In this document: piece after piece, positions 1 through 64,000 of the stretch
How positions within the stretch are numbered: the stretch's first letter is position 1
Layout of the letters: every line of letters begins with the position of its first letter
From: a virus
Strand: one strand, 5' to 3'
Virus record (IMG/VR): IMGVR_UViG_3300029309_000005
Location: 1 to 64,000 of that record
DNA: 64,000 nt
Made by a program: the position numbers and the translations under genes
The notes under the pieces: generated by a model
Databases searched by the model: none
What the model was told of the DNA's origin: nothing
The model's input: only the letters and a program-made list of their open reading frames with translations

Positions 1-852
1 CGTTAGTAAATCGACAAACATCATCTCAATATCCCTTCCATTGGCATATTCAACAAGATATATTCCTTCTTTCAGATTCACCGACTCAAGCATTTTCAGT
101 GTCGAATCTTCAATTTCAATATCATTTCCTATTGCACTAAATAATCTTACATCGTCTTTCAAGATATGTAAGGACATTCTCTCGCCTTCTGGAATCTCAA
201 TGTATGATTTACCAAAAGGAACATCTTGAATGTCACAGATTGAAGGAGATGGTATCAAAATCGGCATTCCAATTGCTGGCCTTAGTATGTTATGAATCGA
301 CTCTTGCCTAGAAAGTCTATCACATACCTTTTCTAAACCAATCAAAAAAGATGCTTTTCTAACATGCCTCATCAATTCACCGTTGGCATGTGCCAGTGCT
401 TTTGTAACATCATGTCGATTGATTACTCCTTGTCTATTACTAAGACGCTCAAAAAAACATGCGAGATCCAAAGCAGTAATTCTTGAAAACAGTGGTCTGA
501 GCAAAGCAGCCCTAGTTTCATTATCTTCACAGGAATCTAAAACGGCTCTTGTTACTTCAAAGACTCTATCAACTAATGCAACGGTTTTTTTGGCTTTAGA
601 AAGGTTCGCTAACATCTGTATCGGCTGCGGATTATCTTCAACTTCTTCAGGATAAAGATCTGTTAAAAGAAAATATATCTCACGCAAATCTTCATCAGAG
701 AGTCTATGCTTTGAGGATGGTGCGTGGCAGAGATATGCGATTTTATATTGACTCAAAGGACACATTAAAAGCATATTCTTTACAATTTTAGATTTATCTT
801 TGGGTATGGCTTTGCAGACTCTCAGTGATTCACTAAGAATACGATAATTCAA
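1..852 (-). CDS. ATP-dependent DNA ligase-like protein, partial (runs off window), motif I degenerate
   Basis: Not in ORF track. My translation is open from TTG at 852 to base 1: LNYRILSESLRVCKAIPKDKSKIVKNML...RPAIGMPILIPSP...YIEIPEGERMSLHILKDDVRLFSAIGNDI. Helical N-domain followed by an ExKxDGxR-like motif lacking the Lys. Confidence 0.5.
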   Translation of the reverse strand, partial: MNYRILSESLRVCKAIPKDKSKIVKNMLLMCPLSQYKIAYLCHAPSSKHRLSDEDLREIYFLLTDLYPEEVEDNPQPIQMLANLSKAKKTVALVDRVFEVTRAVLDSCEDNETRAALLRPLFSRITALDLACFFERLSNRQGVINRHDVTKALAHANGELMRHVRKASFLIGLEKVCDRLSRQESIHNILRPAIGMPILIPSPSICDIQDVPFGKSYIEIPEGERMSLHILKDDVRLFSAIGNDIEIEDSTLKMLESVNLKEGIYLVEYANGRDIEMMFVDLLT

Positions 853-856
853 ACAA

Positions 857-1258
857 TCACCTTGCCATGAAGTCTTTGAATGATTGCTCGTCTGGAACTA
901 ATGACAATATGGCTTCCTTAGCCCACTCCGTATTTATCCAGATTTCTTTTGTTTTTCTACGATCTTGATTGAATGGTTTAGTTCTTCTACCAATTACAAT
1001 ATTGGCAGCAGTTTTCATATCCTCAAAAGAACGCCTGTTGCCAGTCATGTGTGCAATTACATAAACACAGTCCACAATAAGTGATTTAGGAACCCTTGCT
1101 GCTTGTAATCTAACATCATTCCAAAGTTCGTGAACTAACTTTGATGTTTGCGTAGGCAAATCTAATTCTGCGACAAATTCTTCAATGACTTCGAGATGAT
1201 GGTTTTGCCATTTTAGCCAACTCATGCTCGCTGTTGAATAATCAATATCACTCATCAT
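857..1258 (-). CDS. TFIIB/TFB-like single cyclin-fold protein
   Basis: IEEFVAELDLPTQTSKLVHELW...ARVPKSLIVDCVYVIAHMTGNRRSFEDM resembles one TFB cyclin repeat (L.Lp...GR.p..laAa.lY.a......rt..ei). Confidence 0.55.
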   Translation of the reverse strand: MMSDIDYSTASMSWLKWQNHHLEVIEEFVAELDLPTQTSKLVHELWNDVRLQAARVPKSLIVDCVYVIAHMTGNRRSFEDMKTAANIVIGRRTKPFNQDRRKTKEIWINTEWAKEAILSLVPDEQSFKDFMAR

Positions 1259-1538
1259 CTATCACCACGATAGTTTCAGGTTCATCTTCCCACGCATCAT
1301 CATCATGTATGACCTCAATTAGTTTTTCTAACAACACTTTCGCCTCGTCTCTGGAGAGCATAAACCCTTGTTTAGTATATCCTGTATAACCTCGAACTGA
1401 TGGCACAATCCTATTCAACCTCAAATTCAACACTCTTGAATTATACGCTTCGCTAGTCATAACATGCAACTCAAAACCAGGCGAAAATAATGTAGGCACT
1501 ACCCCATGAATAGTCGAATTGAAGTTTTTGTCAGTCAT
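1248..1538 (-). CDS. PC4/YdbC-like ssDNA-binding protein
   Basis: LHVMTSEAYNSRVLNLR...GYTKQGFMLSRDEAKVL matches the PC4 pattern (vdiR...pTkKGi.l..ee); acidic C-tail. Confidence 0.55.
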   Translation of the reverse strand: MTDKNFNSTIHGVVPTLFSPGFELHVMTSEAYNSRVLNLRLNRIVPSVRGYTGYTKQGFMLSRDEAKVLLEKLIEVIHDDDAWEDEPETIVVIDDE

Positions 1539-2146
1539 TATTCTTCTTCCTGTTTTTCTTTCCTGCTTTCATTTAGAACAAATCCTCTATCATCAACAAC
1601 AACATACACTCCTTTTAGAATTGGTTCAACAGCATGTTCCTCTCCACAGCAAGGACATGCTAGTGTATCTTGTATCTTCACATATTGTTGTGCCGGACTC
1701 ATTTCTTCAACTCTAAATACTGCCCCACATCTGTTAGCACACATAGATACCATTCCAATCAATTCATCTGGTATATTTACCTCATCCCCTTCAGTATCTG
1801 TTGCTAAGACAACATCTTCTTTCACCTCCCATCCAATGTTATCTGCAAGAGTCATAATCCAGTGATGATTGTCAAACACTGATTGATCGAATACATTTTC
1901 TTGGGGTTTAGCGAAGTGGATTTCTTTAAGAGTCAATTGCTTTACTCCTGTTCTCACATAAGCCCCTACACCTGGTAAAACCCATCTGCCGTTACCAGTC
2001 GATAAAGAGTTCCAAAGGTAATAAGCCCATTCAACATCTCTCTCAGTCGCCTGTGGCATTTCAGTCATGAAATAGCCACCTCCTGCATTGAGCGCATTGT
2101 AATATCGGTCTTGTTTTCCCAGTAAATGGATCAAACCTCTTTCCAT
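1538..2146 (-). CDS. hypothetical protein with C-terminal Zn ribbon
   Basis: 202 aa ORF; CANRC...CPCC motifs; abuts the next gene. Confidence 0.6.
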   Translation of the reverse strand: MERGLIHLLGKQDRYYNALNAGGGYFMTEMPQATERDVEWAYYLWNSLSTGNGRWVLPGVGAYVRTGVKQLTLKEIHFAKPQENVFDQSVFDNHHWIMTLADNIGWEVKEDVVLATDTEGDEVNIPDELIGMVSMCANRCGAVFRVEEMSPAQQYVKIQDTLACPCCGEEHAVEPILKGVYVVVDDRGFVLNESRKEKQEEE

Positions 2147-2322
2147 TCTCTTTCATTTGATTACCACAATCAGGACATTTATTTTCATTCGATGCCATTT
2201 ACTCATCCTCCTGTAAAGATTTATCATATTCCTCTTTAGTCATCCCACAATTAGATTGGTAACAAAACCTAAATCCAGATTTTACATAGTTATTACAACC
2301 GCTTTTTATACATGTTGCAGAA

Positions 2323-2640
2323 CTAATCCTCATTGATGACTTCCTCCATAGAGTTACGAATGTTTGTCACAAAAAACCGCATACCTTGTTCAGAATCTTG
2401 TAAAACCTTATCCCATTTCCAACCCCTAAAATCATTATTTTGTTTGAAACATAATTCTTCAACTAGATACTTTTCTAAATCACTCAAGACCTCTTTTTCA
2501 TCGGTAGTCACATGTATTCCTACCATAACCTCTCTCCAGCCAGCACCGTTAGTTTCTGATATTACAACTGAGGGTTGATTGTCAATTGTTAGAAACATAC
2601 CATCCATGTCAGTTTCTATCAATTCAATAATTGTTGACAT
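2323..2640 (-). CDS. hypothetical protein
   Basis: 105 aa ORF in minus-strand gene run with GGAGG upstream. Confidence 0.6.
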   Translation of the reverse strand: MSTIIELIETDMDGMFLTIDNQPSVVISETNGAGWREVMVGIHVTTDEKEVLSDLEKYLVEELCFKQNNDFRGWKWDKVLQDSEQGMRFFVTNIRNSMEEVINED

Positions 2641-2888
2641 CTATTTTCCTCCTTCTGAATCAAATCCTTTACTTTGATAATTCGTGAATCTATCTCAAAC
2701 AAAGCATCGTATCTTTCGATACCAGTCATATCTCCATATCTAGCACTACCTAGCAACATCCCTCGATCAGCGAACAATTCAATCAATAGATTAGTGTAAG
2801 GTTTGATGAATGCTTCATGTTCCTGTTTGATTTTCAAAATGTCCTCTGGATTAGGACTGTTTTTATTGCCGTTATTAAAAGGCCACAT
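2619..2888 (-). CDS. hypothetical protein
   Basis: 89 aa ORF; TTTAAT box ~30 nt upstream of ATG (leaderless-type). Confidence 0.55.
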   Translation of the reverse strand: MWPFNNGNKNSPNPEDILKIKQEHEAFIKPYTNLLIELFADRGMLLGSARYGDMTGIERYDALFEIDSRIIKVKDLIQKEENRCQQLLN

Positions 2889-2925
2889 GGCTATAATGCA
2901 CAGGGGTTAGACAATTAAAGCCTCA

Positions 2926-3219
2926 CTACGCCTTCATCATGTCCTCATCGCTTATTGTAATCTTATGATAAGACACATACCAACGCTGATATGAAATCCA
3001 ACGGGCAATAAGATTTAATCTATTTTTAGGATATTTACTACCACAATACGGACAGTATCTAAATCCAGATAATACCCAATCTAAATTGACCTCATGGCCG
3101 CATTTCCAAACTTTTGAAATTTTAGCAGAGGGTTTTCTTGGTCTTTCTTCTGGTATTTCAAGAATCGGGATTGGTGCGATGTCTTGAGATAGAACCATAG
3201 TCTCACTCCCAATCCACAC
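2926..3219 (-). CDS. Zn-ribbon protein
   Basis: CGH...YCPYCG motif. Confidence 0.55.
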   Translation of the reverse strand: MWIGSETMVLSQDIAPIPILEIPEERPRKPSAKISKVWKCGHEVNLDWVLSGFRYCPYCGSKYPKNRLNLIARWISYQRWYVSYHKITISDEDMMKA

Positions 3220-3853
3220 CCAAATCTATTCCTTTACTTTCATCGAATTCTACAACAGGAATTTGGAAGTTTGCATAATCCTGTCTCTTTCCATCATCTT
3301 TTGATGGATCCCAATCACACGCTTCACAAACAGAATTCTTAACCCAATTTGATTTTAAGTTAGCATGACCGCACCAATCACAACAATGAATTAATTGAGA
3401 TTGTTTCCAAAAAGAATCAGAACTTACATCGAATCCGTTATCATCATTTCGTATTCTGAAATGCTTTTCCCAATCTATGCAAAGCCAAGCCACAGGTATA
3501 GCCTCCCATCCCGCAGAATAGAATAAACTACCCATTTGCACCGCTTCATGGTGATCATAGTGAACATTTTCAAAATAATCCTGGGCATCTTTTTTATTCA
3601 TCCAGCCCCTGTCTCCTTTCATGGTTAGAAAGGCAATTGCGTTTTCCTCCTGCAAGGCAACATGTGGTAAATCCAGATAAGGCAATAAAACTATCATATC
3701 CCCCACTTTTGGAAACTTTATCCATCCATCTCTCCCAGTGGGAAAGGAACCTTTGTTGATTATGGTTGGCTTAGTGTTACATCGCATATATGTAACAAAT
3801 ACGGGTGTTAATGGTGCTTTTGGCAATCTACTAATCGTTGGGAATAAACCCAT
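3203..3853 (-). CDS. hypothetical protein with C-terminal Zn finger
   Basis: 216 aa; CDWCG...CEAC. Confidence 0.6.
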   Translation of the reverse strand: MGLFPTISRLPKAPLTPVFVTYMRCNTKPTIINKGSFPTGRDGWIKFPKVGDMIVLLPYLDLPHVALQEENAIAFLTMKGDRGWMNKKDAQDYFENVHYDHHEAVQMGSLFYSAGWEAIPVAWLCIDWEKHFRIRNDDNGFDVSSDSFWKQSQLIHCCDWCGHANLKSNWVKNSVCEACDWDPSKDDGKRQDYANFQIPVVEFDESKGIDLGVDWE

Positions 3854-4171
3854 TTAGAACGCCTCTTGCATAATCAAGGTCTGAAAATGGGTAGGTAGCA
3901 TCTCGACCACTGTTTTTGCTGGCCCACTCAAAACCAATAATCTTTTCCCTTCATCATCAAATGAAATTTCCCATCTCGAAGTGTTGGTAAATTCCTTCTG
4001 CCCTTCTCGATTCTCAAACCATCTTCTGGCTGGAATCATACGCATCCATGAAGGAGGCTGCCCATACACAGAATGAACCGCATTCCATACTTTATTTGCC
4101 GTTGAGCGAGACTTAGGTTTCTTGGTGTATATTGTAGTTTTAGGGCCACTGTTTTGTTTATTTCGATTCAT
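3854..4171 (-). CDS. hypothetical protein
   Basis: 105 aa ORF abutting neighbours. Confidence 0.55.
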   Translation of the reverse strand: MNRNKQNSGPKTTIYTKKPKSRSTANKVWNAVHSVYGQPPSWMRMIPARRWFENREGQKEFTNTSRWEISFDDEGKRLLVLSGPAKTVVEMLPTHFQTLIMQEAF

Positions 4172-4175
4172 AGAA

Positions 4176-5639
4176 TCACAGCCCCATAATTACGCCTAGT
4201 AAATCATCGTCACCAACATTATCATTTTCAAGACGCTCTTGCCTAATTTCTGCAAATGCTTTTTCTTCAGCAATCATTTCTTCAGCATCTTCAATAACAT
4301 CCACTGGAGTTACAGCAGGACTAGGATCTGTTTCATCAACTTCTTTGAGAATTGGCGCATCATCCATTAGAGCCTCAATTGGTATTTCATTTACCTCTTG
4401 CGGGGCTTCGACTACCACTGGGCCATCTGTTGAATCAACCACTAGATGAAAAGGCAAATCCTCTTTCGGCCCTACGGTGAAAAGAATTGGTTTGCCTCTA
4501 GCATAGCGACCTGTTGGAGAACGCTCGCAAGTAATCAGAAGTCTATGTGTCTCGCTGATAGTGAAACCTAATTCAGTCCAATTCCCAAAAAGACCATCCA
4601 AATCAACAAATTCTGCTTCTTCTTCAAATTTATCCAATGCCCTCTTGATGGTCTGCACATGGCAATCCGCAAGGTCGGCAACATCTTGAATGCTAATTAC
4701 TGCTCTGAAGTAATCTTGAGCAAGTTGATACTTTATCCATGAAGTAGGATTTTTCTTGAAGTTATGAGGATTAGCCGGTAAATCGGTTCCATCATTCTCA
4801 AACTGAGGCTGTCTTTCAATGGACTCCAGAGATGATGGGCTGACAACATCAATCTCCGGCTCTGCTTCAGGAACAGATTCATGCACAGGCTTGTCGGATT
4901 GGGGATGACTGGTATGAGAAACCTCGTCAGCCACCTCTGCATGTTCCATAGGAGTTAGAGTATCTGCATGTTGAAGCAATCTTTCACTTGGAGAGACATA
5001 TTCTTCAACAATTTCTTCAGCCTGGTCTGGTATCTGTTCTAATTCTGTAACTTCAAATGAGAAGTGTGTCTTAGCACTACCAGCAGACTTGCTCTTGAAT
5101 GTGCGCTTGAATGAATCAATCATCTCAGCGACTTCGATAGGATTGTTAGGTTCTGGCAAAATGCTCTGATCGACTTTCATCCTACCCGTTTCATCAACCT
5201 GCATAGCACGATTGATTGCCGCATTTACGCTCTCAGTGTATTTTGATACAACAGCAGTATCGCCCTCACAGACTTCTATGAGAGCATCAATATACATGCC
5301 GATAAGCCACTCTCTAGGAATGGTTGCTGGCGTAGCCTTGTCACTCATTCCTACTGGGATAGAAACCATTGATTTGTTTTCATCACTAGGAACGACAGTC
5401 AGTAATTTGTTACCAACTCTAATTTGAATGTCTGAGCGTGGGATTTCAGCCAGTGGCTTTTTACCCCAATCTCTGCGCTCATCTTTGCTTAGATGTAGGC
5501 CATTAGTTTCTTGCCATTCCTTTGAGATTACATCCCCTAGTAGTTTCAATACTGGCCCCACATCTGCTGATAGATTCAATCCCTTTGCTTGTTCAGTTAC
5601 ATCCTTTCGACTCATACTTTTCACTTCTCTCACCGTCAT
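4176..5639 (-). CDS. acidic protein with internal HTH
   Basis: ISIQDVADLADCHVQTIKRALDKF is HTH-like. Start moved to ATG 5639, ~27 nt downstream of a TTGATATA box. Confidence 0.6.
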   Translation of the reverse strand: MTVREVKSMSRKDVTEQAKGLNLSADVGPVLKLLGDVISKEWQETNGLHLSKDERRDWGKKPLAEIPRSDIQIRVGNKLLTVVPSDENKSMVSIPVGMSDKATPATIPREWLIGMYIDALIEVCEGDTAVVSKYTESVNAAINRAMQVDETGRMKVDQSILPEPNNPIEVAEMIDSFKRTFKSKSAGSAKTHFSFEVTELEQIPDQAEEIVEEYVSPSERLLQHADTLTPMEHAEVADEVSHTSHPQSDKPVHESVPEAEPEIDVVSPSSLESIERQPQFENDGTDLPANPHNFKKNPTSWIKYQLAQDYFRAVISIQDVADLADCHVQTIKRALDKFEEEAEFVDLDGLFGNWTELGFTISETHRLLITCERSPTGRYARGKPILFTVGPKEDLPFHLVVDSTDGPVVVEAPQEVNEIPIEALMDDAPILKEVDETDPSPAVTPVDVIEDAEEMIAEEKAFAEIRQERLENDNVGDDDLLGVIMGL

Positions 5640-5662
5640 CGGCAAGTAATCCACAGGGGGCG

Positions 5663-5675
5663 GGGTATATCAACA
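5663..5675 (-). promoter_or_regulatory. putative early promoter TGTTGATATACCC
   Basis: Exact 13-mer shared with 17645-17657; TATA-like core ~27 nt before ATG 5639. Confidence 0.55.
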
Positions 5676-5928
5676 TTATTGCTAGTAATGATGGAATGTG
5701 CGCTTACTTTGCTCGTCTTGAGTAATCCATTTGCCTTTGCATTCTTTACCAGTGGTATTGATACAAAACTCTCCGAAGCATCTCCTAATTTGATAGATTC
5801 GCCCGTTGTCATTGTATGCTATGAATCCCCATTTATCCGACTCCCAACAATTCACACAAGCAAACACAAGTGAAGCGTATATGTTGTTGTCTTTCGATGG
5901 TTTTGATAAAGGAACAGTCGCTGGTAAT

Positions 5929-6279
5929 CTAGGCGACATGTCGATCCAACCCAGTAACTTTCCATGTGTTAGCGGTGCGATTTAACATCTCTGGATATTG
6001 TTTTAGTATAGACTCATTCAAAGCCCATGTTGAAACTTTGTAACGATTGCCACCCATGCTAGTGATAATGGGCGCATCAAATGAATTAGCATGAATAGTT
6101 TTGATGAATAGTGGCTCTTTGCCTAACACATTATTCAATTGATTTGTTGTCACTCCAGAGCGTAGGCCATATTTTGATGTGTTATCGTTTAGAGCATCAA
6201 ATATGTCTGCGGTTGTTGAATCTCCTTTGTCTCTTAAATAGTTAATTATACGAACTCTAACTGTCTTGGTTTTCGCCAT
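5929..6279 (-). CDS. winged-helix DNA-binding protein
   Basis: IINYLRDKGDSTTADIFDAL...GVTTNQLNNVLGKEPLF...TWAL is a wHTH pattern. Confidence 0.6.
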   Translation of the reverse strand: MAKTKTVRVRIINYLRDKGDSTTADIFDALNDNTSKYGLRSGVTTNQLNNVLGKEPLFIKTIHANSFDAPIITSMGGNRYKVSTWALNESILKQYPEMLNRTANTWKVTGLDRHVA

Positions 6280-6312
6280 AATTTAGGACAGGAACCTATC
6301 TAACTTAAACTC

Positions 6313-7938
6313 TCACATCTGAGGCGGCCCAGGCTGAGTAGGATTCATTCTTATAACATCATCAATCCTCAAAACCATTATCGCTGCTTCAGTGGCAGAA
6401 GTAAGTGCTTGCTTATGTAATTCAACTGGTTCAATTACGCCCTGTATTAGCGCATCATGCGGGAATGGCTTCTCAGTTTCGACATCAACAAAGTATCTTA
6501 TGTTTCCATCTTTGCTGTTCTTTACTAAAGCAAGCATTTCATCCACAGGATCTAAACCAGCGTTTTCAGCAATCGCTTTTGGTATAGTTAGAAGTGCTTC
6601 TGCAAAAGCATCAACAGCCATCTGAACTCTACCCTCTGGCCTACAATGTTCCTTCAATTGGTTATACAGGTATGCTTGAGTCGAACCGCCACCAAATGTT
6701 AGGTTAGTATTGCGTGACATCAACCAGGCTACGCCCACAGCATCTTCTAAGGCTCTTTCAACTTCTTCTGCTACATGATTGGTAGCACCACAAGCGATAA
6801 TTGTCCTAATGTTTGAGTCCTTCTTTGTCACCATGATTAGATCATGTTCATACTTATCAGATACATAGAAAGCGCAATGGCCTATGTTATCAAAATCAAT
6901 AGGATTTGATAAACTCGAAACTACGCTTGCACCAGATATTTGACAAACTGAATCTAAGTCAGATTTTTTTACTGAGTGAACTGCGGTAATACCATATTTT
7001 TTCAGGTAGTGCAAAGCCAAATCATCAATCTTTCTTTGAGTTAGAACTACATTAGCACCTGATTGCTTAATTAGTTCAACCATATCTCTAATTGAATCTT
7101 CTTCTTGGCGTAAGAATTCCTCAACTTGAGATGGATTTGTAATTTGAACCTGTGCTTCCATGTTAGTTTTCTTAGGCTCAACAGAGCAATCCAGCAACAA
7201 TACCTTAGCCTCTGGAACTGTCCTTGTCATGGTTTGGCTTGCCAAATCTCTTTCGATTACAATACCTGGAATTTGCATAGTATCTTCCTCTTTTGTGCCA
7301 CTTGCTGAAACAAATCGAATATCCTCTATCGCATTAGCGTTTATTACGACATCTTTGGCTAAGTCTGCTAACTTGTGTTGAATACCTTCAGCAGATTTAC
7401 CAGTTAGCGATGAGAACGCAGCCAAATACGCTAACTTCTCTTTTAACTCTTGACTCAATGGTAACAACTTGTAGTGATTCTGGAACTCCTTCAGATTGAG
7501 AGCAGACAATTGATCTAACTCATCTAAACAAAACCTCTTTGCTATCCTGAAACCTTTGCAGATAGTCGTGGCATGAATAGAATTGTCTAGTAATCTCTCG
7601 GCTTCTTCGAGTAAAGCACCAGACAATACTACTGCACTCGTAGTGCCATCATAACACCGGCTTTCTTGAGTTTTTGCCACTTCAACAATCATTTTGGCTG
7701 CTGGATGTTCAATACCTATCTCTCGCAATATCGAAACTCCATCATTGGTAATTAGAGCATTTCCAGCAGGATCAATCAACATCTTATCCATGCCCAGTGG
7801 CCCTAGAGTCGTTTTGATTGCATTTCCTACCGCTTTTGCCGCTTGGATATTACTTCTTTGGGCTGCTGAACCGTTTGTTTGCTCAGTTCCTTTCTGCATG
7901 ATATATACTGGCTGTTGACCGTTACCTGCTGGCTGCAT
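6313..7938 (-). CDS. ths: group II chaperonin (thermosome subunit)
   Basis: [87 protein letters not shown]. Confidence 0.97.
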
Positions 7939-8126
7939 GGACTGTTCGTATAAGTGTGCTACTTATCAAGACTCACTCATTTTGAAATCATAGCACTTTT
8001 TACAATAAGTTGCATTATATTCAAACACACCGCCAGTTAATTCTGCTGGAACCACTTCTTTCATAATTCTCCAACTTTCAGAAGTGATAGGGCATTGGCA
8101 CTCTTGGCATCTTGCTCGTAAGATAG

Positions 8127-8360
8127 TCATTTTTCCCAACTCGCAGTATTCCTTATGTAAAACACATATCTTTTTTCAGATTTTTGAAGTTTGCCATTTA
8201 TTTGTAAGATTTTACCTGTTCCTATCTTCTCCCATATTTGATCATCATACGGTTTTTCATGCTCATGTTCGACAAGGTGACAAATATCATATCGAACCTT
8301 TTTTCCATCATCCATTAATGCAACTTTATCTTTGTAACCCCACGCTAATCCCATATTCAT
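8127..8360 (-). CDS. hypothetical protein
   Basis: 77 aa ORF with GGAGG upstream. Confidence 0.45.
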   Translation of the reverse strand: MNMGLAWGYKDKVALMDDGKKVRYDICHLVEHEHEKPYDDQIWEKIGTGKILQINGKLQKSEKRYVFYIRNTASWEK

Positions 8361-8445
8361 TCCTCCGTTAAATCAATTATCATATTGACAAATATAGCCA
8401 TAAACACACAAAACAATAGATAGAGAGAAAACATCTGTGCGTTAT

Positions 8446-9015
8446 TCATACCTTCACCTCAATCCTCAAATTTGGCTCTCCATGCCACCATTTAGGCGCA
8501 GAGACTCCCCACTCCCATCTAGCGAACTTAGCCTTATCTCTCCTGTAAAATTCACGATATGCTGCATAATCACAAGGCCACTTTTCATAATCAACCAAAT
8601 CCAGATTCTCTCCTTTGGACTGATTGAAACATCTTGCAGATGGAGTCATAGGGATATTCGGCAGGTAATCTCCCCATTTGAAAGCCCTTAGTAAATGATT
8701 GATTTGAGACTGTGCAAAGTGTTCTTTGCCTCGCCTCCTATGAAACTCTTGACATAGGGCTTCAGCATGATAAAATAGCCATATCCAGTTAGAAACTGAT
8801 TCACCAGCCCAAATTACGGCTGGATGGTGTTTGTAGCCTCCACGATGGGGTTTTCCAGTGGATTTTGTAGGTGGCATCAATTCTGGAGGCACACCTGCTG
8901 TTAATGCAGCCTGGACTAAGATTTGCACTGATTCCGTTGCCATTTTACTCACATGCTGATCACATTGGTCGAAGGCAGATTGCCAAGGACAGGGCCATAA
9001 CCGATTGATGTTCAT
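8446..9015 (-). CDS. pyrimidine-dimer DNA glycosylase (DenV/Pyr_excise)-like protein
   Basis: MNI...CDQHVSKMATESVQIL...YKHHPAVIWAGESVSNWIWL..HAEALCQEFHRRRGKEH...AYREFY...P.WW is the pattern of this phage family. Confidence 0.75.
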   Translation of the reverse strand: MNINRLWPCPWQSAFDQCDQHVSKMATESVQILVQAALTAGVPPELMPPTKSTGKPHRGGYKHHPAVIWAGESVSNWIWLFYHAEALCQEFHRRRGKEHFAQSQINHLLRAFKWGDYLPNIPMTPSARCFNQSKGENLDLVDYEKWPCDYAAYREFYRRDKAKFARWEWGVSAPKWWHGEPNLRIEVKV

Positions 9016-9033
9016 GTAAATCCTCCTAACAGG

Positions 9034-9498
9034 TTAGGCACTAAAAGGTTTAGTGAAATTACAACCAAAGTCAATACTGGGCTTGCCATAGTTAGAACAC
9101 CCCATAAACTCGCCAAAAGAGCCTTTCTTTGGCAGCAGGATGCCCTCACATTCAGGACATGGCTCTGGAGTAGGGTCGGCCTCATAAATGCCGTCTATGC
9201 GCTGTAAAATGCTCTTTCTCCAATTTTGAGTCCTGTGAACCCTCTTGCACTTGTGAAAACCAATCTTGTGTTCATCATCGAAACAAATTACTCGAATCGC
9301 ATCTTTACCTCTGCTTCTAGCATACTTATTGCTAATCGAAGTATAGATTCTGATTTTGATTGAGCCTTTGTAATCAGATTGATACACCTTCTCAAGACAT
9401 GGATGACCAGGATCTACCTCAGTGAAATCCAGATATGTTAGAAACTCATCCATTTCATCTGCTGTAACTTCTTGAAATGTAGCAGCCATATCATTCAC
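9034..9498 (-). CDS. protein with C-terminal topoisomerase-type C4 Zn finger
   Basis: CPECEGILLPKKGSFGEFMGCSNY...C. Confidence 0.7.
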   Translation of the reverse strand: MNDMAATFQEVTADEMDEFLTYLDFTEVDPGHPCLEKVYQSDYKGSIKIRIYTSISNKYARSRGKDAIRVICFDDEHKIGFHKCKRVHRTQNWRKSILQRIDGIYEADPTPEPCPECEGILLPKKGSFGEFMGCSNYGKPSIDFGCNFTKPFSA

Positions 9499-10265
9499 TC
9501 CTGAAATACCTTATACAGCCTAGAATGACCGCATCTCCACCATACTTCATGCTGATTCTCACTAAGCGGCAAGCATTCTCCTGTTATTGTGTATGAAGTG
9601 ATGGAATTGCCCTTGTTGCTACCGCTACGGGCGCAAGAAGGACATTGGCCTAATTTGAACTTCTCCAAATGAGGATATTCTTCTGCCAATCGTATTCGCC
9701 ATTCTTTGCGTTCTGTCTTAACTCTCTCCTTTTCGGCAATCGCCTTCTGCCGTTCCTGTTCAAAGAAGATTCTTGTTCGCTCTTTTTCATCTGCCAAATA
9801 AGCCTCATAATCGGCATCAGTTTCTTTGGGTTTAGGCAACAGGCTAACTATCCTAAATGTGTTGGTGACATCGAATAATCTTAGTATCTCTTGCAGATTC
9901 ATGTCATAATATGTGTTAATATTCCAATTTCGATTCCCGTTCTCTTCTGGAACAAGGTTAATGCTGTAATCGTAACACAATTCTCCCCATCCATTGCCTA
10001 ACATGCAAGCAATCCAAGCAGTTTTACCATTCTTATCTTCAAACTTGATTCCAAATTCCTCATAGTCAATAATCTGAGCAAATCCTGTATCATATGTCAT
10101 CTGTCCGTGTGGCCTCTTGCGAAGATCGACATCGCTAATGTCAAACTTATCAATGTCATCATAACCCCAACTAACCGCATTCCATCCATCCTTCTTCAGA
10201 GCCTGGATAATAACTCGTAACTCAAACTCATAGCGTTGATTGCCTAAAAAATCCTCAATTCTCAT
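9495..10265 (-). CDS. hypothetical protein (coiled coil plus Zn-binding C-terminus)
   Basis: 256 aa; CPSC...CGH; 4-nt overlap with next gene. Confidence 0.6.
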   Translation of the reverse strand: MRIEDFLGNQRYEFELRVIIQALKKDGWNAVSWGYDDIDKFDISDVDLRKRPHGQMTYDTGFAQIIDYEEFGIKFEDKNGKTAWIACMLGNGWGELCYDYSINLVPEENGNRNWNINTYYDMNLQEILRLFDVTNTFRIVSLLPKPKETDADYEAYLADEKERTRIFFEQERQKAIAEKERVKTERKEWRIRLAEEYPHLEKFKLGQCPSCARSGSNKGNSITSYTITGECLPLSENQHEVWWRCGHSRLYKVFQE

Positions 10266-10710
10266 TCCATTCAGCCTCCATTTCTTTTTGGTGTTCCTCT
10301 AATTTTTCCATATATTCGCCAATCAAATCAACATTCCTTTCTAACTTTTCTTTCAGTTCTGCCGAACCTTCAGCAGACCAGTCATCAACCATGTGAATAT
10401 CACGCTCTGCGGCTTCATATCTGGAAACATACTGCATTATCATAAGATGCTTGTAAATGGCCTCAGATAAACCGATTCTCCTAACAGCAGGGGTTATCAG
10501 TGGACTCTTGCCTGTGATTGTCTGATTAATGTGCATCCAGTCCTTTCCTAACCTAATACCATCTCCAAAACTAGGCGCATGATTATCTCTGATATAACGG
10601 AGAGCAGGTGATAAAAAGGAATGAAAAATCCTACGCTTCAAAGAACTGAATCCAAAATAATTCTGCGGTGCATCCCAATCAATAGGCGGGATTTTTGGAA
10701 CTGGACTCAT
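10255..10710 (-). CDS. hypothetical protein
   Basis: 151 aa, coupled to neighbours. Confidence 0.6.
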   Translation of the reverse strand: MSPVPKIPPIDWDAPQNYFGFSSLKRRIFHSFLSPALRYIRDNHAPSFGDGIRLGKDWMHINQTITGKSPLITPAVRRIGLSEAIYKHLMIMQYVSRYEAAERDIHMVDDWSAEGSAELKEKLERNVDLIGEYMEKLEEHQKEMEAEWNEN

Positions 10711-11129
10711 TTCACATCACCTTCGATTGTAGTCACTAGGCACTCCCCACAGGCACAGTCCAGATATACCGTAGTTACGCCTCTGAGACTATCAAATGGA
10801 GTAGCAATTGGGTTGCTGAAGTCTGAGCCTTCACAGAATGTGCATCTGACTCCTACCTGTTCGATAAACCGTAGGATTTCACTAGGTTTAGTGCGGTATA
10901 ATTCTCTTGGATCTATATCAGTCAAATCTACTTCTGCTATGACCTCTGAAACTTTCAGTCTTGAGCATTTGGGGCATAAGTCTCGACAGTGATGCTCTGA
11001 TTCTTCTAAGGGTGCATGATACCATTGGTTCGCCTGTTTCTCGTAACAGTTAGGACAAAAGCAACCACATTCTGAACATTCTACTACTTCATCAACTGGC
11101 TCATTACATTCTATACATATTCCATTCAT
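10707..11129 (-). CDS. multi-CxxC Zn-finger protein
   Basis: CIEC, CSEC, CPNC, CPKC, CTFC, CACGEC. Confidence 0.65.
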   Translation of the reverse strand: MNGICIECNEPVDEVVECSECGCFCPNCYEKQANQWYHAPLEESEHHCRDLCPKCSRLKVSEVIAEVDLTDIDPRELYRTKPSEILRFIEQVGVRCTFCEGSDFSNPIATPFDSLRGVTTVYLDCACGECLVTTIEGDVK

Positions 11130-11632
11130 TCTTTCACCTCATTAAACAATGCAGCATGTTTATCACACATGCCAGGGCCATCGACTAGATTACATGCCTC
11201 ACACTTGATGAACTCAATGTCAAGATCGGTTAGGCCGTATATCTCCTTGGCCGTTCTCTTTACTGGTTCATATGCAACAATGGCATTGATTTGAACCTCA
11301 GTGTCTAAGCCTTTGCCACCATTCAAAATTAGGCATTCTAAGCATGCTTGGGCCTCTTTTTGGGTATGTTCCCTAATCAACCTACCACAGAAGCAAACTT
11401 CAGCAGCAGTAGCGAAAAGAACGCCATCTCCTTCAACCCATGTGCATGATGGATGCTCGCAGAAATCTTCTCCCCCTTCAACTCTAACTGCTGTCTTAGG
11501 GCTGTCGGCATAGTCATGTGAACCACATTCTGGATGAGGACAGGAATATCTCTCATTGTCCTTGAACATGTAGTTAGTTTCACCATTAGGGTCACAGATC
11601 TCGCAACCGTAGTCACAAACACAGCCAGTCAT
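11126..11632 (-). CDS. Cys-rich Zn-binding protein
   Basis: Many Cys/His clusters; ATGA overlaps. Confidence 0.6.
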   Translation of the reverse strand: MTGCVCDYGCEICDPNGETNYMFKDNERYSCPHPECGSHDYADSPKTAVRVEGGEDFCEHPSCTWVEGDGVLFATAAEVCFCGRLIREHTQKEAQACLECLILNGGKGLDTEVQINAIVAYEPVKRTAKEIYGLTDLDIEFIKCEACNLVDGPGMCDKHAALFNEVKE

Positions 11633-11823
11633 TGTGATTCCTCCCTCTCTGCAAATACACAGTGCAACGGTATTCCTGATTTGGCTGACTCCTTTTCTAA
11701 TTCTAGGACTTCTGAATTGACTCTAGCAACTTCATTTAGGATTTGCCTAGCAAGGTGTTGTAGTGTGGCTAATTCGGATGTTTTAGCAGACCATAGAGCG
11801 TCATTCATATTATCCCCTCCCAC
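11629..11823 (-). CDS. small hypothetical protein
   Basis: 64 aa, coupled to neighbours. Confidence 0.45.
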   Translation of the reverse strand: MGGDNMNDALWSAKTSELATLQHLARQILNEVARVNSEVLELEKESAKSGIPLHCVFAEREESQ

Positions 11824-13121
11824 TGAGGATTTTTATCAGGATTATCGCCATAAAACTCTCTGACCTTCTTGCTCTGTGCCTTTGATAACTTCAGATGTCG
11901 TAGGCTGCCCCCATAAGAGGATTGTATCTGAATTACTTCTTCTGTGAACCTAGTGGTTACATAAACGAATAATCCCTTTGTGCAAGGTTCTGTTTTCCAT
12001 ACAGCATCAGAACCTTTAGAATCCAGTTGCCTCTTAGGTGTTGAAACAATGCCATTTCCATCTAGGAAATCAGCATACACTATGGTATCAAAGGTTCTTT
12101 TCCATACAGGCTTTGTGTCATAAGTCCCTACTGTTTCGCCCCTATGAGGATCCTTCATAGGCTTGCCACCAGCGAAGTGTGTGGAAGGCATCTCTCCGAT
12201 TCTAACCTTCAACTTGTGCCTGTTCTTCTCATTCCAAGCGTCACGCTGAATACGGCTCATTCGCCCTCTGTAACCTGGAATTACTGTGTAACTTCTAGTG
12301 CAGGTTTCAGCAGAGCCATGAACCCTTCTCTCCATGTCTAATTCCTCATCAGTCTTTTGTGCCATAGGGCATAGACCATGTTCGTTAGGTAGGCTGCCAC
12401 AGATGTCACAAGCGGGAACTGAGCGGCCTCCAGAAGTAGTAGTGTGAATCGCCTTCTCTGTGATAAGACAAATATCATCTTGCTGGATTGGCACACCTTT
12501 ACCGTCTGAGATGCGTTCTGCTGCTGCGTGACCGTTTGAAATCCAATCTTTTTCAGCATCTGACATAGGGCAATGAGCCGAATGACATTCTGTTGCACCA
12601 AGCATGGCCTGTGGCCTCATATCGGCATCACAATGAGGACAAAACTCAGTCTTTGGGTTGACATCTGAAAACGGATTGAAACTGTCATCCTGAACCCAGT
12701 TGTCATAGTTTGTAATTCCATACTCATCTCTATCGTTAATGAACATGGATGGAACCGAATCACGCTCAATTATGTCTGCATGTTCCATCTTCTCAATTAT
12801 ATCCCATTGTAGCCTACCAAACCACTTCTCCTTCTTTTCATCCGGTATTGTTTGAAACTGCTGCATAATCTGTGCCTTGAGTATGTCTGTGTATTTATCC
12901 ATAAACTCATCCAGATTTTCAACATACATGAACTCCGGTAGGTTGGTGTCGCTGCTCTCAGTATCAATTGCTATTTGGTATCTAATGTCCTTCTTACCGT
13001 ATTGCTTATGCCACATTTTTTCGGCATATTCTCTCACATCTTTGAGCGATTCTAGCCCTAGTGCTTTCATTGAAACCAAAGCCTCATTGTATATCCTGTT
13101 GTAGTCATCATTTCCCTGCAT
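11805..13121 (-). CDS. hypothetical protein with Zn-binding motifs
   Basis: 438 aa; CPHC...CHSAHC; CDICG...HGLC. Confidence 0.65.
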   Translation of the reverse strand: MQGNDDYNRIYNEALVSMKALGLESLKDVREYAEKMWHKQYGKKDIRYQIAIDTESSDTNLPEFMYVENLDEFMDKYTDILKAQIMQQFQTIPDEKKEKWFGRLQWDIIEKMEHADIIERDSVPSMFINDRDEYGITNYDNWVQDDSFNPFSDVNPKTEFCPHCDADMRPQAMLGATECHSAHCPMSDAEKDWISNGHAAAERISDGKGVPIQQDDICLITEKAIHTTTSGGRSVPACDICGSLPNEHGLCPMAQKTDEELDMERRVHGSAETCTRSYTVIPGYRGRMSRIQRDAWNEKNRHKLKVRIGEMPSTHFAGGKPMKDPHRGETVGTYDTKPVWKRTFDTIVYADFLDGNGIVSTPKRQLDSKGSDAVWKTEPCTKGLFVYVTTRFTEEVIQIQSSYGGSLRHLKLSKAQSKKVREFYGDNPDKNPQWEGII

Positions 13122-13196
13122 TTTTCTTCATCTCCTAGTAGGTTCTCATACCCCTGTCAGTCATATCCACACCCAGTAGGGTATAAAAATCTGTCC

Positions 13197-15938
13197 TCAT
13201 TCATCATCACCTACATCACCATTCATTAGAACATCCCAATCAGCATTGTAGTATGCCTCTAGCCTCTTTTTGGCATCTGTGCATTGAACACCCTGTAAAT
13301 CAGCATTGATGATGATATTCTGCTTTTTAGCCCTAGTGAATGCAACATAACCCATATTGATTTCATTGATTGCAGATTCCTTAGAAGCCTCTAGTGAACG
13401 CTTATTCATGAAACAATCAATGGTCTTTGGTGCATCAGGATCCTCAGAATCATTTGTCATGGAATTGACTACAAACATGATGTCTGCCTCATCTCCCTTG
13501 TATTTGTGGATTGTAGCAATATGAACAGCGTTGCCGCCACGCTCTGAGAACAGTGTATTATTGACCCAATTCATCAGAGCCTCACTGATGTTCTTACCGC
13601 TTAGACTGTCGCCAGAATCAGACCATAGCATTACGAATGCCTCTAGCAATTCTAGGTCGCCTTGCATCTCTTGATATTCAGTTGATTGAGCCAAAGCCTG
13701 TGTATCTCCCTTGAACAGGTCGATGTATTTGGCTCTGAGTAGTGTTCTAATCTCATCAATAGAAAACAACAAAGTGCTAGACAAATTCATAACTTGACTA
13801 TATTGATTTGGCACTGACAAATCTTTCCAGCCTAATCCTAGCCTGGATTTGGCATTTACATTTCGAGTAGTGGTGTTAGATTGCGCCCTGTTAGCCAGTG
13901 CGAATGCTTGCTTGACAATACCATCTTTACCGCTAGGAGTTGATACTGGGATGCCATTCTTCAAGAATACCTTGATGAATGATGCTAATGGCCTCTTAAC
14001 TCTGCACAGCAGCCCAAAGGTCACATCTTCACCATGTAGCCTCCTAGACTCATGATATGCAGTTACAATCTCATCAGCAGTAATCTGTGCAGGTAAAGCA
14101 CCTTTAGGCCAGTCATATCCAGCCTCTAGTGGTGAACGGTGGGCTTGATAATCTGGAACATCCATATCTAATCCCCAGTGGCCTCTAGCGATGCTTACAA
14201 AGTTCTTACAAGCAACTCTAGCACTAGCAGCAACCATAGCGGTTCCTCTCCAGCAAATAGTGTTAGGATAGAATGTAGCACCTATCTTTTCAGCATTGGT
14301 CTTGAAAGCATCATTGTCAGCACCACAGAACGCATAGATAGCCTGTTTGAAGTCACCTACAATCACTTTGATTGCATTGTCCTTCACCAGCCTCCAAACC
14401 AGTTCTGCTTTGAGTATGCTGAGATCCTGAACTTCATCAATGAAAACTACATCTGCCTTTTCATGCTCTGCAATTTGCAGGTCTAAAGCATGTGGCAGAT
14501 AGATTTGGTCTGCCATGCTCAGATAGCATACTCCATTGCTAGTTACAGTTTCAACATCATCGACAGTGACATCACCTTCTAATTGATTGTCAAACTCATC
14601 ACCAAAGGTATCTGAGAGCAGTTTGATGACCTTCTTCAAGTCCTTTGGATTGATGACCGTAACTCCTAGATTTTGATTGAATTTACGCCATGAAGATACT
14701 CTTTCACCGTTGACTGAATAATTGCCCTTGAAACCAAACTGTGTGCCTATTGTTTTGTCACCTAGACGCTTCTTATGGCCTCCATTCTCAAAGGACATGA
14801 TAGTGTGACCAGAATACTCTTTGACAATACATTTGGCCTCAGTTTTGAATGATTTAGCAGAGATCGAGTTCTCCTTCTTCTCTGCTGGCGGCCACCTGCA
14901 ACCAGCAGTTTCAAGAGCAGCAAATTTAGCAGTTTCTTGAATTGCAGGGTCGGTGGTATAGATGCACTTAGATAACGGTTTAGCACTGTCTGGATAGCCT
15001 TGCCTGTTCTTATTTGGTATGATGGCTGACATAGGACTATTACTGCCACAGTATGGCCTTAATTCAGTTTTCAAGTATGCAGTTTCGATTACTACGGCCA
15101 GGATTTCAACTACCAACTGATACACAGATTGGTCGCCTAGATTTCTAGCGTTATTCTCAAACCAGCCTTGATTTACGCCCACCTTGTCAATGACTTCTAT
15201 CAGTGCTGCAATGTCATCTGAATGCACAGTAGGTGGAGTATATTGTTTGGAAATACAACTCCATGATTGACAAGGTTGTGGGGCTAGATTAGTGCCACAT
15301 GTGCAGACATCATTCTCAAATCGACCAGTATTCCTAATCGTATTACTAGGCACATATCCCTCATCCATAGCCATTGTAGCCACTTCAACTAATGGATTAA
15401 TCAGATTGTTGAATGTTGAAGATGTAGCCTTTTCCTGTGTAATCTCTTGAACCTGCTCTAGCAGCGATAATCTGTCCTCCCTAGCCAACCAGCCTGAGAG
15501 GGTAATACGAGCGATTCTAGCGTATCTATCGTTACCAAACTTAGTCAGAGCAACCCTGCTGAAACCTTCGCTTCTAGCCTTGCTAGTAATCATGCCGTGG
15601 CCTCCAGCATTGACAGTATTTGAGCCACCTAGGATCTTGACATTCAGACCAGCCTTGGTCTTGAATTCGAGTAGGATTTCCTTAGATGATTCCGATATGT
15701 GTGTATTGAACGCTGTCATCGCAGTTAGCAACTGTGGGGCTAGATGTGCAGTAATGTGACACATGCCCTGCAACAAAGATGTCTTTCCAGAACCTGCCAC
15801 AGCATCAATAGCAATGGAGAATGGTGTGCCATCCTGTGTGTAGGCATCCAATCCCTCTGCAAATGCGTCTAGCACATCCATCTGCTCATCAGACCATGTG
15901 TTCCCGTTTCTATCAACTGTTGGTATTACTGCCATCAT
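13197..15938 (-). CDS. superfamily 1 (UvrD/Rep-like) helicase with large insertions
   Basis: Motif I AVAGSGKT, II FIDEVQD, III VGDFKQAIYAFCGAD, IV CWR, LLCR, V TIHKYKGDE, VI YVAFTRAK. Confidence 0.9.
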   Translation of the reverse strand: MMAVIPTVDRNGNTWSDEQMDVLDAFAEGLDAYTQDGTPFSIAIDAVAGSGKTSLLQGMCHITAHLAPQLLTAMTAFNTHISESSKEILLEFKTKAGLNVKILGGSNTVNAGGHGMITSKARSEGFSRVALTKFGNDRYARIARITLSGWLAREDRLSLLEQVQEITQEKATSSTFNNLINPLVEVATMAMDEGYVPSNTIRNTGRFENDVCTCGTNLAPQPCQSWSCISKQYTPPTVHSDDIAALIEVIDKVGVNQGWFENNARNLGDQSVYQLVVEILAVVIETAYLKTELRPYCGSNSPMSAIIPNKNRQGYPDSAKPLSKCIYTTDPAIQETAKFAALETAGCRWPPAEKKENSISAKSFKTEAKCIVKEYSGHTIMSFENGGHKKRLGDKTIGTQFGFKGNYSVNGERVSSWRKFNQNLGVTVINPKDLKKVIKLLSDTFGDEFDNQLEGDVTVDDVETVTSNGVCYLSMADQIYLPHALDLQIAEHEKADVVFIDEVQDLSILKAELVWRLVKDNAIKVIVGDFKQAIYAFCGADNDAFKTNAEKIGATFYPNTICWRGTAMVAASARVACKNFVSIARGHWGLDMDVPDYQAHRSPLEAGYDWPKGALPAQITADEIVTAYHESRRLHGEDVTFGLLCRVKRPLASFIKVFLKNGIPVSTPSGKDGIVKQAFALANRAQSNTTTRNVNAKSRLGLGWKDLSVPNQYSQVMNLSSTLLFSIDEIRTLLRAKYIDLFKGDTQALAQSTEYQEMQGDLELLEAFVMLWSDSGDSLSGKNISEALMNWVNNTLFSERGGNAVHIATIHKYKGDEADIMFVVNSMTNDSEDPDAPKTIDCFMNKRSLEASKESAINEINMGYVAFTRAKKQNIIINADLQGVQCTDAKKRLEAYYNADWDVLMNGDVGDDE

Positions 15939-16324
15939 TCATCACCCCTAACTAGAAGCCATGTGCTTCTATACCTGCCACTACCATTCAGCCAATACTG
16001 AACAGTGTAATGATTGCCATTGTAGGTGTAGGAGGCAATAATCAATCCGCTACTGTGTGTTCTATTGCTACTGGCTAACTTAGTGCCAGAGGCTCTCTGA
16101 AGCGCATTCTTGATGTTCCTTTGGAGATTGCCTCTAGGGTTTGCTTTGTATCTGTAAATCTCTGGATTGATGCTGCGTAAAAACGACAAAATGATGGTTG
16201 TAACATCCACCCAACTTCCCCCTGCATGACGACCTATGCCCGTTTCCCTCATTTTGTAAATCTCAGAGCCTGGGTTGTGCCACATATCTTCAATCAGTCG
16301 CAGGTAGTTGATTCTTCCCATCAT
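15935..16324 (-). CDS. hypothetical basic protein, possibly DNA-binding
   Basis: 129 aa, coupled to neighbours. Confidence 0.55.
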   Translation of the reverse strand: MMGRINYLRLIEDMWHNPGSEIYKMRETGIGRHAGGSWVDVTTIILSFLRSINPEIYRYKANPRGNLQRNIKNALQRASGTKLASSNRTHSSGLIIASYTYNGNHYTVQYWLNGSGRYRSTWLLVRGDE

Positions 16325-17187
16325 TCCTCACCCCCTACGACAAATTCCTGATAGTATCTGACGGCTACAATATCCATCTCAACATAATACTTGAAAGCAG
16401 TTCCAATGGTCTTGAATTTGGCCGGTGAAAACATAGCAACAGAATCATTAGGACTAACGAATCCATGAGGCATTTCATGTGCTATCTGTTCATACTTAGC
16501 ACTCCTATTGCTGACTCCCCATCCTCCATCATTCCAGTCGATTGTGAAAGTCTCCAGATTAGGGTATGCTCTCGGATGATGGTTGGAATCATCGAAGTGG
16601 AATACCCAAACTAGGTTGCCACCTTCTCTGCTAGAAGTATTGCCATGATGTGGAGTATAACTCACAGATTCATTGTAATGTCTGCTGATAGTGCCTACAT
16701 GTCTTTCATTTGCATAAATATCCCATTCATCCTTGCTAGGATCCTCATGTGCAGTATATCCATTGTGTTCACAGGTGTATAGGGTATCAGTTTCTTCACA
16801 GTAGAATACGCCCTTTGTAGTCGGCCTCATAACCACTTCAATCTCCTTCTCTGACATGTTTGGCTTCAGACCTGCTATCTTCTTCAGATTGCGCTTTACA
16901 ATCTTCTCATGGGCTTCTTTGTATAGGTCGCCCTTGAGTTTTCGGACTGGTTCAATTGCGTCATTAAGTGAAACTCCAGACTCTCTTAATTGCTTTCTTA
17001 GGGTTTCACCAGCCTTGACGATTTTGGTGCGCTTAGACTTCAGCAATTGCCCAAATCCTGAATGTGGGCCAAAGCAATGTGTGTTTTGGAACCCAAACAT
17101 GTAGTAAATCTCATCTGAGAACACCTCAAATCTCATGTCCTTTTCTTTCATCTCTGCTGCGATAATCTCTCTGTTAGACCTGCTCAT
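16321..17187 (-). CDS. hypothetical protein
   Basis: 288 aa ORF, ATGA overlaps. Confidence 0.65.
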   Translation of the reverse strand: MSRSNREIIAAEMKEKDMRFEVFSDEIYYMFGFQNTHCFGPHSGFGQLLKSKRTKIVKAGETLRKQLRESGVSLNDAIEPVRKLKGDLYKEAHEKIVKRNLKKIAGLKPNMSEKEIEVVMRPTTKGVFYCEETDTLYTCEHNGYTAHEDPSKDEWDIYANERHVGTISRHYNESVSYTPHHGNTSSREGGNLVWVFHFDDSNHHPRAYPNLETFTIDWNDGGWGVSNRSAKYEQIAHEMPHGFVSPNDSVAMFSPAKFKTIGTAFKYYVEMDIVAVRYYQEFVVGGEE

Positions 17188-17636
17188 TGTTTATTCCTCC
17201 TTGCGTTTTCTTTTCCAATTCTATGTCCTGTTCTAAATCCAGATTGAAGCATCCCAATTGCTGCTTCCTTCAATTCGTTAATGTCATCTATGTAGTCAAG
17301 CAACTCAATGCTAGACTCAAAGATTGCATCTATGTCATCTGTGGTTACACCGTCTTTGAATACATGGTTCTCTTGACATACTTCGCACCATGCCAACGGG
17401 TCTGCTGCTATCGAATTGATGTGGGCTAGTGTTTCACAATTCACAACGAAACCATGTGACGCATGCCCCTCATAGCCGTAGCAGGTGGCTTGATACATCC
17501 CTGGCTCATTCAATCCATAATCAACAACAATCACCGTTCCAGTTTGGCGGTTCTTGAACTCTCTAATCTCTCTAACTTCTGGCATCTTTTCCTCAACTCT
17601 CATCGTTACGGCAATACTCCCCGTAGTCGTAACCAC
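17184..17636 (-). CDS. hypothetical protein (first gene of leftward arm; start uncertain)
   Basis: 150 aa ORF downstream of the conserved promoter 13-mer. Confidence 0.6.
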   Translation of the reverse strand: MVTTTGSIAVTMRVEEKMPEVREIREFKNRQTGTVIVVDYGLNEPGMYQATCYGYEGHASHGFVVNCETLAHINSIAADPLAWCEVCQENHVFKDGVTTDDIDAIFESSIELLDYIDDINELKEAAIGMLQSGFRTGHRIGKENARRNKQ

Positions 17637-17644
17637 ACTATGCA

Positions 17645-17657
17645 GGGTATATCAACA
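17645..17657 (-). promoter_or_regulatory. putative early promoter TGTTGATATACCC
   Basis: Identical to 5663-5675; heads the leftward gene arm. Confidence 0.55.
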
Positions 17658-17659
17658 CT

Positions 17660-18480
17660 ACGGACAACATAGACACTAAAGACACATTTCGAGACAGGGG
17701 TGTTCCATATCAAAAAGAGCATACTGCAAGCATCTAACAGCACATCTTAGGACACAATAGACACTTTCGACAGTTCCCTCAATATATGCAGACAAAAGAC
17801 AGGGATTTCATAGGGGAAATATGCAGTAAATCTAGGTGAAAATATACTGTTGTTTGTCATGTATTTTGTGTCTTTTTTATTGGCATCATGTCTAATATGT
17901 CTATCGTGTCTAATGTGGACTCAAAGATCGCTACTTTCAACCAGTATCAATACAACCGAAAACGACCTACTGCGAACCCCCTGCCGCTTGGGTGGGTGTT
18001 CGTTTTGTTTTGTTGAAATATGAGACAAATTGTGTATTTTGGTGTCCTACCAGGCTCTCAGTGGGTCGAAATTGGGTGTCGGACTGGGTTTTAGGCTAGG
18101 ATTTGGCCCGTTTTGAGCCAGTTTGTGGGCATGAAACTAGGTGTAAGACTGAGTGGCCTACCCAGTGTGGATATATCGCCACAGAACCCAGTTTATCGCC
18201 ACAAAATGGCCGGTTTTATCGCTACAAACACCCAGTTTGCGAGCCAGATCGAACGCACTGAGCCGAGCAGCCAGTCTGACGACTGGCTGGTGTGCCATAA
18301 ACGGGTGACTGAGAGCCTGGAACGCCCAGTATTGCACCCAGTAACTGCTAAATAGGCTCGCAGTAGCCTTTTTTTTGCCTAAAAGGGGTAGATTTGGGCA
18401 TATTTTTTTTTTTTTTTTGGCTGCCGCCATAAGTGACATACGCTACACGGAAAAAAATTTGAGAAAAAGTTGTTAGGAAT
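17660..18480. other. divergent non-coding region with short direct and inverted repeats (candidate origin / pac / genome end)
   Basis: Coding strand switches here. AGACA(C) repeats at 17663-17773 face TGTCT copies at 17868-17915; CCCAGT and TATCGCYACA repeats at 18161-18342; T16 run at 18403-18418. Confidence 0.55.
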
Positions 18481-18508
18481 GTCAATTAGTTGAGATGGAT
18501 TTATTTTA

Positions 18509-20038
18509 ATGTGTTGCATCGAGTGTAATATGCCTGAGTTTTCACCGTATGAAGATGGTGATAACATCATGCGTTTGCGTAGGTTTGCTCAAAGTGAGCC
18601 AATGAAAGTCAGAACTTCAGAAAATGACGATGATTTAACGCAAAGAGATCGCACAGAGAGTTGTTGTGATAAGTTCAAAGCGGATTTGGCTGCTGCTACA
18701 CTGACTGAGCGCATAAGTATGCTTCTCGATATGAGTTTGGGCGCAGTAAAGAGGGGTGGCAGAGGTGGCCCTGGCGAAGATGTGTATATGGGCGACTTTG
18801 GAAACTTTATGGATTGCAGAGAATTAGTTGAAGCGATAAATAATGTATTGACATATGAGACAGATGACCCTGCTGACCAAGATTCGCTAGACCAGTTAAG
18901 ACAAATAGTATTGGAATATGAGAGTTGTAAAGGTGTGCAGTTTGGAAACTTCACGCACGATATGATGCAGTTAAGTGAAAATACGTTTGAAGCGGCTTGG
19001 GATTCTATCTTTAAGATGCCGACAGATTTTGATCCGTTCCCTGATGTATCTCCAGAACAGGCTAGGGCTATTTTTGCACAGATGATGACAACCAGTGCAT
19101 TAGATAATGTAGATACGATGCCCGAAGTCAAAGTTGGTGATGCTGGTGGCGACAAGTGTTGTGCAGAGGCAAAGTCGAAGTGGATTACATACCTAACGGA
19201 ACAGTTTGATGCTGAGAACGAAATGATGGGAGATAAACAATCACACCGAGAACTTAGCGATTCAATTATAGCAAAATATGAAGCGATGGATTGTGATGAA
19301 TTCAAGATGTTTTTAGAAAATATAGCCGGAGTTAATAACAATCATCCGGTATATAGAGCGCATAACGAAAGAAAGGGATTGGGAAGGACTACCGAATCTT
19401 ATGAGGCTGCACGTATAATGGAGTCTTGGAACGCATGTGAGTTTGGCGCAGGTGAAAATGCAGAAGATATGGGGTTCTATGCAAGTGATGATTCTTTTGA
19501 AGCGACTTGGGATTCAATAAGTAAAGCCCCATTGGATATGGATTCAATCAAGCCGGTTGCTTATGTTCCAAATAATGATGATGAAAAGCGGTTTAGCATT
19601 GCAGATTTTATACACCCTAAGACTGGCAAACGCTATCCTATGGTTATGACAACGCCTTCATATTCACATGATTTTAATGTGGATATAGAATATCCACCGG
19701 ATGAACAAACTCAATTCGATGAAATGTTAGGTCACAAAATTGGTAGTAGCAATGTAAGTTATCACTTAGATCATGAACCTGATGATTTGCCATTTGCTAT
19801 GAATTATCCGATTGAAGGTGCAACCGTTAATATAAGCCCTTACATTGCAGATAATTTCAGAAACTTGGGAATGGCACAAGCGATATATGATTTGATAGAT
19901 GCTTTAGGATATAGGGTAAAGGCCAGTGACACTAGATCGGATGAAGGTGATGCGTTTTGGTCTGCTAATCAAGGCCGCACAGTTGATTCGTATGAGATGC
20001 CATTTTGGAGAAACAAAGAAACGAGGGAAAACTTATGA
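18509..20038 (+). CDS. polyprotein-like ORF: two Cys-containing helical repeats plus C-terminal GNAT-like domain, separated by two internal leader motifs
   Basis: Repeats CC...MDC.E......C. Internal SENTFEAAWDSIFK|MP and SDDSFEATWDSISK|AP. C-terminal YIADNFRNLGMAQAIYD...SDEGDAFW is GNAT motif A/B-like. Start uncertain. Confidence 0.65.
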   Translation: MCCIECNMPEFSPYEDGDNIMRLRRFAQSEPMKVRTSENDDDLTQRDRTESCCDKFKADLAAATLTERISMLLDMSLGAVKRGGRGGPGEDVYMGDFGNFMDCRELVEAINNVLTYETDDPADQDSLDQLRQIVLEYESCKGVQFGNFTHDMMQLSENTFEAAWDSIFKMPTDFDPFPDVSPEQARAIFAQMMTTSALDNVDTMPEVKVGDAGGDKCCAEAKSKWITYLTEQFDAENEMMGDKQSHRELSDSIIAKYEAMDCDEFKMFLENIAGVNNNHPVYRAHNERKGLGRTTESYEAARIMESWNACEFGAGENAEDMGFYASDDSFEATWDSISKAPLDMDSIKPVAYVPNNDDEKRFSIADFIHPKTGKRYPMVMTTPSYSHDFNVDIEYPPDEQTQFDEMLGHKIGSSNVSYHLDHEPDDLPFAMNYPIEGATVNISPYIADNFRNLGMAQAIYDLIDALGYRVKASDTRSDEGDAFWSANQGRTVDSYEMPFWRNKETRENL

Positions 20039-20142
20039 CGAGATGTAAATTATTAGACGGATGGCTTGATATTCAATCGAAAAGGATTGATGAAAAAGAA
20101 AAGCAGACCAAGAGGTGTTCTGTCACTGGTGAGAAAAAATGA
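20035..20142 (+). CDS. 35-aa small protein
   Basis: Not in track: MTRCKLLDGWLDIQSKRIDEKEKQTKRCSVTGEKK. ATGA-overlaps both neighbours exactly. Confidence 0.55.
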   Translation: MTRCKLLDGWLDIQSKRIDEKEKQTKRCSVTGEKK

Positions 20143-20621
20143 ATACTTTTGATACCGCTTGGGGGTTGCTCAAAGAGTTCCGTTTTGAAGGTGGCTTCCC
20201 AGGTATCTTATTAGCAGGTGCTTACAATCCAAAAACCGATACACCTTATGTCAATCTCGCTAGTCATGTTTCTGATTTCAAAAGACCTGCGGATTGGAAT
20301 CGAGATGGCGTTTCATATCCAGTGTTTCGAGATGATGAAGAATTAATGGAGAGGGTTCTGCGTATTCTTGCACATGAAAACATGCACCAAGCCCTTCATC
20401 CACCTTATACTGATGATTTATGGAATGAGGTTTCAATGTTTGGATTGAGCAGCAAAGATGTTGATGAGGCAGAGAGGAATCGACTTCAAGCCAAGATTGA
20501 TAATGACTGGGAAAGATTTCAAGAATATGGTGCGTGGAGTGCAACACCAGGAATTGATGAAGATGAGAAGTGGCGAATGCTACGACTCTATGGAATTTAT
20601 CCGAAGGAGGGAGAGCCATGA
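20139..20621 (+). CDS. leader-tagged zincin-like metalloprotease
   Basis: MNTFDTAWGLLK|; YVNL...RILAHENMHQAL...QEYGA (HExxH plus downstream E). Confidence 0.7.
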   Translation: MNTFDTAWGLLKEFRFEGGFPGILLAGAYNPKTDTPYVNLASHVSDFKRPADWNRDGVSYPVFRDDEELMERVLRILAHENMHQALHPPYTDDLWNEVSMFGLSSKDVDEAERNRLQAKIDNDWERFQEYGAWSATPGIDEDEKWRMLRLYGIYPKEGEP

Positions 20622-21205
20622 GTTCTTTTAATGTCGCTTGGGATTCCATTACAAAAATGCCTATTGTTCCTGGTTCAGTTTCAGAAGGAGTGCCAGATCC
20701 TAGAGCCAGATACGCAAAAAGTGGTTACAAGCAATATACGGCTTCATTTGAAGATCCTGTAACTGGTGAAATACTACCAATGTTGGCAAGACATGGCCCA
20801 AGTGACCTTCAGGTTACTATCAAAGACCCTAAAGAAGAAGTTATACTCTCGACTCTTGACCTTGACAGCCAATCCGATAACGCCTACCGAATAACATATG
20901 ATGATCAAGGTAACAAAAACCGTATGGAAGATTGGGAAATTTTGCCGCCCTACTATTCGGCAGGTTATGTAGAAACCCAAGATGACCGTCAAAGAAGGGG
21001 TTATGCTACGGCATTATATGACTTAGCAGCATACTTGTTAAGTCGAGGCCATCCAAACTACGAAGAACAATGGGGAGGCCAGCCACCGCTATCTATCGTT
21101 CCATCTGGCGACCAAGAAGAAGATGGTTTTTTGTTTTGGGAAAACGCATATAAGACTGGTAAAGTAACGGATGACGATACTTGGCGAGTGAGGGATGACT
21201 TATGA
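20618..21205 (+). CDS. leader-tagged GNAT-like acetyltransferase
   Basis: Start corrected to ATG 20618 (ATGA overlap): MSSFNVAWDSITK|MP; VETQDDRQRRGYATALYD...QEEDGFLFW. Confidence 0.7.
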   Translation: MSSFNVAWDSITKMPIVPGSVSEGVPDPRARYAKSGYKQYTASFEDPVTGEILPMLARHGPSDLQVTIKDPKEEVILSTLDLDSQSDNAYRITYDDQGNKNRMEDWEILPPYYSAGYVETQDDRQRRGYATALYDLAAYLLSRGHPNYEEQWGGQPPLSIVPSGDQEEDGFLFWENAYKTGKVTDDDTWRVRDDL

Positions 21206-22071
21206 TTAGGATTTTTGAGGTCGGCCCACGTGATGGTTTGCAGAATCTCCCCCATGTTCCATCCACAGAAGATAAAATCAAACTAATCCAATTACTGCGT
21301 GATGCAGGTCTTACTCGAATAGAAATTGCTTCATTCGTGCATCCAAAAGCAGTTCCAAACATGGCTGACGCTGAAGAAGTCTGCAAAGCGTTTGATAATA
21401 AAACTGGATTATCTGTGCTGGTTCCAAATAAGCGTGGTCTTGATCGAGCGATAGAATCTGGTATGGGCAACTTCAACATATTCTTTTCACCATCTGATAC
21501 TTTCAATGTAGCAAACTACGGTTTGAAGTTAGAACAGATATTAGAAGGATATGAAACGACTCTGCAAAATGTGTCTCCAGATATTGTTAGAGTGTATATA
21601 TCAGAGGCATTTGAAGCAAGTCAGGAGGAACTTACATTAGCGATACAACACGGTTTAAGGTTTGGAAATAGAATTGTGCTATGTGATACTAAAGGCACAG
21701 CCAAACCATTTGATATAGCAACTGGTATAGGAATCGCACAAGACTTCACACATGAAATATCATTACACCTTCATCATGGTCGCTACTTGATGAATAATGT
21801 GGCAACTGGATATGCAAACGGTGTGCGAGAGTTTGATTCGAGTATTGGCGGTCTTGGCGGTTGTCCGTTTGTTGAGAACTCTGGTGCTAATCTTGCTACT
21901 GAAGAATTAGTGAGATGGTGTAATAAGAGAGGAATAGATTGTGGAGTTAAACTATCTGATTTGAAGGCGGCACGTAAGTTAGCACATAAAATCAAAAATC
22001 CAACGCTTCGTATAGCAATAAAGAATAAGGTTAAGTCCACTAGGGATAGAATACGGGCGGGGTTATCATGA
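21202..22071 (+). CDS. hmgL: hydroxymethylglutaryl-CoA lyase (DRE-TIM)
   Basis: IFEVGPRDGLQN, IEIASFVHPKAVP.MAD, LVPNKRG, LCDT.G, HLHH, FDSSIGGLGGCPF, GANLATEEL. Confidence 0.9.
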   Translation: MIRIFEVGPRDGLQNLPHVPSTEDKIKLIQLLRDAGLTRIEIASFVHPKAVPNMADAEEVCKAFDNKTGLSVLVPNKRGLDRAIESGMGNFNIFFSPSDTFNVANYGLKLEQILEGYETTLQNVSPDIVRVYISEAFEASQEELTLAIQHGLRFGNRIVLCDTKGTAKPFDIATGIGIAQDFTHEISLHLHHGRYLMNNVATGYANGVREFDSSIGGLGGCPFVENSGANLATEELVRWCNKRGIDCGVKLSDLKAARKLAHKIKNPTLRIAIKNKVKSTRDRIRAGLS

Positions 22072-22754
22072 CGGCTTTTGACACCACTTGGGATTTGCTC
22101 AAGGATTTCTATTTTTCACCCAAGGACACGAAAATGAATGTCGTAAGACGTGATGACGGAAGCGTTCTTTCGTTTGCTGATCGGTTGGGAGAAATGCAGC
22201 CACCTATGATTGATGCCGATTATATGAGAAGGATTACAAGAGGATCTGATTTCAAACCTATTCCCTCGCCTTTTGTTGAGGGCAAGCACCAACCAGTTAT
22301 TTTGCCGAGAAATGTTGTGATGGAACATGACCCAGAAGAAGGAGGGTTTGCGCCAAGGCGAATTGATTCAATGCGAATGAGGGAAATGTATCGAGGCCAT
22401 GAAGGACTACCACACTATGTCGGAGTCAATTTATCAGCAATGCGTCAAGGCGAGGATGATTTAGATACGATATTAGAAACTTTGGCTCATGAACACGCTC
22501 ATGCAGCCATTGATGATGAGTTGATGCAGGTTTTGTATGATAGAATGGTGGAGGCTCAAAATTATGATGACGCTGAAAAAGCCTATCATCAGCACGTAGG
22601 GGCGCATGAAATCGGGGCATATAATCTCCAAAATCCAGGCGGAGAGGATGCTGCACGATCAGCCCGATTTAGCACAATACTTCATCCCAATTACAAATTA
22701 GCAAATCGGGGCAAGAGTCCACCGATGGCATACATTAGAGATAATCTAAAATAA
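22068..22754 (+). CDS. leader-tagged zincin-like metalloprotease (paralog of 20139 ORF)
   Basis: MTAFDTTWDLLK|; VGVNLS...ETLAHEHAHAAI...HEIGAY. Confidence 0.7.
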   Translation: MTAFDTTWDLLKDFYFSPKDTKMNVVRRDDGSVLSFADRLGEMQPPMIDADYMRRITRGSDFKPIPSPFVEGKHQPVILPRNVVMEHDPEEGGFAPRRIDSMRMREMYRGHEGLPHYVGVNLSAMRQGEDDLDTILETLAHEHAHAAIDDELMQVLYDRMVEAQNYDDAEKAYHQHVGAHEIGAYNLQNPGGEDAARSARFSTILHPNYKLANRGKSPPMAYIRDNLK

Positions 22755-22868
22755 TTTTTTTTGTGTAGTTTCAAAACTGGCTTAAAATAATGCCACATAG
22801 CCAAAAAGTGGCCTAATTTTTTTTTTCGATGGAATGGCTTTATTTCAGATAGCCACCTGCACATTAAT

Positions 22869-23438
22869 ATGGCATCGACATTTAACTCCGCTTGGAGTGT
22901 GATTAAGATGCCAGCCAAAGGATGGGAATGCCCTGAATGTAAGATGCCAATGATGGTCGAGGACACCAAAGGAAATCATCTTACTTGTATGAATTGTGGT
23001 GCAGTTGCTTTACAGCCTATTCGCAGAAGGAGAACAAGAGGAACGGGTGAAGCCTATGCTAGAACAAACCAAGCGTATGATGATTACAAACAATCCCAAC
23101 TTGACAATCGACCTAATGAGATAAAAGCATTAGAAGATGTGGGTGTAAATGTAGTCGATAAGCCAAAGAGATTGACTGAATATAATCCCGAACACATGTT
23201 TAATCCACTAGCAATGGCACTAAACGAGTTAGGTTTTGAATCGGTTCAAGAATTACTGCAAGAGTATGTAAAGTTGAAAGCCGTAACTAAAAACCAAGAT
23301 TTGCGAGATTTAGGACTATCTGACGAAGCAGATGAACTCGATCAGCAATGGATAGAATATATTTCAAACGCACATAATCAATTTGGTAGCCCATTTATGT
23401 CAGCAAAACGGGGGAGGCGATGGGATGACCCTGTTTGA
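22869..23438 (+). CDS. leader-tagged Zn-ribbon protein
   Basis: MASTFNSAWSVIK|MP; CPEC...LTCMNCG (TFIIB-like ribbon spacing). TTTATTT box ~30 nt upstream. Confidence 0.65.
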   Translation: MASTFNSAWSVIKMPAKGWECPECKMPMMVEDTKGNHLTCMNCGAVALQPIRRRRTRGTGEAYARTNQAYDDYKQSQLDNRPNEIKALEDVGVNVVDKPKRLTEYNPEHMFNPLAMALNELGFESVQELLQEYVKLKAVTKNQDLRDLGLSDEADELDQQWIEYISNAHNQFGSPFMSAKRGRRWDDPV

Positions 23439-24189
23439 TATTGCCTGGGCTTTGCTCAAAGAAGAAGGACAACGCAGGGATGTAAAGCCCCACGCATTAT
23501 CAGGACTTGCTGATCGTAAAACTATGTCTTTTGGAGAGGGTATTGATGATGCTAGGGCATTTTATCAACTACCATTAAGCACAATTACGAGTTACGGGAG
23601 TGACGCTAAACAAAGAATAGGGCCGAACCCTTCTAAACCCAATAATGAAAACGACTGGCAACAGGTCGGCCATATTCCTTTTATTGAGGGTTATGAGGCT
23701 GAAGGATATGGTGCTTATGAATCTGAAAGTAATGCTTTGAAAGACCTAATGAATGCTGCTGTGCCGCCCTCATTTGCTCAAGATGGTTTCTATCATCCTT
23801 ACTTACACGCTTTGGATTATGACACAAACGAATGGGTTACTCATTTAGGCGAAGATGCACCGCCCACTGGCGATTATGAGCGAATCTTCAGAGCAAAGGT
23901 AATTCAAGATGGTGGGCCACTTAGCCCTCATAATCCCATTTATCCAGATTGGGTTTGGACTAAAATTGAGAGAGAGCAAGATGAGGATGGCAAACATCAT
24001 TTGACATTATACACCGCAAAATACCCTTACAGTTTAGATGAATTATATGAAAATTTACGAGAAAACCCTGAACCTTACTTTGAGTCCGGTGCGATACAAG
24101 TTGATGACAACATACAAACAGGAGAGCCAATGAGTATCGCTTGGCAGTTGTTGAAGATGCGTATTCCTAATTTGCCAGAGGGGATTTAG
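23425..24189 (+). CDS. leader-tagged hypothetical protein with second leader copy near C-terminus
   Basis: Start corrected to ATG 23425 after GGAGG: MTLFDIAWALLK|; C-terminal TGEPMSIAWQLLK|MRIPNLPEGI. Confidence 0.65.
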   Translation: MTLFDIAWALLKEEGQRRDVKPHALSGLADRKTMSFGEGIDDARAFYQLPLSTITSYGSDAKQRIGPNPSKPNNENDWQQVGHIPFIEGYEAEGYGAYESESNALKDLMNAAVPPSFAQDGFYHPYLHALDYDTNEWVTHLGEDAPPTGDYERIFRAKVIQDGGPLSPHNPIYPDWVWTKIEREQDEDGKHHLTLYTAKYPYSLDELYENLRENPEPYFESGAIQVDDNIQTGEPMSIAWQLLKMRIPNLPEGI

Positions 24190-24381
24190 ATGATGTATCT
24201 TTGCCCAATGTGTCAATCCACTGAATTTGATACTGACACTATCATTATGCAAGGTAAGTGGAGTCGTCTAATCAATTACTCGAATAAGAAATATGATGCT
24301 GTTAGTTGTAAAAATTGTGGCTATACCATGCTTTTCAAACAGGATGCTAAGTTCAGCATAATGGAGGCGTTGATAGGATGA
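24190..24381 (+). CDS. small Zn-ribbon nucleic-acid-binding protein (DUF2082-like)
   Basis: CPMCQSTEFDTDTI...SRLINYSNKKYDAVSCKNCGYTMLF; no leader. Confidence 0.7.
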   Translation: MMYLCPMCQSTEFDTDTIIMQGKWSRLINYSNKKYDAVSCKNCGYTMLFKQDAKFSIMEALIG

Positions 24382-24806
24382 CAGCCTTCGACACCGCTTG
24401 GGGCTTGCTCAAAATGCCGTTTTTTGAAGATTTACCTCAAGTAACACAAGACGACATTACATACCTTATGCTGGAACGCAACCCACACATAGACGAACAA
24501 TACAAAAGGATTCACCCAAATTACCTCAAAAGGGATATGTTCGGAATGTTTTTGCCCGAAATCGAGCAGATGGAGATAAGTCGCTTGACGAATCAAAGAC
24601 CTGTTGAAAACACAAATGCAAAAACCATTGAACGCTACATCGAAATGCTCAATCAAGGAAGCCCTTCACCTCCGATCATTGTTTCGGGAAATCAATTTGT
24701 TGATGGAGGACACCGTTTGCATTCTCATAAACAGGTTGGATTGAAGAAGATACCAGCCATAAACATTGGAGATTTGTTGGAAAAACCATTGGGGGTTGCT
24801 GAATGA
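24378..24806 (+). CDS. leader-tagged ParB/Sulfiredoxin-like protein
   Basis: MTAFDTAWGLLK|MP; PPIIV...FVDGGHRL...GLKKIPA. Confidence 0.75.
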   Translation: MTAFDTAWGLLKMPFFEDLPQVTQDDITYLMLERNPHIDEQYKRIHPNYLKRDMFGMFLPEIEQMEISRLTNQRPVENTNAKTIERYIEMLNQGSPSPPIIVSGNQFVDGGHRLHSHKQVGLKKIPAINIGDLLEKPLGVAE

Positions 24807-25255
24807 CCGCCTTCGACACCGCTTGGGATTTGATGAAAGCCCCTTTTCATGGAACTACAACTGGCGTTCTTAAAAAAATAAGAAAACGAGGACTTCAACC
24901 AAAAAGGCCAGACGCTTTCACCAGCCCGTCTGTGTTTTTTTCACAAAGCCCTGAACAGGCGATAGCATTTGCCAATATCCGTTCCGACTTGACGAGAGGT
25001 AAGTATGGTGGCGATCCCGTTCTCCTTCATTTTCCTCTTTCAGCCGTTAAGAATCCGAATCAAGGTCTATTCCGACCAACACCCGAAGATGGAGATAATC
25101 AATGGACTAAACACCCCATTCCTGCAAGTGCAATAACAGAATACTACGGGCCGCCAAAACCCAAAGACAAAGAAAAATGGGATGAATGGCAAGACGCTAT
25201 CAATTCATGGAAAAAAGAAATGATGGAACGGTATGAACAGGGGGAGTTTGATTGA
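24803..25255 (+). CDS. leader-tagged ADP-ribosyltransferase-like (Tpt1/KptA-type HGT) protein
   Basis: MTAFDTAWDLMK|APFHGTT...IRKRGLQP...VFFSQSPEQAIAFA...PVLLHF...IPASAI. Confidence 0.7.
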   Translation: MTAFDTAWDLMKAPFHGTTTGVLKKIRKRGLQPKRPDAFTSPSVFFSQSPEQAIAFANIRSDLTRGKYGGDPVLLHFPLSAVKNPNQGLFRPTPEDGDNQWTKHPIPASAITEYYGPPKPKDKEKWDEWQDAINSWKKEMMERYEQGEFD

Positions 25256-25518
25256 CTGTCTTTGACATCGCTTGGGATTTAATGAAATCTATACCTATGG
25301 ATATTATGAATGACCCTTTGGTGTATGTTGCCCCCGATAACAGCCACCGTTTCGTTAGACAAGACCGTGATTTTCGTTCTTGGTTGTATGAAAATGGCTA
25401 TCCAGCCGATGATGATTTCCTTCAATTAGATTTCATGCAACAGATACAAGTTTTGTTTCATTACAGGGTTCAGCAAGGTGCTTCAAAGGAACAGTCGTTT
25501 ATGGAGGACAATGTATGA
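25252..25518 (+). CDS. leader-tagged hypothetical protein
   Basis: TTG start; MTVFDIAWDLMK|S. Confidence 0.65.
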   Translation: MTVFDIAWDLMKSIPMDIMNDPLVYVAPDNSHRFVRQDRDFRSWLYENGYPADDDFLQLDFMQQIQVLFHYRVQQGASKEQSFMEDNV

Positions 25519-26144
25519 CCGCCTTCGATCAGGCTTGGGGCTTGCTCAAAGCACCTTATCACGGAACTACGTCAGATCGTGTTGAAAGCATAATGCGTGA
25601 GGGATTGAAGCCGAGCGATTGGAAGTCAGGGAATCGTTTTGTTGGTGGCAAGGGTCAATATGAAGAAGGAAAGCCTGTGGTTTTTGCTACATCGTTTCCA
25701 AAATTGGCGTTGAAATATGCAAAGATGGGGGCAAATAGAGCCTCAAGGCGGAGGGCGCAAGATGAAGGCAGAATTACAGGGAACTGGACTACCGCAACAT
25801 CGGACAAAACCTTTGACTCAAAATCGGGTCGCCCTGTGATTATTGAGATTGATCCGTCTTTTCCGCTTAGGCACAACAAAGAATGGAATGCCTACAAATC
25901 AAATGTCGTCATTCCGCCTCAATTTTTGCGACTTGCTTTTGAAAGCGAGATAGCCCCAACTGAACCAATCACTTATGGTCGCATGGAGGCTATCGTTGAT
26001 GGAGAATATGAGCGCATGGATCCTCAACTGCCAAGAAGTGAAGTTAAACGAAGGTTGGCCTCATACGATGACGATCCAGATGAAACGGGATATTCGCCAG
26101 AATTGAGTCTTGAAGAAATTGAAAGGCGGGTGATGCGTGAATGA
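25515..26144 (+). CDS. leader-tagged ADP-ribosyltransferase-like (Tpt1/KptA-type HGT) protein
   Basis: MTAFDQAWGLLK|APYHGTT...SIMREGLKP...VFATSFPKLALKYA...PVIIEID...IPPQFL. Confidence 0.72.
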   Translation: MTAFDQAWGLLKAPYHGTTSDRVESIMREGLKPSDWKSGNRFVGGKGQYEEGKPVVFATSFPKLALKYAKMGANRASRRRAQDEGRITGNWTTATSDKTFDSKSGRPVIIEIDPSFPLRHNKEWNAYKSNVVIPPQFLRLAFESEIAPTEPITYGRMEAIVDGEYERMDPQLPRSEVKRRLASYDDDPDETGYSPELSLEEIERRVMRE

Positions 26145-26479
26145 CCGCCTTCGACACCGCTTGGTCTTTGTTGAAAGAAGGCTTGCCGTATTACGGGAAT
26201 TGTGTTAATGGTTTTGACGATGTGGAAGTTTTGCATTATATCATTGATAATTCAATTGAAACAACCTATGATGATTTAGCAAACAATGTATCGGCAAGTG
26301 ATTTAGCCGCATTAGAACAGGGGTTGGGATATGGCGAACATTTGCATATTGCAGACGATTATGCGGCTTCCTTTCATAAATTACCTTCTTTACCCCTCTT
26401 TTACATAGACCAAAGCGGGATTGAAAGGGTGTTTGCTGAACCAAGCACAATTGAACGGATAGAGAGGTTGGTTGAATGA
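26141..26479 (+). CDS. leader-tagged hypothetical acidic protein
   Basis: MTAFDTAWSLLK|E. Confidence 0.68.
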   Translation: MTAFDTAWSLLKEGLPYYGNCVNGFDDVEVLHYIIDNSIETTYDDLANNVSASDLAALEQGLGYGEHLHIADDYAASFHKLPSLPLFYIDQSGIERVFAEPSTIERIERLVE

Positions 26480-26895
26480 ACGCCTTCGACATCGCTTGGG
26501 CTATTGTAAAAATGCAAACAGGCCATAGACGCTTTTTTTCAAAAAAGGAGATTCAAGAAATTGCCGAGATGAACAGGCATTTGGCTTTGATGATTGATGA
26601 TGGTTCACTTGACCCAGATCCAAGCGTGAATTATCCCTCTCAATGCAGGGAGTGTTTTAGTGAAATCAATAACATTGTTGAGGGTATTCCAAATCATTGT
26701 AGTCGTTGTATTCATCCCTTTGTGGATAAGCGAATAAATGATGCGATGGGAATAGCAGGTCTATTTGGAGATGGTAAGCCATTTGATTTACAAGACGCAT
26801 TGCGGCAAGACAAAAATGAAATCAATCCTTTTGATGGTTCGGCAAGTGAAGTTGATTTTAGAATGTATGAAGATAGGATGCGTGGTTTAGAATGA
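26476..26895 (+). CDS. leader-tagged CxxC protein
   Basis: MNAFDIAWAIVK|M; CREC...CSRC. Confidence 0.68.
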   Translation: MNAFDIAWAIVKMQTGHRRFFSKKEIQEIAEMNRHLALMIDDGSLDPDPSVNYPSQCRECFSEINNIVEGIPNHCSRCIHPFVDKRINDAMGIAGLFGDGKPFDLQDALRQDKNEINPFDGSASEVDFRMYEDRMRGLE

Positions 26896-27626
26896 CCGCC
26901 TTCGACACCGCTTGGCAATTGATGAAAGCACCCATTGATGTTTATTCGGATCGTGGCCGAATAAGGGAGATTACTGATGATGAGATGTTGTATAGCGGTG
27001 GGGATTTTAGAGATGACCCACGCTATTATTCAAATGACCTTGATGTTGCTTTGCATTATGCTTTGTATGGTTCAGCCATTCCCTACGCTGATTTTAGAGG
27101 GCGAAGAAATACAGAAGGAAAATCCTCTCCACCAATGCGAAGAACAATACCGAGCATCAGAATCATTGACCCAAGCGATTTTGAAGAATACGAATACGCA
27201 ATGCAAGAAGATCCATATAGCCCTGGTATTGGTGTTATGGATGATGAGAATATGGGTGAACGTTTGTCGCATGATCGAGTTATTGAATTGCTTCAAGAAT
27301 ACATTGATGAAAGACGATATGAGGGGGTTATGGGCGGAACAACAGGCGAATTATTCACCCCTGAACAAAGAGGGCAACACGCAAAAGACGCTCTTAATCG
27401 TTTGAGGGCTTACAGGGATAATGAATCACTTGAGAGGTTTAACCCCAAACCACCAACCTATGAGATGGATGCCGATGTGTTTAGAACTGCCGAATACGAT
27501 GATTTCATGGAGGCACTTTCTTATGACGATAGCATGGTTGAAATGCTTGGCGAATGGGAGGATTTAGAGGATTGGCAACGAAAAGCAGCCAAAGAAGCGG
27601 GATATTCGGAGGATGATTGGATATGA
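26892..27626 (+). CDS. leader-tagged protein, possibly a divergent ART fold
   Basis: MTAFDTAWQLMK|AP; LYSGG...YYSNDLDVALHYA resembles ART strands 1-2 with the His replaced. Confidence 0.6.
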   Translation: MTAFDTAWQLMKAPIDVYSDRGRIREITDDEMLYSGGDFRDDPRYYSNDLDVALHYALYGSAIPYADFRGRRNTEGKSSPPMRRTIPSIRIIDPSDFEEYEYAMQEDPYSPGIGVMDDENMGERLSHDRVIELLQEYIDERRYEGVMGGTTGELFTPEQRGQHAKDALNRLRAYRDNESLERFNPKPPTYEMDADVFRTAEYDDFMEALSYDDSMVEMLGEWEDLEDWQRKAAKEAGYSEDDWI

Positions 27627-28369
27627 CCGCCTTCGACACCGCTTGGAATCTTGTCAAAGAATATACTCCAAATTGGAGAGATGTTGCTAGTAATTTGCCA
27701 GAACTTTCTATGAGTGAGCGTCAAAAGTTGTTAAGCGAGGATTCTATAATGGATGATATGATGGGGCAAGGTGGCTCATTAAGCACCTTTATTCATCCAA
27801 GTGATAGAAGATTTGTTGTTAAATTACCCCACATGCAACACTCTAAAGACAATTTAGCAAGCAGGTTTGGTGATTATGATGGAGATGGTTACTACATGAC
27901 TGAATTGTTAGAAAGTCTTGGTTTCCCCGTAGTATCTGAATTTAATGTAGATGATGAGTATATTATTCAGCCAATTCTCGAAACTCATGCTTATGGTGGG
28001 TTTGGTGAACTAGGGCGGCCAACTTTAGGAATTGCAGATATTCCAATGAATCATATATTTGGCGATAGAGTAAGTGCTAATTGGGGTCGTGATCAGACAG
28101 GGAATTGGCGTTTGTTTGATACTGATATGGGTATGCCTCCACCGTATGATTGGTGGCCTTCTTCATCAGCGAATCCAGGTCAAGCCTATCAAGAAAATCT
28201 TGACAAGTTCAACATTCAATTGCCAGCCTCTAGTGTTCTCGATATTTTGGATGAAATACCAAACGACATGGATGGTTTGAGGGCTGTAATGGAATCCATT
28301 GAACCATATTCGGACAATCCGCAATATGTAACGGTTGATAAAAAACCTGTGTGGAGAACAGGGTATTGA
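27623..28369 (+). CDS. leader-tagged protein-kinase-like (HipA/PI3K-type) protein
   Basis: Start at ATG 27623: MTAFDTAWNLVK|E; MGQGG (Gly loop), FVVKLP, GDRVSANWG (DRxxxN), RLFDTD. Confidence 0.6.
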   Translation: MTAFDTAWNLVKEYTPNWRDVASNLPELSMSERQKLLSEDSIMDDMMGQGGSLSTFIHPSDRRFVVKLPHMQHSKDNLASRFGDYDGDGYYMTELLESLGFPVVSEFNVDDEYIIQPILETHAYGGFGELGRPTLGIADIPMNHIFGDRVSANWGRDQTGNWRLFDTDMGMPPPYDWWPSSSANPGQAYQENLDKFNIQLPASSVLDILDEIPNDMDGLRAVMESIEPYSDNPQYVTVDKKPVWRTGY

Positions 28370-28384
28370 CTACTGGATGAAGAT

Positions 28385-28485
28385 AGGTGGCGAAGCAAAC
28401 AAGGTATTTATCGAATGCCCAAATATTCGATATGTTTTGTGAAAGTTAAAGCCTAAAATTGACAGGAGGTTGTTTGCTCGCCAGT
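28385..28485 (-). ncRNA. putative structured small RNA
   Basis: 28388-28402 TGGCGAAGCAAACAA pairs with 28470-28483 TTGTTTGCTCGCCA (one bulge); inner 8-bp hairpin 28409-28432; minus-strand TTTAATAA box at 28505-28512. Confidence 0.45.
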
Positions 28486-28572
28486 TATTGCTTTATTCCT
28501 TATCTTATTAAAGACTCTCCAACCACTTGTTAGTTTAGATAAGTTCTTATCTGGTAACTGTTTCCAACAATC

Positions 28573-29886
28573 ATGAGCGAGGCTTTATTCAATGAAGCAT
28601 TTTCGCTTATGCTGGCAAAAATGTTACCTTCTTATGATATAGAAGATATGAGGGCTAATTTTGAGTCAAGATTTCCTAGATACCCTATGAGAGATGATGT
28701 AGGGCTAATTGCTGAATATGCTGGAATGGGCGGTTTTGATGAAGGATTCGCAAGTATGGGCATACCAACCATTGCATCAGTAGATGCTTGGAATGCTGCT
28801 AATCAAGTAAGAGCAGCAAATCAAGAAGGAGAGGTTATTCAAGGGTATATTGGAACTGAACAGGGGCAACTTCATCCTGACGATTTAGTAGAAAGATATG
28901 CAGATCTATCTCAAGGCAGACCTATTCATTACCACGCCTCCCCTCCATGTCAAGCCTTTACACTGGCTCAAAGGAGAACAGGGCCAGCAGGAAAAACAGA
29001 GGAAGAAATTTATGAAAGCAAATTGGCTGCCTTTCCTATGATTGGAAATGCCCTTTACACGGCTGAACAGATGATAAAGCATCCCGACATTAATCTTAAT
29101 TCATGGTCACTTGAAGAAGCACCAGCCGTTGCACAGTTTATCAAAGAAAATCCGCATTTGTTAGATAAATATGTTAGCAAACCATTCCAACATCGGGTCA
29201 TGAATCTTTTGAAAAATCAACCCAAATTGGATGCAATTGATTTTGGAGTTCCAACAACAAGAGGTAGAACATTCATAGGCGAAGGATTTACTGCTGAACC
29301 AACACATTACAAGTATGGCACAAAACCAATAGCGGGCAGAGAAGAAGGCCCGTCAATACTTGATTTTTTGCCACATTTAGCAGATGAAGAACGGGCAAAC
29401 CAAGCAAACAAATTGGCATTTCTAAATCAGATAGTCTCAGAAGGTAAAATTAGTCCAGAAGTTAGAGATTATCTTATGAGTCAAGGTTTTGTTTCGCAAT
29501 CAGGAGGCATTAATCCAGGCAAAGGTAAAGGAAAGGGCTGGATGAATGTAAAAGCAAACCATCCTAGTCAAGAGGGAGGCCCTGGAACTGCATTCATACA
29601 TAGAAAGCCTTTAGATTCAACATTCACAGGCATAACGCATAATCTACCATCTCATATGTATAATCGTTATTTGACACCGGAAGAAGTGATGATGGTTCAA
29701 GGATTTAGACCGGATTATGATATTTCATCTGCTTTGTCAGCACCTACTTACAAAGCATCATCTGGAAAACCAATTAAAGCAATAAATCAGATGATTGGCA
29801 ATGTAGTTTCACCTGCTGTTTCAAGAGCAATAGGGCGTGGCGCATTTGGTTCAAACGCACAAAAGACACTTTTTGACCAGTTTTGA
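28573..29886 (+). CDS. C5-cytosine DNA methyltransferase with variant leader and C-terminal PIP-box-like motif
   Basis: Motif I YAGMGG, IV SPPCQAF, VI-like LEEAP, VIII PTTRGRTF, IX RYLTPEEVMMVQGF, X QMIGNVV; N-term LFNEAFSLMLAK|M; C-term QKTLFDQF. Confidence 0.88.
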   Translation: MSEALFNEAFSLMLAKMLPSYDIEDMRANFESRFPRYPMRDDVGLIAEYAGMGGFDEGFASMGIPTIASVDAWNAANQVRAANQEGEVIQGYIGTEQGQLHPDDLVERYADLSQGRPIHYHASPPCQAFTLAQRRTGPAGKTEEEIYESKLAAFPMIGNALYTAEQMIKHPDINLNSWSLEEAPAVAQFIKENPHLLDKYVSKPFQHRVMNLLKNQPKLDAIDFGVPTTRGRTFIGEGFTAEPTHYKYGTKPIAGREEGPSILDFLPHLADEERANQANKLAFLNQIVSEGKISPEVRDYLMSQGFVSQSGGINPGKGKGKGWMNVKANHPSQEGGPGTAFIHRKPLDSTFTGITHNLPSHMYNRYLTPEEVMMVQGFRPDYDISSALSAPTYKASSGKPIKAINQMIGNVVSPAVSRAIGRGAFGSNAQKTLFDQF

Positions 29887-29924
29887 AGGGTCAAATTGAT
29901 ATTTGAAATAAGTATGCCGGTTAT

Positions 29925-30224
29925 ATGGCTGGTAGCGAATGCTTTGAACAAGTATGGTCAGCCATAGTAAAATCTATGACAGATCCTAATCGTGAAAGAG
30001 AGTTAGAAGATGTTATTGATGAGAACATGGCTCAATACGAAAAGACTAAAAAAACCCGTAAAGACATGCGACAAAAACCGATTAATCCTACTGAAAATAA
30101 AACCATGCAAAGAATGATTGCGAGAGCAAAGGGGAATGAGCCTCAGAGAAAACAATCTCCAAGAACACCTGTTAAATTAAGTGAAACTCTTGAGAGGTTG
30201 CATAACAAAGTGCGTAAGGATTGA
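29925..30224 (+). CDS. leader-tagged basic hypothetical protein
   Basis: MAGSECFEQVWSAIVK|S. Confidence 0.65.
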   Translation: MAGSECFEQVWSAIVKSMTDPNRERELEDVIDENMAQYEKTKKTRKDMRQKPINPTENKTMQRMIARAKGNEPQRKQSPRTPVKLSETLERLHNKVRKD

Positions 30225-30233
30225 GGTAATGAT

Positions 30234-31520
30234 ATGACTGAGGATATTGTTACAAATCTAATAAAGACCCTTGAAATAAGGGATGACTTTAGCATTCAGA
30301 AGATGCCGCATCCCTCTGCTGGAAAGTTCGGAAGAAGGAGGGCTTTACCTACTGCATTTAGGCTTCAAGGTGTAAAAAATAATCCAATGTATTCAAACAT
30401 CATGGCTGCTTTAAGAGATACCCTTGGAGATCGTGAAATGATTGAGACATTTGGGGGGGGTGGAGGTTTGTCATTAGGATTTAAGCCGTCAAGAGCCATC
30501 ATCAATGACATAAATCCAGATATTGGCAATTTAATGCGTAGAATCATCCGTGAACCGTTTCAAATAAATCCTAGTGATTACAATGTTGCAGAAGGGGAAT
30601 CAATTATAATGCCACATCCTACTTTGGGGGATATTGATATTGGAACAATGACTCCTGAATTGATGAGTCAATTTGGTGAAGGAAAAGAAGCATTTGTGCC
30701 AGCACATTATTACAATCTCCGTAATCAATATAACGCACTTAGAGAAAAAGCCGCAAATCAAACTGCAACACAGGAAGATTATGATAGAATGGCCGAATTA
30801 TTTTACATGTTACAACTGACTGGATTCAATAGTTTAGTTCGTTATGGTCGAACTAAGGAATTACCATCACTTGAAAACCCTTATTCAACACCTCCAGGGC
30901 TTTCACGTGACAAAAAATATTTGCCAGAAAACCCACAGATGGCAGGGGCATTTTTCGATAGATTGATGGAGGCAGGGCTTTATAATCCTGAAAAGAACAG
31001 ATACAAAGGCCGAATACAACCTGGTGGCAATACTTTCAGACCTACACCCATTAGAGGCGGTATAGGGCCGCATGATTTTTCGCCTTGGCATGAGGCAATG
31101 AAAGATTGGGATTGGAGAACAGGTGACGCATTCCAATTTTATGACGACATCAAAGACCAAATGAAAGCCGATAAAAACCTCATTACTTTCGATCCGCCCT
31201 ACTTTGGAGAAGAAGGCGCACACGGATTCTTTAACGAGCAAGAGCAAGATAAATTGCTTCAACAAATTATTGACGCAAAGGAACGTGGTGTGCCAACAGT
31301 TGTTTTTAATTCAATGAGTCCTTCAATTGTAAATCCGTTACGAGATGCAGGTTTTGACATTCGTGAATTAAATCGTCAAGATATGTCAGGTTCAAAGGCT
31401 TCAACAAGAGGAACAGTCGGTGAACTTATGGCTATGGCAAATGTTCCTCAAGATTCTTTTAATGAAGCATTAAGACGAATGCAGCAAGGTAATAATAGAA
31501 ATCAACAAAGGCTGTTCTAA
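30234..31520 (+). CDS. Dam/D12-class N6-adenine DNA methyltransferase
   Basis: IETFGGGGG, IINDINPD, GFNSLVRY, FDPPYF, SGSKASTRGTVGELM. Confidence 0.88.
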   Translation: MTEDIVTNLIKTLEIRDDFSIQKMPHPSAGKFGRRRALPTAFRLQGVKNNPMYSNIMAALRDTLGDREMIETFGGGGGLSLGFKPSRAIINDINPDIGNLMRRIIREPFQINPSDYNVAEGESIIMPHPTLGDIDIGTMTPELMSQFGEGKEAFVPAHYYNLRNQYNALREKAANQTATQEDYDRMAELFYMLQLTGFNSLVRYGRTKELPSLENPYSTPPGLSRDKKYLPENPQMAGAFFDRLMEAGLYNPEKNRYKGRIQPGGNTFRPTPIRGGIGPHDFSPWHEAMKDWDWRTGDAFQFYDDIKDQMKADKNLITFDPPYFGEEGAHGFFNEQEQDKLLQQIIDAKERGVPTVVFNSMSPSIVNPLRDAGFDIRELNRQDMSGSKASTRGTVGELMAMANVPQDSFNEALRRMQQGNNRNQQRLF

Positions 31521-32029
31521 GGCACAGGTTGTTGCATACTAGGATGAGTCATTGGTGAATGTGATATGCTACCTGCACCGGATGAACCTTGACACTGGCG
31601 TAAATCTGCAATTACCTTATTCACAAAATATTCAAACGGTATATCCATCGAATACTGTAAAGATTGAGCATATTGTTGAATCCATTGTATATCTGTGCTG
31701 AAAACTCTATCGTATGAAGTTAGATTGTGCTGATATGTTTGTGCGCCTTGCCAGTTTGCTTCTTCATTTAGTGCTTGCTCTGCACTACCAAAAATGCCAG
31801 ACCATGATTGTTGATTGTTGTTTATGTTATTGTAAGCGTATATTGGATTGCCTAAATGACAGAGCAAACCAATTGCTGCGTCTTGACAAAAGTTTGGAGA
31901 TTTGCCATCATTTTCTGCATATCTTGTAGTCCATGAGGAAATGCTCTGTGGATCATGTGCCATCCCAGTTAGTGCGATGTTATATGAACGGAGGGTATGA
32001 ACTGCTTCAATTAAGTTAGGTTGGCTCAT
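31517..32029 (-). CDS. hypothetical protein, lone antisense-oriented gene
   Basis: 170 aa ORF convergent with the MTase; no competing long plus-strand ORF. Confidence 0.55.
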   Translation of the reverse strand: MSQPNLIEAVHTLRSYNIALTGMAHDPQSISSWTTRYAENDGKSPNFCQDAAIGLLCHLGNPIYAYNNINNNQQSWSGIFGSAEQALNEEANWQGAQTYQHNLTSYDRVFSTDIQWIQQYAQSLQYSMDIPFEYFVNKVIADLRQCQGSSGAGSISHSPMTHPSMQQPVP

Positions 32030-32110
32030 AATAAAGCCACCTTACCTCTTGTATTTGATGTTGTTTATACTGTCATAGTTCATATACTTGTTATACATGG
32101 GAGGTGCTAG

Positions 32111-32257
32111 ATGGGCAAACACGTTTCTGTTGTAATGAAAGATAGTCTATTTGCTAAAATGGAGAATGAAAGAGGGCGTGAGTCTAAATCTTCATTTGTA
32201 AATCATGCACTTGCATTTTACTTCAAAAACAAAGACAAGGTGAACACTGATGAATAA
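32111..32257 (+). CDS. ribbon-helix-helix (CopG-like) protein
   Basis: Not in track: MGKHVSVVMKDSLFAKMENERGRESKSSFVNHALAFYF..., with GGAGGTG upstream. Confidence 0.7.
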   Translation: MGKHVSVVMKDSLFAKMENERGRESKSSFVNHALAFYFKNKDKVNTDE

Positions 32258-32687
32258 ACCTGATGAAAAGGAAAGAGGCTTTTATCCTCCCCCTTATATG
32301 GCCGAAGATACAAATAGAATAGACATAAATCTCATAGCAATGTTGCTATGGCAAGCACTTTTGACTGGTATTTCAGTTGCAGTATCTCATATGGGATGGT
32401 ATCTGCCTAACGCTGGTGCTGGAGAAATGGGATTACAATATGGTTTGATTGCATTTGGCTTCCTTTGCACTTCAATGGTGTTGTTTCATGTGGGTGGCAT
32501 TCGTGATTCTTTGGCTATGCGAGCAGAATTCTCTAGGGAAAATCAAATTGATAAATGGTATAGGCAGCAACAAAGATTACAACAGCGAAGGGCAACAAAA
32601 GAGCAGTATTGGCGAAATAACGGCCAGCAAAACCCTTATGGGAAACAACAGTTCGGTTTGCCTAATGATAGCAAAGATGAAGATTGA
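32250..32687 (+). CDS. 2-TM membrane protein with Gln-rich tail
   Basis: Two hydrophobic segments (LIAMLLWQALLTGISVAVS; LIAFGFLCTSMVLFHV). Confidence 0.65.
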   Translation: MNKPDEKERGFYPPPYMAEDTNRIDINLIAMLLWQALLTGISVAVSHMGWYLPNAGAGEMGLQYGLIAFGFLCTSMVLFHVGGIRDSLAMRAEFSRENQIDKWYRQQQRLQQRRATKEQYWRNNGQQNPYGKQQFGLPNDSKDED

Positions 32688-32708
32688 TTTCACTTTGGGG
32701 TGAACTAG

Positions 32709-32933
32709 ATGTGGCCGTTCTCAACTGCACAAGAGCGACAAACGGAAGCAATGTCGCAAATATTAGCAGAAAACGCATATGAAAGAAAAATGGAGAGGGT
32801 TGCTGGATGGGTAAGAACAATTACTGCACTAATTGGAGGAATCGCTTTGACATTTGGAATTTTATTTGGACTAGAAATCTTAGGAATATCACCTTCAGAT
32901 GTATGGACTTTTATAACAAGCATAGGAAACTGA
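32709..32933 (+). CDS. small membrane protein
   Basis: TITALIGGIALTFGILFGLEILGI TM segment. Confidence 0.65.
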   Translation: MWPFSTAQERQTEAMSQILAENAYERKMERVAGWVRTITALIGGIALTFGILFGLEILGISPSDVWTFITSIGN

Positions 32934-32946
32934 AGGGGGTAACTCT

Positions 32947-33678
32947 TTGTCTGCCTTGATTGCAGGGCATATGCTAATGGCATCAGCGTCTGCACTTTAC
33001 TCACTTTACAGAATATTACGGCCTTTTCGAGTAGGCATTTATGGCCCATCAATGGTTGGTAAAACAACTTTAGATCAGTATCTCACTGTGCCAGGAGATA
33101 TTGATCCTATACCTTTTCATTTGAGAACTGCACATCCTAAAAGTAAAACAGCAACTGGTTATAAAAATCCCTCTGAAACCAGAAAACAGGTTCGTTTAGT
33201 CAAGGTCAAAAAGCCAATTACTACAACAGATATTGCAGGAGATGTGATGTTTCGTAATCTTTGGATAGATGATATGTTTGGTAGAAATGTTGAATTGGTA
33301 ATGTTCATGGTTGATCATAGGGCAATGACATCACGACAGTTTGCTATGGATGCTTCTGCTAGTTTGTCATATTTGGTTGATAACATAGTAAAAAAAGACA
33401 TCAGCAAAAAAATCTCCAGAAAGGCAAAGAAAAATTCTAAAAAATATGTTCCACGCTTATTTTGTTTGATGATAAATAAAATGGATATATGGTGGGATGA
33501 ACGTGCTGAAGCGTTGTGGTCTTTAGGTTTGCAGAAAGAGCATCCTATCGTTGCACCATTTAGAGATTCGTTAAAACGGTTGAGAAAAGCAGGTATTCGT
33601 GCAGAAGTAATGGCAATGTCATCTCAACATGGAATTAATGTTGAAAAGAGTTTAATTGCATTATTGGATTCTTTGTAG
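32947..33678 (+). CDS. small Ras/Arf-like GTPase
   Basis: G1 GPSMVGKTT, G3 DIAG, G4 NKMD, G5-like MSSQHGINV; hydrophobic N-terminal helix. Confidence 0.8.
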   Translation: MSALIAGHMLMASASALYSLYRILRPFRVGIYGPSMVGKTTLDQYLTVPGDIDPIPFHLRTAHPKSKTATGYKNPSETRKQVRLVKVKKPITTTDIAGDVMFRNLWIDDMFGRNVELVMFMVDHRAMTSRQFAMDASASLSYLVDNIVKKDISKKISRKAKKNSKKYVPRLFCLMINKMDIWWDERAEALWSLGLQKEHPIVAPFRDSLKRLRKAGIRAEVMAMSSQHGINVEKSLIALLDSL

Positions 33679-33703
33679 GATAACGCTTATGGGGGTGTTA
33701 GGC

Positions 33704-34675
33704 ATGGCAGGGTTAATGGCGTGGAATCCCCAAGTTCTAAATCCGATGTCATATTTGCCATATCAAAGAGGTCTAAAATTACAAGGACTTGATGATGAGC
33801 AATTAAAGTTGGTATCACAGCAAACTGGCATTTCATATGAGTTATTGAAATCTCAACAACGTGCGGAGATGGCAAGTGCTGGTTCAACTGGAGATATAGG
33901 TGAAGAACAACTTATGCCTACTGTTGAAATACAGTTGAAATCTAATCCTAAAAATCCTAAGAAGGCTAGAAAGCAAAATATCAAGATGCTGAGAAAGGCT
34001 TTGAGGCCACCAAATTATAATTTAGGATTTTTCAAAATATACCGCTACAATGCAGCGCATGAATGTGCTTGCTGCGGAGTCGATATTCGCAGATTTTTAG
34101 AGGGCGATAACGCTTATGCACATATTGTTGACGAAAGCACCGGACTTTCCTTAGCAGATATTTATTGGTTCGATGAAGAAACTGGAAACGCTAGAAAGCC
34201 ATTGGCAAGGACTCATGGCGATCACGGTGATGAAATGAACAGTTCTCTATGTCCTGCACATCTTCACATTTATCATACTCTAAAATCTTTAATTCAAGAG
34301 CATGAAATGGCAGAAGAAGGATTTAGTCGCATTGCTTCAAAAGGAACTAAATTTACCAAAATACCTGGAATGAGTGCTTTGATGAAAGGTAACTCTCCTA
34401 AAAATAGAAGCACAGCAGAATCATTGTTAAAGTATGAGCCATTTTTTGCTATGGTTCACAAAGATGCACAACATAGCAAAGGTGTTCAATTAACACAATT
34501 GCCAAATCCTGTAACTGGAGTAGTAGATATTGTGCAAGTCACTTTTGATTTGAGAGCATTACAAGCAGAATCACAAATGGCACAAAGAAATGCTATGGCA
34601 AACGGCATTTCTATGCAAACTGCTATGAACGCACAGGCTTTGCCACAACAAGAGGCTACAATTCAACAACAGTAG
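33704..34675 (+). CDS. hypothetical protein with CxCC...CxxH Zn motif
   Basis: Start set to ATG 33704; CACCG...LCPAH. Confidence 0.65.
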   Translation: MAGLMAWNPQVLNPMSYLPYQRGLKLQGLDDEQLKLVSQQTGISYELLKSQQRAEMASAGSTGDIGEEQLMPTVEIQLKSNPKNPKKARKQNIKMLRKALRPPNYNLGFFKIYRYNAAHECACCGVDIRRFLEGDNAYAHIVDESTGLSLADIYWFDEETGNARKPLARTHGDHGDEMNSSLCPAHLHIYHTLKSLIQEHEMAEEGFSRIASKGTKFTKIPGMSALMKGNSPKNRSTAESLLKYEPFFAMVHKDAQHSKGVQLTQLPNPVTGVVDIVQVTFDLRALQAESQMAQRNAMANGISMQTAMNAQALPQQEATIQQQ

Positions 34676-34683
34676 GTGATAAT

Positions 34684-35289
34684 ATGGGCTGGTTTAGCAA
34701 AAATGACAATACAAGCACACAATTTGGCTCTCCAACGCAAAATCTGAGTCAAACAAACGGAATGAGCATGGATAATGGCATTTTGGGTATGCAAGCAGCC
34801 CAAAACCCAATGATGCAACAAATGGCAAACGATCCAATTACTGCTACTGCCCGTTTGCTTGAATTAAATGACCCAGTTGCTCAATTTATTGTTTCACAAA
34901 ATATAGGTTTGCTTATGGATTTGGTTGGAGAGGTAGTTCGATTATCTATCAAAGAATTCTTTACCAGTATCACCTTTACACAAGCGGAAGATGGTAAAAT
35001 TACACTTGACCAATCATCATTACCAGCGTCAATAAATACACTGTCTCCTGAAAATCTAGGTTTGACAATGACAAAACTACAATCTTCTGCACAACAAACT
35101 CTTGCTAACAATGCAAACCAAAGGCAGATGTTTTTACAAGCACATAATATGGGGATGTCAATGAATCCTCAAACGCAACCAGGGTTCTTTGGTGCGTTGC
35201 TAGGTAATGTGCTTGGAAATCAAGTCCAGCAACAGGGCGGCTTTGGTCAAACTGCTGCAAAAGTAGGAATGGGGGCTGCGGTCTTATGA
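34684..35289 (+). CDS. Gln/Met-rich hypothetical protein
   Basis: 201 aa; N-terminal MGWF; amphipathic C-terminus. Confidence 0.65.
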   Translation: MGWFSKNDNTSTQFGSPTQNLSQTNGMSMDNGILGMQAAQNPMMQQMANDPITATARLLELNDPVAQFIVSQNIGLLMDLVGEVVRLSIKEFFTSITFTQAEDGKITLDQSSLPASINTLSPENLGLTMTKLQSSAQQTLANNANQRQMFLQAHNMGMSMNPQTQPGFFGALLGNVLGNQVQQQGGFGQTAAKVGMGAAVL

Positions 35290-35531
35290 ATGCCAGAGAT
35301 AAACAACCAGAGCAAGCAAATATCTACAATGCCACAGGCATGATTATGAGTCCAAACAAAATGTTAGTTGAAAGTGCTACAATGATTTTTATTATTTCAT
35401 TTATGCTTGCCATGTTTGTTATGCTTGTTTGGAGAGGTTCTTCACTTTCATCAACACAAGTTCTGATGGGTGCTTTTGGATTAATTTTTACCTTTGGGAT
35501 AGCAGTTAGACAATTTGCCTCTTTTCGGTAG
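35286..35531 (+). CDS. 2-TM small membrane protein
   Basis: Two hydrophobic helices. Confidence 0.65.
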   Translation: MNARDKQPEQANIYNATGMIMSPNKMLVESATMIFIISFMLAMFVMLVWRGSSLSSTQVLMGAFGLIFTFGIAVRQFASFR

Positions 35532-35542
35532 CCTCATCGGGA

Positions 35543-35770
35543 ATGAGGCGGTTTAATCCTCTACCGTATAGTCCTTTGCTGACTAAATTTGATCAAGACG
35601 GTGATGGTGATTTTGATTTTGATGATATTAAGATAATATTAGGCAAAAAGAAAGAGCAAAAAGAAACTTGTATTGCGATTACAAAATCTGGTAAAAGGTG
35701 TAAGCGGCAAGGTAATTTAGATGAAAATAACTTGTGTTATACCCATAGAAACTATGACAAAGCCAATTAA
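35543..35770 (+). CDS. small protein with EF-hand-like loop and CCCH motif
   Basis: DQDGDGDFDFDD; CIAITKSGKRCKR...LCYTH. Confidence 0.55.
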   Translation: MRRFNPLPYSPLLTKFDQDGDGDFDFDDIKIILGKKKEQKETCIAITKSGKRCKRQGNLDENNLCYTHRNYDKAN

Positions 35771-35792
35771 GTCAAGAAGGATGCGGTAATTT

Positions 35793-36500
35793 ATGGCTGG
35801 TCGGCAGACACGCAAAAACTGTCCGTTTTGCCAGCACCCTGAAAGAGATTTACTCGAACAAAAAATCCTAGAAGGTTCATTAGATGTTCAAGACTGTGAT
35901 AGGCAACATCAATGGGCTGAAGGAACAACTCACAGACACATGCGGAGGCATTCTGGAGAATATTACAATAACAGTAATTCTTCATGCCCTATATGCACAG
36001 ATCCAAATCGTGCAGATATTGAAGCAGCCATTTTAGAAGGTAGAGCAGGTATAGATGATTTCGCTGTTGAGTTAGGTATTGCTAGTAGCACAGTGTCAAA
36101 TCACATGGAAAAACATACAAAACCAATCATTCAACAACATGTAGATATTCAAGCCTTACCTAATGCTATGAAAACAGTTCATGAGTCGTTAAGTCGTGTT
36201 GAAACTAATATGAACCGTTTAGATAAATTATTAGGGAGAGTTCTCGATCATGTTGAAAATCAATTTGATGATGAACAAGAGGTTGTTGAAATGCGTGATG
36301 TTGAAACTGCATTGAAGGTTCATCGTGAAGTTCGAGATACTTTAGTTGAGTTAGCAAAATGGATGGAGAAGGCAGAAACCATTGAAGATAAACAATCGGT
36401 TTCTATTCTAAACGTATTACAACAATTTTATTCTGAAAAATCACCCCAAGAATGGGCTGAATTAAAAAAGCGTCTTGTTGCATCGGGGGTGATGAGTTGA
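35793..36500 (+). CDS. putative terminase small subunit / Zn-HTH DNA-binding protein
   Basis: Tandem CxxC..P.R..iE..ILEG...HM..H repeats followed by coiled coils; upstream of TerL. Confidence 0.5.
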   Translation: MAGRQTRKNCPFCQHPERDLLEQKILEGSLDVQDCDRQHQWAEGTTHRHMRRHSGEYYNNSNSSCPICTDPNRADIEAAILEGRAGIDDFAVELGIASSTVSNHMEKHTKPIIQQHVDIQALPNAMKTVHESLSRVETNMNRLDKLLGRVLDHVENQFDDEQEVVEMRDVETALKVHREVRDTLVELAKWMEKAETIEDKQSVSILNVLQQFYSEKSPQEWAELKKRLVASGVMS

Positions 36501-36937
36501 GAACAGTTCATCAGTTGATGCTCAAAGATTTGCCTACTCATCATAGTATTTTATCTAATAACAAAGCAAAAGATTTGTGGAGTATAGATGATTTGTTAGC
36601 ATACACTAATTCTGTTGATGTAGTTGTAAAGCGTTGGGCTGAAGCGGTTGAAGAACATTTAGAATATCCCGAAAGCATAGTTGCAGACATACTAGGTTCG
36701 CTAATAGTTACAAGACTTTTGATTAGTGATTTGAAGATATTAAAACATAAACCAAATGCTGAGTGTATATCTTTGTTAGATGGCACACAGATAATTACTG
36801 ACTTAAAACAAAAAATGTTGCCAATGTCAAAATCTTATGCACGTGTTCCTTCGTTAGCACAATGGTATATGACTTTAGCAAGTGAAATTGATACAGCGTA
36901 TCGCTCAATTCGTAGGAGGTTAAAAGATGGTAGTTAG
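36497..36937 (+). CDS. hypothetical protein
   Basis: 146 aa, overlaps neighbours. Confidence 0.6.
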   Translation: MRTVHQLMLKDLPTHHSILSNNKAKDLWSIDDLLAYTNSVDVVVKRWAEAVEEHLEYPESIVADILGSLIVTRLLISDLKILKHKPNAECISLLDGTQIITDLKQKMLPMSKSYARVPSLAQWYMTLASEIDTAYRSIRRRLKDGS

Positions 36938-38477
36938 CAATCCTAGAGAACCCCTTATTTGGACTCCACGAACTCAAGAAATGATGGGAGGTTTCAATCC
37001 ACGTGAAGTTTTAGACCATGACATTAACCCTAATGAGGATAGTGATGGTCTTTCACATCATGGTCGTGAAACTCCAGAGGATGGTCGTAGTCGTGATCAA
37101 GCAGACCCTAAAAAGCGAAGGGAGAGAGCGTTAAGTGAATTGGCTGCAAAAATACCTCACGTTAGTATCAAACCACAGAAGATTGATGATGTATTAGGAA
37201 GATCACCACAGTTTGAACAGGAACAGACTATGCTTGAAGCAGGTATTGGACTTGATTTGAACAGAAATGGAATTGGTTTATCGAATGGAATGAATGCTGG
37301 TTCTGTTAGAACAGAGGGGCCGAATGTCAGATACGGTATGAGTAATACTCTAGTTCCAGCGATGTTAGGTAAAGCAGAAGAAGGAGGCTCGCCTGAACTT
37401 CCTACATGTAAAAACTGTGGTTATAAAATGGGAATCGCTAGATATGCAAGAGGAAAGGAATTATGCGTTGTGTGCGATCCAGAAATTCAAGACAAAGTTG
37501 AGGCAAAGGTTAGGAGAAATTTAGTTCCTAAACCTGTGCGTGAAATAGATTTTAACCCCGACCCAAATGAGCAATACGACCCAAGGTTTGGTGACACATC
37601 TAAATATCCAGAATTTACTGCAAGTGAGGACTCATTTACTTACGCTTGGGATAGCGTTCTAAAAGCAAAAAGGCGTTACAAAGGTCGTAGGATGTATGAT
37701 GAGGAAGAATCCGATGAGGATGAGCGTAAATCAAAGGCCAAACGAAAGAGGTCAAAAAGACGCAAAGGTAAGACTCAGAAGAAGGGCGCACGTGGGGGTC
37801 GTCAAATAAAGTCAGCATCTAAAAGGAGGGCGAGTAGTGTTGCTTTAGATGTTGATCGTGGTTCAAAAAGACAAGCATTCCACCCTAATATCCATAGTGA
37901 AGCAGTTAGAAGAATAGGGTCTGGTCGAAATGAAGCGATACCTTTGCGGTTACGTGACCCCGTTGCATGGGAACGCAAAAAAGCAAATGAGAGAATGAGA
38001 AGGCAAGTTGGTTCAGTTCCGAGGGCTTTAAGATTATCACATCACGCAGACACTAGAGGCATGGGAACAAAAGGCCGTTCAATACTTGGAGGCACTATTG
38101 GAACCGGCACTAGAATGCCCTCAGTGAGTAGAATGGGAACATCAACATCTAAATTTTCAAGAGGTGCAGTTGGTGATCCTTTAGGCATTAACGACCCGTT
38201 AGTTGCTAAAATGAATCTCCTTTCCAAATCAAAACCTAACATTTCAAGGTCTGAGTTTATGGCTATGAAGCGTAAGATTGAGAAATTACTTCAACGGCTT
38301 AACAAATTGACAAAGGCTACCCCTGAATTAGATAATGCAGGAAAAGTAGGTGCGGTTGTTAGCGGTCATGAATCGTCTGCACCAACTGGTGCAACAAAAA
38401 CAAATGAGGAAGAAAAAGCATTCCGTTTTGTTGATATGGCTTTAGCACAGGAGATGGGTCTTATAGGCAAGAAGTGA
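36927..38477 (+). CDS. putative internal virion protein with internal leader motif and very basic segment
   Basis: ASEDSFTYAWDSVLK|AKRRYKGRR...KRKRSKRRKGK; Zn ribbon CKNC...CVVC. Confidence 0.6.
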   Translation: MVVSNPREPLIWTPRTQEMMGGFNPREVLDHDINPNEDSDGLSHHGRETPEDGRSRDQADPKKRRERALSELAAKIPHVSIKPQKIDDVLGRSPQFEQEQTMLEAGIGLDLNRNGIGLSNGMNAGSVRTEGPNVRYGMSNTLVPAMLGKAEEGGSPELPTCKNCGYKMGIARYARGKELCVVCDPEIQDKVEAKVRRNLVPKPVREIDFNPDPNEQYDPRFGDTSKYPEFTASEDSFTYAWDSVLKAKRRYKGRRMYDEEESDEDERKSKAKRKRSKRRKGKTQKKGARGGRQIKSASKRRASSVALDVDRGSKRQAFHPNIHSEAVRRIGSGRNEAIPLRLRDPVAWERKKANERMRRQVGSVPRALRLSHHADTRGMGTKGRSILGGTIGTGTRMPSVSRMGTSTSKFSRGAVGDPLGINDPLVAKMNLLSKSKPNISRSEFMAMKRKIEKLLQRLNKLTKATPELDNAGKVGAVVSGHESSAPTGATKTNEEEKAFRFVDMALAQEMGLIGKK

Positions 38478-40330
38478 TTGTCATGCCGTTGATTGTTTTA
38501 GAAAACTATCTGATTCGTAAAGGGCATGGTGTTTTCAATATACATGACTACATCAATGCTTTTCTAGGTAGTAATAATGTTGAAGAAGGTTATGCGTCTT
38601 TAATTAACTCGCATCACGATCTCAACCATGATAGTTTTGCAGGTGTTGAAGCAGACGCTGTTAAACTTGCATTTGATTTACATTTAGGAGGGCTGACAGA
38701 TCAAGATAGAGATATTCTAAATGCTGGAGAGGCAGCAAATCCTACTCTGTGGCATCAAACTTTTCAAAAAGCGGTCAATGCAGGTGCAGAGGAAATCAAT
38801 AATTCTATCAAAAGACAGAACATGATTAATGCTGAAAGATCTGCACAAAGCGGAATTCCAACAAGGCAAATACCGTTGGCTTTTGAAAAAGATATGGGAA
38901 ATTATGTTGCAGTAGCCGCTTGGAGAACTCCAGTTTTAGGTAGAAAAGGCGAAGGAGATTTCAACAGTCAAGGTGCTTTGATTACTCAATATGTCAGTAA
39001 ATTGAATGGTAAGCCGGAAGCATATGCAAGGCCATATCATAACGGCTTAACAGCATTGAGGCGTGAAAGAGCAGAGCAGATGGGTATTGATTTGAAAGGA
39101 GTTCCAAAAGCATCCGATGAAATTAAACCTGGGCTATTACACGGAGATACAATCTATATTCGAGATAATAATTTAAGGTCTAAGTTTGCTTTGACTGTTC
39201 AAGGAATAAAACAAAGATACCCAAATGCTAATCCTGAAATGCTTCAAGGTATGGCTTTACAAGCATTGAGAAATCTACCGGAGTTTAACCAGTTTGCGGG
39301 TAATTCTCATAGCGATGGGTTACAAATAGGAAACTTCTCAGATGCGGCAATGGAGGCTAGAGCCACTGATGAAAGATTCAATCAAGCAGATTCTTATGGT
39401 AATTTAATGAACTTTATTCACCCCAATATGAGAAACCATGCTATCAACAACACAACTGGGCATTCGTATTATCACAATGAGAATCCAAGCAAAAAAATGC
39501 TTTCAATGTATGAGGAACACTACGGGTGGGATGAAGAAACATCAAGGCGAGTTCATGAAAATGCTTATTCTGGAAAATATGACGGTGTGGGAATGAATCG
39601 TGCTGAAAAATTGATGGCTGCAAAGCGAGATGAATTGATGGCTGGCGGAAAGCCCCCTGAGTGGGCTGGAGAGGCAATTATGCCTAGAGACTCAGCGATA
39701 ACATCCCCAGTCGAGCCAGCAGAGCCTTTGGCTCAGGATAGTCCAACTCCTGCACCGTTAGCAGCCCCTCCCCCTCCTACTACTCCTATTCAAGAGGCTG
39801 TATCATTACCCCCTCCTGTTCCTGTTCGTGCAGATCCACCGCCACCTCCGCCCAACCCAAGTGTAACAGGTGCGATTCCGGTTCCGGTTGCAGAAAAACC
39901 GCCTCCGCCCCCTATGCAGACCCTAAACACTTATCCCTCAAATGTTCCTCCCTCTCAAAATACGGGGCGAGGCTTTTTGGATAACCTAATGACTAGACTT
40001 GGTTATGCGTATGAAACATTATTCCCTAGTTATCGCAAATCTGAAGATGCTGAAGCATCAGATGTATTGAAGGAAATGCTTGAAAATGTTCAGTTAGAAC
40101 TCGCTAAGTCAGCACTCCCTTACTCTCCACTATATCAACCAAATAGTGTTAGAAAATCATCATCCATTGCTTCGATAAATGATGTATCAATGGTCGCTCA
40201 AAGAATGAATAGACCAAACTCTGATATAATTTCCATATTCCATAGCCGAGGCGATTGGGAGAGTATAGCGAAATCTTTTGGATTGACACATCAAGACGTG
40301 CAGTATGTGAAGGTGATTTTTAATGAGTGA
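38474..40330 (+). CDS. large protein with Pro-rich linker, putative internal head protein
   Basis: 618 aa; PPPP tracts; possible K|S sites (YRK|SE, LAK|SA, VRK|SS). Confidence 0.6.
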   Translation: MIVMPLIVLENYLIRKGHGVFNIHDYINAFLGSNNVEEGYASLINSHHDLNHDSFAGVEADAVKLAFDLHLGGLTDQDRDILNAGEAANPTLWHQTFQKAVNAGAEEINNSIKRQNMINAERSAQSGIPTRQIPLAFEKDMGNYVAVAAWRTPVLGRKGEGDFNSQGALITQYVSKLNGKPEAYARPYHNGLTALRRERAEQMGIDLKGVPKASDEIKPGLLHGDTIYIRDNNLRSKFALTVQGIKQRYPNANPEMLQGMALQALRNLPEFNQFAGNSHSDGLQIGNFSDAAMEARATDERFNQADSYGNLMNFIHPNMRNHAINNTTGHSYYHNENPSKKMLSMYEEHYGWDEETSRRVHENAYSGKYDGVGMNRAEKLMAAKRDELMAGGKPPEWAGEAIMPRDSAITSPVEPAEPLAQDSPTPAPLAAPPPPTTPIQEAVSLPPPVPVRADPPPPPPNPSVTGAIPVPVAEKPPPPPMQTLNTYPSNVPPSQNTGRGFLDNLMTRLGYAYETLFPSYRKSEDAEASDVLKEMLENVQLELAKSALPYSPLYQPNSVRKSSSIASINDVSMVAQRMNRPNSDIISIFHSRGDWESIAKSFGLTHQDVQYVKVIFNE

Positions 40331-41276
40331 TGATTTAGTATTGAGAGCAAGATTAGTTCAGCAAGGATATTCGGATGATGATATTGTCAAAGTCTTAGGT
40401 ATGTCACAACTTCCAGGTGGCGGTATAACATCATACATTCCAGGTGTTGGGGGAATGTTGCATCGGAAGAAAACTGGAATGTCAAAGGATGAATACAACA
40501 AACAAGTTGAAGCAGAAAAGGCTAGAAAGCAACAAATTGCGAGAAACAGAACAACTGATGCAATTCAATCGAAAGGTGGCATTAACGTATTGAGTTCAGA
40601 AGCACCGGCAATGGGGGGAACAGCAAATATAGGGGCTGGCAAGCAAACATTTACAGAAATCGGACAACAACAGGTCGAGGCAAATGCACCAGCAGCACCA
40701 ACACCGGCAGCACCAGCAGCAGCACCAGCAGCAGCACCAGCACCGGCAGCACCAGCACCGGCAGCACCAGCACCGGCAGCACCAGCACCGGCAGCACCAG
40801 AACCAGCAGCAGCAGCACCAGCACCAGCAACTATGGATGAGAAAGTGCAACAAACAAATCAACAAATGAATCAACAAATGCCACAAGCAGCAACAGTAAA
40901 CCCTCAAATTCAATCAATGGCTCAACAATTCCAAGCAGGACAGGATATGCAAACTCTCCAACAAGGAAAAGGTGCAAATCAACAAACTTATCTTCAAAAT
41001 CGTTCTGGTGCAGGAAAATTGGCAGATGCTCTAACTTTTGGTTTGACTAGAAATATTGGTAGCACAGGTGGAACAGCAAGACGTAGGGCAAACGAACAAT
41101 CAGCACAGCAAACTAAAAATTACCAATCAGCACAGAATCGTATGAATCAAAGAGCAATGGGGATGGCCCCTGTAATGACTTCTTTAGATTCTAAATTATC
41201 TGCTTATGCTGATATGCTTTCTATCAAAAAAGGTGTTCAAGAGCAAAACACTACTGTTAATCTAAGAAGGAGATGA
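40323..41276 (+). CDS. Ala/Pro/Gln-rich low-complexity protein
   Basis: 317 aa, PAAPA repeats. Confidence 0.65.
   Translation: MSDDLVLRARLVQQGYSDDDIVKVLGMSQLPGGGITSYIPGVGGMLHRKKTGMSKDEYNKQVEAEKARKQQIARNRTTDAIQSKGGINVLSSEAPAMGGTANIGAGKQTFTEIGQQQVEANAPAAPTPAAPAAAPAAAPAPAAPAPAAPAPAAPAPAAPEPAAAAPAPATMDEKVQQTNQQMNQQMPQAATVNPQIQSMAQQFQAGQDMQTLQQGKGANQQTYLQNRSGAGKLADALTFGLTRNIGSTGGTARRRANEQSAQQTKNYQSAQNRMNQRAMGMAPVMTSLDSKLSAYADMLSIKKGVQEQNTTVNLRRR
40686..40829 (+). repeat. coding microsatellite-like GCACCAGCA/GCACCGGCA repeat (PAAPA)
   Basis: Seen directly in sequence. Confidence 0.9.
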
Positions 41277-41280
41277 TAAC

Positions 41281-42579
41281 TTGTCTGAGCGTAATGCAGC
41301 AATTGATTTTATTTACAATAAAGCATTTCGAGATGGCCGTAGGCAAAAGGCCCAACAAAGATTTCAGAGGGGAAATGAGCGTTTAGCCTCCACGCTTGCA
41401 CCTATGGGGGCAAATGTAAGGACATTCATTCCTGAAGTTGCTTCTGCGCCTCCAAGCACCAATCCATCGGATTCACCTAATAACTTTGCTGATGACGTTA
41501 CTACGGAGGATGATGAATCGACCCTTTTTGATGAAAGCCGAGCGTTAGCGGAACCGAAACAGGTTCCTATGTTACCAGCCCCTGGCGAATCATCACATGT
41601 TAGTAATCAACCAGTGGAGGAAACTGCTTCCTCTCCCCCAAATTACGATGATCCATTGAATGATATAATTGATTCTAATATGATAGATCCTGCTGGATTT
41701 GGGCAAGGCCCACCGCCCCCTCCAAAACTTAATGATGATACAACAAGCCAAGATTCATCTGGCGTGATGGATAAAAAAGAATATAATGCGAAATTAAATG
41801 CAAAATACGATGAATTAGTAGAAAATGTGAAACAAAAAATGCGGAATAAAATAATCGGTCTAAGAGAAGGCACACAGATGTTAGCAGACTTGATGGACTC
41901 ACGCAAAGCCAATATTCTAGCACCTACATTACCTGATATAAAGGATTTGCCAGTAGGCAGAGAAATACCGCCTCCAATGGAACTGCCACCAGTAAAGAAT
42001 GTTGGTGAAAGGACTCCATCAGGAGAACCTGTCAAGCCGGTAGAAGAACCTGCTGAACCTGCTGAACCTGCTGAACCTGCTGAACCTGCTGAACCTGCTG
42101 AACCTGTTGAACCTGTTGATGAATCGTTTGAAACAGCGTATGAGGAAATGACTAAACCGGAAGAAACACCAAAACCAAAAACACCAAAACCAGATCCAAA
42201 GGTTGCTAAAGTAGCATCAAAAGCAATCAAACCTAAAACTGAATCTGATACAGAAGTTCCTTATTCCGAATACAGTAAGGCTATACAAGGGGCTATGAGA
42301 GGAAATGAAAAATCATTAGAATGGATAAAAAAACATCCAGATGCAGTTAAACAATATTCTGGTAATGACGGATTGCCTAAAAGAATCTTAGACTATCTTG
42401 GACTCAAAGGTGCAATGGCTATGCGTGATAATACAGCAAAGAAAAAGAAAAAAACGATTACATCTCCCAAAAAGAAGGCTACATCAAAGGGCAAAAAAAA
42501 GTTAGAGGCTGCTGCTAAAAAACTTGATAATGATGCAGAAGCAGCAATGAGTGGCAAAGCACCTAATAAGAAAGAGTAG
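41281..42579 (+). CDS. disordered Pro/Glu/Lys-rich protein
   Basis: 432 aa; EPA repeat; Lys-rich C-terminus. Confidence 0.65.
   Translation: MSERNAAIDFIYNKAFRDGRRQKAQQRFQRGNERLASTLAPMGANVRTFIPEVASAPPSTNPSDSPNNFADDVTTEDDESTLFDESRALAEPKQVPMLPAPGESSHVSNQPVEETASSPPNYDDPLNDIIDSNMIDPAGFGQGPPPPPKLNDDTTSQDSSGVMDKKEYNAKLNAKYDELVENVKQKMRNKIIGLREGTQMLADLMDSRKANILAPTLPDIKDLPVGREIPPPMELPPVKNVGERTPSGEPVKPVEEPAEPAEPAEPAEPAEPAEPVEPVDESFETAYEEMTKPEETPKPKTPKPDPKVAKVASKAIKPKTESDTEVPYSEYSKAIQGAMRGNEKSLEWIKKHPDAVKQYSGNDGLPKRILDYLGLKGAMAMRDNTAKKKKKTITSPKKKATSKGKKKLEAAAKKLDNDAEAAMSGKAPNKKE
42046..42117 (+). repeat. 9-nt tandem repeat GAACCTGCT x6 plus GAACCTGTT x2
   Basis: Encodes (EPA)6(EPV)2. Confidence 0.92.
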
Positions 42580-42588
42580 GTGTAAATT

Positions 42589-44025
42589 ATGTCAGACGCT
42601 TTACAAAAATTGGCAGCCAATGTTGATTTTGAAATGGGGCGTAGAGATTTCAAATACTTTTTTGAAGAAATATGTGGCAAATTCGATGAAAAGAATCCTT
42701 GGATTTTGACAAAATTTCATCAAGAATGGTTTGATTTATCTGAAAACAACAACAAGACTTGTATCGTAGCCAGTCGTGATCACGGCAAATCTGTATTCTA
42801 TCGTGTGTATCTACTATGGAAAATGGCATATAATCCTGGCACAGAAGTCTTATTTTTCTCTCATAGTCAGCACCAGTCAATTGAACACATGGCTAAGATG
42901 AATGAATTGATTGAATCAATACCTGCATTGCAGCATCTTAAACCAAAAAGAGGTTGGGCAAAGCAGAAGTTCAAGTTCACAAATAAGTCATCAATATCTG
43001 CTATGTCTGTTGGTAAAGCGGTTCGTGGCGCACACCCTCAAATTGTAGTGCTTGACGATATTCTATCTAGCGAAGCGCAAACACAGTTAAAGCATATTTC
43101 ATCTTGGTTCTATACTGCATTATTGCCAGTTCTTCACCATACAGCACAATTATGTATTGTTGGAACACCATTTTCATATACTGATTTGTATTCAGAATTA
43201 AAAAAACTAAAATCGTATGCTGTTAGAGAATACCCTGCAATTAATGAGCAAACAGGAGAACCATTATTCCCTGAACGCTGGTCTTTGGATGCACTGAATA
43301 ATAGAAGAAATGATATGACATCCATAGCATTTACTAGGGAATATTTGTGTAAGCCGATTGCTAGTGAAGCAAGTTTGTTTCCAGAAGAAGTTCTTGAAAA
43401 AGTTAAAGATGAACACTTGTCATTATCTTATTATCCTCATGACGGTGAATCATACAATTACTACATAGGATGGGATCCTGCAATTTCAGCAGACCGGAGA
43501 GCAGATTATACCTGTATGATGGTGATTGCAGTTGATGAAAATAAAAACAAACATGTTATTCATACACATCATGAAAAAGGAATGGACTTTTCATCACAAA
43601 TAGATAAAATCATAGAATTGAATGCTAGATTTAATCCAGTAATTATTGAATTAGAGACAAATAACTTTGCTGTGGCATTCAATCAAGTTCTAAATGAGAT
43701 TAGCGATCTTCCAATAAAACCATTCAATATGAGCCGAATGAAGAAAGAGGCTTTAATTCATACCCTCCAACTGCAATTTGAACAGGGCAAACTAACTTTA
43801 CCTTACAAAGATGAAGGAGGCACAAGAAGATTGATGAATACTCTATTAACCGAACTCTCTACGTTCACTATGCTGGATAACGGTAGAATGGAGAGTCTAG
43901 GCGGTCACGATGACATGGTTATGGCTCTTGCTCTAAGTGTTCAAGCAACAAAGGAGTATCGTGATAACATCGTTATACTAGATGCTGACATATGGCAGAA
44001 TAGACTAGGGTGGGCAAATGTCTGA
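42589..44025 (+). CDS. terL: terminase large subunit
   Basis: Walker A ASRDHGKS, RGAHP..VVLDD (Walker B), VGTP, FTREY, GWDPA, ELETNNF, HDDMVMALAL. Confidence 0.93.
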   Translation: MSDALQKLAANVDFEMGRRDFKYFFEEICGKFDEKNPWILTKFHQEWFDLSENNNKTCIVASRDHGKSVFYRVYLLWKMAYNPGTEVLFFSHSQHQSIEHMAKMNELIESIPALQHLKPKRGWAKQKFKFTNKSSISAMSVGKAVRGAHPQIVVLDDILSSEAQTQLKHISSWFYTALLPVLHHTAQLCIVGTPFSYTDLYSELKKLKSYAVREYPAINEQTGEPLFPERWSLDALNNRRNDMTSIAFTREYLCKPIASEASLFPEEVLEKVKDEHLSLSYYPHDGESYNYYIGWDPAISADRRADYTCMMVIAVDENKNKHVIHTHHEKGMDFSSQIDKIIELNARFNPVIIELETNNFAVAFNQVLNEISDLPIKPFNMSRMKKEALIHTLQLQFEQGKLTLPYKDEGGTRRLMNTLLTELSTFTMLDNGRMESLGGHDDMVMALALSVQATKEYRDNIVILDADIWQNRLGWANV

Positions 44026-45253
44026 AAGAATAGAGGGAGTTTTAGGTGTTGAGTCGCCCACTGATGTTATACTCAAAATTTTGGATGAACAACTCATTGA
44101 TGCGGAATTGAAAAACAATGCTCAAGAAAGAAAACTTCTCGAAACTCAGAAAAAAGTTGCTGCAAAAAAAGGCAAATCGACAGGCGAATCACGTGAAGGT
44201 GCTAGTATAGATGGATTAGATGCAGACAATCGAGGTGGAGGTGATGTTCAACCAGGAACTGCCGTTCAAACTCAAACATCCCCCATTCCAGTTACAAAGA
44301 CATGGTTTGTTGATAATTTTGGGATGCAAGGATCTGAAATGGTTGATTTATTTATGAAATCTGACAAAAGTGAAATTGTTTCAATTATAGAACCGTTGAT
44401 TATTCAAGAAAGAATTGCTTTATTGAAATCATTTCCTTCAGTTTCTCCCGATCTTGTTACTAAAATCCCATTTACTGATTTTGATTGGCAGATGTTACAA
44501 AAAAATGTATCATCATTGGAAATACCATTTAGAAGATTTGTGAAAAGTTGGAGTGATGGAAATGATTCTGCGTATGATGTTTGGCACAATCGCATTACAA
44601 AGGAACAAAGATTAAGTTTGCCAGAAAGAAAAATATTACAAAAAGCACATGATGTTTTAGAATCTCATGGTAGCATGAATACTCAATCGTTACAGTCGCA
44701 TGGCGTTAATGGTAGCACTACTAAAATTGCCATGTTAATAAAATCACATGGATTTTTGTATGATATTAAGCCACAGGGTAGCGGCTCAAAAAATACAGAC
44801 AAAGGTTTGTTTTATGGGTTACAAAAGATGGATGTTTTCATAAAAGATGCTGGTGCTTTGATTGGCGGGTTATATGAGATGGGAGGGGAAATTGAAATCA
44901 GTTCACGTGGCATTCCAAGATTGGTTCTACCTTTTAGTTCTAACATTCGCAAAGAATATGCCAATGCACTGAATAATGAATTGGGTGTGCGAGGAATTAT
45001 AGCCGAAGGCAGGGGGCTAGTGATTGAAGGGGAGATTTCAGTCGCTAAATCAATTGAGTCTGCTTTACCATTTTTGCATGATAAGAAAGGAGAGATTGTT
45101 ATACTAAAGAAGTCACTAAAAGATGATACTGATGCTTTGCGGTGTTTAACATACTCACAATCTAAGCCTCAGAAACAAGTGTCTTTACTGAAAATGTGGA
45201 ACATGTCATTAGAATCATTTGAAACTATGAAACGAGGTGTGATTGATGGCTGA
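44018..45253 (+). CDS. protein with wHTH-like region and degenerate LAGLIDADG-like C-terminal domain
   Basis: ALIGGLYEMGGEIEIS...PRLVL...LNNELG...LVIEG...ALPFLHDKK resembles the LAGLIDADG fold without the catalytic acid. Confidence 0.45.
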   Translation: MSERIEGVLGVESPTDVILKILDEQLIDAELKNNAQERKLLETQKKVAAKKGKSTGESREGASIDGLDADNRGGGDVQPGTAVQTQTSPIPVTKTWFVDNFGMQGSEMVDLFMKSDKSEIVSIIEPLIIQERIALLKSFPSVSPDLVTKIPFTDFDWQMLQKNVSSLEIPFRRFVKSWSDGNDSAYDVWHNRITKEQRLSLPERKILQKAHDVLESHGSMNTQSLQSHGVNGSTTKIAMLIKSHGFLYDIKPQGSGSKNTDKGLFYGLQKMDVFIKDAGALIGGLYEMGGEIEISSRGIPRLVLPFSSNIRKEYANALNNELGVRGIIAEGRGLVIEGEISVAKSIESALPFLHDKKGEIVILKKSLKDDTDALRCLTYSQSKPQKQVSLLKMWNMSLESFETMKRGVIDG

Positions 45254-47054
45254 TAAAGAGCGATTAGAACGGCTCTTTTCTGCCATAGGTATAGACATGG
45301 AGAGGCATACTACTCCAATGCCAACTATGCCTTTGTTCCAGTCTGGAATACAAGAGCCTCCACTTTTACAAGGTATCACAATACCTGCCTTGTATGCTTG
45401 CACATTTGAGTGCGTAGTTTTGCGTTCTATTCTAAATCATTTAGCAGTTGAAACATTTCGTAAAGGGTATGGATGGAAACCAAAGTTTGTTGTAAAGTGT
45501 GTTGATTGTAATGAAGTATATCATCAAGAAGTTGATGCCTGTAAAAAGTGTGGCGGTGAAGTTCGTAAGGCAGACAAAGGCGAATTAGAATATGCTGAAA
45601 CTTTACTCGAAAGCAAAAATGGAATGATGCAAAACTTTGTTGAAATTATGAAAGAAATTGAAATGGACTTAAACATTGTTGATGATGCTTACATTGTTTT
45701 GACAAAAGAATACTTCGTTGATCCTGATAGCAAGAAGGTTATGTTTTATCGAATAAAAGAAATATCACGTGCAGACCCTATCTTTATGCGTATGCTTGCT
45801 GATAAAAGAGGGGTTCGTGGAGGTAGTCAATACACAAGTTTAGTTGATAGAACCTTCAGAACCAGTGACCCAAAAGATAAGTGTCCTACAACTGGTATGC
45901 CAGTAGTGCCAATACATTACATGAACCTAGCAGGTGTTGGTAAAGGTCAAGTATATACTGAAGGCGAAGTAATACACCTAAGTAAGTGGTCGCCATCTAA
46001 ACTGTATGGTCGTAGCCCAGTTGCTACGATGTGGAGGCAAGTGAACACTTTAATTGCTATGGATAACTATGTTTATTCTGCATATCAAAAGAAGCGTATG
46101 CCTAGAGGTGTAATGGTGATTAAATCATCCAATATGGAAACTGTTGAAAGAACTGCTAGAAATATACAGGAACACCTTGAGCGTGACCCATCTTACATTC
46201 CTACAATTGGTGTTGAAACTGAATCTGGTAGAGGCGGTCTTGAATATGTCCGTATGATGGACACACTAGAAGAATTACAATATATTCCAATCAAAGACGA
46301 TATTAGACAAAGAATTGCTGCATTCTTTGGCGTGTCAAATGTGTTTATGAATGATGTATCTGGAGGCGGTTTGAATAATGAAGGTATGCAGATTGTAGTT
46401 AGCAATCGTGCGGTTGCTTATGCTCAGTCTATTTACAATCGTATTTTATTCCCTCAACTTGTCGAAGCGTTTGAAATCAAAGAATGGGAATTGGTTTTGA
46501 ACCCGCATGAAGAAGAAGATGAAATCATGCAACTCAGGAGAGATGAAATGGCAATACGCAATATGATGCAGATGAAACAAGCAGGTTATGACGCATCATT
46601 GAGAGATGGTATTGATGATAAGATTCTGCACTTTGATTTCAAAGAACCTGATCCGCAGAAAGTGGCTGCTGCTGAAGCAGCACAGGCGGCTGCTGCTCAA
46701 CAACAGGGAGGTCAAGCCCCTGTTCAAAAAACGAATGAAATTGATGATGACCCAAGTATGATGTTCAAACGAACTACATTTGATTCAAGTCGGGGGTCTG
46801 TGCCTATTAATGCTTCATTGATAACTACTGTTGGCACTGATTTGCCACCGCTAAGAACTCAAAGTCAAAACACTAGAAGAAGCGGTGGCTCAAGTCCAGG
46901 TATGATTGATCGAGTCGAAGGTGCGCCTACTGGTGCAGATGTAAAAACCGATAAACGCAATTTGAAATCACCCGCAGAAAAAGCAATTGATGAAAATATA
47001 CGTCAAAAGGAAAAACGCAATGGTTTAGGCGAATCAAGGGGTAACAGTCAATAA
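45246..47054 (+). CDS. portal protein (with CxxC insert)
   Basis: Position after TerL; EVIH, LYGRSP, MPRGVM, IAAFFGVS motifs; CVDC...CKKC insert. Confidence 0.88.
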   Translation: MADKERLERLFSAIGIDMERHTTPMPTMPLFQSGIQEPPLLQGITIPALYACTFECVVLRSILNHLAVETFRKGYGWKPKFVVKCVDCNEVYHQEVDACKKCGGEVRKADKGELEYAETLLESKNGMMQNFVEIMKEIEMDLNIVDDAYIVLTKEYFVDPDSKKVMFYRIKEISRADPIFMRMLADKRGVRGGSQYTSLVDRTFRTSDPKDKCPTTGMPVVPIHYMNLAGVGKGQVYTEGEVIHLSKWSPSKLYGRSPVATMWRQVNTLIAMDNYVYSAYQKKRMPRGVMVIKSSNMETVERTARNIQEHLERDPSYIPTIGVETESGRGGLEYVRMMDTLEELQYIPIKDDIRQRIAAFFGVSNVFMNDVSGGGLNNEGMQIVVSNRAVAYAQSIYNRILFPQLVEAFEIKEWELVLNPHEEEDEIMQLRRDEMAIRNMMQMKQAGYDASLRDGIDDKILHFDFKEPDPQKVAAAEAAQAAAAQQQGGQAPVQKTNEIDDDPSMMFKRTTFDSSRGSVPINASLITTVGTDLPPLRTQSQNTRRSGGSSPGMIDRVEGAPTGADVKTDKRNLKSPAEKAIDENIRQKEKRNGLGESRGNSQ

Positions 47055-47084
47055 ATAGGAGATTATGCGAAAGGGTGAGCGAAG

Positions 47085-47432
47085 ATGTCTGAGCAATTTG
47101 AAATTATAGCGAAAATGGATCCGATGGCTAGAAGGGCATTGGCAGCAGTTGAGGCAATTGCTAAAGGCATTGCTGAAAATAATACCGACTCAATCTCTGC
47201 AAATATCATGGCGGCAGAGAACGCATTATCAATGTTAAAGTCTGATTTAGCACTTCACGACCAACTGCAAAAGGCACTAGCAAAGAGTCAACCAGCAGAG
47301 AAGTTTTTGGGTGTGATACCACAATATGATAACACCGCTTCAGATTACAATGGCACTGAAAACGCTGTTGCTATGGGTGTAAGCAGACATGGCCGTGACA
47401 CTGGATTCTTTACACCGCATAGGATTGTGTGA
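47085..47432 (+). CDS. hypothetical helical protein (head module)
   Basis: 115 aa; IAK|M, LAK|S. Confidence 0.6.
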   Translation: MSEQFEIIAKMDPMARRALAAVEAIAKGIAENNTDSISANIMAAENALSMLKSDLALHDQLQKALAKSQPAEKFLGVIPQYDNTASDYNGTENAVAMGVSRHGRDTGFFTPHRIV

Positions 47433-47860
47433 TTACAATGTATTCAAGTAGCGGGTGGAGAGATAATCGCCCTAGGGCGCATATTTACAATATGTTCCAA
47501 AAACAAGATCCTGTTACATCAGTCTCAACAGCACCTGCGGCTCAATTAATTAATGCCATAGATGATGGTATTCAATCATTAGCAAGGCAATGCGATGAAA
47601 TGAATCAACTTATGTCGCAAGCACGTTCAACCAATGTCGCTTCTGAACCAACAATTGCACTTCAAAAGAATGTTGATGCACTTAGGCAGAAGGTTTTGTC
47701 ATTGACTCAAGACATTTCAATGATTCGAGAAGCACATGCTTCAATTGCACAAATGCAGCCCCTTGCACCAGTTCAGCCTAACGATCCAATGATGGCTTCG
47801 CAAGATCAACAACCGCCAATGAACCCAATGGGTGGTGGCATGGGAGGTATGGGAGTATGA
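47429..47860 (+). CDS. coiled-coil protein with GGM tail
   Basis: 143 aa; ends MGGGMGGMGV. Confidence 0.6.
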   Translation: MITMYSSSGWRDNRPRAHIYNMFQKQDPVTSVSTAPAAQLINAIDDGIQSLARQCDEMNQLMSQARSTNVASEPTIALQKNVDALRQKVLSLTQDISMIREAHASIAQMQPLAPVQPNDPMMASQDQQPPMNPMGGGMGGMGV

Positions 47861-48177
47861 GTGAGGCCCAGGAACAGGAACATATTGATATTCTCAAAGA
47901 ATTGGTTTCAGAAGTTCGTGTTCTAAACCAGCGTGTTCAAGCACTTGAGGCTGAGAATAATACTTTGGCAAAAGCAATGAGCGACCCTGAAATGCTTATG
48001 AGGAAACAAGGATGGAAAAAGTTCACCACTCCCCATGCAGAAGAAACATTTGACCCATTAAATCGTGAAATTCCAGTCGATAACACACCATTCTCAGGGA
48101 GTGGCGACTTATTCCTAAAATCAAGGGATGAAAGACTCAAAGAGTGGGAAGCAGCAGAAAAACAGGTGAGAGTATAA
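47857..48177 (+). CDS. coiled-coil hypothetical protein
   Basis: 106 aa. Confidence 0.6.
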   Translation: MSEAQEQEHIDILKELVSEVRVLNQRVQALEAENNTLAKAMSDPEMLMRKQGWKKFTTPHAEETFDPLNREIPVDNTPFSGSGDLFLKSRDERLKEWEAAEKQVRV

Positions 48178-49235
48178 TGAGCGCACAATGGTTTAATCCG
48201 CTTGAACAAACTCCAGAAGGACTTCTTTTGAAAGATGTTAGAGTATTATTGAAAGAAGTAAAGAACAAAAAGAAGGCTGATCTTGACAATGATGGGAAAC
48301 TATCTAGTTATGAAAAAAAGCGTGGAAAAGCAATTGAACAATCTATGGCAAGGCAAGGCTACAAATCAAATCGTGGTCAAACTCCACCAAAAAAATTACC
48401 AAGACCAAAAGGTAACAAAAACAAAATTGATAAAACAACTGAAATACTTATTGAAATGGGTATTATCAAAAATACAAATTGTAGTGAATGTAAAGAGGCA
48501 ATGAATAAAAACATGGAATGCCATAGATGCGCTGGCGTAAGAAAAGCCTCTATGGATGAGAAAGATGAGTATTGTCGAAAGAACTTTGGGCGTGAATACT
48601 CTAAATGCACACCAAAACAACAAGCGCAATGTGATAGGCATTGCGGAAAAGTGTCAAAGGCTGAGAATCATGAGAGTAAAATTAGGGCTTGCCTCAAGGA
48701 AAAAGGAGGGGCTGCTAGTCTTGATGATTGTGCCAAAGTGTGTGGTATTTCTGACAAAGAATGTAAAAAAATCATTAGCAACATGGATGGTGTAAAAATA
48801 TCACCACATGGAGATGTTGTGTTAATGGATGGTCTGCAAAAAAGCGAAATCAAAAAATACAGCCAAGAATCTAGTGTTGAAAATCTAAAACCTATTTTTG
48901 AAAATGTCGATGGTGGAAAACCTGTAAGAGCGCATGGTTTTACAACAAATGGAACATACCCTGCAACTAACGATGGCCCTAAAAAGTCAATAATAAGTGA
49001 AAATGCAAAGATTCCATCTGTTGCTCAAAAAGGATATACTGTGAAAAGTAGTAGTTTGCATATGCACTACAATGATGCTGGAGGCAATAGAAAAAATCCT
49101 CCAAATATTGATACTATTGAGCAGAGACTTGCATCACTAACAAAACATGCAGGTCGAAACAATCTTGGTATTATTGGTGAGATTGAAGGGTTGCTCAAGC
49201 AAGTTAGAGAGCGCACAGAGAATCCTTCCAATTGA
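48177..49235 (+). CDS. modular Cys-rich/basic protein, probable internal head protein
   Basis: Start ATG 48177; EF-like DLDNDGKLSSYE; small Cys modules separated by RK|AS, SK|AE, QK|SE. Confidence 0.6.
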   Translation: MSAQWFNPLEQTPEGLLLKDVRVLLKEVKNKKKADLDNDGKLSSYEKKRGKAIEQSMARQGYKSNRGQTPPKKLPRPKGNKNKIDKTTEILIEMGIIKNTNCSECKEAMNKNMECHRCAGVRKASMDEKDEYCRKNFGREYSKCTPKQQAQCDRHCGKVSKAENHESKIRACLKEKGGAASLDDCAKVCGISDKECKKIISNMDGVKISPHGDVVLMDGLQKSEIKKYSQESSVENLKPIFENVDGGKPVRAHGFTTNGTYPATNDGPKKSIISENAKIPSVAQKGYTVKSSSLHMHYNDAGGNRKNPPNIDTIEQRLASLTKHAGRNNLGIIGEIEGLLKQVRERTENPSN

Positions 49236-52200
49236 GGGGGGATTTTGTGACTAGCGACTTAGATAGATTGCGAACTGATGCAATAGTATCTATTCTAAGA
49301 GGTTCAGATTACAATATTGAAAAGTATATGGATCAAGTTCCTGAGCAAATATCAGGCTCTCCAGAAGATATGGTTACAATGCTTGGGGCTATGGAACCTA
49401 GATTGCCCGAATATAGGATGCAAGACTTGTCAAAGCCTCTGCCTGTATCTCAAATGAAAATTCCAAACTACGAAGATTTTGTTGCAGGTCATACTAAAAT
49501 ATCAAACAGTCCTATCAAAGACTGGCCCCTTGCTTCAGCAGACAACCAATTTGGAGAGCATCATGTTTTTGGAATGGCTTCAAACAGTTGTCCTCTATTG
49601 CATGGTGCTGCACATGGCGACCCTGCATACGCAGAACACTTGGCACATGTGATGCCAATGCTAAAACAAATTGCAGCACGTGAAAAGCAGTTAAATTATG
49701 ATAAAAGGATCTATGGCGACCCAAAAGAAAGTCAATATGATTTAATGGTTAGAGATCGTAATCGTTACAGAACATATACAGATGAAGAATATTCTCAAGG
49801 AAAAATAGAGGAATGGAAAAAGAATCTAGGTCTGCTACCGTATCTTTTTGGTTTAGAATATCAAACGGATGAACAGCGTGAAAACTTTGTTGACTTGATT
49901 AGACAATTGGCAACCACTGAGGGGATGATTTCTCCAGATGGTAAATTCATAAGAAATAAAATGCAAGAAAAAGCAGGTATATCTTGGGGTAGGGCATTGC
50001 GTAATTTTAGAGCAAGATTCATTCCTTTAATTCAATGGTGGAAAAGAGCCAGCGATAGACATGGCCCTGTATCTCCCGTTCAAAATATGATGGATTTAGA
50101 AACTCTTGTTAAATCTGATACTAATGATGCAGGGCCGCATTATGCTAGTCCGTTTGTGCTAGTTCCTCCATCTGAAATAACAAACTCTCATACATATCAA
50201 TGGTGGGATATTTACCAGCCCTGGGGCGGTGTTGGTCGTGATTTGAATTCATTGCATGATGTAATGAAACAATCTTATCCGAAGATTTTTGATGGAGGAT
50301 GGTTAGATAATACTTTGATGTTAGCCTCTAATTCTATTTTAGATACCTATAATACAGATGGTGGTAGTCATTTTCCACATTTGATTAACCATCCACAATC
50401 AAGTGGAACTCCTGAATATAGTTCTCTAAAATCGACATTTGACGATGTGTTTGAAAGAAAAAGAGCAAACTTTAGTCATGCTTCTAATCTTCATTTCCTA
50501 CATCCTAGTGAAATAACAGGACAGGGCGGTAGGATGTTAATACCTTCAGACCAAATGATATTGAGTCGCTTAGGCAGATCCTTAGCAAGTCAAACTGATA
50601 TGGGTGCGCCAAGAATTGGAATGTTTAGAGAGGAACACCCAACAAGTAATCCTACATATTGGGATAGTCACAATGCTTTGTTTGCTGCAAATGATATGCA
50701 CATTGGCAAGGTAATGAATAATATGGCTCAACAAGTAATGAAACAGTTTGGGTCAGGAATATTAAATCCTCAAGACCCAAATAATATCGAAGCGGCTACT
50801 CTTGCACGTGGTAATTTACAACAAATAGCAAGTGCGGCTGACTTTGTATTAAAACGAATGAACATGGGTGAAGAATACAAAGCATTAGCCCCTACTTTAG
50901 AAAACGGCATGATGAATATGCAAATAAAACCGATTGGCCCTATAAGCCCAAACTCATTTGCTACAACCCCCCCTACATACCTCACAGGGAATACACATTT
51001 ATGGGGCCACGAAATGCCAACAAACTTAGCATGGAAAGAGGATCGTAAAAGCGGGGGTGTTAAGTTTTCACAAATCGCAGAACCATTCAATATAATGCAA
51101 AGGACTGTGCATGAAAATAAAATCAAAGCCATATTACCTTCATTACTAGATACTAATATTATGCCAAAGCAGAATGATATAATGGCCTTATCTGCATTAG
51201 ATAGTAGAGGTCTTTCACCTATTGCTACTGGTAGTCTATTGAAGTCTGATGAGTATGAGCCAACGGGTGTATTCAAAACAAAAATTATACCTGCATATAC
51301 CATTCACAAATTAGATGATATGGATAAATTAAAAGGGTTTTCTGGTGAATGGGTGGTTCAAAAAATGCCAAAAGGCAAAAGAATGTTTATTGAAAAGAAA
51401 GAAAATCATTTGAAGAATGGTAAATTGCCATCCGAAGTAAAGAAGGATCTTCGTAAAATAAATGGGGATTTTACATTTGATGCTTATTTAGATGGAGATA
51501 CTTTGTCAGTAGTTGATTTGTTAGTTCACAAAGGAACGGATATGCACCTTGAGCCTTTAGAAGATAGAGTCAATGCTCTTAGAACTCTATATGATTCAAC
51601 TGAAAATGTTCATTTTCCAATGCCAACTAATTGTGTTTCAACTGATCAAGAGGGTTTGAGTAAGGCAATTACGGCATTCGATGAGTCTGAACTACTGATT
51701 CGAGATTCTAAATCTACATTTATGAAAGAGAAAGAAGTGCATCCCAAATGGATTAGATATGCAAAAGATTCTATCGCTAAGGCTTTCTATCCACCAATGC
51801 CCGAACTAATAGTTTATCCAAACAAAATTAAATTGTGTTATCCTTCTGTGTTTGAACCTGTGGTTGTGAAAGGCTCATTTGATGGCATTGGTTTTGATAT
51901 TGCAGGATATGAAGGTAATCAAGCAATGCTTTCAAAGGCTGTTCGAGATATACCCCTTTGGAGTCCGGTAGCCATTAGTTTATTGAAAGAGGGTGCAGCG
52001 ACAGGTAGTGGTGGTGCATTTACATCAACCAGCACTGGCGGTTTCAATCCGATTCATTCAAAACCTAATAGAAAAAATAGACCACGAAAACTAAAGATAG
52101 TGAAAGAAACAATAGTTCGTGCGCCATCTGTAATTGGTGAAGATGAGGAAGGAGATAGTGTCGCAGATACTATGAAATATGCAAGGAAAGCAATTACAAT

Positions 52201-52678
52201 AGATGACCAGGCAAAAACAACAAAACAACTTTTAGAAAAAGTCAAAGGTCTAAATGAAAAAATGCTAGAAATGTATGCTGGCGAATACGGTTTGGAGAGA
52301 ACTAAAGATGGAAAAAAGTGGACTATTAATGAGGCAATAGATGACGACATCATTGAAAGAATGTTTCCACGTATGAACCGTATCTCTCCAGACGGAGGTG
52401 CTTGGGCGGGTATGCAAGCAGACATTACTGCACCAAGAGGGCCAACAGAATTGATTGAAGATAGTGGAACTACATTTTACGATCCAAAACAAAATGAAGA
52501 AGTTGAGGAAATACCAATGAAACATCTCAAAGTCAAAGATGATATGACTGGAGATGAAGCAGTTATTGACATCAAAGATGGAAAAGCAACACTTCGTATG
52601 CCATTAAAAACACAGCAGGAGTTGGCAGATGAGCAAGAAGTTGAGGCTGATGATAGATCAGAACCACAAGAAATCTGA
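49232..52678 (+). CDS. large head-module protein containing an ATP-dependent ligase-like nucleotidyltransferase domain
   Basis: EWVVQKMPKGKRMFI (motif I-like), FTFDAYL, VVDLL, PLEDRVNAL, LLIRDSKSTF, KWIRY; flanked by LLK|SD and IAK|AF. Confidence 0.6.
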   Translation: MRGDFVTSDLDRLRTDAIVSILRGSDYNIEKYMDQVPEQISGSPEDMVTMLGAMEPRLPEYRMQDLSKPLPVSQMKIPNYEDFVAGHTKISNSPIKDWPLASADNQFGEHHVFGMASNSCPLLHGAAHGDPAYAEHLAHVMPMLKQIAAREKQLNYDKRIYGDPKESQYDLMVRDRNRYRTYTDEEYSQGKIEEWKKNLGLLPYLFGLEYQTDEQRENFVDLIRQLATTEGMISPDGKFIRNKMQEKAGISWGRALRNFRARFIPLIQWWKRASDRHGPVSPVQNMMDLETLVKSDTNDAGPHYASPFVLVPPSEITNSHTYQWWDIYQPWGGVGRDLNSLHDVMKQSYPKIFDGGWLDNTLMLASNSILDTYNTDGGSHFPHLINHPQSSGTPEYSSLKSTFDDVFERKRANFSHASNLHFLHPSEITGQGGRMLIPSDQMILSRLGRSLASQTDMGAPRIGMFREEHPTSNPTYWDSHNALFAANDMHIGKVMNNMAQQVMKQFGSGILNPQDPNNIEAATLARGNLQQIASAADFVLKRMNMGEEYKALAPTLENGMMNMQIKPIGPISPNSFATTPPTYLTGNTHLWGHEMPTNLAWKEDRKSGGVKFSQIAEPFNIMQRTVHENKIKAILPSLLDTNIMPKQNDIMALSALDSRGLSPIATGSLLKSDEYEPTGVFKTKIIPAYTIHKLDDMDKLKGFSGEWVVQKMPKGKRMFIEKKENHLKNGKLPSEVKKDLRKINGDFTFDAYLDGDTLSVVDLLVHKGTDMHLEPLEDRVNALRTLYDSTENVHFPMPTNCVSTDQEGLSKAITAFDESELLIRDSKSTFMKEKEVHPKWIRYAKDSIAKAFYPPMPELIVYPNKIKLCYPSVFEPVVVKGSFDGIGFDIAGYEGNQAMLSKAVRDIPLWSPVAISLLKEGAATGSGGAFTSTSTGGFNPIHSKPNRKNRPRKLKIVKETIVRAPSVIGEDEEGDSVADTMKYARKAITIDDQAKTTKQLLEKVKGLNEKMLEMYAGEYGLERTKDGKKWTINEAIDDDIIERMFPRMNRISPDGGAWAGMQADITAPRGPTELIEDSGTTFYDPKQNEEVEEIPMKHLKVKDDMTGDEAVIDIKDGKATLRMPLKTQQELADEQEVEADDRSEPQEI

Positions 52679-52721
52679 AACCTACCCCTTCATATAGGAT
52701 TACACTAACTCGACTGATTCA

Positions 52722-54119
52722 ATGGCGAACAGTCTCACCATCGAAACAGCATCTTGGAGTGCTGATGGTTCTGACTTTTTGCTAAAGTCTGCTGGTAGCC
52801 AAGGTGAACTATATGTTGCTGGCTACGCATCAGTTGATATGGTGGATAAGCAGGGAGATAGAATCCCAACATCTGCGCTAAAAAAGGCATTTTCACAATT
52901 TATGGATAACAAGGCTTTCAGAAATGTTCAGTTAGCACATTCTGGAATACAGGTTGGAGAAGTGGTTGCAGACCACACTGATTCTGAAGGCCGTGTTTGG
53001 AAATCTGAAGTCGATAATCACGGACTGTTCGTAGTCTGTAAGATTCGTAACGACATACAAAAAGCACGTGAAGTGCAAAAACAAATTCGCAATGGAGATT
53101 TGCGAGCATTTTCGATTGGCGGCCAAGCCTTATTCCGTGTAAGTAAAACTACACCAGAACTTGGTAGTCATCGTGAAATAACCGATCTTGAGTTACATGA
53201 GATTACACTGTGCAAGAAAGGTATTAACCCTGAATCGGGTTATACAATACTAAAAATGGAAGGCGATAACGTGAGCAATACCGAAGTATTAGAAGAAATA
53301 AAGGCTGGACTTAGCGAAGTTCTAAAAGAATTGAGTGAGAAGGCTGATGACAAAGAAATGAAAGAAATGAAAGAAATGAAGGAGATGAAACCCTCAAGTC
53401 ATGGTGACAAAATGTATGCAGAAGATGATAAGATGTATGCAGAGGATGATAAGATGATGGGCAAATCTGAAGAAGCCGCCCTTGATTACATCACTACACT
53501 TGAGAAGTTTGCACACGATTCCGGTGTGGACTTGAACGGACTTCGTGACCACTTTGGACTTGAAAAAGCGTATATGCTAGAGCAAGGTCAAGGCGGCTAT
53601 TCCCACAGGGGTCAAGGCGATGAAATAGGATCTGGCGAAGATGCAACCGAGCCAGCCTACCCAACTCTCCCAAGTCCTGGTGGCAACCAATATGTCATCA
53701 AAGCACCAAATGTAGGAGGTATGAATATGAACGCACCAAAAGGAAACCAGAATGTTATCAAACAATTGACCCCTGAAACACTAGAAAAGGGTTACAGAAC
53801 ATATGCAGCACTTAGAGATGAAGAAGCAGTAAAAGCACTTGTAGAGAAGGAGTGGCAAGACCGCTACCATCAAGAAACTGCACACGCTCTTGAAGTTAGA
53901 AAGCAATCCGATGTTGGGCTACAACTAGATTCCCTACGTGAAGAAATTGCCATGCTAAAATCTGAAAACGCATCTCTACAAAAGAGTGACGTTACACCAA
54001 CTACACCATCCACCTCCATTCGTGTGCCAACTCATGAAGAATTCGCACAAATGGGTAGTGACTTGGAAGGCTGGAGAGCAGCAGAGATGCTTGCTCAGAG
54101 AGCATTAAGAGGTGAGTGA
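52722..54119 (+). CDS. HK97-type prohead protease fused to scaffold-like C-terminal region
   Basis: VAGYAS..VDKQGD.I, H...VG, GLFVVCKI, G.LRAFSIGG, LHEITLC..GINP; acidic coiled-coil tail. Confidence 0.9.
   Translation: MANSLTIETASWSADGSDFLLKSAGSQGELYVAGYASVDMVDKQGDRIPTSALKKAFSQFMDNKAFRNVQLAHSGIQVGEVVADHTDSEGRVWKSEVDNHGLFVVCKIRNDIQKAREVQKQIRNGDLRAFSIGGQALFRVSKTTPELGSHREITDLELHEITLCKKGINPESGYTILKMEGDNVSNTEVLEEIKAGLSEVLKELSEKADDKEMKEMKEMKEMKPSSHGDKMYAEDDKMYAEDDKMMGKSEEAALDYITTLEKFAHDSGVDLNGLRDHFGLEKAYMLEQGQGGYSHRGQGDEIGSGEDATEPAYPTLPSPGGNQYVIKAPNVGGMNMNAPKGNQNVIKQLTPETLEKGYRTYAALRDEEAVKALVEKEWQDRYHQETAHALEVRKQSDVGLQLDSLREEIAMLKSENASLQKSDVTPTTPSTSIRVPTHEEFAQMGSDLEGWRAAEMLAQRALRGE
53352..53387 (+). 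repeat. 9-nt tandem repeat AAAGAAATG (KEM x4)
   Basis: Seen directly; followed by a DKMYAED duplication. Confidence 0.85.
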
Positions 54120-54120
54120 A

Positions 54121-55269
54121 ATGACACAAGGATATATTCGCACAATTGAAGATATGGAACGCTTGTATTACGGTGCAGGTGCAGGAACAAACGCATGGGC
54201 ATACAGTGGAACAGACTTATTGAAGGCTGACAATCCCCTAATGTCCTCTACTGCTGGAACATACCAAGCCATTTTTGGTCGTAAAGTATGGTCACAGTTA
54301 AATCAAGAATTCAACGCATTTAGCATTCTGCCAAAGAAGCCTTGGGAGAAATCTGGATGGCGTGTTGTAACTGGTAAGCCAACTGATGCAGTAGGATTGC
54401 CAGAAAACGGTGCGCTACCGGATTCCACCAAGCCAACATTTGAAGAAGTTGCTACAAAGCCAAAGACAGTCGCAAGCAAATTCGACCTATCTGAAACTGC
54501 AATGTTCCTTGCTGACAAGGATGACGGTCTAGGTGACGCAAGAGCAGTTATCAAGATGGAAATGTCGAAATCTCACGCAGAATCAATTAACAAAATGTTG
54601 CTTCGTGATGTAGATACAGTCGCTGGAAACAACTTTGAATCCATTGATCGTGCTGTTTCATCATCCTTTACTGAGCCAGCATCTTTCGCTGATATTTCAG
54701 CACTATCAGACCACAACCAGTATTCTATCACCCGTAACTCAACTGGTGCTAACTCTTGGTTCGATGCAAACGTAGATGCTGGAACTGGAGGAACAGAGCG
54801 ACCATTGACACTGAATGTGCTTGATGGAATGTTTAGACAAGTTTGGGAACGTGGTGGTCAGCCAAAGGTTATTCTAACTGGCTATGACACTATTGAGAAG
54901 ATTCAACAACTATTGCAGCCTCAACAAAGATTTACTGAGATGCAAAGAGTTACACCATCAGTCAACGGAGTGCAAGGTATTCCTGGTATGGAGGGCGGAT
55001 TCGTAGTAGCAACCTACAACGGTGTGCCAATTATACCTGCTAAAGATGTTCATGCACCATCTGGTGGACTTTCAAGAATTTACATGCTAGACACAGATTA
55101 CATGTATTTCTGCACAGCAAAACCAACTCTTTACCATGAAAGCGGAATTGAGACTGGCGATCCATTCGGTATCAACAGATTGGGTCAGGTTGGTCTATTC
55201 CACACAATGGGTGAACTATGGCAACTGTTCTATGGCGCACATGGAAAGATTCGTGACCTAAGTGCATGA
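54121..55269 (+). CDS. major capsid protein (HK97 fold)
   Basis: Follows protease; ~380 aa; PKKPWEKSGWRV, LPENGALPD, YNGVPII, GEL...HGKIRDL. Confidence 0.88.
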   Translation: MTQGYIRTIEDMERLYYGAGAGTNAWAYSGTDLLKADNPLMSSTAGTYQAIFGRKVWSQLNQEFNAFSILPKKPWEKSGWRVVTGKPTDAVGLPENGALPDSTKPTFEEVATKPKTVASKFDLSETAMFLADKDDGLGDARAVIKMEMSKSHAESINKMLLRDVDTVAGNNFESIDRAVSSSFTEPASFADISALSDHNQYSITRNSTGANSWFDANVDAGTGGTERPLTLNVLDGMFRQVWERGGQPKVILTGYDTIEKIQQLLQPQQRFTEMQRVTPSVNGVQGIPGMEGGFVVATYNGVPIIPAKDVHAPSGGLSRIYMLDTDYMYFCTAKPTLYHESGIETGDPFGINRLGQVGLFHTMGELWQLFYGAHGKIRDLSA

Positions 55270-55303
55270 TGGAGATATTAGAAAATAATTGGAGATGAAG
55301 ATA

Positions 55304-55708
55304 ATGGCAAACGCAAATATCACAGGAAATGGAGAAGTAATACTAGACATACCTTTGGCTGGTGTCGGTGGGGCAACCATCGTCAACAACTCAGGAACAC
55401 TAATTTCTAGTGGAGACACTGATTGGCTACAAACACCTATCGGTAGCAACGCTGGTAACACACCAGTCAGTCTTGGAATTGTTGAAGTAACTGTTACAGC
55501 AACCAACACAGCAACCACTTACGACCTAGCACTAGCAACCAACGCTGTTAGTGGAACTGAACTCGTAGCGGTTCTTGACGGTCACAACATCACAACAGCA
55601 GCAGGTCGAATGGCTCAAGGAGATCATACAACGACCCTAATCAAATTCGCTGCTGATGCAGGTGTAGTTGCTGCTGACAAATTCCGAATTACATTCTTGT
55701 ATCGTTGA
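55304..55708 (+). CDS. putative capsid decoration/minor head protein
   Basis: Thr/Gly/Ala-rich beta protein right after MCP. Confidence 0.5.
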   Translation: MANANITGNGEVILDIPLAGVGGATIVNNSGTLISSGDTDWLQTPIGSNAGNTPVSLGIVEVTVTATNTATTYDLALATNAVSGTELVAVLDGHNITTAAGRMAQGDHTTTLIKFAADAGVVAADKFRITFLYR

Positions 55709-55718
55709 GGTGTCCTTT

Positions 55719-56090
55719 ATGGGCATTTTAGTCCAATACGTGGGCGCACGTGCATACACAGAGTTTCCTCTAAATGGAGTCAGAACTGGCTTTTCTAGGG
55801 GTATGATTCGTGAGTTACCTGAAGATTTCGTAGATGCGATGATTAGACCAGGTATCGAGAATGGATCTAAAATGTGGAAAATTGTTGATGAGGTAAAGCC
55901 TGATCAAACTGAAGCAATGAAGTCTGTAATTGAGCCTACTGTTGAAGAACCAGTTGAAGAAACATCTAATGAAGATGTTGATTATTCATCTTTAACTAGA
56001 GCAAAACTAATGTCACTTTGTAAAGAACGTGGAATTGCAGTAAAAAATACTAGCAAGAAAGCGGAATTGATTGAGTTGTTGTCTGCATAA
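55719..56090 (+). CDS. protein with C-terminal HeH/Rho-N (SAP-like) domain
   Basis: DYSSLTRAKLMSLCKERGIAVKNTSKKAELIELL. Confidence 0.7.
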   Translation: MGILVQYVGARAYTEFPLNGVRTGFSRGMIRELPEDFVDAMIRPGIENGSKMWKIVDEVKPDQTEAMKSVIEPTVEEPVEETSNEDVDYSSLTRAKLMSLCKERGIAVKNTSKKAELIELLSA

Positions 56091-56103
56091 GTAGGGGTTA
56101 AAT

Positions 56104-56616
56104 ATGGGCCTAGATGCAATAGATGACGGTGACTTTTACCTAAGCCGTTGCCGTGTTAATCGCCATGTCGTTACAATGAATGCTGGAGAGGTAGGTCAAG
56201 TTCGTTTGAATGGTAAAGTATCAAAAGTAATCATTGATGCAACCCAATCCGCATACAGTTCTGGTTCTGGCACTAATTTAGGTCGATTTCAATTAAAAAT
56301 GGATGTTGATGATGGAGATGGGGCGCAACTTCAATACTTTGATCAGATAACTGGATTGAATTATTCCGGTGGAGGTTCAAATCAAATAACCTATCTCGAA
56401 GTATCGCAAGGTGCAAATCAAGGAACAGCCAATAGTAAGAATGGGATGCACTTTTCAGTATCAGCCCCTACTACTGGTAGTAGTGGTGGAGGAACTTTCA
56501 ATGAACCGGCATCATGGAACGGTTTGGTTTGCGGATTAGTAAGCATTGTATGTGATACCGCATCAGGAACTTTGAACTCAGCAAACACAATACGGGTAAT
56601 TATCTATTTAGAATGA
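56104..56616 (+). CDS. putative virion structural protein
   Basis: Gly/Ser-rich beta protein in head module. Confidence 0.5.
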   Translation: MGLDAIDDGDFYLSRCRVNRHVVTMNAGEVGQVRLNGKVSKVIIDATQSAYSSGSGTNLGRFQLKMDVDDGDGAQLQYFDQITGLNYSGGGSNQITYLEVSQGANQGTANSKNGMHFSVSAPTTGSSGGGTFNEPASWNGLVCGLVSIVCDTASGTLNSANTIRVIIYLE

Positions 56617-56665
56617 GGCTTTACTCTAGCAAGGAATATAAACAATAACACAATGAGGGAAGAAT

Positions 56666-57040
56666 ATGGCACTGACTGTAACACAGAAGGGAAGAAAGAA
56701 CGTAATAGGTTCAAGACAAATGGTAACTTTAGATATTACTTTTGGCAACAATTATCCTACTGGCGGAGAAAACCTAGATTTAGAGGAATATGTAGGCACT
56801 ATCGACCTAGTAATGACTGAAACTGCAAGTAATGGAATAAATGCTTTTTACGATAGAACCAATAAGAAGTTGAAGGCTTTTGGAACTATTGCCCCGTCTG
56901 TTGTTGATGCAGACCCTGGTTCCAATGCTACCAACTTGGAAGGCGAATTAAGTGTAACTTCTGGTTACGGTGAAATTGAAAATGGGTCTAACCTATCGTC
57001 AGTTACAGTATCTCTAGTAGTGTATGGCACACGATCATGA
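56666..57040 (+). CDS. putative virion structural (head decoration/fibre) protein
   Basis: ITFGNNYPTGGE...YDRTNKKLKAF...EIENGSNLS; preceded by TATAAA box. Confidence 0.55.
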   Translation: MALTVTQKGRKNVIGSRQMVTLDITFGNNYPTGGENLDLEEYVGTIDLVMTETASNGINAFYDRTNKKLKAFGTIAPSVVDADPGSNATNLEGELSVTSGYGEIENGSNLSSVTVSLVVYGTRS

Positions 57041-57055
57041 TGGGGGTTTTTTCCC

Positions 57056-57370
57056 ATGCCACGACTAGAACTGGGCGAAATTGACCTTGATACATCAATT
57101 GAGATAAAAAAGCGCAGAAATAGTCGAATGTTTGAGATAATGACATCTCAAGGTTCTATTGGTGAAGATCAATCTCCATTTAGTAGAGAGAATATGGAGA
57201 GAGCGCAAACACGTTTTGTCAAAGTAACTAAGGAACAGGCTCAAGATATTCAGAATATAGGTTCAGGAACTAGATGCACTTCATGTGGGTTACTACATTT
57301 TTGTTGGACTCCTAATTGTGCTGTTTGTGGAGAACCAATGTATTTTAATTTAGGAGGCCATCATCAATGA
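57056..57370 (+). CDS. Zn-ribbon protein
   Basis: CTSCG...CAVCG. Confidence 0.6.
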   Translation: MPRLELGEIDLDTSIEIKKRRNSRMFEIMTSQGSIGEDQSPFSRENMERAQTRFVKVTKEQAQDIQNIGSGTRCTSCGLLHFCWTPNCAVCGEPMYFNLGGHHQ

Positions 57371-57558
57371 GCGAACCTGTGTTTCAAACATCGTTTCAAT
57401 TGATGAAGTTTGGTGATTGCCCAGTTTGTCTTGGCGATGCACTTAGATGCCCAACACCTCAAGTTCCAATGTCGGCTTGCCGAATGCGGAGGGGGGCAAT
57501 CCGTCATATGCTCAAAAGAATGATGAAGCCTGTGGATGTTCGGCCCCCAAGAATGTAA
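57367..57558 (+). CDS. small Cys/Arg-rich protein with variant leader
   Basis: MSEPVFQTSFQLMK|FG; ATGA overlap with upstream gene. Confidence 0.5.
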   Translation: MSEPVFQTSFQLMKFGDCPVCLGDALRCPTPQVPMSACRMRRGAIRHMLKRMMKPVDVRPPRM

Positions 57559-57569
57559 GGGGAAACGAT

Positions 57570-59153
57570 ATGCCGGAGATATTTAATCCAGGCCACAGGC
57601 CAAACTCACCGTTATTTCCTGATGAGTTAGTCTATTGCTCAGTAGATGATGTTGCTAACTTTTTACAATTACCACTACCCGATCCAGTAGCATTGTCTGG
57701 AAATTCTTCTATTGTCGGTAGTAATTTGAAGTTACCAGTATCTGGTGCTAATTATAGAAGATGGAAAATTGAAACAGATGTGTCAATAACAGTATATGAT
57801 GATGCTGATGCTCTAGGTAAAACCTACACTGTCACTGGTGTCGAAAGCGCAGGTAGTGGTGGCAATGTCAATATAATCGTGACAAAAATAGGTGCTGAAT
57901 CATTTACAACTGCTAATAATGCAAAGATACAAGTCAACAGTGCAATCACAAACAGTAATGAAAGAGGTTTGAAAAAAACACAAGTTGAGGCTTTAATTCG
58001 AGAAAAGCAAGATTATATTGATAGTGTATGTCGTATGTCTTGGCGACCAACTTTAGTGTCAGACGAGTATCAGAACTTTACAACATTCAAGCCTTATCGA
58101 AGGAGATACTATACAGATTATGTTGGTGCTATCTATTTGCGTAATAGGTCAATCCAACGCATTCTAAGATTATCTGTGTGGCAAGGTGATAAATATAGAG
58201 AGTTGGGGTCATCTATCGTAAAACTTACTGTAACTGCAACATCAATTGGTGCGTCTGATAAACTGTTTTTATGTCCAGGTGTGCCGCATGTAGCCACATT
58301 AACTAGAGGCAAAACTTCGACTACATGGGATGGCGATTTTGGCAACAAAACAACCGCACAAAATATTGCTAGTCTAATCAATAAAGATAAAGCAACAAGT
58401 AGAGGCGACATAGCAATAGGAACATTACAAGAAAATGGAAAGCAACTAAATGTTGATAATGAGTTTTTAGCAACTGCAAACAGTGATGAAGGAGATGGAA
58501 TCATTATTATCTCATCAATGCGGTCAACAGAAGAAGGGGAGGATTGCACTATTGCTACTACTAATCCTGATGCCTTTGCATTTTCACTAATGTCAGATCC
58601 TCAGAGTAAAATTACTAATGTTGCTGGTTCAAACTTTACAGTCACTGATGCCAGCACTTTTACCTTGCGTCATGGCTTAGTCTTTTACACGTTAGGGGGC
58701 GTTACCTATGTTGCTAGATGTAGTCGTAATGGAAATACCTTTACTGTTCAAGAGGAATTAGTTGCTGGTTTTACAAGTAATTTGGCACTAGATATTGATA
58801 TAAAGCAGTTGAAATTGAAAACTGATGTTATTGATGAGGCTAGACAAAAGGATTGGTGGTCTATGGAGGATAACGGTGCAATTATGTTTAACAACCAATA
58901 TCCCTTTTATGAAAATCACGCAATCAAAGTATCATATATTTATGGTGAAAGATACTTGGAAAAGGTAATCAAAGAGGCATGTATCAAATTAGTCTGCATG
59001 GATATTTACTTAACCGATGATTATACCGTTCTATTTCCTGAAGGAACATCAAACATTGATTTGAATGCTAAAGTTCAAAAATTAGATGAAGAAGTAAAGA
59101 GAATGTTGATACCGTATCAAGAGACAATAATAGTTGCTGGCATGGGTGGTTGA
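57570..59153 (+). CDS. head-tail adaptor (gp6/gp15-like) with large insertions
   Basis: Start ATG 57570; YCSVDDVANFL...LIREKQDYIDSVC...IKVSYIYG...IKEACIKLV...LIPY. Confidence 0.7.
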   Translation: MPEIFNPGHRPNSPLFPDELVYCSVDDVANFLQLPLPDPVALSGNSSIVGSNLKLPVSGANYRRWKIETDVSITVYDDADALGKTYTVTGVESAGSGGNVNIIVTKIGAESFTTANNAKIQVNSAITNSNERGLKKTQVEALIREKQDYIDSVCRMSWRPTLVSDEYQNFTTFKPYRRRYYTDYVGAIYLRNRSIQRILRLSVWQGDKYRELGSSIVKLTVTATSIGASDKLFLCPGVPHVATLTRGKTSTTWDGDFGNKTTAQNIASLINKDKATSRGDIAIGTLQENGKQLNVDNEFLATANSDEGDGIIIISSMRSTEEGEDCTIATTNPDAFAFSLMSDPQSKITNVAGSNFTVTDASTFTLRHGLVFYTLGGVTYVARCSRNGNTFTVQEELVAGFTSNLALDIDIKQLKLKTDVIDEARQKDWWSMEDNGAIMFNNQYPFYENHAIKVSYIYGERYLEKVIKEACIKLVCMDIYLTDDYTVLFPEGTSNIDLNAKVQKLDEEVKRMLIPYQETIIVAGMGG

Positions 59154-59417
59154 ATGTTGTTTATTTTTATGGAAAGTTATTGTAAAGAGTTAGCAAAGGC
59201 TTACAAGGATATTGCTAAATCAACTAAGGCTGCAATCACTGGTGAACCTAATTATCAAAAAAATCTAAAGAAAAGGGAAAAAGAACTTGCTGAACAGGAT
59301 GAAATAGAAATAACTGATGAGGAATTGGAGTTATACGTCAAAGCACAGCCTAGCCCTTATCGAATGAAAACTGAAGAAAAACTTGGTAAATTGAAAAAGG
59401 TGATGCTTAATGGCTAA
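59154..59417 (+). CDS. hypothetical neck-region protein
   Basis: 87 aa between adaptor and terminator. Confidence 0.5.
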   Translation: MLFIFMESYCKELAKAYKDIAKSTKAAITGEPNYQKNLKKREKELAEQDEIEITDEELELYVKAQPSPYRMKTEEKLGKLKKVMLNG

Positions 59418-59847
59418 AGATGCAATAGTAGCCATCAGAGACTTATTAGATTCCGATTGGAATTTATCTCCTAAACCTTCAATTGAAGATATTACAGTGT
59501 TAGATCGGGGAGAAGGTAAGCGTGGTAGATTACAAGACCATGACATCATCCGTATCTTTGAAACAGCACACAATGAAGCCCAACCTGAATTACTCTTTGA
59601 TTTTGTAAATATAAATGTAAATCTAACAATTGACATTAGAACTGTTAAAGGTAGAGAAAGATTATCTGAACTGCGAGATGAGGTGCGGAGAATCATTCAT
59701 AAACATAGAAAAGGCAATAATAACGACTTTGACAGGGTTATATTCAAGACCAGAACCGATTTGTCTGATCGTAGTAAGAGGTTCTTTAGATACACTATGC
59801 AAGCGGAAGTAGTGACATTTGCTGATGCTTTAGAAACAATTACATGA
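59410..59847 (+). CDS. putative tail terminator/completion protein
   Basis: 145 aa just before tail tube; LTIDIRT...LRDEVRRII. Confidence 0.6.
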   Translation: MAKDAIVAIRDLLDSDWNLSPKPSIEDITVLDRGEGKRGRLQDHDIIRIFETAHNEAQPELLFDFVNINVNLTIDIRTVKGRERLSELRDEVRRIIHKHRKGNNNDFDRVIFKTRTDLSDRSKRFFRYTMQAEVVTFADALETIT

Positions 59848-59857
59848 GGAATGAAAG

Positions 59858-62029
59858 ATGGTTGGAACGATATTCAAGGGTGACGTAGCCGAAGTATCTT
59901 GGGGTAAGGAAACAGGCTTGATGATACAAGGAACAGGTTCAGCGAGTGGTTTTGCTCATACTTCAGTTTCAGGAAATACCAGCCTTATCACTGTTGGAAC
60001 TGCTGCTTATTGGCATACTGGGTCTGGCACTGATGTTGAGATTCCAGACAACGCACTTGTAGGGTGCATTATGAGAATTACAGGCGGTGTTAATTTTACA
60101 GGAGATGATTATACTTCTACTCGAAGGGTGTATTATGTGATTGGAAATGATACATCTAATGGAACTATTACTGTTCAGCCAAAGTTGGTAACAGGCACAG
60201 GAACAAATGCTAGTGCAAGCACTATCCTAACACTAGATTCACTAAGATGTCCTACCTTTGAATCTGCAATGACGGATGCTGCACAACAAGTAAAGACAGA
60301 TCAATTCTTTGGACTTCTTGATAACTTTTCTCTACCTGAGCCAGCAATTGATGTTAGAAGGCAACATATCATAGGAATGGGTCGAGATGTAAATGTTTTA
60401 ACATCTGGAAGGGAGACACTAGCGGGTGGCTCATTTACATTAAATGCCCATAGTTTTAGATGGATGAAATATGTCCTTGGAGGGCATGTAGCAAAGAGTG
60501 ATGGCGAGTTTGTAACCGTAGCAGCAGGGCCAGCACCAACCGATAGTGAATTGCCTTTGAATATCAAAGCGGCTACTGCCACATATCAGATTCAACAATA
60601 TCAAACAGGAGATGCAGATACATTAACCGCAGTTTCAACAAGCGCATTGACTGGACTAAGCAATGTTGCTGTTGGCGATCACGCTTTGTTAGGCGATAAA
60701 GCAGGTGCAGATACAGGAACAGACATCACACTAGCAAATATTAGTTCATCACACGTTGCTACTGATGCAAGCAATGGTGGTATTTTCAAGACATTGCACA
60801 CTACAACTGGTGAAGTATTGTTTGGTTCTTTCACAGGCATTACAACAAATGTATTGAACGGATGTGCAAACATTGATGATTTGGCTGTGGCACAAGCACA
60901 AACCAATGGTGCAACAGTATATCTCCTTGCCCCTCTTGCTGACCCAATCGCTCGCAGAGATGTTAGGGTCGATTTAGGCTCTACTATTGCTGGTAAGTTT
61001 GCTGTTGGAGATTACATTCAAATTATTGACAAAGATACTCATACAATTCCAGGTCAAGATGCAACACTACCCACTGTGTTCAAGAATGAAATTAGAAGGG
61101 TCATTGCGGTGGATGGGGATTATGTCTATATTGAAGAACCGTTCTTTTATTCACATGCAGTAGGCTCTGCTGGTGTTGAAAGATTACAGTATTCTTCTGA
61201 TAACTCAAGAGGTAGTCCTAACATTGATGCTACTACTAAAGAATTACAATTTGGTGTTGAGCATACTTTGTTTGGAGACACTACTTTACCTACATTCATG
61301 ATTGAGCAATCATTCAGAAGGGATAATGCAACGCCAGGTGCAGAACAATTGTTAAGACTTTACAATGGCTGCAAAGTTAATTCCTTGGCATTCAACGCTA
61401 ATACTGAAGGTGAAGTTAAGTTACAAGTGGATTATGAAGGTGGCAGACATTACACTGATACTAACCGTGTATTCACTCCACATCGCATGTTTGAAAATAC
61501 TGCAAATACAGCAGTAAATAGAAAAGCAAGTGGTATTGCGATTAATGGTGAAAAACCGTATTTATTCCAAGATTTATCCTTTGAAGTATTTGGGCGACCC
61601 GTTCTAAGAGCAACCCAAATAGAAGTAGGAATAAGCAATAGCAATCAAGCAAGACACTTCATTAGAGGGTATGAAGGAAATACTGTTGATGGTGATCAAG
61701 TGCAATTAGGCGCAGTTCAAATGCCTCTTGACATTACAGAGGCAAAGCGTGAATACACATTTAGTTTCAGTGCTATGATTGAAGATGATCAACTGTGGAA
61801 CCAAATTAGAACTCGAAAGCATCATCAAAACACAAATGACATCACTCTAACTATGAAAAAGCGTGGTAGTAGCAGCACACGTGAGAGCGCAACTGTAACA
61901 ATTGAAGATTATACTATTGTTAGCGCAGATCATCAAATGCCCGATGATAAAGGTGCAGTTATAGTGCAGGTTGAATTAGCGGTTCGACATCTAAAAGTTA
62001 CAGAAAACTCTCCGTATTTCTTACTTTGA
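59858..62029 (+). CDS. major tail tube protein with inserted domains
   Basis: N-term VSWGKETG; LPTFMIEQ...LYNGCKVNSLAF...ITEAKREYTFSFS; precedes tail chaperones. Confidence 0.7.
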   Translation: MVGTIFKGDVAEVSWGKETGLMIQGTGSASGFAHTSVSGNTSLITVGTAAYWHTGSGTDVEIPDNALVGCIMRITGGVNFTGDDYTSTRRVYYVIGNDTSNGTITVQPKLVTGTGTNASASTILTLDSLRCPTFESAMTDAAQQVKTDQFFGLLDNFSLPEPAIDVRRQHIIGMGRDVNVLTSGRETLAGGSFTLNAHSFRWMKYVLGGHVAKSDGEFVTVAAGPAPTDSELPLNIKAATATYQIQQYQTGDADTLTAVSTSALTGLSNVAVGDHALLGDKAGADTGTDITLANISSSHVATDASNGGIFKTLHTTTGEVLFGSFTGITTNVLNGCANIDDLAVAQAQTNGATVYLLAPLADPIARRDVRVDLGSTIAGKFAVGDYIQIIDKDTHTIPGQDATLPTVFKNEIRRVIAVDGDYVYIEEPFFYSHAVGSAGVERLQYSSDNSRGSPNIDATTKELQFGVEHTLFGDTTLPTFMIEQSFRRDNATPGAEQLLRLYNGCKVNSLAFNANTEGEVKLQVDYEGGRHYTDTNRVFTPHRMFENTANTAVNRKASGIAINGEKPYLFQDLSFEVFGRPVLRATQIEVGISNSNQARHFIRGYEGNTVDGDQVQLGAVQMPLDITEAKREYTFSFSAMIEDDQLWNQIRTRKHHQNTNDITLTMKKRGSSSTRESATVTIEDYTIVSADHQMPDDKGAVIVQVELAVRHLKVTENSPYFLL

Positions 62030-62060
62030 TAATGAGGCTTTAATATAAAAAAAAACATGG

Positions 62061-62429
62061 GTGATAACAATGCGATTAATAGGAACTGTAAATGTTGATG
62101 GTAAAAGAGTGGCTTTAGATTGGAAAGTAAATGGTATATCTGTGCAAGCGGGGCCAGGACTTTCAGCAGATGATGTTAAAGTAATTACTAACTTACCAGC
62201 ATTAGAAGAAGCACCTTTGGGTGGAACTGCACCGATTAAGCCAATTGAAACTAACAGTTGGGATGCCCTAACTGTTACTGAACTTCGTGTTGAATTGACA
62301 AAGCGTGATTTGCCACCTAATGGCAAAAAAGCAGACTTAATTGCACGATTAATCGAAGCAGATTCTGATACAGAAGAAGTTGTTGTAGAAGAAGTAGGAG
62401 AGGATGAGAGTGCCGACTCTGCCGAATAA
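62061..62429 (+). CDS. SAP-domain protein
   Basis: WDALTVTELRVELTKRDLPPNGKKADLIARL. Confidence 0.78.
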   Translation: MITMRLIGTVNVDGKRVALDWKVNGISVQAGPGLSADDVKVITNLPALEEAPLGGTAPIKPIETNSWDALTVTELRVELTKRDLPPNGKKADLIARLIEADSDTEEVVVEEVGEDESADSAE

Positions 62430-62775
62430 TAATCCATTCGTTTTAAGCAATAGCCCAAAAAGACATGAACTAGAAACACCAGTTGGAACGCTGGTTGTTT
62501 ATGTCAAACCGTTGTCATGGGTAGCACAGCAAGAAGCGATGTCACAATTTGTTTCATTCAAGCCGGATTCAAATGGTGAAGTGTCACCAAACATTGATTT
62601 AGGTGGCTATTGGAAATATGTTTTAACTCAGTGTATCACTAAGACTGAACCTGCTATGTCAAAAGATGATTTGCTTAACTTAACTCCAGAAGTCGGTGCT
62701 GTTGTTAGAACAGTATTGCCCGATCTAAATGACATCATCGGACAGTTTGCTGGTGGTGAAAGCCCTTTGGGTTAA
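62404..62775 (+). CDS. tail assembly chaperone (gpG-like)
   Basis: Between tube and TMP; ends in slippery sequence. Confidence 0.7.
   Translation: MRVPTLPNNNPFVLSNSPKRHELETPVGTLVVYVKPLSWVAQQEAMSQFVSFKPDSNGEVSPNIDLGGYWKYVLTQCITKTEPAMSKDDLLNLTPEVGAVVRTVLPDLNDIIGQFAGGESPLG
62763..62772 (+). other. programmed -1 frameshift site CCCTTTGGGT
   Basis: C-CCT-TTG and T-TTG-GGT both fit X-XXY-YYZ. The -1 frame is open into the 62787 ORF. Confidence 0.75.
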
Positions 62776-62786
62776 GTTATGAGGAT

Positions 62787-63140
62787 ATGGTAGCATTCTT
62801 GGATGAAGATTTGCCCGAAGATGAAAAGCCAAAACTGAATCCTCAACAAGCCCTTATTTTATCCTATCAAGCAATGACATTTGGTTTAGGAACGCATTTT
62901 CATTGCCCTCCCCATTTTTGGGATAACATGCCAGCAGATCGGGTTATGTTAGATTATATGATTATGAGAGCCGCAAATGACAAAAAAGCCGAAATGATTG
63001 AGCGTATGAAAAAAGATGCCGAAAGACAAATGAAGAAGGGTCAAGGCAATAAAGGCAGACCTATACGCACAACAAGTGATGGAGAAACACTACATGATTT
63101 TTTTGAACTTCATAATCAAAAATTAATGGGGGATGACTGA
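62787..63140 (+). CDS. tail assembly chaperone C-terminal part (gpT-like)
   Basis: In -1 frame relative to the upstream ORF, directly before TMP. Confidence 0.7.
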   Translation: MVAFLDEDLPEDEKPKLNPQQALILSYQAMTFGLGTHFHCPPHFWDNMPADRVMLDYMIMRAANDKKAEMIERMKKDAERQMKKGQGNKGRPIRTTSDGETLHDFFELHNQKLMGDD

Positions 63141-64000
63141 TGAGTGAACTTGACAAATTCATCGCATCCCAGGCTAAATTAAACACTCTCGCTAAACAGC
63201 AAGGCACAAGCATAAACCTATTGAATCTGAAATATAAGGTTCTCAATAAAACTCTAGGGCCATTTTACAAGTTGTATGTTGATATTCAAAATGCTGTTGA
63301 TACTACGAATGACTTATTTGAGAAATTTACTAAAACTACTGAGGAATTGGGAGAGGTTACTGAAGAAGCACTGACCCCATTTCAGTTATTTCTAAAAACA
63401 TTTAGACAAATCAATACTTTGATGTTTTTTGTGTTAGGTGCTTTTACGTTAATTGGTGCAGCCATTTATTTATTGACTCAACAATTTGGAGGGGGGGAGG
63501 CTGCCGCTTCTACCTTTGGAATGGTAATTGATGCAGGTAAGGCTATTTTAGAGGCTTTTATGGGGGTTGTAAGCGCAATAGGTGAAGCATTAGGCGCAAT
63601 AGATTTTGAGGCTACAACTGGAATATTCATTATAATTTTAGAAACTATATTTGGCTTATTAGGAAATATATTGACAATTTACTTTACACTAATTGCAGCA
63701 ATCTTAAACGGTATTGCTGACATAGTTACTCGAATGAATGAAGAAGGTATGCTTCAAAGAGTAGTTGATGCTTTTGGAGTATTCTTTGGCCTTGTTGGTA
63801 TGGCTTTAGGAATAATCAAAGACGCATTTGATGATGTTGGATTTAACATGGATTCCTTAATATCTGGAATAAATATGGTAGTATCAGGATTTGTTGACTT
63901 CTTATTTAATAGTGGCATTATCGACTTTGCAGTTAAAGTGATTGAATATGTAGCAGTAATTGGTGGAGTTATTGCTGTTTTATTCGCAAGTTTTATCTCA
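63140..64000 (+). CDS. tail tape measure protein, partial
   Basis: Not in track; ATG 63140 (MSELDKFIASQAKLNTLAKQQG...) appears open to window end; amphipathic Ile/Gly/Ala/Phe-rich helices. Confidence 0.75.
   Translation, partial: MSELDKFIASQAKLNTLAKQQGTSINLLNLKYKVLNKTLGPFYKLYVDIQNAVDTTNDLFEKFTKTTEELGEVTEEALTPFQLFLKTFRQINTLMFFVLGAFTLIGAAIYLLTQQFGGGEAAASTFGMVIDAGKAILEAFMGVVSAIGEALGAIDFEATTGIFIIILETIFGLLGNILTIYFTLIAAILNGIADIVTRMNEEGMLQRVVDAFGVFFGLVGMALGIIKDAFDDVGFNMDSLISGINMVVSGFVDFLFNSGIIDFAVKVIEYVAVIGGVIAVLFASFIS

Follow-up and report, generated by a model that had tools for sequence, protein, structure and literature searches.

Thirteen neighbouring genes of a magrovirus-type genome (20139-28369) begin with the same short peptide, M-T-A-F-[DE]-x-A-W-x-h-h-K (h, hydrophobic), and among related viruses at least 88 BLAST-unrelated cargo families bear it. 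Judged by its pattern of conservation, this tag is real and selected at the peptide level, and we see a roughly even chance that it is a capsid-targeting peptide, cut after its Lys by the prohead protease. The tag would serve as a portable amphipathic helix guiding otherwise unrelated viral proteins into the procapsid during its assembly, and the S78 (HK97-type) prohead protease would remove it by cutting after the invariant Lys. The cargo, fast-changing host-modifying enzymes (ADP-ribosyltransferase (ART)-fold, kinase-like, zincin-like, ParB-like and probably methyltransferases), would be carried in the virion and reach the cell with the DNA, while internal tag copies would act as polyprotein junctions. 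We infer binding of the tagged proteins to the procapsid interior, their cleavage, packaging and injection. More tentatively, and with somewhat less than an even chance of being right, magroviruses may fill the capsid with an exchangeable set of enzymes from dozens of families by means of one universal peptide 'zip code' and an HK97-type protease, and deliver it into Poseidoniales cells, the tag doubling as a recombination joint for cassette shuffling. If true, this would give archaeal viruses a modular alternative to bacterial polyvalent proteins, and the tag could be a natural protein-delivery handle for archaea.

Genome and Tagged Genes

The stretch analysed (the window, 64,000 nucleotides) comes from a marine archaeal tailed virus. 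It covers the initial 64 kb of a genome that is complete at 96.6 kb and has the magrovirus-type hallmarks of a thermosome, an S78 prohead protease and a halovirus-like capsid protein, whose closest cultured relative is the capsid protein of HVTV-1. In the surface ocean, magroviruses are among the most abundant viruses, and their host is uncultured. All of them encode their own chaperonin (PMC5434244). The main tag array directly adjoins the divergent intergenic region located at ~18 kb, which would be just as suitable a place for early genes; this location speaks against capsid targeting.

The genes listed in this section all lie on the plus strand; an arrow marks the end of the tag. The 509-aa ORF at 18509..20038 has no N-terminal tag and holds two internal ones (FEAAWDSIFK↓MP at 18986 and FEATWDSISK↓AP at 19496); the domain at its end falls into cargo family 1, whose likeness to GNAT is weak. 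The first tagged gene, 20139..20621 (MNTFDTAWGLLK↓EFRF), is zincin-like, with an invariant HExxH and downstream Glu. It is followed by 20618..21205 (MSSFNVAWDSITK↓MPIVPGS), which carries a 10-residue, one-residue-longer variant (FNVAWDSITK) before a family 1 cargo. An HMG-CoA-lyase-like gene without a tag (21202..22071; PF00682, E 1.4e-25) lies within the array. Next come 22068..22754 (MTAFDTTWDLLK↓DFYF), with an HExxH motif; 22869..23438 (MASTFNSAWSVIK↓MPAKGWECPECK), with a TFIIB-type Zn ribbon matched below the Pfam cut-off; and 23425..24189 (MTLFDIAWALLK↓EE), whose C-terminus (24136-24189, SIAWQLLKMRIPNLPEGI up to the stop) resembles what is left of a tagged cassette after decay. The gene 24378..24806 (MTAFDTAWGLLK↓MP) has a weak ParB-like match (phrog_8071, E 3e-4). 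Two genes of the ART fold, 24803..25255 (MTAFDTAWDLMK↓APFHGT; cargo family 0) and 25515..26144 (MTAFDQAWGLLK↓APYHGT; by structure model), flank a small tagged gene with a TTG start (25252..25518, TVFDIAWDLMK↓S). The cargoes of 26141..26479 (MTAFDTAWSLLK↓EG) and 26476..26895 (MNAFDIAWAIVK↓MQTGHRRF; cargo family 6) are without an assigned function, that of 26892..27626 (MTAFDTAWQLMK↓APIDVYSD; cargo family 2) has an ART-PolyVal lead only, and that of 27623..28369 (MTAFDTAWNLVK↓EYTPNWR; cargo family 3) is protein-kinase-like.

Less regular tags precede a C5 DNA methyltransferase (28573..29886; degenerate, ALFNEAFSLMLAK↓M), a small gene (29925..30224; variant CFEQVWSAIVK↓S) and, in the head module, a 63-aa Zn-finger protein (57367..57558; variant VFQTSFQLMK↓FGDCPVC). 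The orthologue of the latter in one relative (G001) has a canonical tag, FEASWELMK, and at a similar place in another relative (G013) stands a tagged gene, FEKAWLLLK, whose cargo begins differently. All thirteen starts at which the sequence-only reading had placed the leader, from 20139 to 27623, do carry it, and its three variants at 28573, 29925 and 57367 are present.

Tag Sequence and Copies

The consensus of the 12-residue peptide is M-T-A-F-[DE]-x-A-W-x-[LIV]-[LVMI]-K. Conservation covers the hydrophobic face (F/A/W/h/h) and the Lys, and the x positions are free to vary; the residue after h-h-K is A, M, E or S in 72% of cases. In addition to the thirteen array genes, the window holds two internal and three degenerate copies. 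The regular expression F[DNE]x[ATS]Wx-h-h-(x)K gave 15 matches in the window, all on the plus strand, and none in 50 shuffles of the sequence. A scan of the rest of the genome added about seven copies: N-terminal ones at 80664, 81205, 81414 and 81863 (plus strand), weaker N-terminal variants at 86900 and 86245 (minus strand) and an internal one at 83440. The whole genome thus has about 20 N-terminal copies. Internal copies lie at domain junctions and have neither a start codon nor a ribosome site.

Cargo Families

The 205 tagged ORFs collected from ~25 contigs of relatives fell into 88 BLAST families, 53 of them singletons. The cargoes had been said to diverge completely behind the leader, which goes too far, since several families recur as paralogues, with 26, 22 and 14 members. 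The median cargo is 168 aa long, and most tagged genes encode one domain; the few multi-domain ORFs (18509-20038 and, in the genome, 82246-83685) have internal tags. With a median pI of 4.9 the cargo is acidic, whereas T4 internal proteins are basic, a difference that speaks against capsid targeting.

Most tagged cargoes had no match in Pfam or PHROGs, and hmmscan found no PolyVal Pfam family among them, the Atlas giving leads only. The names first proposed for the cargoes fared unevenly. The profile of cargo family 0 matched Tpt1/KptA among PDB sequences (E 0.003) across the YHGT region. The AF2 model of the ART cargo had a pLDDT of 75, and its Foldseek matches were nearly all of the ART superfamily, with a best E of 6e-4 and a TM of only ~0.3; they included Tpt1/KptA, Arr, diphtheria/pertussis/cholera-type toxins and PARPs, and also two RES-type toxins. 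Profile and structure together support a predicted ART fold for family 0, the first strand bearing an H-G-T/S motif. The zincin assignment is backed by the invariant HExxH + E. The kinase-like cargo has a weak fold match, though its catalytic residues are invariant, and the GNAT match of family 1 (E 0.18) and the ParB-like one are weak. In the model of the 25515..26144 product, residues 2-9 of the tag form a helix, and the domain's first strand runs from residue 12. The modelled ART domain starts two residues past the Lys, leaving little linker, an observation that speaks against capsid targeting.

Distribution of the Tag

Relative genomes carry 9-16 strict tag copies each, always on the capsid-gene strand, which holds the strict matches in 5/5 near-complete genomes; the two weaker variants of the present genome (G000; 86900 and 86245) lie on the strand opposite to the capsid genes. 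The strict DNA pattern gave 54 matches in IMG/VR, grouped in ~22 contigs. In 596 Gb of cellular genomes it gave five scattered singletons, about the chance expectation estimated from the degeneracy of the pattern, and none of the five reads on as a tag. By these searches the tag is restricted to viruses. The sequence-only reading had named restriction to viruses of this protease and capsid-protein type, with variable cargo, as support for its interpretation. No published description of the tag was found in the literature.

In a second magrovirus lineage, with 63% identity in the capsid protein, a shortened core, M[ND]P(M)xxAWxhLK, persists between different flanking residues. The tag arrays are the most variable parts of the genomes. 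Their hypervariability, the one tagged gene inside the head module and the strict tags on the capsid-gene strand are in keeping with capsid targeting. HVTV-1, a related halovirus of the same capsid and protease type, has no such tag array; its lack of one speaks against capsid targeting, as does the strong codon bias of the tag.

Prohead Protease and Predicted Cleavage Sites

The S78 prohead protease (52722..54119, plus strand; Peptidase_S78, PF04586, E 2.8e-10) is fused to a scaffold-like tail. Candidate positions for self-cleavage are FLLK22↓S and TILK178↓MEGD, the latter where the protease domain ends; five h-h-K sites lie in the tail. In the major capsid protein (54112..55269, plus strand), the maturation cut is predicted at DLLK38↓ADNP (codons 54223-54228). 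Conservation in the capsid-protein alignment starts exactly past K38, and K-A-D-N is invariant with respect to the haloviruses, whose N-terminal extensions (~105 aa) are unrelated. The site predicted for the second magrovirus lineage is ILK↓ADAP or LLK↓ADSP.

In the alignment, the predicted sites of the capsid protein and of the protease-scaffold junction co-vary across three virus lineages, being LLK↓AD and ILK↓ME in magroviruses, (M/V)SK↓AD and VSK↓AD in haloviruses and IQN↓AD and VLN↓SD in virus vir519. The h-h-K end of the tag, with A, M, E or S as the usual next residue, matches the predicted sites of both magrovirus proteins. The match is of limited weight because h-h-K with a small or acidic residue behind it makes a short motif, with a frequency of 0.0036 per residue across the structural block.

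Alternative Readings of the Tag

The tag is predicted to be helical, with F/W/L on one face and a conserved acidic residue, as is typical of groove-binding motifs. It could be a short linear docking motif (an amphipathic helix of the F-x-x-x-W-x-x-L type) that recruits enzymes to one hub in the infected cell, with no packaging and with cleavage optional. Possible hubs, host or viral, would be the viral thermosome, a replication/transcription factory or a host complex. The acidic, enzyme-like cargo fits such a role, as do the chaperonin encoded by all magroviruses (PMC5434244) and the position of the main array next to the divergent region, a possible site of early host-takeover genes. We nevertheless consider docking rather unlikely. 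It does not account for the invariant terminal Lys and the sharp domain start behind it, nor for a likeness to the maturation sites predicted in the capsid protein and the protease-scaffold; the tagged gene of the head module and the internal copies at domain junctions are likewise unexplained, and no candidate hub was found.

The codons of the tag differ sharply from the genome background (ACC 77-88% vs 10%, GCC 52% vs 11%, CTC 39% vs 4%), and the 24-mer ATGACCGCCTTCGACACCGCTTGG is identical in four tagged genes. Protein-level selection alone does not account for the codon bias; the bias suggests a further constraint at the level of DNA or RNA, or spread by recombination. The tag might act chiefly as a cassette boundary in the DNA: a conserved stretch of 24-36 nt and a Shine-Dalgarno-like site would flank every cargo gene and let homologous recombination swap, duplicate or delete cassettes, the peptide being secondary. 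The variability of the arrays and the putative cassette remnant at 24136 agree with this, and in many cargoes a Met directly follows the Lys, as would result from grafting the tag before an existing start codon. However, synonymous sites vary within the tag (TTT/TTC, GAT/GAC, GCT/GCA/GCG, six Leu codons, AAA/AAG), whereas amino-acid changes are limited to x positions or are conservative ones at hydrophobic positions. The peptide core is also kept in the second lineage despite different flanks, and the internal copies have neither start codon nor ribosome site. Recombination is on these grounds likely to be a by-product or an addition, and it is improbable as the main function. 

The capsid-targeting, protease-cleaved leader of the sequence-only reading is thus partly supported. 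It fits the predicted h-h-K sites, the S78 type of the protease, the restriction to viruses, the hypervariability and the polyvalent-like cargo; the codon bias goes beyond protein-level selection.

A membrane-binding helix that places enzymes at the host membrane or assembly site is very improbable: known membrane-targeting sequences are likewise short N-terminal amphipathic helices rich in Phe, Trp and Leu, but they are cationic, whereas the tag is close to neutral in net charge and has an Asp or Glu that hardly varies, its internal copies and exact Lys boundary would be unexplained, and ART, kinase-like, ParB-like and methyltransferase cargoes have soluble targets.

Comparison with Known Systems

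The capsid targeting sequence (CTS) of phage T4 was reportedly described by Mullaney and Black in 1996. It is the precedent for capsid targeting and is carried by the internal proteins IPI-III and Alt (PMC9026906). Like the magrovirus tag, it is an N-terminal peptide of ~10-12 residues common to unrelated, fast-evolving proteins, with an ADP-ribosyltransferase among the cargo and genes in hyperplastic genome regions. It ends in the cleavage motif of the phage's own prohead protease, and the end of the tag resembles the cut sites predicted for the magrovirus protease. The two differ in sequence (FDxAWxLLK vs MKTYQEFIAE), in the cut, predicted after Lys in magroviruses and made after Glu (L/I-x-E) in T4, and in the protease (S78/HK97-type vs gp21-type). 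Unlike the T4 system, the one proposed for magroviruses has an archaeal host and acidic cargo and comprises far more tagged genes (~20 per genome, with at least 88 cargo families in ~25 contigs). With a Peptidase_S78 protease and a Lys end in place of gp21-type and Glu, membership in the T4-type CTS system was rejected, and the tag is an analogue only.

The C-terminal tail of the HK97 protease is said to target the protease into the capsid; HK97 is not known to load a tagged cargo arsenal. Its protease is of the same family (PF04586), cuts after Lys and removes an N-terminal extension of the capsid protein, as is predicted in magroviruses; the HK97 cut is at K103/S104 (PMC10275583). Encapsulin cargo-loading peptides resemble the proposed function, since a short peptide docks diverse enzymes inside an HK97-fold shell, but they are usually C-terminal and uncleaved and have no sequence resemblance to the tag. 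Encapsulins also lack a portal, DNA and a protease.

Polyvalent proteins of phages and conjugative elements, including P1 DarB/DdrB, have 2-15 effector domains per polypeptide and have been proposed to be delivered with the DNA and to become active as infection begins (Iyer et al. 2017, PMC5512222). The same delivery is proposed for the magrovirus cargo, and the predicted kinds of domain, some of them from weak matches, are alike (ART, protein-kinase-like, zincin peptidase, ParB-like, GNAT and DNA methylases). The resemblance to this virion-delivered repertoire (ART fold, kinase-like, zincin motif) is in keeping with capsid targeting. Magroviruses have mostly separate, individually tagged single-domain genes instead of 2-15 domains in one polypeptide, and assignment to the polyvalent proteins was rejected on that count. 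The tagged set might be a 'disaggregated' counterpart of the polyvalent head proteins that form a single giant polypeptide in related haloviruses. HVTV-1, whose gp115 is of the polyvalent type, fuses a zeta toxin and an ART in one protein beside its MuF-like gene and prohead protease.

Genome Context of the Tagged Genes

The window comprises the first 64 kb of a single contig of 96,627 bp, the ends of which overlap by about 100 bp. The virus encodes a group II chaperonin (6313–7938; Cpn60_TCP1, E = 1e-131), which is a known magrovirus hallmark, a UvrD-type helicase, a large terminase subunit, a portal protein (45243–47054), a prohead protease of the Peptidase_S78 family whose long tail is scaffold-like (52722–54119) and a capsid protein (54112–55269). 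The latter shares about 33% identity with the capsid proteins of HVTV-1, HCTV-1 and HCTV-5, which are haloarchaeal siphoviruses. Such features make up the magrovirus signature described in the literature (PMC5434244); magroviruses infect marine group II archaea (Poseidoniales). The minus strand of the first 17.6 kb carries replication functions among its genes, and nearly all genes between 18.5 kb and about 84 kb, all morphogenesis genes included, are located on the plus strand. The coding strand and the GC skew switch at 17636–18509, an 870 bp segment with few genes and A-rich runs directly upstream of the main array of tagged genes (20139–28369). This segment could serve as an origin or as a divergent promoter region.

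Distribution of the N-Terminal Tag

The sequence-only reading had described thirteen genes that share a short leader, here called the tag, and then diverge. The motif F-[DN]-x-[AT]-W-x-h-h-K (h, hydrophobic residue) was found in all thirteen, at most four residues from the start codon, and the degenerate variants named at 28573, 29925 and 57367 were confirmed as well. The last of these opens a 63-aa Zn-finger ORF (57367–57558) that overlaps the start of a 568-aa gene (57447–59153) by about 110 nt in another frame. Searched as a regular expression, the motif gave 15 matches, every one of them plus-strand, whereas 50 shuffles yielded no match. Outside the window, four clear N-terminal copies directly follow the tail-fibre genes (genome 80664–81863), and two copies are located on the minus strand (genome 86900 and 86245). 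Altogether, about 20 genes of the genome, or about one-sixth of the total, are tagged.

Internal copies form a separate subtype, one residue longer ([SDE]-rich-F-E-x-A-W-D-S-I-x-K), positioned between domains of larger ORFs and usually lacking an in-frame Met just before. They occur at 18986 and 19496, both within ORF 18509–20038, at genome 83440 (L106:2941) and in several related loci. ORF 36927–38477 contains an internal YAWDSVLK↓AKRR (↓, end of the tag or predicted cut).

Scans of related virus and host genomes bore out the expectation that the leader belongs to viruses. A degenerate DNA pattern picked up 9–16 strict tag copies per genome in five near-complete relatives, always on the same strand as the capsid gene, and a reversed-pattern control gave zero matches. 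A stricter pattern (MTAFDTAW) matched 54 times in IMG/VR, across 28 stretches. Among bacterial and archaeal genomes totalling 596 Gb, where the host Poseidoniales were covered by this strict DNA pattern alone, it had five scattered singletons, approximately the chance number estimated from the degeneracy of the pattern, none of which extends into a tag. A tag array was looked for and not found in halovirus HVTV-1, which has the same head type; hence, the tag is a magrovirus innovation and not a property of the head type.

The fetched loci yielded 205 distinct tagged ORFs in which the tag is followed by 40 or more cargo residues, and these were compared by all-against-all BLASTP (E < 1e-4). They fell into 88 families, including 53 singletons, the largest having 26, 22 and 14 members. 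The cargo had been called unrelated, which is broadly right given 88 families but not fully so, since several of them are large paralogous groups.

Predicted Sites of the Prohead Protease

The HK97 enzyme of the S78 family cuts its capsid protein at K103/S104 (PMC10275583). In the alignment of the magrovirus and halovirus capsid proteins, K38-A39-D40-N41 is invariant. The sequences ahead of this point are unrelated and of unequal length (38 versus about 105 in haloviruses), which is the picture expected for a removed N-terminal extension. The sequence DLLK↓[AS]D is kept in eighty close relatives; a second magrovirus lineage, with a capsid protein 63% identical, has ILK↓ADAP or LLK↓ADSP. The junction between the protease domain and the scaffold-like tail reads TILK↓MEGD here and VVSK↓ADGD in haloviruses. 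In a third lineage, represented by Methanofastidiosa virus vir519 (L253:2014–5643), the capsid protein has IQN↓AD and the junction VLN↓SD. As vir519 changes both positions together, the two predicted sites co-vary across the three lineages, and the replacement of Lys by Asn at both suggests that the protease specificity shifted along with its substrates. The rule predicted for magroviruses, two hydrophobic residues and Lys followed by a small or acidic residue, is the same as that at the end of the tag. The scaffold-like tail contains five such sites in 465 residues, compared with 0.0036 per residue across the structural block.

The scaffold-protease ends in a conserved amphipathic helix with Trp, DLDGWRAAEALAQRALRGE here and MSWDDVHRLAGKAL in the second lineage (52722–54119; loci L001–L080 and L160–L239). 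It probably binds the capsid protein, and its likeness to the tag is only loose and in a different register.

Proposed Function of the Tag

The tag is best read as a capsid-targeting signal that the prohead protease cleaves, a reading to which we give an even chance of being correct. The tag would direct its cargo into the capsid, and the S78 prohead protease would cut it off after the terminal Lys; this cut is favored because the protease is of the HK97 family and the co-varying h-h-K sites match the end of the tag. Several observations count against capsid targeting: the cleavage motif comprises few residues, the main array adjoins a divergent region where early genes might sit, the cargo is acidic (median pI 4.9) whereas T4 internal proteins are basic, the folded domain in the structural model begins only two residues after the tag Lys, and HVTV-1 has the same head type and no array. 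The tag could instead be a hub-docking motif that acts without packaging, which we regard as a minor possibility.

The closest known system is the capsid-targeting sequence of phage T4, a peptide of about 10 residues that the divergent internal proteins share with Alt and that the prohead protease takes off (PMC9026906). The magrovirus tag resembles this sequence in its proposed action but falls outside that system: the sequence, cut rule, protease family and host domain differ, and the magrovirus array is much larger.

Constraint on the Tag at the Peptide and DNA Levels

The tag is constrained both as a peptide and as DNA. The logo of 181 canonical copies reads M (71%), T (64%), A (79%), F, D (75%) or E (20%), x, A (86%), W, x, L (64%), I (18%) or V (12%), L (41%), V (30%) or M (17%), K, where the 100% values of F, W and K simply reflect the search pattern, which demanded these residues. 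The Lys is followed by A (27%), M (27%), E (10%) or S (8%), and then by P (39%). Positions 3 and 6 are free to vary, the hydrophobic positions admit conservative changes only, and synonymous codons differ among copies. In the second lineage, only a shorter core, M-[ND]-P-(M)-x-x-A-W-x-h-L-K, is retained. These features, together with the internal subtype, argue for selection on the tag as an amphipathic helix; residues 2–9 are helical in the AlphaFold model.

At the DNA level, the tag is biased towards C-ending codons despite the AT-rich genome (20139–27660 and related loci): ACC is used at 77–88% versus 10% genome-wide, GCC at 52% versus 11%, GAC at 61% versus 21% and CTC at 39% versus 4%. 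Neither protein selection nor detectable RNA structure explains this bias. Folding of the RNA at the start codons, in which codons 2–3 would pair with the ribosome site, was rejected as its cause: the mean folding energy was −15.7 kcal/mol versus −14.8 kcal/mol in shuffles, and the folds were inconsistent.

The simplest reading is that the tag was spread and homogenised by recombination. Two tag copies flank every cargo, and no parts of the genome are less conserved than the two arrays: of the 22–28 kb stretch, 1–6% aligns to a relative whose structural block aligns at 90–100%. A remnant in the tagged gene 23425–24189 also fits such spread. The C-terminus of this gene (24136–24189) reads SIAWQLLKMRIPNLPEGI up to the stop codon, which corresponds to half a tag and the beginning of a cargo that relative L113 has intact (FDTAWDILK↓FRIPNISERS). 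The remnant appears to be a decayed cassette that has fused with the gene upstream. It is improbable, however, that the tag is mainly a recombinational boundary. An identical 24-mer common to four tagged genes and the distance of the tag codons from genome usage speak for such a boundary, but recombination alone does not account for conserved hydrophobic positions, a core kept in the second lineage and internal copies that mostly have no in-frame Met. A membrane anchor is more doubtful still, and Class III (prepilin-type), Sec or Tat signals are unlikely because no hydrophobic stretch follows the tag.

Identity of the Cargo

When all tagged proteins were scanned against Pfam and PHROGs, hardly any matches emerged. 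The best characterised group is family 0 (K↓[MA]P-Y/F-H-G-T; 24803 and 25515), whose profile matches Tpt1/KptA (RNA 2'-phosphotransferase) and DarT at the HGT strand (E = 0.003). Nearly all Foldseek matches of its model (pLDDT 75) belong to the ADP-ribosyltransferase (ART) superfamily, with a best E of 6e-4 and a TM-score of only about 0.3; they include Tpt1, Arr, diphtheria-, pertussis- and cholera-type toxins and PARPs, along with two RES-type toxins. The ART-like fold assigned to this cargo from sequence is thus supported by both profile and model. When homologues of the ART cargo without a leader were sought by word-indexed search, only 9 close relatives came up.

The kinase-like assignment of family 3 (27623) held in part. 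Its invariant residues fit the kinase Lys, Glu, D-x4-N and DFG-like Asp, and the structural matches are almost all protein kinases (RIO, NleH, OspG, HopBF1, PRPK), but the model is weak (pLDDT 65) and the E-values are 0.01–0.2. Against PDB sequences, the family 3 profile gave only chance-level matches to retinol-binding protein, and that of family 2 no credible match. The ESM Atlas provided Kinase-PolyVal and ART-PolyVal as leads; hmmscan of families 2 and 3, member by member with E up to 1, returned no PolyVal family.

Among the other proposed cargoes, the zincin protease motif stands, HExxH and a downstream Glu being invariant in 20139 and 22068 and also in divergent relatives. The C5 methyltransferase (28573) has a solid Pfam match and a degenerate, tag-like start. 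The ParB and GNAT proposals found a weak match in 24378 and a very weak acetyltransferase match in family 1, respectively. The product of 22869 matches a TFIIB-type zinc ribbon just under the Pfam cut-off.

Relation to Polyvalent Proteins and Significance

Taken as a whole, the cargo is similar in its domains to polyvalent proteins, large multi-domain proteins that are packaged by phages and delivered with the DNA, in which archaea are reported to be poor (PMC5512222); the likeness does not extend to the architecture. HVTV-1 gene 115 (L154:18622–22560), flanked by the genes for a MuF-like protein and the prohead protease, encodes Zeta_toxin and ADPrib_exo_Tox domains, and HCTV-5 gene 114 (L254), in the same place, is annotated as zeta toxin plus ParB nuclease. 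The giant product is an archaeal-virus example of a polyvalent protein. BLASTP detected no similarity between the 1148-aa head-module protein and HVTV-1 gp115.

The shared N-terminal motif is not mentioned in the magrovirus literature examined or in the archaeal Caudoviricetes survey, and no capsid-targeting signal in archaeal viruses was found in the literature. New here are the predicted site co-variation in three lineages, the codon bias, the fold checks and the link to the polyvalent repertoire, including HVTV-1 gp115. If capsid targeting is correct, no signal for capsid targeting or cargo loading has, as far as we could find, been described before in either an archaeal virus or an HK97/S78-type maturation system, and a shared cleavable tag that loads unrelated proteins would have arisen more than once. 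Sequence alone would then list the candidate injected proteins of abundant uncultured ocean viruses, about one-sixth of the genes and almost all annotated as hypothetical. The tag would also point to takeover or disarming of Poseidoniales cells via ADP-ribosylation, phosphorylation, proteolysis and DNA methylation, and the apparent scarcity of polyvalent proteins in archaeal viruses would be explained, as the same domains may be used singly. The tag is also a compact candidate handle for packaging foreign proteins in HK97-type shells.

Untagged Genes in and near the Array

An intact HMG-CoA-lyase-like gene (21202–22071; PF00682, E = 1.4e-25) is located inside the tagged array. It has no tag, shows start/stop coupling to both neighbours and is a possible auxiliary metabolic gene. 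An N6 methyltransferase with a solid match (30234) is also untagged.

What the first reader, a model, noticed from the sequence alone, without database searches (positions are those of the whole stretch)
18509..20038. Leader motif used internally as a polyprotein junction
Seen: the 509-aa ORF has two homologous Cys modules (CC...MDC.E...C), each followed by the motif (SENTFEAAWDSIFK|MP at ~18974-19018; SDDSFEATWDSISK|AP at ~19484-19528), then a GNAT-like domain similar to the stand-alone 20618 gene (R..G.A.A.YD...G..FW). Internal position at domain boundaries argues that the motif acts at protein level (binding plus cleavage) and is not just a translation-initiation or export signal.
Basis: partly seen in the sequence, partly recalled or inferred. 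Interest (0 to 1): 0.7.

Follow-up and report, generated by a model that had tools for sequence, protein, structure and literature searches.

The report
Tag helix joins magrovirus protein modules
In this ocean archaeal virus, a 509-residue protein is three modules joined by the same short helix ending in lysine that starts about twenty other proteins of the virus; the helix is probably a shared address and cutting signal for loading proteins into the virus head, but neither cutting nor loading has been measured.

Summary
ORF 18509-20038 is intact and its product was seen on 16 contigs. It reads [Cys-helical unit 1]-tag-[Cys-helical unit 2]-tag-[GNAT-like domain]. The tags are F160-K169 and F330-K339.

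Relatives give the key evidence:
- The GNAT-like domain, always starting [A/M]-P-L-D, occurs alone behind an N-terminal M-[ST]-A-F-D-x-A-W-x-[LIM]-x-K leader. It also occurs fused behind a Cys unit with the internal tag.
- The paralogue at 20618 has a relative in which its leader is internal, behind a zinc ribbon.
- Stand-alone Cys units start at the residue matching our M170.
- Related viruses carry further chains with two to four tags.

The tag is the most conserved feature of these proteins, and Lys is never replaced by Arg. Its Ser uses both TCN and AGC codons. AlphaFold places it as a low-confidence helix between folded domains.

The head protease is HK97-type (S78). The capsid protein and the protease carry conserved W...L-L-K|[A/S] sites.

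Cleavage and head loading remain inferred. Tags with only 3-10 residues behind them show that the tag is more than a cut site.

The same scan noted internal tags before in other magrovirus genomes. I found no published description.

The parts
18509..20038 (+). ORF of 509 aa (502 aa if it starts at M8, nt 18530). It is the first gene of the + strand block, after the divergent intergenic region.
18530..18973 (+). Cys-helical unit 1 (aa 8-155), a divergent copy of unit 2 with C52-C53, C103 and C139
   Evidence: hhalign E 2e-7; collinear alignment; helices 45-141 at pLDDT about 70-80
18974..19015 (+). Junction tag 1, S-E-N-T-F-E-A-A-W-D-S-I-F-K (aa 156-169); the proposed cut is after K169
   Evidence: low-confidence helix in a linker; stand-alone relatives start at the residue matching M170
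19016..19483 (+). Cys-helical unit 2 (aa 170-325), a helical bundle with the conserved C-C...C...C pattern
   Evidence: 71% identical stand-alone homologue P0006; pLDDT above 90 over much of 220-311; no informative fold match
19484..19525 (+). Junction tag 2, S-D-D-S-F-E-A-T-W-D-S-I-S-K (aa 326-339); the proposed cut is after K339
   Evidence: W334 invariant and F330, K339 at 90% or more in 37 sequences; helix 329-338 behind a low-confidence linker
19526..20035 (+). GNAT-like alpha/beta domain (aa 340-509), starting A-P-L-D-M-D-S
20618..21205 (+). Stand-alone paralogue of the GNAT-like domain with an N-terminal leader, M-S-S-F-N-V-A-W-D-S-I-T-K|M-P
   Evidence: hhalign E 1.7e-14; relative L088:1055-1771 has the same domain behind a zinc ribbon and an internal tag
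20139..28369 (+). Array of genes that begin with the leader (starts at 20139, 20618, 22068, 22869, 23425, 24378, 24803, 25252, 25515, 26141, 26476, 26892, 27623); this is the context of the finding
24130..24156 (+). Tag copy M-S-I-A-W-Q-L-L-K lying 10 residues before the stop of ORF 23425-24189 (a C-terminal position)
37623..37664 (+). Internal tag S-E-D-S-F-T-Y-A-W-D-S-V-L-K in ORF 36927-38477, between a zinc-ribbon-bearing N-terminal part and a Lys/Arg-rich part of 270 aa
52722..54119 (+). Head maturation protease (Peptidase_S78) with a C-terminal extension of about 280 residues that I take to be a scaffold; conserved A-S-W-S-A-x-G-S-D-F-L-L-K|S at nt 52749-52787 and Y-T-I-L-K|M-E after the catalytic domain
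54121..55269 (+). Major capsid protein; N-A-W-A-Y-S-G-T-D-L-L-K|A-D at nt 54190-54231 is the candidate maturation site

Best explanation
The window is the first 64 kb of a complete 96.6-kb magrovirus-type archaeal tailed virus. A short amphipathic helix serves as a shared signal that works at any position in a protein. Its core is F-x-x-[AST]-W-x-x-h-(x)-K, with F, W and the hydrophobic residue h on one face.

I propose that the helix docks tagged proteins to a component of the assembling head. I also propose that its invariant Lys is the P1 residue for the virus's HK97-type (S78) head protease.

On this reading the product of ORF 18509 is loaded as one chain and then cut after K169 and K339. 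That would give unit 1 with its tag, unit 2 with its tag, and a free GNAT-like enzyme starting A-P-L-D. The Cys-helical unit with its tag would then work as a long, repeatable pro-module. It would be the counterpart of the 12-residue N-terminal leader that other copies of the same enzyme carry.

Shown here:
- the architecture of the protein;
- homology of the modules;
- positional equivalence of the internal tag and the N-terminal leader;
- selection on the tag at protein level;
- position of the tags between predicted folds;
- the family of the protease.

Inferred: docking, head loading, the cut itself and which enzyme makes it.
For: 1. Equivalence of leader and internal tag.
- The A/M-P-L-D domain family is found alone behind an N-terminal leader (P0007, P0010, P0011, P0027, P0032, P0042).
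- It is also found fused behind a Cys unit with an internal tag (this ORF, P0004, P0005, P0008, P0013).
- The 20618 product has relative L088:1055-1771, in which the leader is internal behind a 67-aa zinc ribbon (31% identity, E 1e-15, with F68 aligned to F4).

2. Register of the border. Stand-alone Cys units (P0006 at 71% identity, P0014, P0017, L003:4998-5546) begin M-P-x-D-F-D-P-F, the residue matching our M170. Unit 1, read from M8, begins with the similar M-P-E-F-S-P-Y.

3. Recurrence. A rough map of 43 proteins follows the grammar (tag)-(module-tag)n-cargo. Examples:
- L002:528-3983, 1151 aa with three tags, at the same locus in a virus whose capsid protein is 96% identical;
- L001:4981-6681, reading X-tag-Cys-tag-basic tail;
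- P0015 and P0016, reading Cys-tag-Cys-tag-X;
- P0021, with four tags;
- P0024, in which a Pfam D12 DNA methyltransferase match (residues 221-273; 26.6 bits against a cut-off of 22) lies behind the Cys unit and its tag.

4. Constraint.
- W334 is invariant, and F330 and K339 are at 90% or more, in an alignment whose mean column identity is 10%.
- Of 79 F-x-x-x-W-x-x-h cores, 54 are followed by Lys. Two are followed by Arg, and both look like chance frames.
- Codons differ between the copies.

5. Structure. Both tags are short helices at pLDDT about 40-60, each behind a linker below 50, and they lie between confident domains.

6. Link to the head machinery.
- The protease matches Peptidase_S78 (41 bits against a cut-off of 21). 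From established knowledge, HK97 gp4 of that family removes the capsid delta domain after Lys103.
- The capsid protein's L-L-K|A-D-N aligns with S-K|A-D-N at the end of the roughly 100-residue N-terminal extension of halovirus capsid proteins, and 80 relatives keep it.
- The protease's S-W...F-L-L-K|S is a conserved island between variable residues.
- The tag array lies on the same strand as the head genes and upstream of them.
Against: No cut and no virion location has been observed for any tagged protein.

The residue after the Lys is very variable (M, A, E, D, S, K, N, G, Q, I, F, H). The candidate capsid and protease sites have only A, S or M there.

Many relatives carry the tag 3-10 residues from the C-terminus (P0006, P0014, P0017, P0020, P0022, P0026, P0029, ORF 23425). 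A cut there would achieve little, so cutting cannot be the whole function.

The capsid and protease sites resemble the tag only loosely: six or seven extra residues separate W from L-L-K.

Borders that coincide with start codons could also come from recombination within leader DNA rather than from processing.

The models are monomers of moderate confidence (mean pLDDT 70.6), and no complex could be modelled.
Confidence: 0.5

Rival explanations
1. The tag is a docking helix only. It binds a common partner, which could be a head component, a viral hub such as the Cys unit itself, or a host protein. It is never cut, so multi-tag proteins stay whole and are simply multivalent.
For: C-terminal tags with tails of 3-10 residues make sense for docking but not for cutting. 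The residue after the Lys is unconstrained. The F, W and hydrophobic residues lie on one face of a short helix, the pattern usual for groove-binding peptides. Every Cys unit seen is followed by a tag.
Against: Lys is never exchanged for Arg even though other tag positions vary freely. L-L-K|A/S sites are conserved in the two proteins that head proteases normally cut. Stand-alone orthologues begin at the residue right after the Lys.
Confidence: 0.25
2. The tag is cut, but not by the head protease. The cut would be made by one of the leader-tagged H-E-x-x-H (zincin-like) proteins of the same array (20139, 22068, or genome positions 82246-83685). It could happen before loading or after injection, as predicted for polyvalent proteins of phages.
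For: Three tagged proteins carry H-E-x-x-H. L002:5972-7495 joins such a domain to a zinc ribbon through a tag. Iyer et al. 2017 (PMC5512222) predict processing of injected multidomain proteins by zincin-like peptidases.
Against: No Pfam family, the MPTase models included, matches these proteins at E up to 0.1. Nothing links them to Lys specificity. The similarity of the tag to the capsid and protease sites favours the S78 enzyme.
Confidence: 0.1
3. The internal tags are scars of gene fusion. Cassettes recombine within conserved leader DNA, and loss of a stop codon leaves a leader stranded inside a longer ORF with no function of its own there.
For: Architectures differ between near-identical viruses at this locus. 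Borders coincide with start codons of relatives.
Against: The internal copies are the most conserved columns across homologues that share only 20-70% identity. They have a conserved upstream context of their own, [FY]-A-S-[ADE]-D-x-F-E, that N-terminal leaders lack. They differ from the leaders at DNA level while keeping the peptide.
Confidence: 0.07
4. The motif is a nucleic-acid or translation signal (start-site context, downstream box) or an export signal, and the peptide itself does not matter.
For: N-terminal leaders are nearly identical as DNA (ATG ACC GCC TTC GAC ACC GCT TGG) and follow G-rich stretches that look like ribosome-binding sites.
Against: The internal copies lack a Met in register, use other codons and keep only the amino acids. 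The peptide has no hydrophobic core of the kind a signal sequence needs. It also occurs at C-termini.
Confidence: 0.03

Closest known systems
Capsid targeting sequence (CTS) of phage T4 internal proteins IPI-III and Alt, removed by the prohead protease gp21 (PMC3012670, PMC7411985)
   Same: A short conserved N-terminal peptide sits on otherwise unrelated, fast-changing proteins. It ends in the residue type that the head protease also cuts after in the capsid protein. The cargo includes host-modifying enzymes, and the genes form a variable array.
   Different: The host is archaeal. The protease belongs to the HK97-type S78 family rather than the T4 gp21 type, and the proposed P1 residue is Lys rather than Glu. 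The tag is also used between modules and near C-termini, which the sources read here do not describe for the T4 CTS. Loading and cutting are demonstrated for T4 and not here.
Long N-terminal propeptides of head and ejection proteins in giant phages SPN3US and phiKZ, cut by their prohead proteases (PMC10052503, PMC7411985)
   Same: Propeptides of 111-254 residues precede the mature head-internal proteins, carry several protease sites, and are thought to target the protein to the prohead. The Cys unit with its tag (about 170 aa) ahead of the GNAT-like domain looks comparable.
   Different: The cleavage motif there is A-x-E, read by a T4-like protease. Here the pro-module is a discrete domain that is repeatable and swappable and also exists as a gene of its own. 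Its end is the same peptide that serves as the short leader elsewhere in the genome.
Polyvalent proteins of phages and conjugative elements (Iyer et al. 2017, PMC5512222)
   Same: Unrelated modules are strung in one polypeptide in viruses with a portal-terminase system, predicted to be packed and injected. Some domain types are shared: GNAT-like here, a D12 methyltransferase match in relative P0024, and H-E-x-x-H (zincin-like) proteins in the array.
   Different: In what I read of that paper (abstract and word searches), no universal junction peptide is described, and processing is predicted through embedded zincin peptidases. ORF 18509 has only one enzyme-like domain and two helical modules of unknown role, and its junctions are one conserved helix.
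HK97 gp4 protease and the gp5 delta domain (MEROPS and Pfam S78)
   Same: The protease family is the same. The candidate capsid maturation site follows a Lys at the end of an N-terminal extension.
   Different: HK97 is not known to load tagged cargo or to cut multi-module chains. The N-terminal capsid extension here is only about 35 residues, and the scaffold is probably the C-terminal part of the protease ORF.

Membership tests
T4-type capsid targeting sequence system | One short conserved peptide at the N-terminus of otherwise unrelated proteins | tested here: met
   About 19 ORFs in the 96.6-kb genome start with M-x-x-F-x-x-[AST]-W-x-h-h-K, 13 of them in the window
T4-type capsid targeting sequence system | The peptide ends in the cleavage consensus that the head protease also uses on the capsid protein and scaffold | tested here: inconclusive
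   The capsid protein has L-L-K|A-D aligned with the end of the halovirus N-terminal extension. The protease has F-L-L-K|S and I-L-K|M. All are conserved, but no site has been verified experimentally.
T4-type capsid targeting sequence system | Tagged proteins are inside the capsid and the tag is removed by the prohead protease | not testable with these tools
   This needs virion proteomics or in vitro cleavage
T4-type capsid targeting sequence system | A protease of the T4 gp21 type cutting after Glu | tested here: not met
   The protease matches Pfam Peptidase_S78 (HK97 type), 41 bits against a cut-off of 21, and the tag ends in Lys. The system may work like the T4 CTS but is not a member of that system.
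Polyvalent proteins (Iyer et al. 2017) | Two to 15 domains of disparate biochemical activity in one polypeptide of a phage with portal and terminase | tested here: inconclusive
   There are three modules, but only one looks like an enzyme (GNAT-like). The two Cys-helical units have no assignable activity. Relatives join a methyltransferase match, H-E-x-x-H domains and zinc ribbons.
Polyvalent proteins (Iyer et al. 2017) | An embedded zincin-like peptidase predicted to process the chain | tested here: not met
   ORF 18509 has no H-E-x-x-H and no Pfam peptidase match. Tagged H-E-x-x-H proteins are separate genes.
GNAT acetyltransferase superfamily (C-terminal domain) | GNAT alpha/beta fold | tested here: inconclusive
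   The matches are almost all GNAT enzymes, but scores are middling: VIA Z 7.9 (rmsd 2.9, 102 aligned) to 5.5, and Foldseek probability 0.9-0.97 at E 0.01-0.1
GNAT acetyltransferase superfamily (C-terminal domain) | The Q/R-x-x-G-x-G/A acetyl-CoA motif, and a sequence-model match | tested here: inconclusive
   R451-N-L-G-M-A456 fits the motif, and G and Y-D are conserved across the family. No Pfam GNAT model passes its cut-off; FR47 gives E 0.049 for the 20618 product.
Caudovirus prohead serine protease S78 (gene 52722) | A match to the family model above the curated cut-off | tested here: met
   PF04586, E 2.8e-10, 41 bits against 21, residues 25-183; PHROG head maturation protease, 8.7e-19
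Viral polyprotein in the strict sense | The chain is cut at defined junctions into separate functional products | not testable with these tools
   Only indirect evidence is available (see the best explanation)

The most novel reading that the evidence does not exclude
One ten-residue helix is a signal for both address and cutting that works at any position in a protein and is read by an HK97-type, Lys-specific head protease. Magroviruses would then build their virion cargo as beads on a string and cut it apart inside the capsid, which as far as I know would be the first capsid-internal polyprotein system described in archaeal viruses. The Cys-helical unit with its tag would be a reusable carrier module. 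A bolder extension is that Cys units bind the tags of other proteins and so chain the cargo into an inner body.
Probability: 0.35. Interest if true: 0.8.

Novelty: new variant of a known kind. Interest (0 to 1): 0.62.

Why it matters
Magroviruses are among the most abundant viruses of the surface ocean, and neither they nor their Marine Group II hosts have been cultivated (PMC5434244). How these viruses take over their hosts is therefore unknown.

A shared tag marks a whole set of probable virion-delivered proteins. Their enzyme-like domains (GNAT-like, D12 methyltransferase, H-E-x-x-H) can be read from sequence alone. The internal copies show that the tag is a peptide signal and not a start-site feature.

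If the Lys is a cut site, the system gives:
- a clear specificity for an archaeal-virus S78 protease;
- a natural example of cargo delivered in fixed ratios as one chain;
- a short portable tag that could be tested for loading foreign proteins into archaeal-virus capsids, as the T4 CTS has been used.

All of this can be tested with recombinant proteins, without the uncultivated host.

Tried and rejected
Searches for a named family or a closer relative of the whole ORF:
- Pfam and PHROGs gave nothing for the ORF.
- tblastn against 50,697 phage records gave no match.
- A search of viral contigs with peptides of the whole protein gave no match.

Attempts to read the genomic context of the homologues:
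Some short 'stand-alone' forms may be cut by contig ends. L003:4998-5546 has a real stop codon, with a GGAGG and the next ATG inside its tail.
- Fetching the locus from relatives through the neighbouring 913-aa gene (13197-15938, minus strand) gave nothing with the single protein and two loci with an alignment.

Attempts to find a measured capsid N-terminus:
- I guessed a PMC id (PMC3592136) for a paper that I recalled might hold N-terminal data for halovirus capsid proteins; no paper is held under that id. A review of haloarchaeal viruses gives no mature N-terminus.
- The capsid protein has no relative in the PDB by sequence.

Fold of the Cys unit: only generic helical-bundle matches (best VIA Z 6.8; no BFVD hit at E 0.001 or better), so no function could be assigned.

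Literature:
- Two magrovirus papers searched by word contain no 'leader' or 'N-terminal'.
- A full-text search for four tag strings found only one unrelated paper.

Rejected readings:
- Chance occurrence.
- Assembly error (16 contigs).
- Internal start sites (no Met in register).
Full report
**What the window is**

The window is the first 64 kb of a single 96,627-bp contig. The first and last 100 bases or so of the contig repeat each other, so the genome is complete.

It encodes a large terminase, a portal, a head maturation protease and a major capsid protein. The only phage records matching the capsid protein are archaeal tailed viruses. The closest are haloarchaeal viruses HVTV-1, HCTV-5 and HCTV-1, at 32-33% identity. 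That relationship was reported for magroviruses, the viruses of Marine Group II archaea (PMC5434244).

Genes run on the minus strand up to about nt 17,600 and on the plus strand from 18,509 onward. ORF 18509 is the first gene of the plus block. That block continues through an array of small genes into the head module.

The ORF is open for 509 codons. A 502-residue form starting at M8 (nt 18530) is on record from 16 contigs. A TATA-like run lies directly upstream of 18509, which fits a start at 18530.

Two matches to the loose tag pattern arise in 1.5e-5 of shuffles.

Genome-wide, about 19 ORFs begin with the same peptide. Further non-N-terminal copies lie in ORF 36927-38477, near the end of ORF 23425-24189, and in an ORF at genome positions 82246-83685.

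**The modules**

- Unit 2 (aa 170-325) is a confident helical bundle with a conserved C-C...C...C pattern.
- Unit 1 is a divergent copy of unit 2. A profile of 27 Cys units with the tag stripped off matches residues 101-147 (hhalign E 2e-7). A global alignment shows collinear anchors from M-P-x-F-x-P through F-A-Q, C-C and M-D-C to the tag, although its score without the tag is modest (z 2.3).
- The C-terminal domain (aa 340-509) is a confident alpha/beta fold. Its structural neighbours are almost all GNAT acetyltransferases, at middling scores.
- That domain is homologous to the product of gene 20618 (hhalign E 1.7e-14).
- The Cys unit has no informative structural neighbour.

**What relatives show**

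A full HMMER scan of 1.84 billion representative proteins found 41 relatives.

1. The GNAT-like domain always begins [A/M]-P-L-D.
   - In six representatives it stands alone behind an N-terminal leader of the type M-[ST]-A-F-D-x-A-W-x-[LIM]-x-K.
   - In this ORF and four others it follows a Cys unit and an internal tag of the type S-x-D-x-F-E-x-x-W-D-x-[LI]-x-K.
   - The internal tag is therefore the positional equivalent of the leader.

2. The 20618 paralogue shows the same switch. In L088:1055-1771 its leader is internal, behind a 67-residue zinc ribbon.

3. Stand-alone Cys units start M-P-x-D-F-D-P-F, the residue matching our M170 directly after K169.

4. Multi-tag chains are common.
   - A virus whose capsid protein is 96% identical carries, at the same locus, an 1151-residue protein with three tags.
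   - Others read X-tag-Cys-tag-basic tail, Cys-tag-Cys-tag-X, Cys-tag-zinc ribbon-tag, and H-E-x-x-H domain-tag-zinc ribbon.
   - In P0024 a D12 methyltransferase match lies behind the Cys unit and its tag.
   - The 10-residue W-D-S-I-x-K flavour predominates internally, but both flavours occur in both positions.

**The tag is a peptide signal between domains**

- In a 37-sequence alignment with 10% mean column identity, W334 is the only invariant column, and F330 and K339 are the only ones at 90% or more.
- Lys follows 54 of 79 cores. Arg follows two, and both look like chance frames.
- The Ser of W-D-S is encoded by TCT, TCA, TCC and AGC. The internal copies share little DNA with the near-identical N-terminal leaders, and there is no Met in register.
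- In both AlphaFold models the tags are short helices of low confidence behind linkers below pLDDT 50.

**Link to the head machinery**

- The protease matches Peptidase_S78, the HK97 type. From established knowledge, HK97 gp4 cuts the capsid protein after Lys103.
- The capsid protein's T-D-L-L-K|A-D-N aligns with S-K|A-D-N at the end of the roughly 100-residue N-terminal extension of halovirus capsid proteins, with K, A, D and N invariant. Eighty relatives keep N-A-W-A-Y-S-G-T-D-L-L-K|[A/S]-D.
- The protease has a conserved island A-S-W-S-A-x-G-S-D-F-L-L-K|S between variable residues, and Y-T-I-L-K|M-E after its catalytic domain.
- These sites look like stretched versions of the tag ([A/S]-W...L-L-K). 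I take this as suggestive and not as proof.

**Best reading and its limits**

The tag most likely docks proteins to the assembling head and presents its Lys to the S78 protease. ORF 18509 would then be a head-internal polyprotein giving two Cys units that keep their tags and a free GNAT-like enzyme.

The Cys unit with its tag resembles the long targeting propeptides of giant phages (PMC10052503). The 12-residue leader resembles the T4 capsid targeting sequence (PMC3012670 and PMC7411985).

Three observations count against a pure cut-site reading:
- Many relatives, and ORF 23425 here, carry the tag 3-10 residues from the C-terminus.
- The residue after the Lys is almost unconstrained.
- Borders that coincide with start codons could come from recombination at leader DNA.

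I put the combined docking-plus-cutting model at about 0.5 and docking without cutting at about 0.25. Cutting by a tagged H-E-x-x-H protein, as predicted for polyvalent proteins (PMC5512222), gets about 0.1.

**Novelty**

Two magrovirus papers searched by word contain no 'leader' or 'N-terminal', and a full-text search for four tag strings found only one unrelated paper.

Earlier notes of this same scan describe the leader in this genome and internal tags in other magrovirus genomes. I treated those as leads and re-derived the evidence here.

Relative to the literature this is a new variant of known kinds (capsid targeting sequence, protease-cut head propeptides, polyvalent proteins). What is new:
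- an archaeal virus;
- an S78 protease with a proposed Lys specificity;
- one peptide used before, between and behind modules.

Noticed in passing
window 21202-22071: An HMGL-like gene (Pfam PF00682, E 1.4e-25, nearly full length) sits inside the leader array but has no leader of its own.
   Followed up: no
window 18403-18418; also L002 about 250-650 and L003 about 4640-4960: A run of 16 T lies in the divergent intergenic region just upstream of ORF 18509. The matching regions of two relatives translate to the same poly-Lys strings, so the tract appears conserved; it could be a promoter or origin element.
   Followed up: no
window 20139-28369 and relatives: The residues after the tag are often K|M-P or K|A-P. 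A Met right after the Lys would allow a leaderless form to be made from the same gene, and stand-alone relatives such as L003:4998-5546 do start at that Met.
   Followed up: partly
window 20139-20621 and 22068-22754; genome 82246-83685 (L086): Three tagged proteins carry an H-E-x-x-H motif followed by similar residues (for example H-E-Y-G-H-E-A-I-D-D-E-L). The third continues through an internal tag into a 71-residue Lys/Arg-rich tail that is homologous to the tail of L001:4981-6681.
   Followed up: partly
window 36927-38477: The part of this ORF after its internal tag is 270 residues very rich in Lys and Arg. It may be a DNA-condensing head-internal protein released by the same signal.
   Followed up: no
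window 24378-24806: This tagged 142-residue protein has a D-G-G-H-R-L-H stretch that recalls ParB/sulfiredoxin-type nucleases. Pfam gave no hit at E up to 0.1.
   Followed up: no
P0023 and P0046: Leaderless proteins from other sources contain two or more tandem copies of the small GNAT-like core (R-x-G-I-A-x-x-M-Y-D...S-G-x-Q-x-x-x-G-x-x-F-W), so the domain family reaches beyond tagged virus proteins.
   Followed up: no
genome 1-101 and 96527-96627: The contig ends repeat each other over about 100 bases with one mismatch, a sign of a complete, terminally redundant or circularly permuted genome.
   Followed up: yes
L006-L085 (head-module loci of relatives): Several relatives have internal tags such as F-T-K-A-W-D-D-L-I-K followed directly by F-G-D-C-P-V-C, that is, a tag in front of a small zinc-binding module. 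This genome has no counterpart.
   Followed up: no

Follow-up and report, generated by a model that had tools for sequence, protein, structure and literature searches.

Phage T4 packages the ADP-ribosyltransferase Alt. T-even phages carry internal-protein (IP) loci with a capsid targeting sequence (Repoila et al., 1994, as cited in PMC2839356 and PMC3012670; Rao and Black, 2010, PMC3012670); T4 IP cargo includes injected counter-defence proteins, and shuffling of the T-even loci has been tied to intergenic promoter/terminator (PeSL-like) elements (PMC2839356). PeSL modular shuffling itself is known from the T4-type phages RB49 and phi1 (Arbiol et al., 2010; PMC2839356; PMC4122927), where mini-circles have been demonstrated (PMC2839356; PMC4122927) and where the authors liken the arrangement to integrons (PMC2839356).

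The locus described here lies in a 64,000-nucleotide stretch of viral DNA (the window; positions 1 to 64,000 of IMG/VR record IMGVR_UViG_3300029309_000005) and resembles each of these systems in part. Like the T4 IP loci, it has a short N-terminal leader common to otherwise unrelated small proteins, the number, order and identity of its genes are polymorphic among relatives, and a prohead protease is encoded nearby; unlike them, it belongs to the archaeal host domain, has an S78 HK97-type protease rather than one of T4 gp21 type and a different leader sequence, and forms a larger array with 13 tagged genes in one run. As with PeSLs, short repeats flank non-essential ORFs, breakpoints of indels and replacements lie within the repeats, and there is no dedicated integrase; PeSLs, however, are a non-coding early promoter plus a stem-loop terminator that give each ORF its own promoter, whereas here, in an operon-like array, the breakpoint sequence is the coding leader itself, ATGA-coupled and with no intergenic space. 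As in integrons, promoterless, unrelated cassettes are bounded by a recurring site and vary in content and order among relatives; unlike in integrons, no IntI-type recombinase is found, the site is a direct repeat of the coding leader with no dyad symmetry rather than an attC imperfect palindrome, and exchange presumably proceeds by homology rather than by site-specific recombination. With the poxvirus-type gene accordion, which consists of tandem amplification and collapse, the array would have in common that recombination, without an integrase, alters the gene content of a virus pressed by its host; its units are distinct genes rather than repeats of a single one.

The window is part of a 96.6-kb genome (completeness estimate 91%) of a magrovirus-type tailed archaeal virus, found in runs that are marine metagenomes. 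The genome encodes a group II chaperonin (Cpn60_TCP1, E 1e-131) and a halovirus-like structural module comprising large terminase, portal, protease and capsid protein; the capsid protein is 32-33% identical to those of HCTV-1, HCTV-5 and HVTV-1, its nearest named relatives being haloarchaeal siphoviruses. The published description of magroviruses gives them genomes of ~65-100 kb that encode a chaperonin of group II, a structural module like that of haloviruses and a capsid protein with ~33% identity to its counterparts in haloarchaeal siphoviruses (PMC5434244). By these features the genome appears to be that of a magrovirus, and Marine Group II archaea are its putative host, an assignment carried over from that group. 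Magroviruses rank with the most abundant ocean archaeal viruses, and viruses and hosts are both uncultured; the magrovirus papers PMC5434244 and PMC11706807 make no mention of tagged cassette arrays.

The hypervariable array occupies 18.5-28.4 kb (Table 1) and reaches beyond the coordinates given by the initial annotation, with leader genes starting also at 20139, 20618, 22068, 22869 and 23425. The leader peptide, MTAFDTAWxLLK, is a tag of 12 residues, predicted to be helical and often followed by M/A-P; it stands at the start of 13 genes between 20.1 and 28.4 kb and of about five others past the window, and polyproteins carry internal copies of it at domain junctions. The cargoes have no Pfam, PHROG or PADLOC match and no homology to T4 IPs. 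For the cargo at 25515, an AF2 model with pLDDT 67 has Tpt1/KptA, Arr and pertussis S1 as its top, weak Foldseek matches. Cargoes also recur in fused form: the cassette at 24803 matches, at 85% DNA identity, the C-terminal portion of a 460-aa polyprotein from the related locus L006, which fuses a homologue of the 22068 cargo domain to a 24803-type cargo.

Table 1. Genes of the cassette array and the two virion genes discussed in the text.
Position	Strand	Feature	Basis
18509..20038	+	509-aa polyprotein-like gene, head of array; two internal leaders, NTFEAAWDSIFK/MP and DSFEATWDSISK/AP	translation motif scan
20139..20621	+	leader cassette (MNTFDTAWGLLK); 79% DNA identity to L011, in another context there	
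20618..21205	+	leader cassette (MSSFNVAWDSITK/MP); cargo shows a relationship to the 509-aa protein's C-terminal domain	
21202..22071	+	leaderless HMG-CoA-lyase-like gene inside array; stop supplied by ATGA of next leader	
22068..22754	+	leader cassette; cargo with HExxH (zincin-like) motif	
22869..23438	+	leader-variant cassette (MASTFNSAWSVIK/MP); zinc-ribbon cargo; preceded by 114-nt spacer	
23425..24189	+	leader cassette (MTLFDIAWALLK); degenerate leader remnant at end (MSIAWQLLKMRIPNLPEGI, then stop)	
24190..24381	+	63-aa zinc-ribbon gene (PF09855), no leader; in frame with preceding ORF	
24378..24806	+	leader cassette; one mismatch to the 24-mer	
24803..25255	+	leader cassette; exact 24-mer; YHGT-type ADP-ribosyltransferase-like cargo	
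25252..25518	+	leader cassette; variant leader with TTG start (TTGA overlap); 88 aa	
25515..26144	+	leader cassette; 24-mer with 4 mismatches; predicted ART-fold cargo	
26141..26479	+	leader cassette; exact 24-mer; 112 aa; three contexts (window, L036, L052)	
26476..26895	+	leader cassette; 24-mer with 2 mismatches; 83% identical to L002 7240-7669, in another context there	
26892..27626	+	leader cassette X; exact 24-mer; most widespread cargo	
27623..28369	+	final leader cassette; exact 24-mer; followed by 200-nt spacer and conserved methyltransferase block	
52722..54119	+	serine protease of the prohead (Peptidase_S78), tail scaffold-like; own N-terminus SWSADGSDFLLK/SAG	
54112..55269	+	major capsid protein (SU10_MCP-like)	

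At the DNA level, the 24-mer ATGACCGCCTTCGACACCGCTTGG occurs in four exact copies and in three near-copies with 1-4 mismatches, just where the initial annotation had placed them, against a chance expectation of 0.00 copies (100 shuffles); the most divergent, at 25515, carries GAT CAG in place of GAC ACC. The C-ending codons do run against genome preference, as had been noted: ACC, GCC, TTC and GAC have genomic usages of 0.11, 0.11, 0.35 and 0.22, so that the probability of this codon set given the peptide is 3.7e-5 per gene. At 81414 a further copy spells this peptide with the codons GCT TTT GAT ACT. Relatives supply 118 non-redundant leaders, with exact MTAFDTAW in 28 loci. Across this family ACC holds 80% of codon 2 and 90% of codon 6, GCC makes up 1% of codon 7, and codon 4 (TTY) follows cargo usage; codon 2 begins with A in all leaders, and the ATGA stop-start overlap needs this A at +4. 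Silent-site identity among orthologous cassettes is 0.72 in the leader and 0.71 in the cargo. Leaders differ at 1.84 silent sites within a contig and at 2.58 between contigs (permutation p ~0.0015); the leader of cassette X, with 3.9 differences from co-resident leaders and 4.2 from orthologous X leaders elsewhere, is not decisive. The proposal that the leader is conserved as DNA thus holds for the four exact copies in the window and has some backing in the similarity within genomes; it is weaker for the family, where the leader is kept primarily as a peptide, together with the A at +4 and site-specific codon preferences.

From 24378 to 27623, every junction is an ATGA or TTGA overlap of stop and start, preceded within the upstream gene by a GGAGG/GGGGG/GGTG-like site; intergenic space is nil, and the repeated element lies in coding sequence. 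The successive ATG-to-ATG periods from 24378 (425, 449, 263, 626, 335, 416 and 731 nt) are all 2 mod 3, so that the reading frames rotate regularly. Stop, start and reading phase are all built into each junction.

Every relative compared is a metagenome assembly, and all junctions are read from contigs. Had the array been a fixed gene cluster, content and order would recur; the arrays in 29 loci, all upstream of the conserved methyltransferase block, all differ in both. The window matches relatives only cassette by cassette, in blocks that open at a leader ATG and close where the following leader ends (for example 26476-26905 against L002, 20147-20621 against L011, and 26892-27646 against L015, L019, L020, L021 and L022); DNA identity is ~0 just 5' of the leader ATG and drops sharply right after the TGG of the next leader. 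The leader zone makes up ~7.5% of array length and contains about 75% of homology-block ends: among 426 HSPs from 32 non-redundant loci, the interval -10..+5 around a leader ATG takes 56% of left ends (null 2%), and +6..+50 takes 74% of right ends (null 5.5%). Cassette X is found in 15 upstream and 15 downstream DNA contexts, with neighbours unrelated at the protein level in at least 10 upstream and at least 11 downstream, and its copies from different contexts differ by 11-27% in protein; between L032 and L033 it is 96.5% identical, against 85-90% for the backbone of the same pair. In co-occurring variants from the same samples, the cassettes at 24378 and 25515 have other neighbours, with divergence beginning 7-8 nt into the leaders; for 24378 these variants are the more abundant ones and ~97% identical in the cassette. 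Two apparent joints in same-sample contigs have a basis of 27-33 nt and are leader cross-matches.

Alignment further resolves indels and replacements of whole cassettes and a single swap; their breakpoints lie in the leader, as the initial annotation had predicted. L036 lacks the 416-bp unit 26476-26891, and the junction there lies inside the leader with a 32-nt overlap; L033 and L032 differ by a 311-bp one-cassette indel with a 19-nt flanking repeat, which leaves a chimeric leader in L032; and L002 and L046 differ by a 589-bp one-cassette indel between 18-nt repeats (GCCTTTGAAACCGCTTGG), with flanks 98.6% and 100.000% identical, the latter over 6051 nt. The swap is between L041 and L043 (X-C-A and X-A-C, per-cassette identities 95/77/82/92%). 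Genomes from different samples that are 99.8-99.98% identical over 14-16 kb (L030/L031, L032/L034) are collinear and free of indels; cassette events are therefore not frequent. The arrays examined hold no tandem near-identical copies, within-array paralogues being 30-58% identical. With no fresh tandem duplicates the array is not an accordion, as it had originally been called; the epithet integrase-free suits it better, since profile searches of the 96.6-kb genome (estimated 91% complete) find neither an IntI-type tyrosine recombinase (PF00589) nor a resolvase (PF00239). The Pfam Rad51 profile likewise gives no recombinase match, and a magrovirus RadA-like ATPase has been reported only through profile-profile search (PMC5434244).

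These considerations make it likely, in our judgement, that the cassettes of 18.5-28.4 kb, which are coupled in translation and form a hypervariable array, are shuffled at their leaders, with the leader peptide serving as a signal for capsid loading or processing. Each unit consists of a 12-codon leader, an unrelated cargo and a Shine-Dalgarno-like site for the next gene, its stop codon being provided by the ATG-A of the following leader. Because units share an 18-36 nt start and have lengths of 2 mod 3, leader-by-leader recombination would keep translation intact; between any two leaders, whole cassettes could be deleted, inserted, replaced or reordered, within one genome or between co-infecting relatives. 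We infer that this occurs by recombination, for which short-homology recombination, single-strand annealing or template switching are conceivable routes, carried out by viral or host proteins of replication and repair. The homology of leader DNA would then be a side effect of keeping the peptide, one put to use by the virus lineage.

The microhomology originally proposed for the repeats is borne out as far as the location of breakpoints in indels, replacements and the swap; that leader DNA is itself the recombination substrate, rather than merely the site of viable junctions, is suggested by the chimeric leaders. If the leader were functional as a peptide only, cassettes could move by illegitimate or gene-boundary recombination followed by selection, leader DNA would simply be where viable junctions lie, and the four identical 24-mers would reflect codon preference or recent common descent. 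Family-wide site-specific codon preferences resemble site selection rather than uniform homogenisation, and the equal silent-site identity of leader and cargo points the same way; gene-level mosaicism without intergenic space would by itself place block ends at gene starts, and homology blocks do begin at the ATG of the leaderless HMG-CoA lyase gene too. We nevertheless consider this unlikely: the three clean indels share 18-32 nt of leader at the junction, the shorter form carrying a chimeric leader and one case having a 100% identical flank over 6 kb, the right ends of blocks coincide with the end of the next leader and not with the stop codon, leaders are more alike within than between genomes, and random breaks would seldom restore an exact in-phase ATGA junction. 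It is very improbable that the shuffling is an assembly artefact, with assemblers jumping at leaders between co-occurring strains to form chimeric contigs. All sequences compared are metagenome contigs, Logan contigs from four runs do break at or near leaders (24365-24387, 24779-24800, 26164, 26466), and exact repeats of 18-26 nt are near the smallest k-mers of some assemblers; yet they are below the usual final k, the same arrays are recovered from different samples in the near-identical pairs named above (also L035, L037 and L048), contigs from independent runs bridge the 26892 junction of the window (two records), and the protein difference among X copies shows that they are not fragments of one population.

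Silent sites might also be conserved for RNA-level translational coupling, the CCGCC/CCUUC of the leader pairing with the upstream GGAGG until the upstream ribosome opens the hairpin and so permits translation of the next gene. This would fit the invariant A of codon 2, required for the ATGA overlap, and the minimum-energy folds at 24378, 26141 and 27623, which pair the SD-like site with GCCTTC/CCGCC; it is made rather improbable by the fraction of synonymous variants at or below the observed energy, which at 12 junctions takes values between 0.005 and 0.855 with no consistent structure bias, and by TTC, the best-pairing codon, which is not favoured family-wide (30%, against 34% in cargo). We hold it equally doubtful that the leader has a dual use, as capsid-loading peptide and as a dedicated, phase-preserving coding recombination site, whose fixed nucleotides (A at +4, ACC...ACC GCT TGG) would be kept as the target of a virus-encoded nuclease or annealing protein; if true, it would be an integrase-free integron analogue in an archaeal virus, driving cassette exchange between co-infecting magroviruses.

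Shuffling at the leaders, our preferred reading, shows an archaeal-virus counterpart of the T4 solution of one leader, many cargoes and shuffled loci, with the coding leader as the exchange point. The ~13 tagged, rapidly exchanged genes are a likely pool of infection-delivered proteins, for example for counter-defence or host take-over, including ADP-ribosyltransferase-fold, zincin-like and many uncharacterised proteins; searching metagenomes for the tag is an easy way to find such proteins. As in T4 internal proteins, the leader peptide is probably a signal for capsid loading and for processing by the prohead protease, the S78 enzyme being a candidate for cleavage after LLK. Polyprotein junctions repeat the motif LLK before A/M-P, and it is found again close to the N-terminus of both the protease and the capsid protein; in the latter, residues 28-42 read AWAYSGTDLLK/ADNP and are kept in all sampled homologues.

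Every copy of the 24-mer ATGACCGCCTTCGACACCGCTTGG in the window opens an ORF that begins with the residues M-T-A-F-D-T-A-W-x-L-L-K, a 12-residue N-terminal tag referred to here as the leader; exact copies occur where shuffled sequences are expected to yield none, and are accompanied by near-copies (see table). The junctions from 24378 to 27623 are all ATGA or TTGA stop-start overlaps with a GGAGG-, GGGGG- or GGTG-like site upstream, and the ATG-to-ATG periods (425, 449, 263, 626, 335, 416, and 731 nt) are each 2 mod 3; the frame thus rotates regularly, and any unit, consisting of a leader, an unrelated cargo and the ribosome-binding site for the next gene, can be inserted or removed in phase. 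The leader is written with ACC GCC TTC GAC ACC, codons little used in the genome as a whole (ACC 0.11, GCC 0.11, TTC 0.35, GAC 0.22), the probability of the codon set given the peptide being 3.7e-5; at 81414 the same peptide is written GCT TTT GAT ACT. Copy positions, mismatch counts, codon usage, and the junction scan thus bear out the repeat with C-ending codons and the ATGA coupling described in the initial annotation, and the array extends beyond the 24378-27646 marked there.

Features of the leader array and of the viral genome, including the segments of single cassettes that are similar to related loci (L numbers, metagenome-assembled contigs)
Feature	Position	Detail
Exact 24-mer copies	24803, 26141, 26892, 27623	
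24-mer near-copies	24378, 26476, 25515	1, 2, and 4 mismatches, respectively
Leader variant	25252	TTG start
Further leader genes	20139, 20618, 22068, 22869, 23425	start positions
509-aa ORF	18509-20038	two internal leader copies, ..FEAAWDSIFK/MP and ..FEATWDSISK/AP
HMG-CoA-lyase-like gene	21202-22071	intact, leaderless, inside the array
Zinc ribbon ORF (PF09855)	24190-24381	leaderless, same frame as the 23425 protein
Second small leader-tagged set, about 5 genes beyond the window	80658-81866 (+), 86033-86900 (-)	MVSLFEKAWHLLK, MTETFEIAWELMK, MTAFDTAWDLLK, MTVFQKAWDLLK, MNAFENSWNTLK
479-aa protein adjoining the second set	82246-83685	homologue of the 22068 cargo
Cassette segment	20147-20621	L011, 79%
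Cassette segment	24823-25258	L006, 85%
Cassette segment	26476-26905	L002, 83%
Cassette segment	26892-27646	L021, 88%; L019 and L022, 84-85%; L015, 79%; L020, 73%
1148-aa protein, between portal and protease	49232-52678	without Pfam or PHROG match
HK97-type prohead protease	52722-54119	Peptidase_S78, scaffold-like tail
Major capsid protein	window	SU10-like
Large terminase and portal protein	window	
Group II chaperonin	window	Cpn60_TCP1, E 1e-131

Near the end of the 23425 protein, 19 codons ahead of its TAG, lies a degenerate leader (..PMSIAWQLLKMRIPNLPEGI), and the next ORF is the zinc ribbon; the segment 24103-24381 has the appearance of a cassette junction that has decayed or been fused. The HMG-CoA-lyase-like gene takes varying array positions in at least 10 relatives, and a leader gene always comes directly after it. 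The second tagged set is written with A/T-ending codons.

In all related loci, a run of leader genes is followed by the same conserved methyltransferase block and the genes downstream of it, and array content and order are different in every one. DNA similarity between the window's array and its relatives is limited to single cassettes, each block starting at a leader ATG and stopping where the following leader ends; the viral contigs contain no relative of cassette 24378. For cassette X (26892-27626), identity is about zero directly 5' of the ATG, high across X and the following 24-mer, and drops after the TGG. With the metagenome scan included, X occurs in 15 upstream and 15 downstream DNA contexts, all different; its neighbors are unrelated at the protein level in at least 10 cases upstream and at least 11 downstream, and the downstream gene starts with a leader in every case. 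Among 426 HSPs between 32 non-redundant loci, which are not independent events, though the enrichment is large, 56% of left ends fall within -10 to +5 of a leader ATG (null 2%) and 74% of right ends within +6 to +50 (null 5.5%).

Individual rearrangements can be read from pairs of contigs. In L036, a metagenome contig of 1840 nt, positions 581-946 correspond to window 26141-26507 (91%) and 915-1664 to 26891-27646 (86.5%). These matches share 32 nt, namely the leader, so that the 416-bp cassette 26476-26891 is missing, with the junction within the leader. L033 and L032 have 85-90% identical backbones, and L033 has one additional cassette of 311 bp between two copies of the 19-nt repeat CGCATTCGATGAAGCATGG; L032 has one chimeric leader, of which the left side matches one L033 repeat copy and the right side the other. 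X in this pair is 96.5% identical, above the backbone, with limits exactly at the leaders. L002 and L046, from different samples, are 100.000% identical over 6051 nt downstream and 98.6% over 277 nt upstream of an extra 589-bp cassette in L002, which has a YHGT-type cargo and is flanked by the 18-nt repeat GCCTTTGAAACCGCTTGG; L046 has a single chimeric leader in its place. Cassette order is X-C-A in L041 versus X-A-C in L043 (per-cassette identities 95, 77, 82, and 92%), and cassette 26141 is found in three contexts (window, L036, and L052). In two runs, more abundant co-occurring variants hold cassettes 24378 and 25515 (about 97%) with other neighbors, diverging from 7-8 nt into the leaders. 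Comparison with relatives thus yields cassette indels, replacements and one swap, with breakpoints in the leader, as the initial annotation had anticipated; the shuffling it proposed stands, whereas its view of the leader as conserved at the DNA level and of the array as a gene accordion went too far. That the exchanges proceed by recombination is what we infer. In one further X copy (L042:3024-3761), the leader is a different variant, MSDAFQRSWSVVK, and homology to the window begins past it, which suggests that leader and cargo may be separable.

All relatives are assemblies, and the junction evidence is at contig level. That the arrays are purely an artefact of assembly is unlikely: the same arrays recur across samples, copies of X diverge by 11-27%, and the window's junction at 26892 is spanned by independent contigs. 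Two joints in Logan contigs (22102>24801 and 26515>24801) are leader cross-matches with a short side of 27-33 nt and were left uncounted, and parts of the window uncovered in some runs were not taken as evidence. Between samples, genomes of 99.8-99.98% identity remain collinear over stretches of 14-16 kb, which indicates that turnover is not particularly rapid. A gene accordion is rejected, as the paralogues within the array are old, at most 58% identical, with no recent tandem amplification. An integron is likewise rejected, the array being without integrase and without attC-like site; the search for an integrase or resolvase found none in the 96,627-bp genome, in keeping with the term integrase-free applied earlier. 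A search for a Rad51-type recombinase (PF08423) gave no match; in magroviruses, a RadA-like ATPase, SSB, and nucleases are recognized by sensitive searches only (PMC5434244).

A degenerate DNA pattern for MTAFDTAW finds 28 loci on about 24 IMG/VR contigs, nearly always at an ORF start with a GGAGG-like site upstream. In 118 non-redundant canonical leaders from relatives, the first base of codon 2 is always A, giving the ATGA overlap; Thr is ACC in 80% at codon 2 and in 90% at codon 6 (cargo 23%), Ala at codon 7 is GCT in 56% and GCC in 1% (GCC in cargo 22%), and Phe at codon 4 is TTC in 30% (cargo 34%). The nucleotide constraints are thus site-specific and do not reflect uniform homogenization. 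RNA structure was rejected as their cause, the folding trend of the region -30 to +45, compared with all synonymous leader variants, being inconsistent over 12 junctions; avoidance of CCWGG was rejected for the missing GCC at codon 7, the depletion of this site being mild (0.66-0.71). Among nine X orthologues, silent-site identity is 0.72 in the leader and 0.71 in the cargo, and extra conservation of the leader is therefore rejected. Leaders differ by 1.84 silent changes within and 2.58 between contigs (permutation p ~0.0015), partly an effect of this window; that the X leader evolves in concert with co-resident ones was dropped as a reading, the differences to these (3.9) and to X leaders elsewhere (4.2) not being decisive. 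The claim of conservation as DNA thus fits the four exact 24-mers of the window but is overstated for the orthologues. In our reading, the leader is conserved mostly as a peptide, together with the A at +4, and the four identical 24-mers point to a local, fairly recent process, either homogenization or the building of the array out of one shared pool.

The leader is helical by prediction. In a 460-aa protein of L006 (L006:12144-13526, minus strand) it is internal (..SFDDVWDLMK/AP) and links a domain of zincin-like type, a homologue of the 22068 cargo, to a cargo 83% identical to that of 24803; the homologues of 22068 and 24803, fused here, are separate genes in the window. In both polyprotein-like genes, this one and the 509-aa ORF, the motif sits at domain junctions. 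As it is kept when internal, a processing or recognition site seems likelier than a mere N-terminal extension. Related segments are found in the capsid protein (residues 28-42, ..AWAYSGTDLLK/ADNP.., conserved in all sampled homologues) and at the N-terminus of the S78 protease (..SWSADGSDFLLK/SAG). The 1148-aa protein contains ..PLWSPVAISLLK/EG and ..GSLLK/SDEYE, which resemble the leader end and make it a possible further protease substrate. The set of leader and protease would resemble the capsid targeting sequence and head-protease processing of injected proteins in T4 (PMC3012670), and the tagged proteins are probably capsid cargo.

The cargoes gave nothing significant against Pfam, PADLOC, and PDB sequences. 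In the 25515/24803 family, H-G-T is invariant, and all matches of the model (pLDDT 67) are ADP-ribosyltransferase folds (Tpt1/KptA, E 2e-3; Arr; pertussis S1), if weak; for cassette X, the AF2 model is unusable (pLDDT 46) and the protein atlas gives weak ART-type leads (0.83-0.86).

The genome is, judged by its genes, that of a magrovirus-type tailed virus with marine archaea as putative host. The closest named relatives of its capsid protein are those of the haloarchaeal siphoviruses HCTV-1, HCTV-5, and HVTV-1 (32-33% identity), a relatedness that agrees with the magrovirus description in PMC5434244; the runs containing the DNA are marine metagenomes, and megablast against GenBank phages returned no near relatives.

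The closest known systems are the internal-protein loci of T-even phages and the modular shuffling mediated by PeSLs, the non-coding promoter and stem-loop terminator elements of T4-type phages. The former are highly polymorphic and encode many unrelated injected proteins with only the capsid targeting sequence in common (PMC3012670; PMC2839356, citing Repoila et al. 1994); in the latter, short repeated regulatory cassettes recombine to insert, delete or replace ORFs without an integrase (PMC2839356), and excised mini-circles have been demonstrated. The magrovirus array differs from both in its putative archaeal host, in that the coding leader provides the sequence shared at the breakpoints, and in the ATGA overlap, which makes each unit phase-compatible, its stop being supplied by the next leader; it further differs from T4 in an unrelated protease family and leader, and from PeSLs in having no intergenic element. 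Two papers on magroviruses (PMC5434244, PMC11706807) mention neither a conserved N-terminal leader nor a hypervariable array. A known principle, in which a short tag accompanies shuffled unrelated genes, thus appears in a new form, with the coding leader itself at the breakpoints.

Over the whole genome, GTAC is absent where about 218 occurrences are expected from a Markov estimate, and GATC occurs at 0.41 times its expected frequency, a pattern that looks like strong restriction-site avoidance; the virus also encodes C5 and Dam-like methyltransferases.
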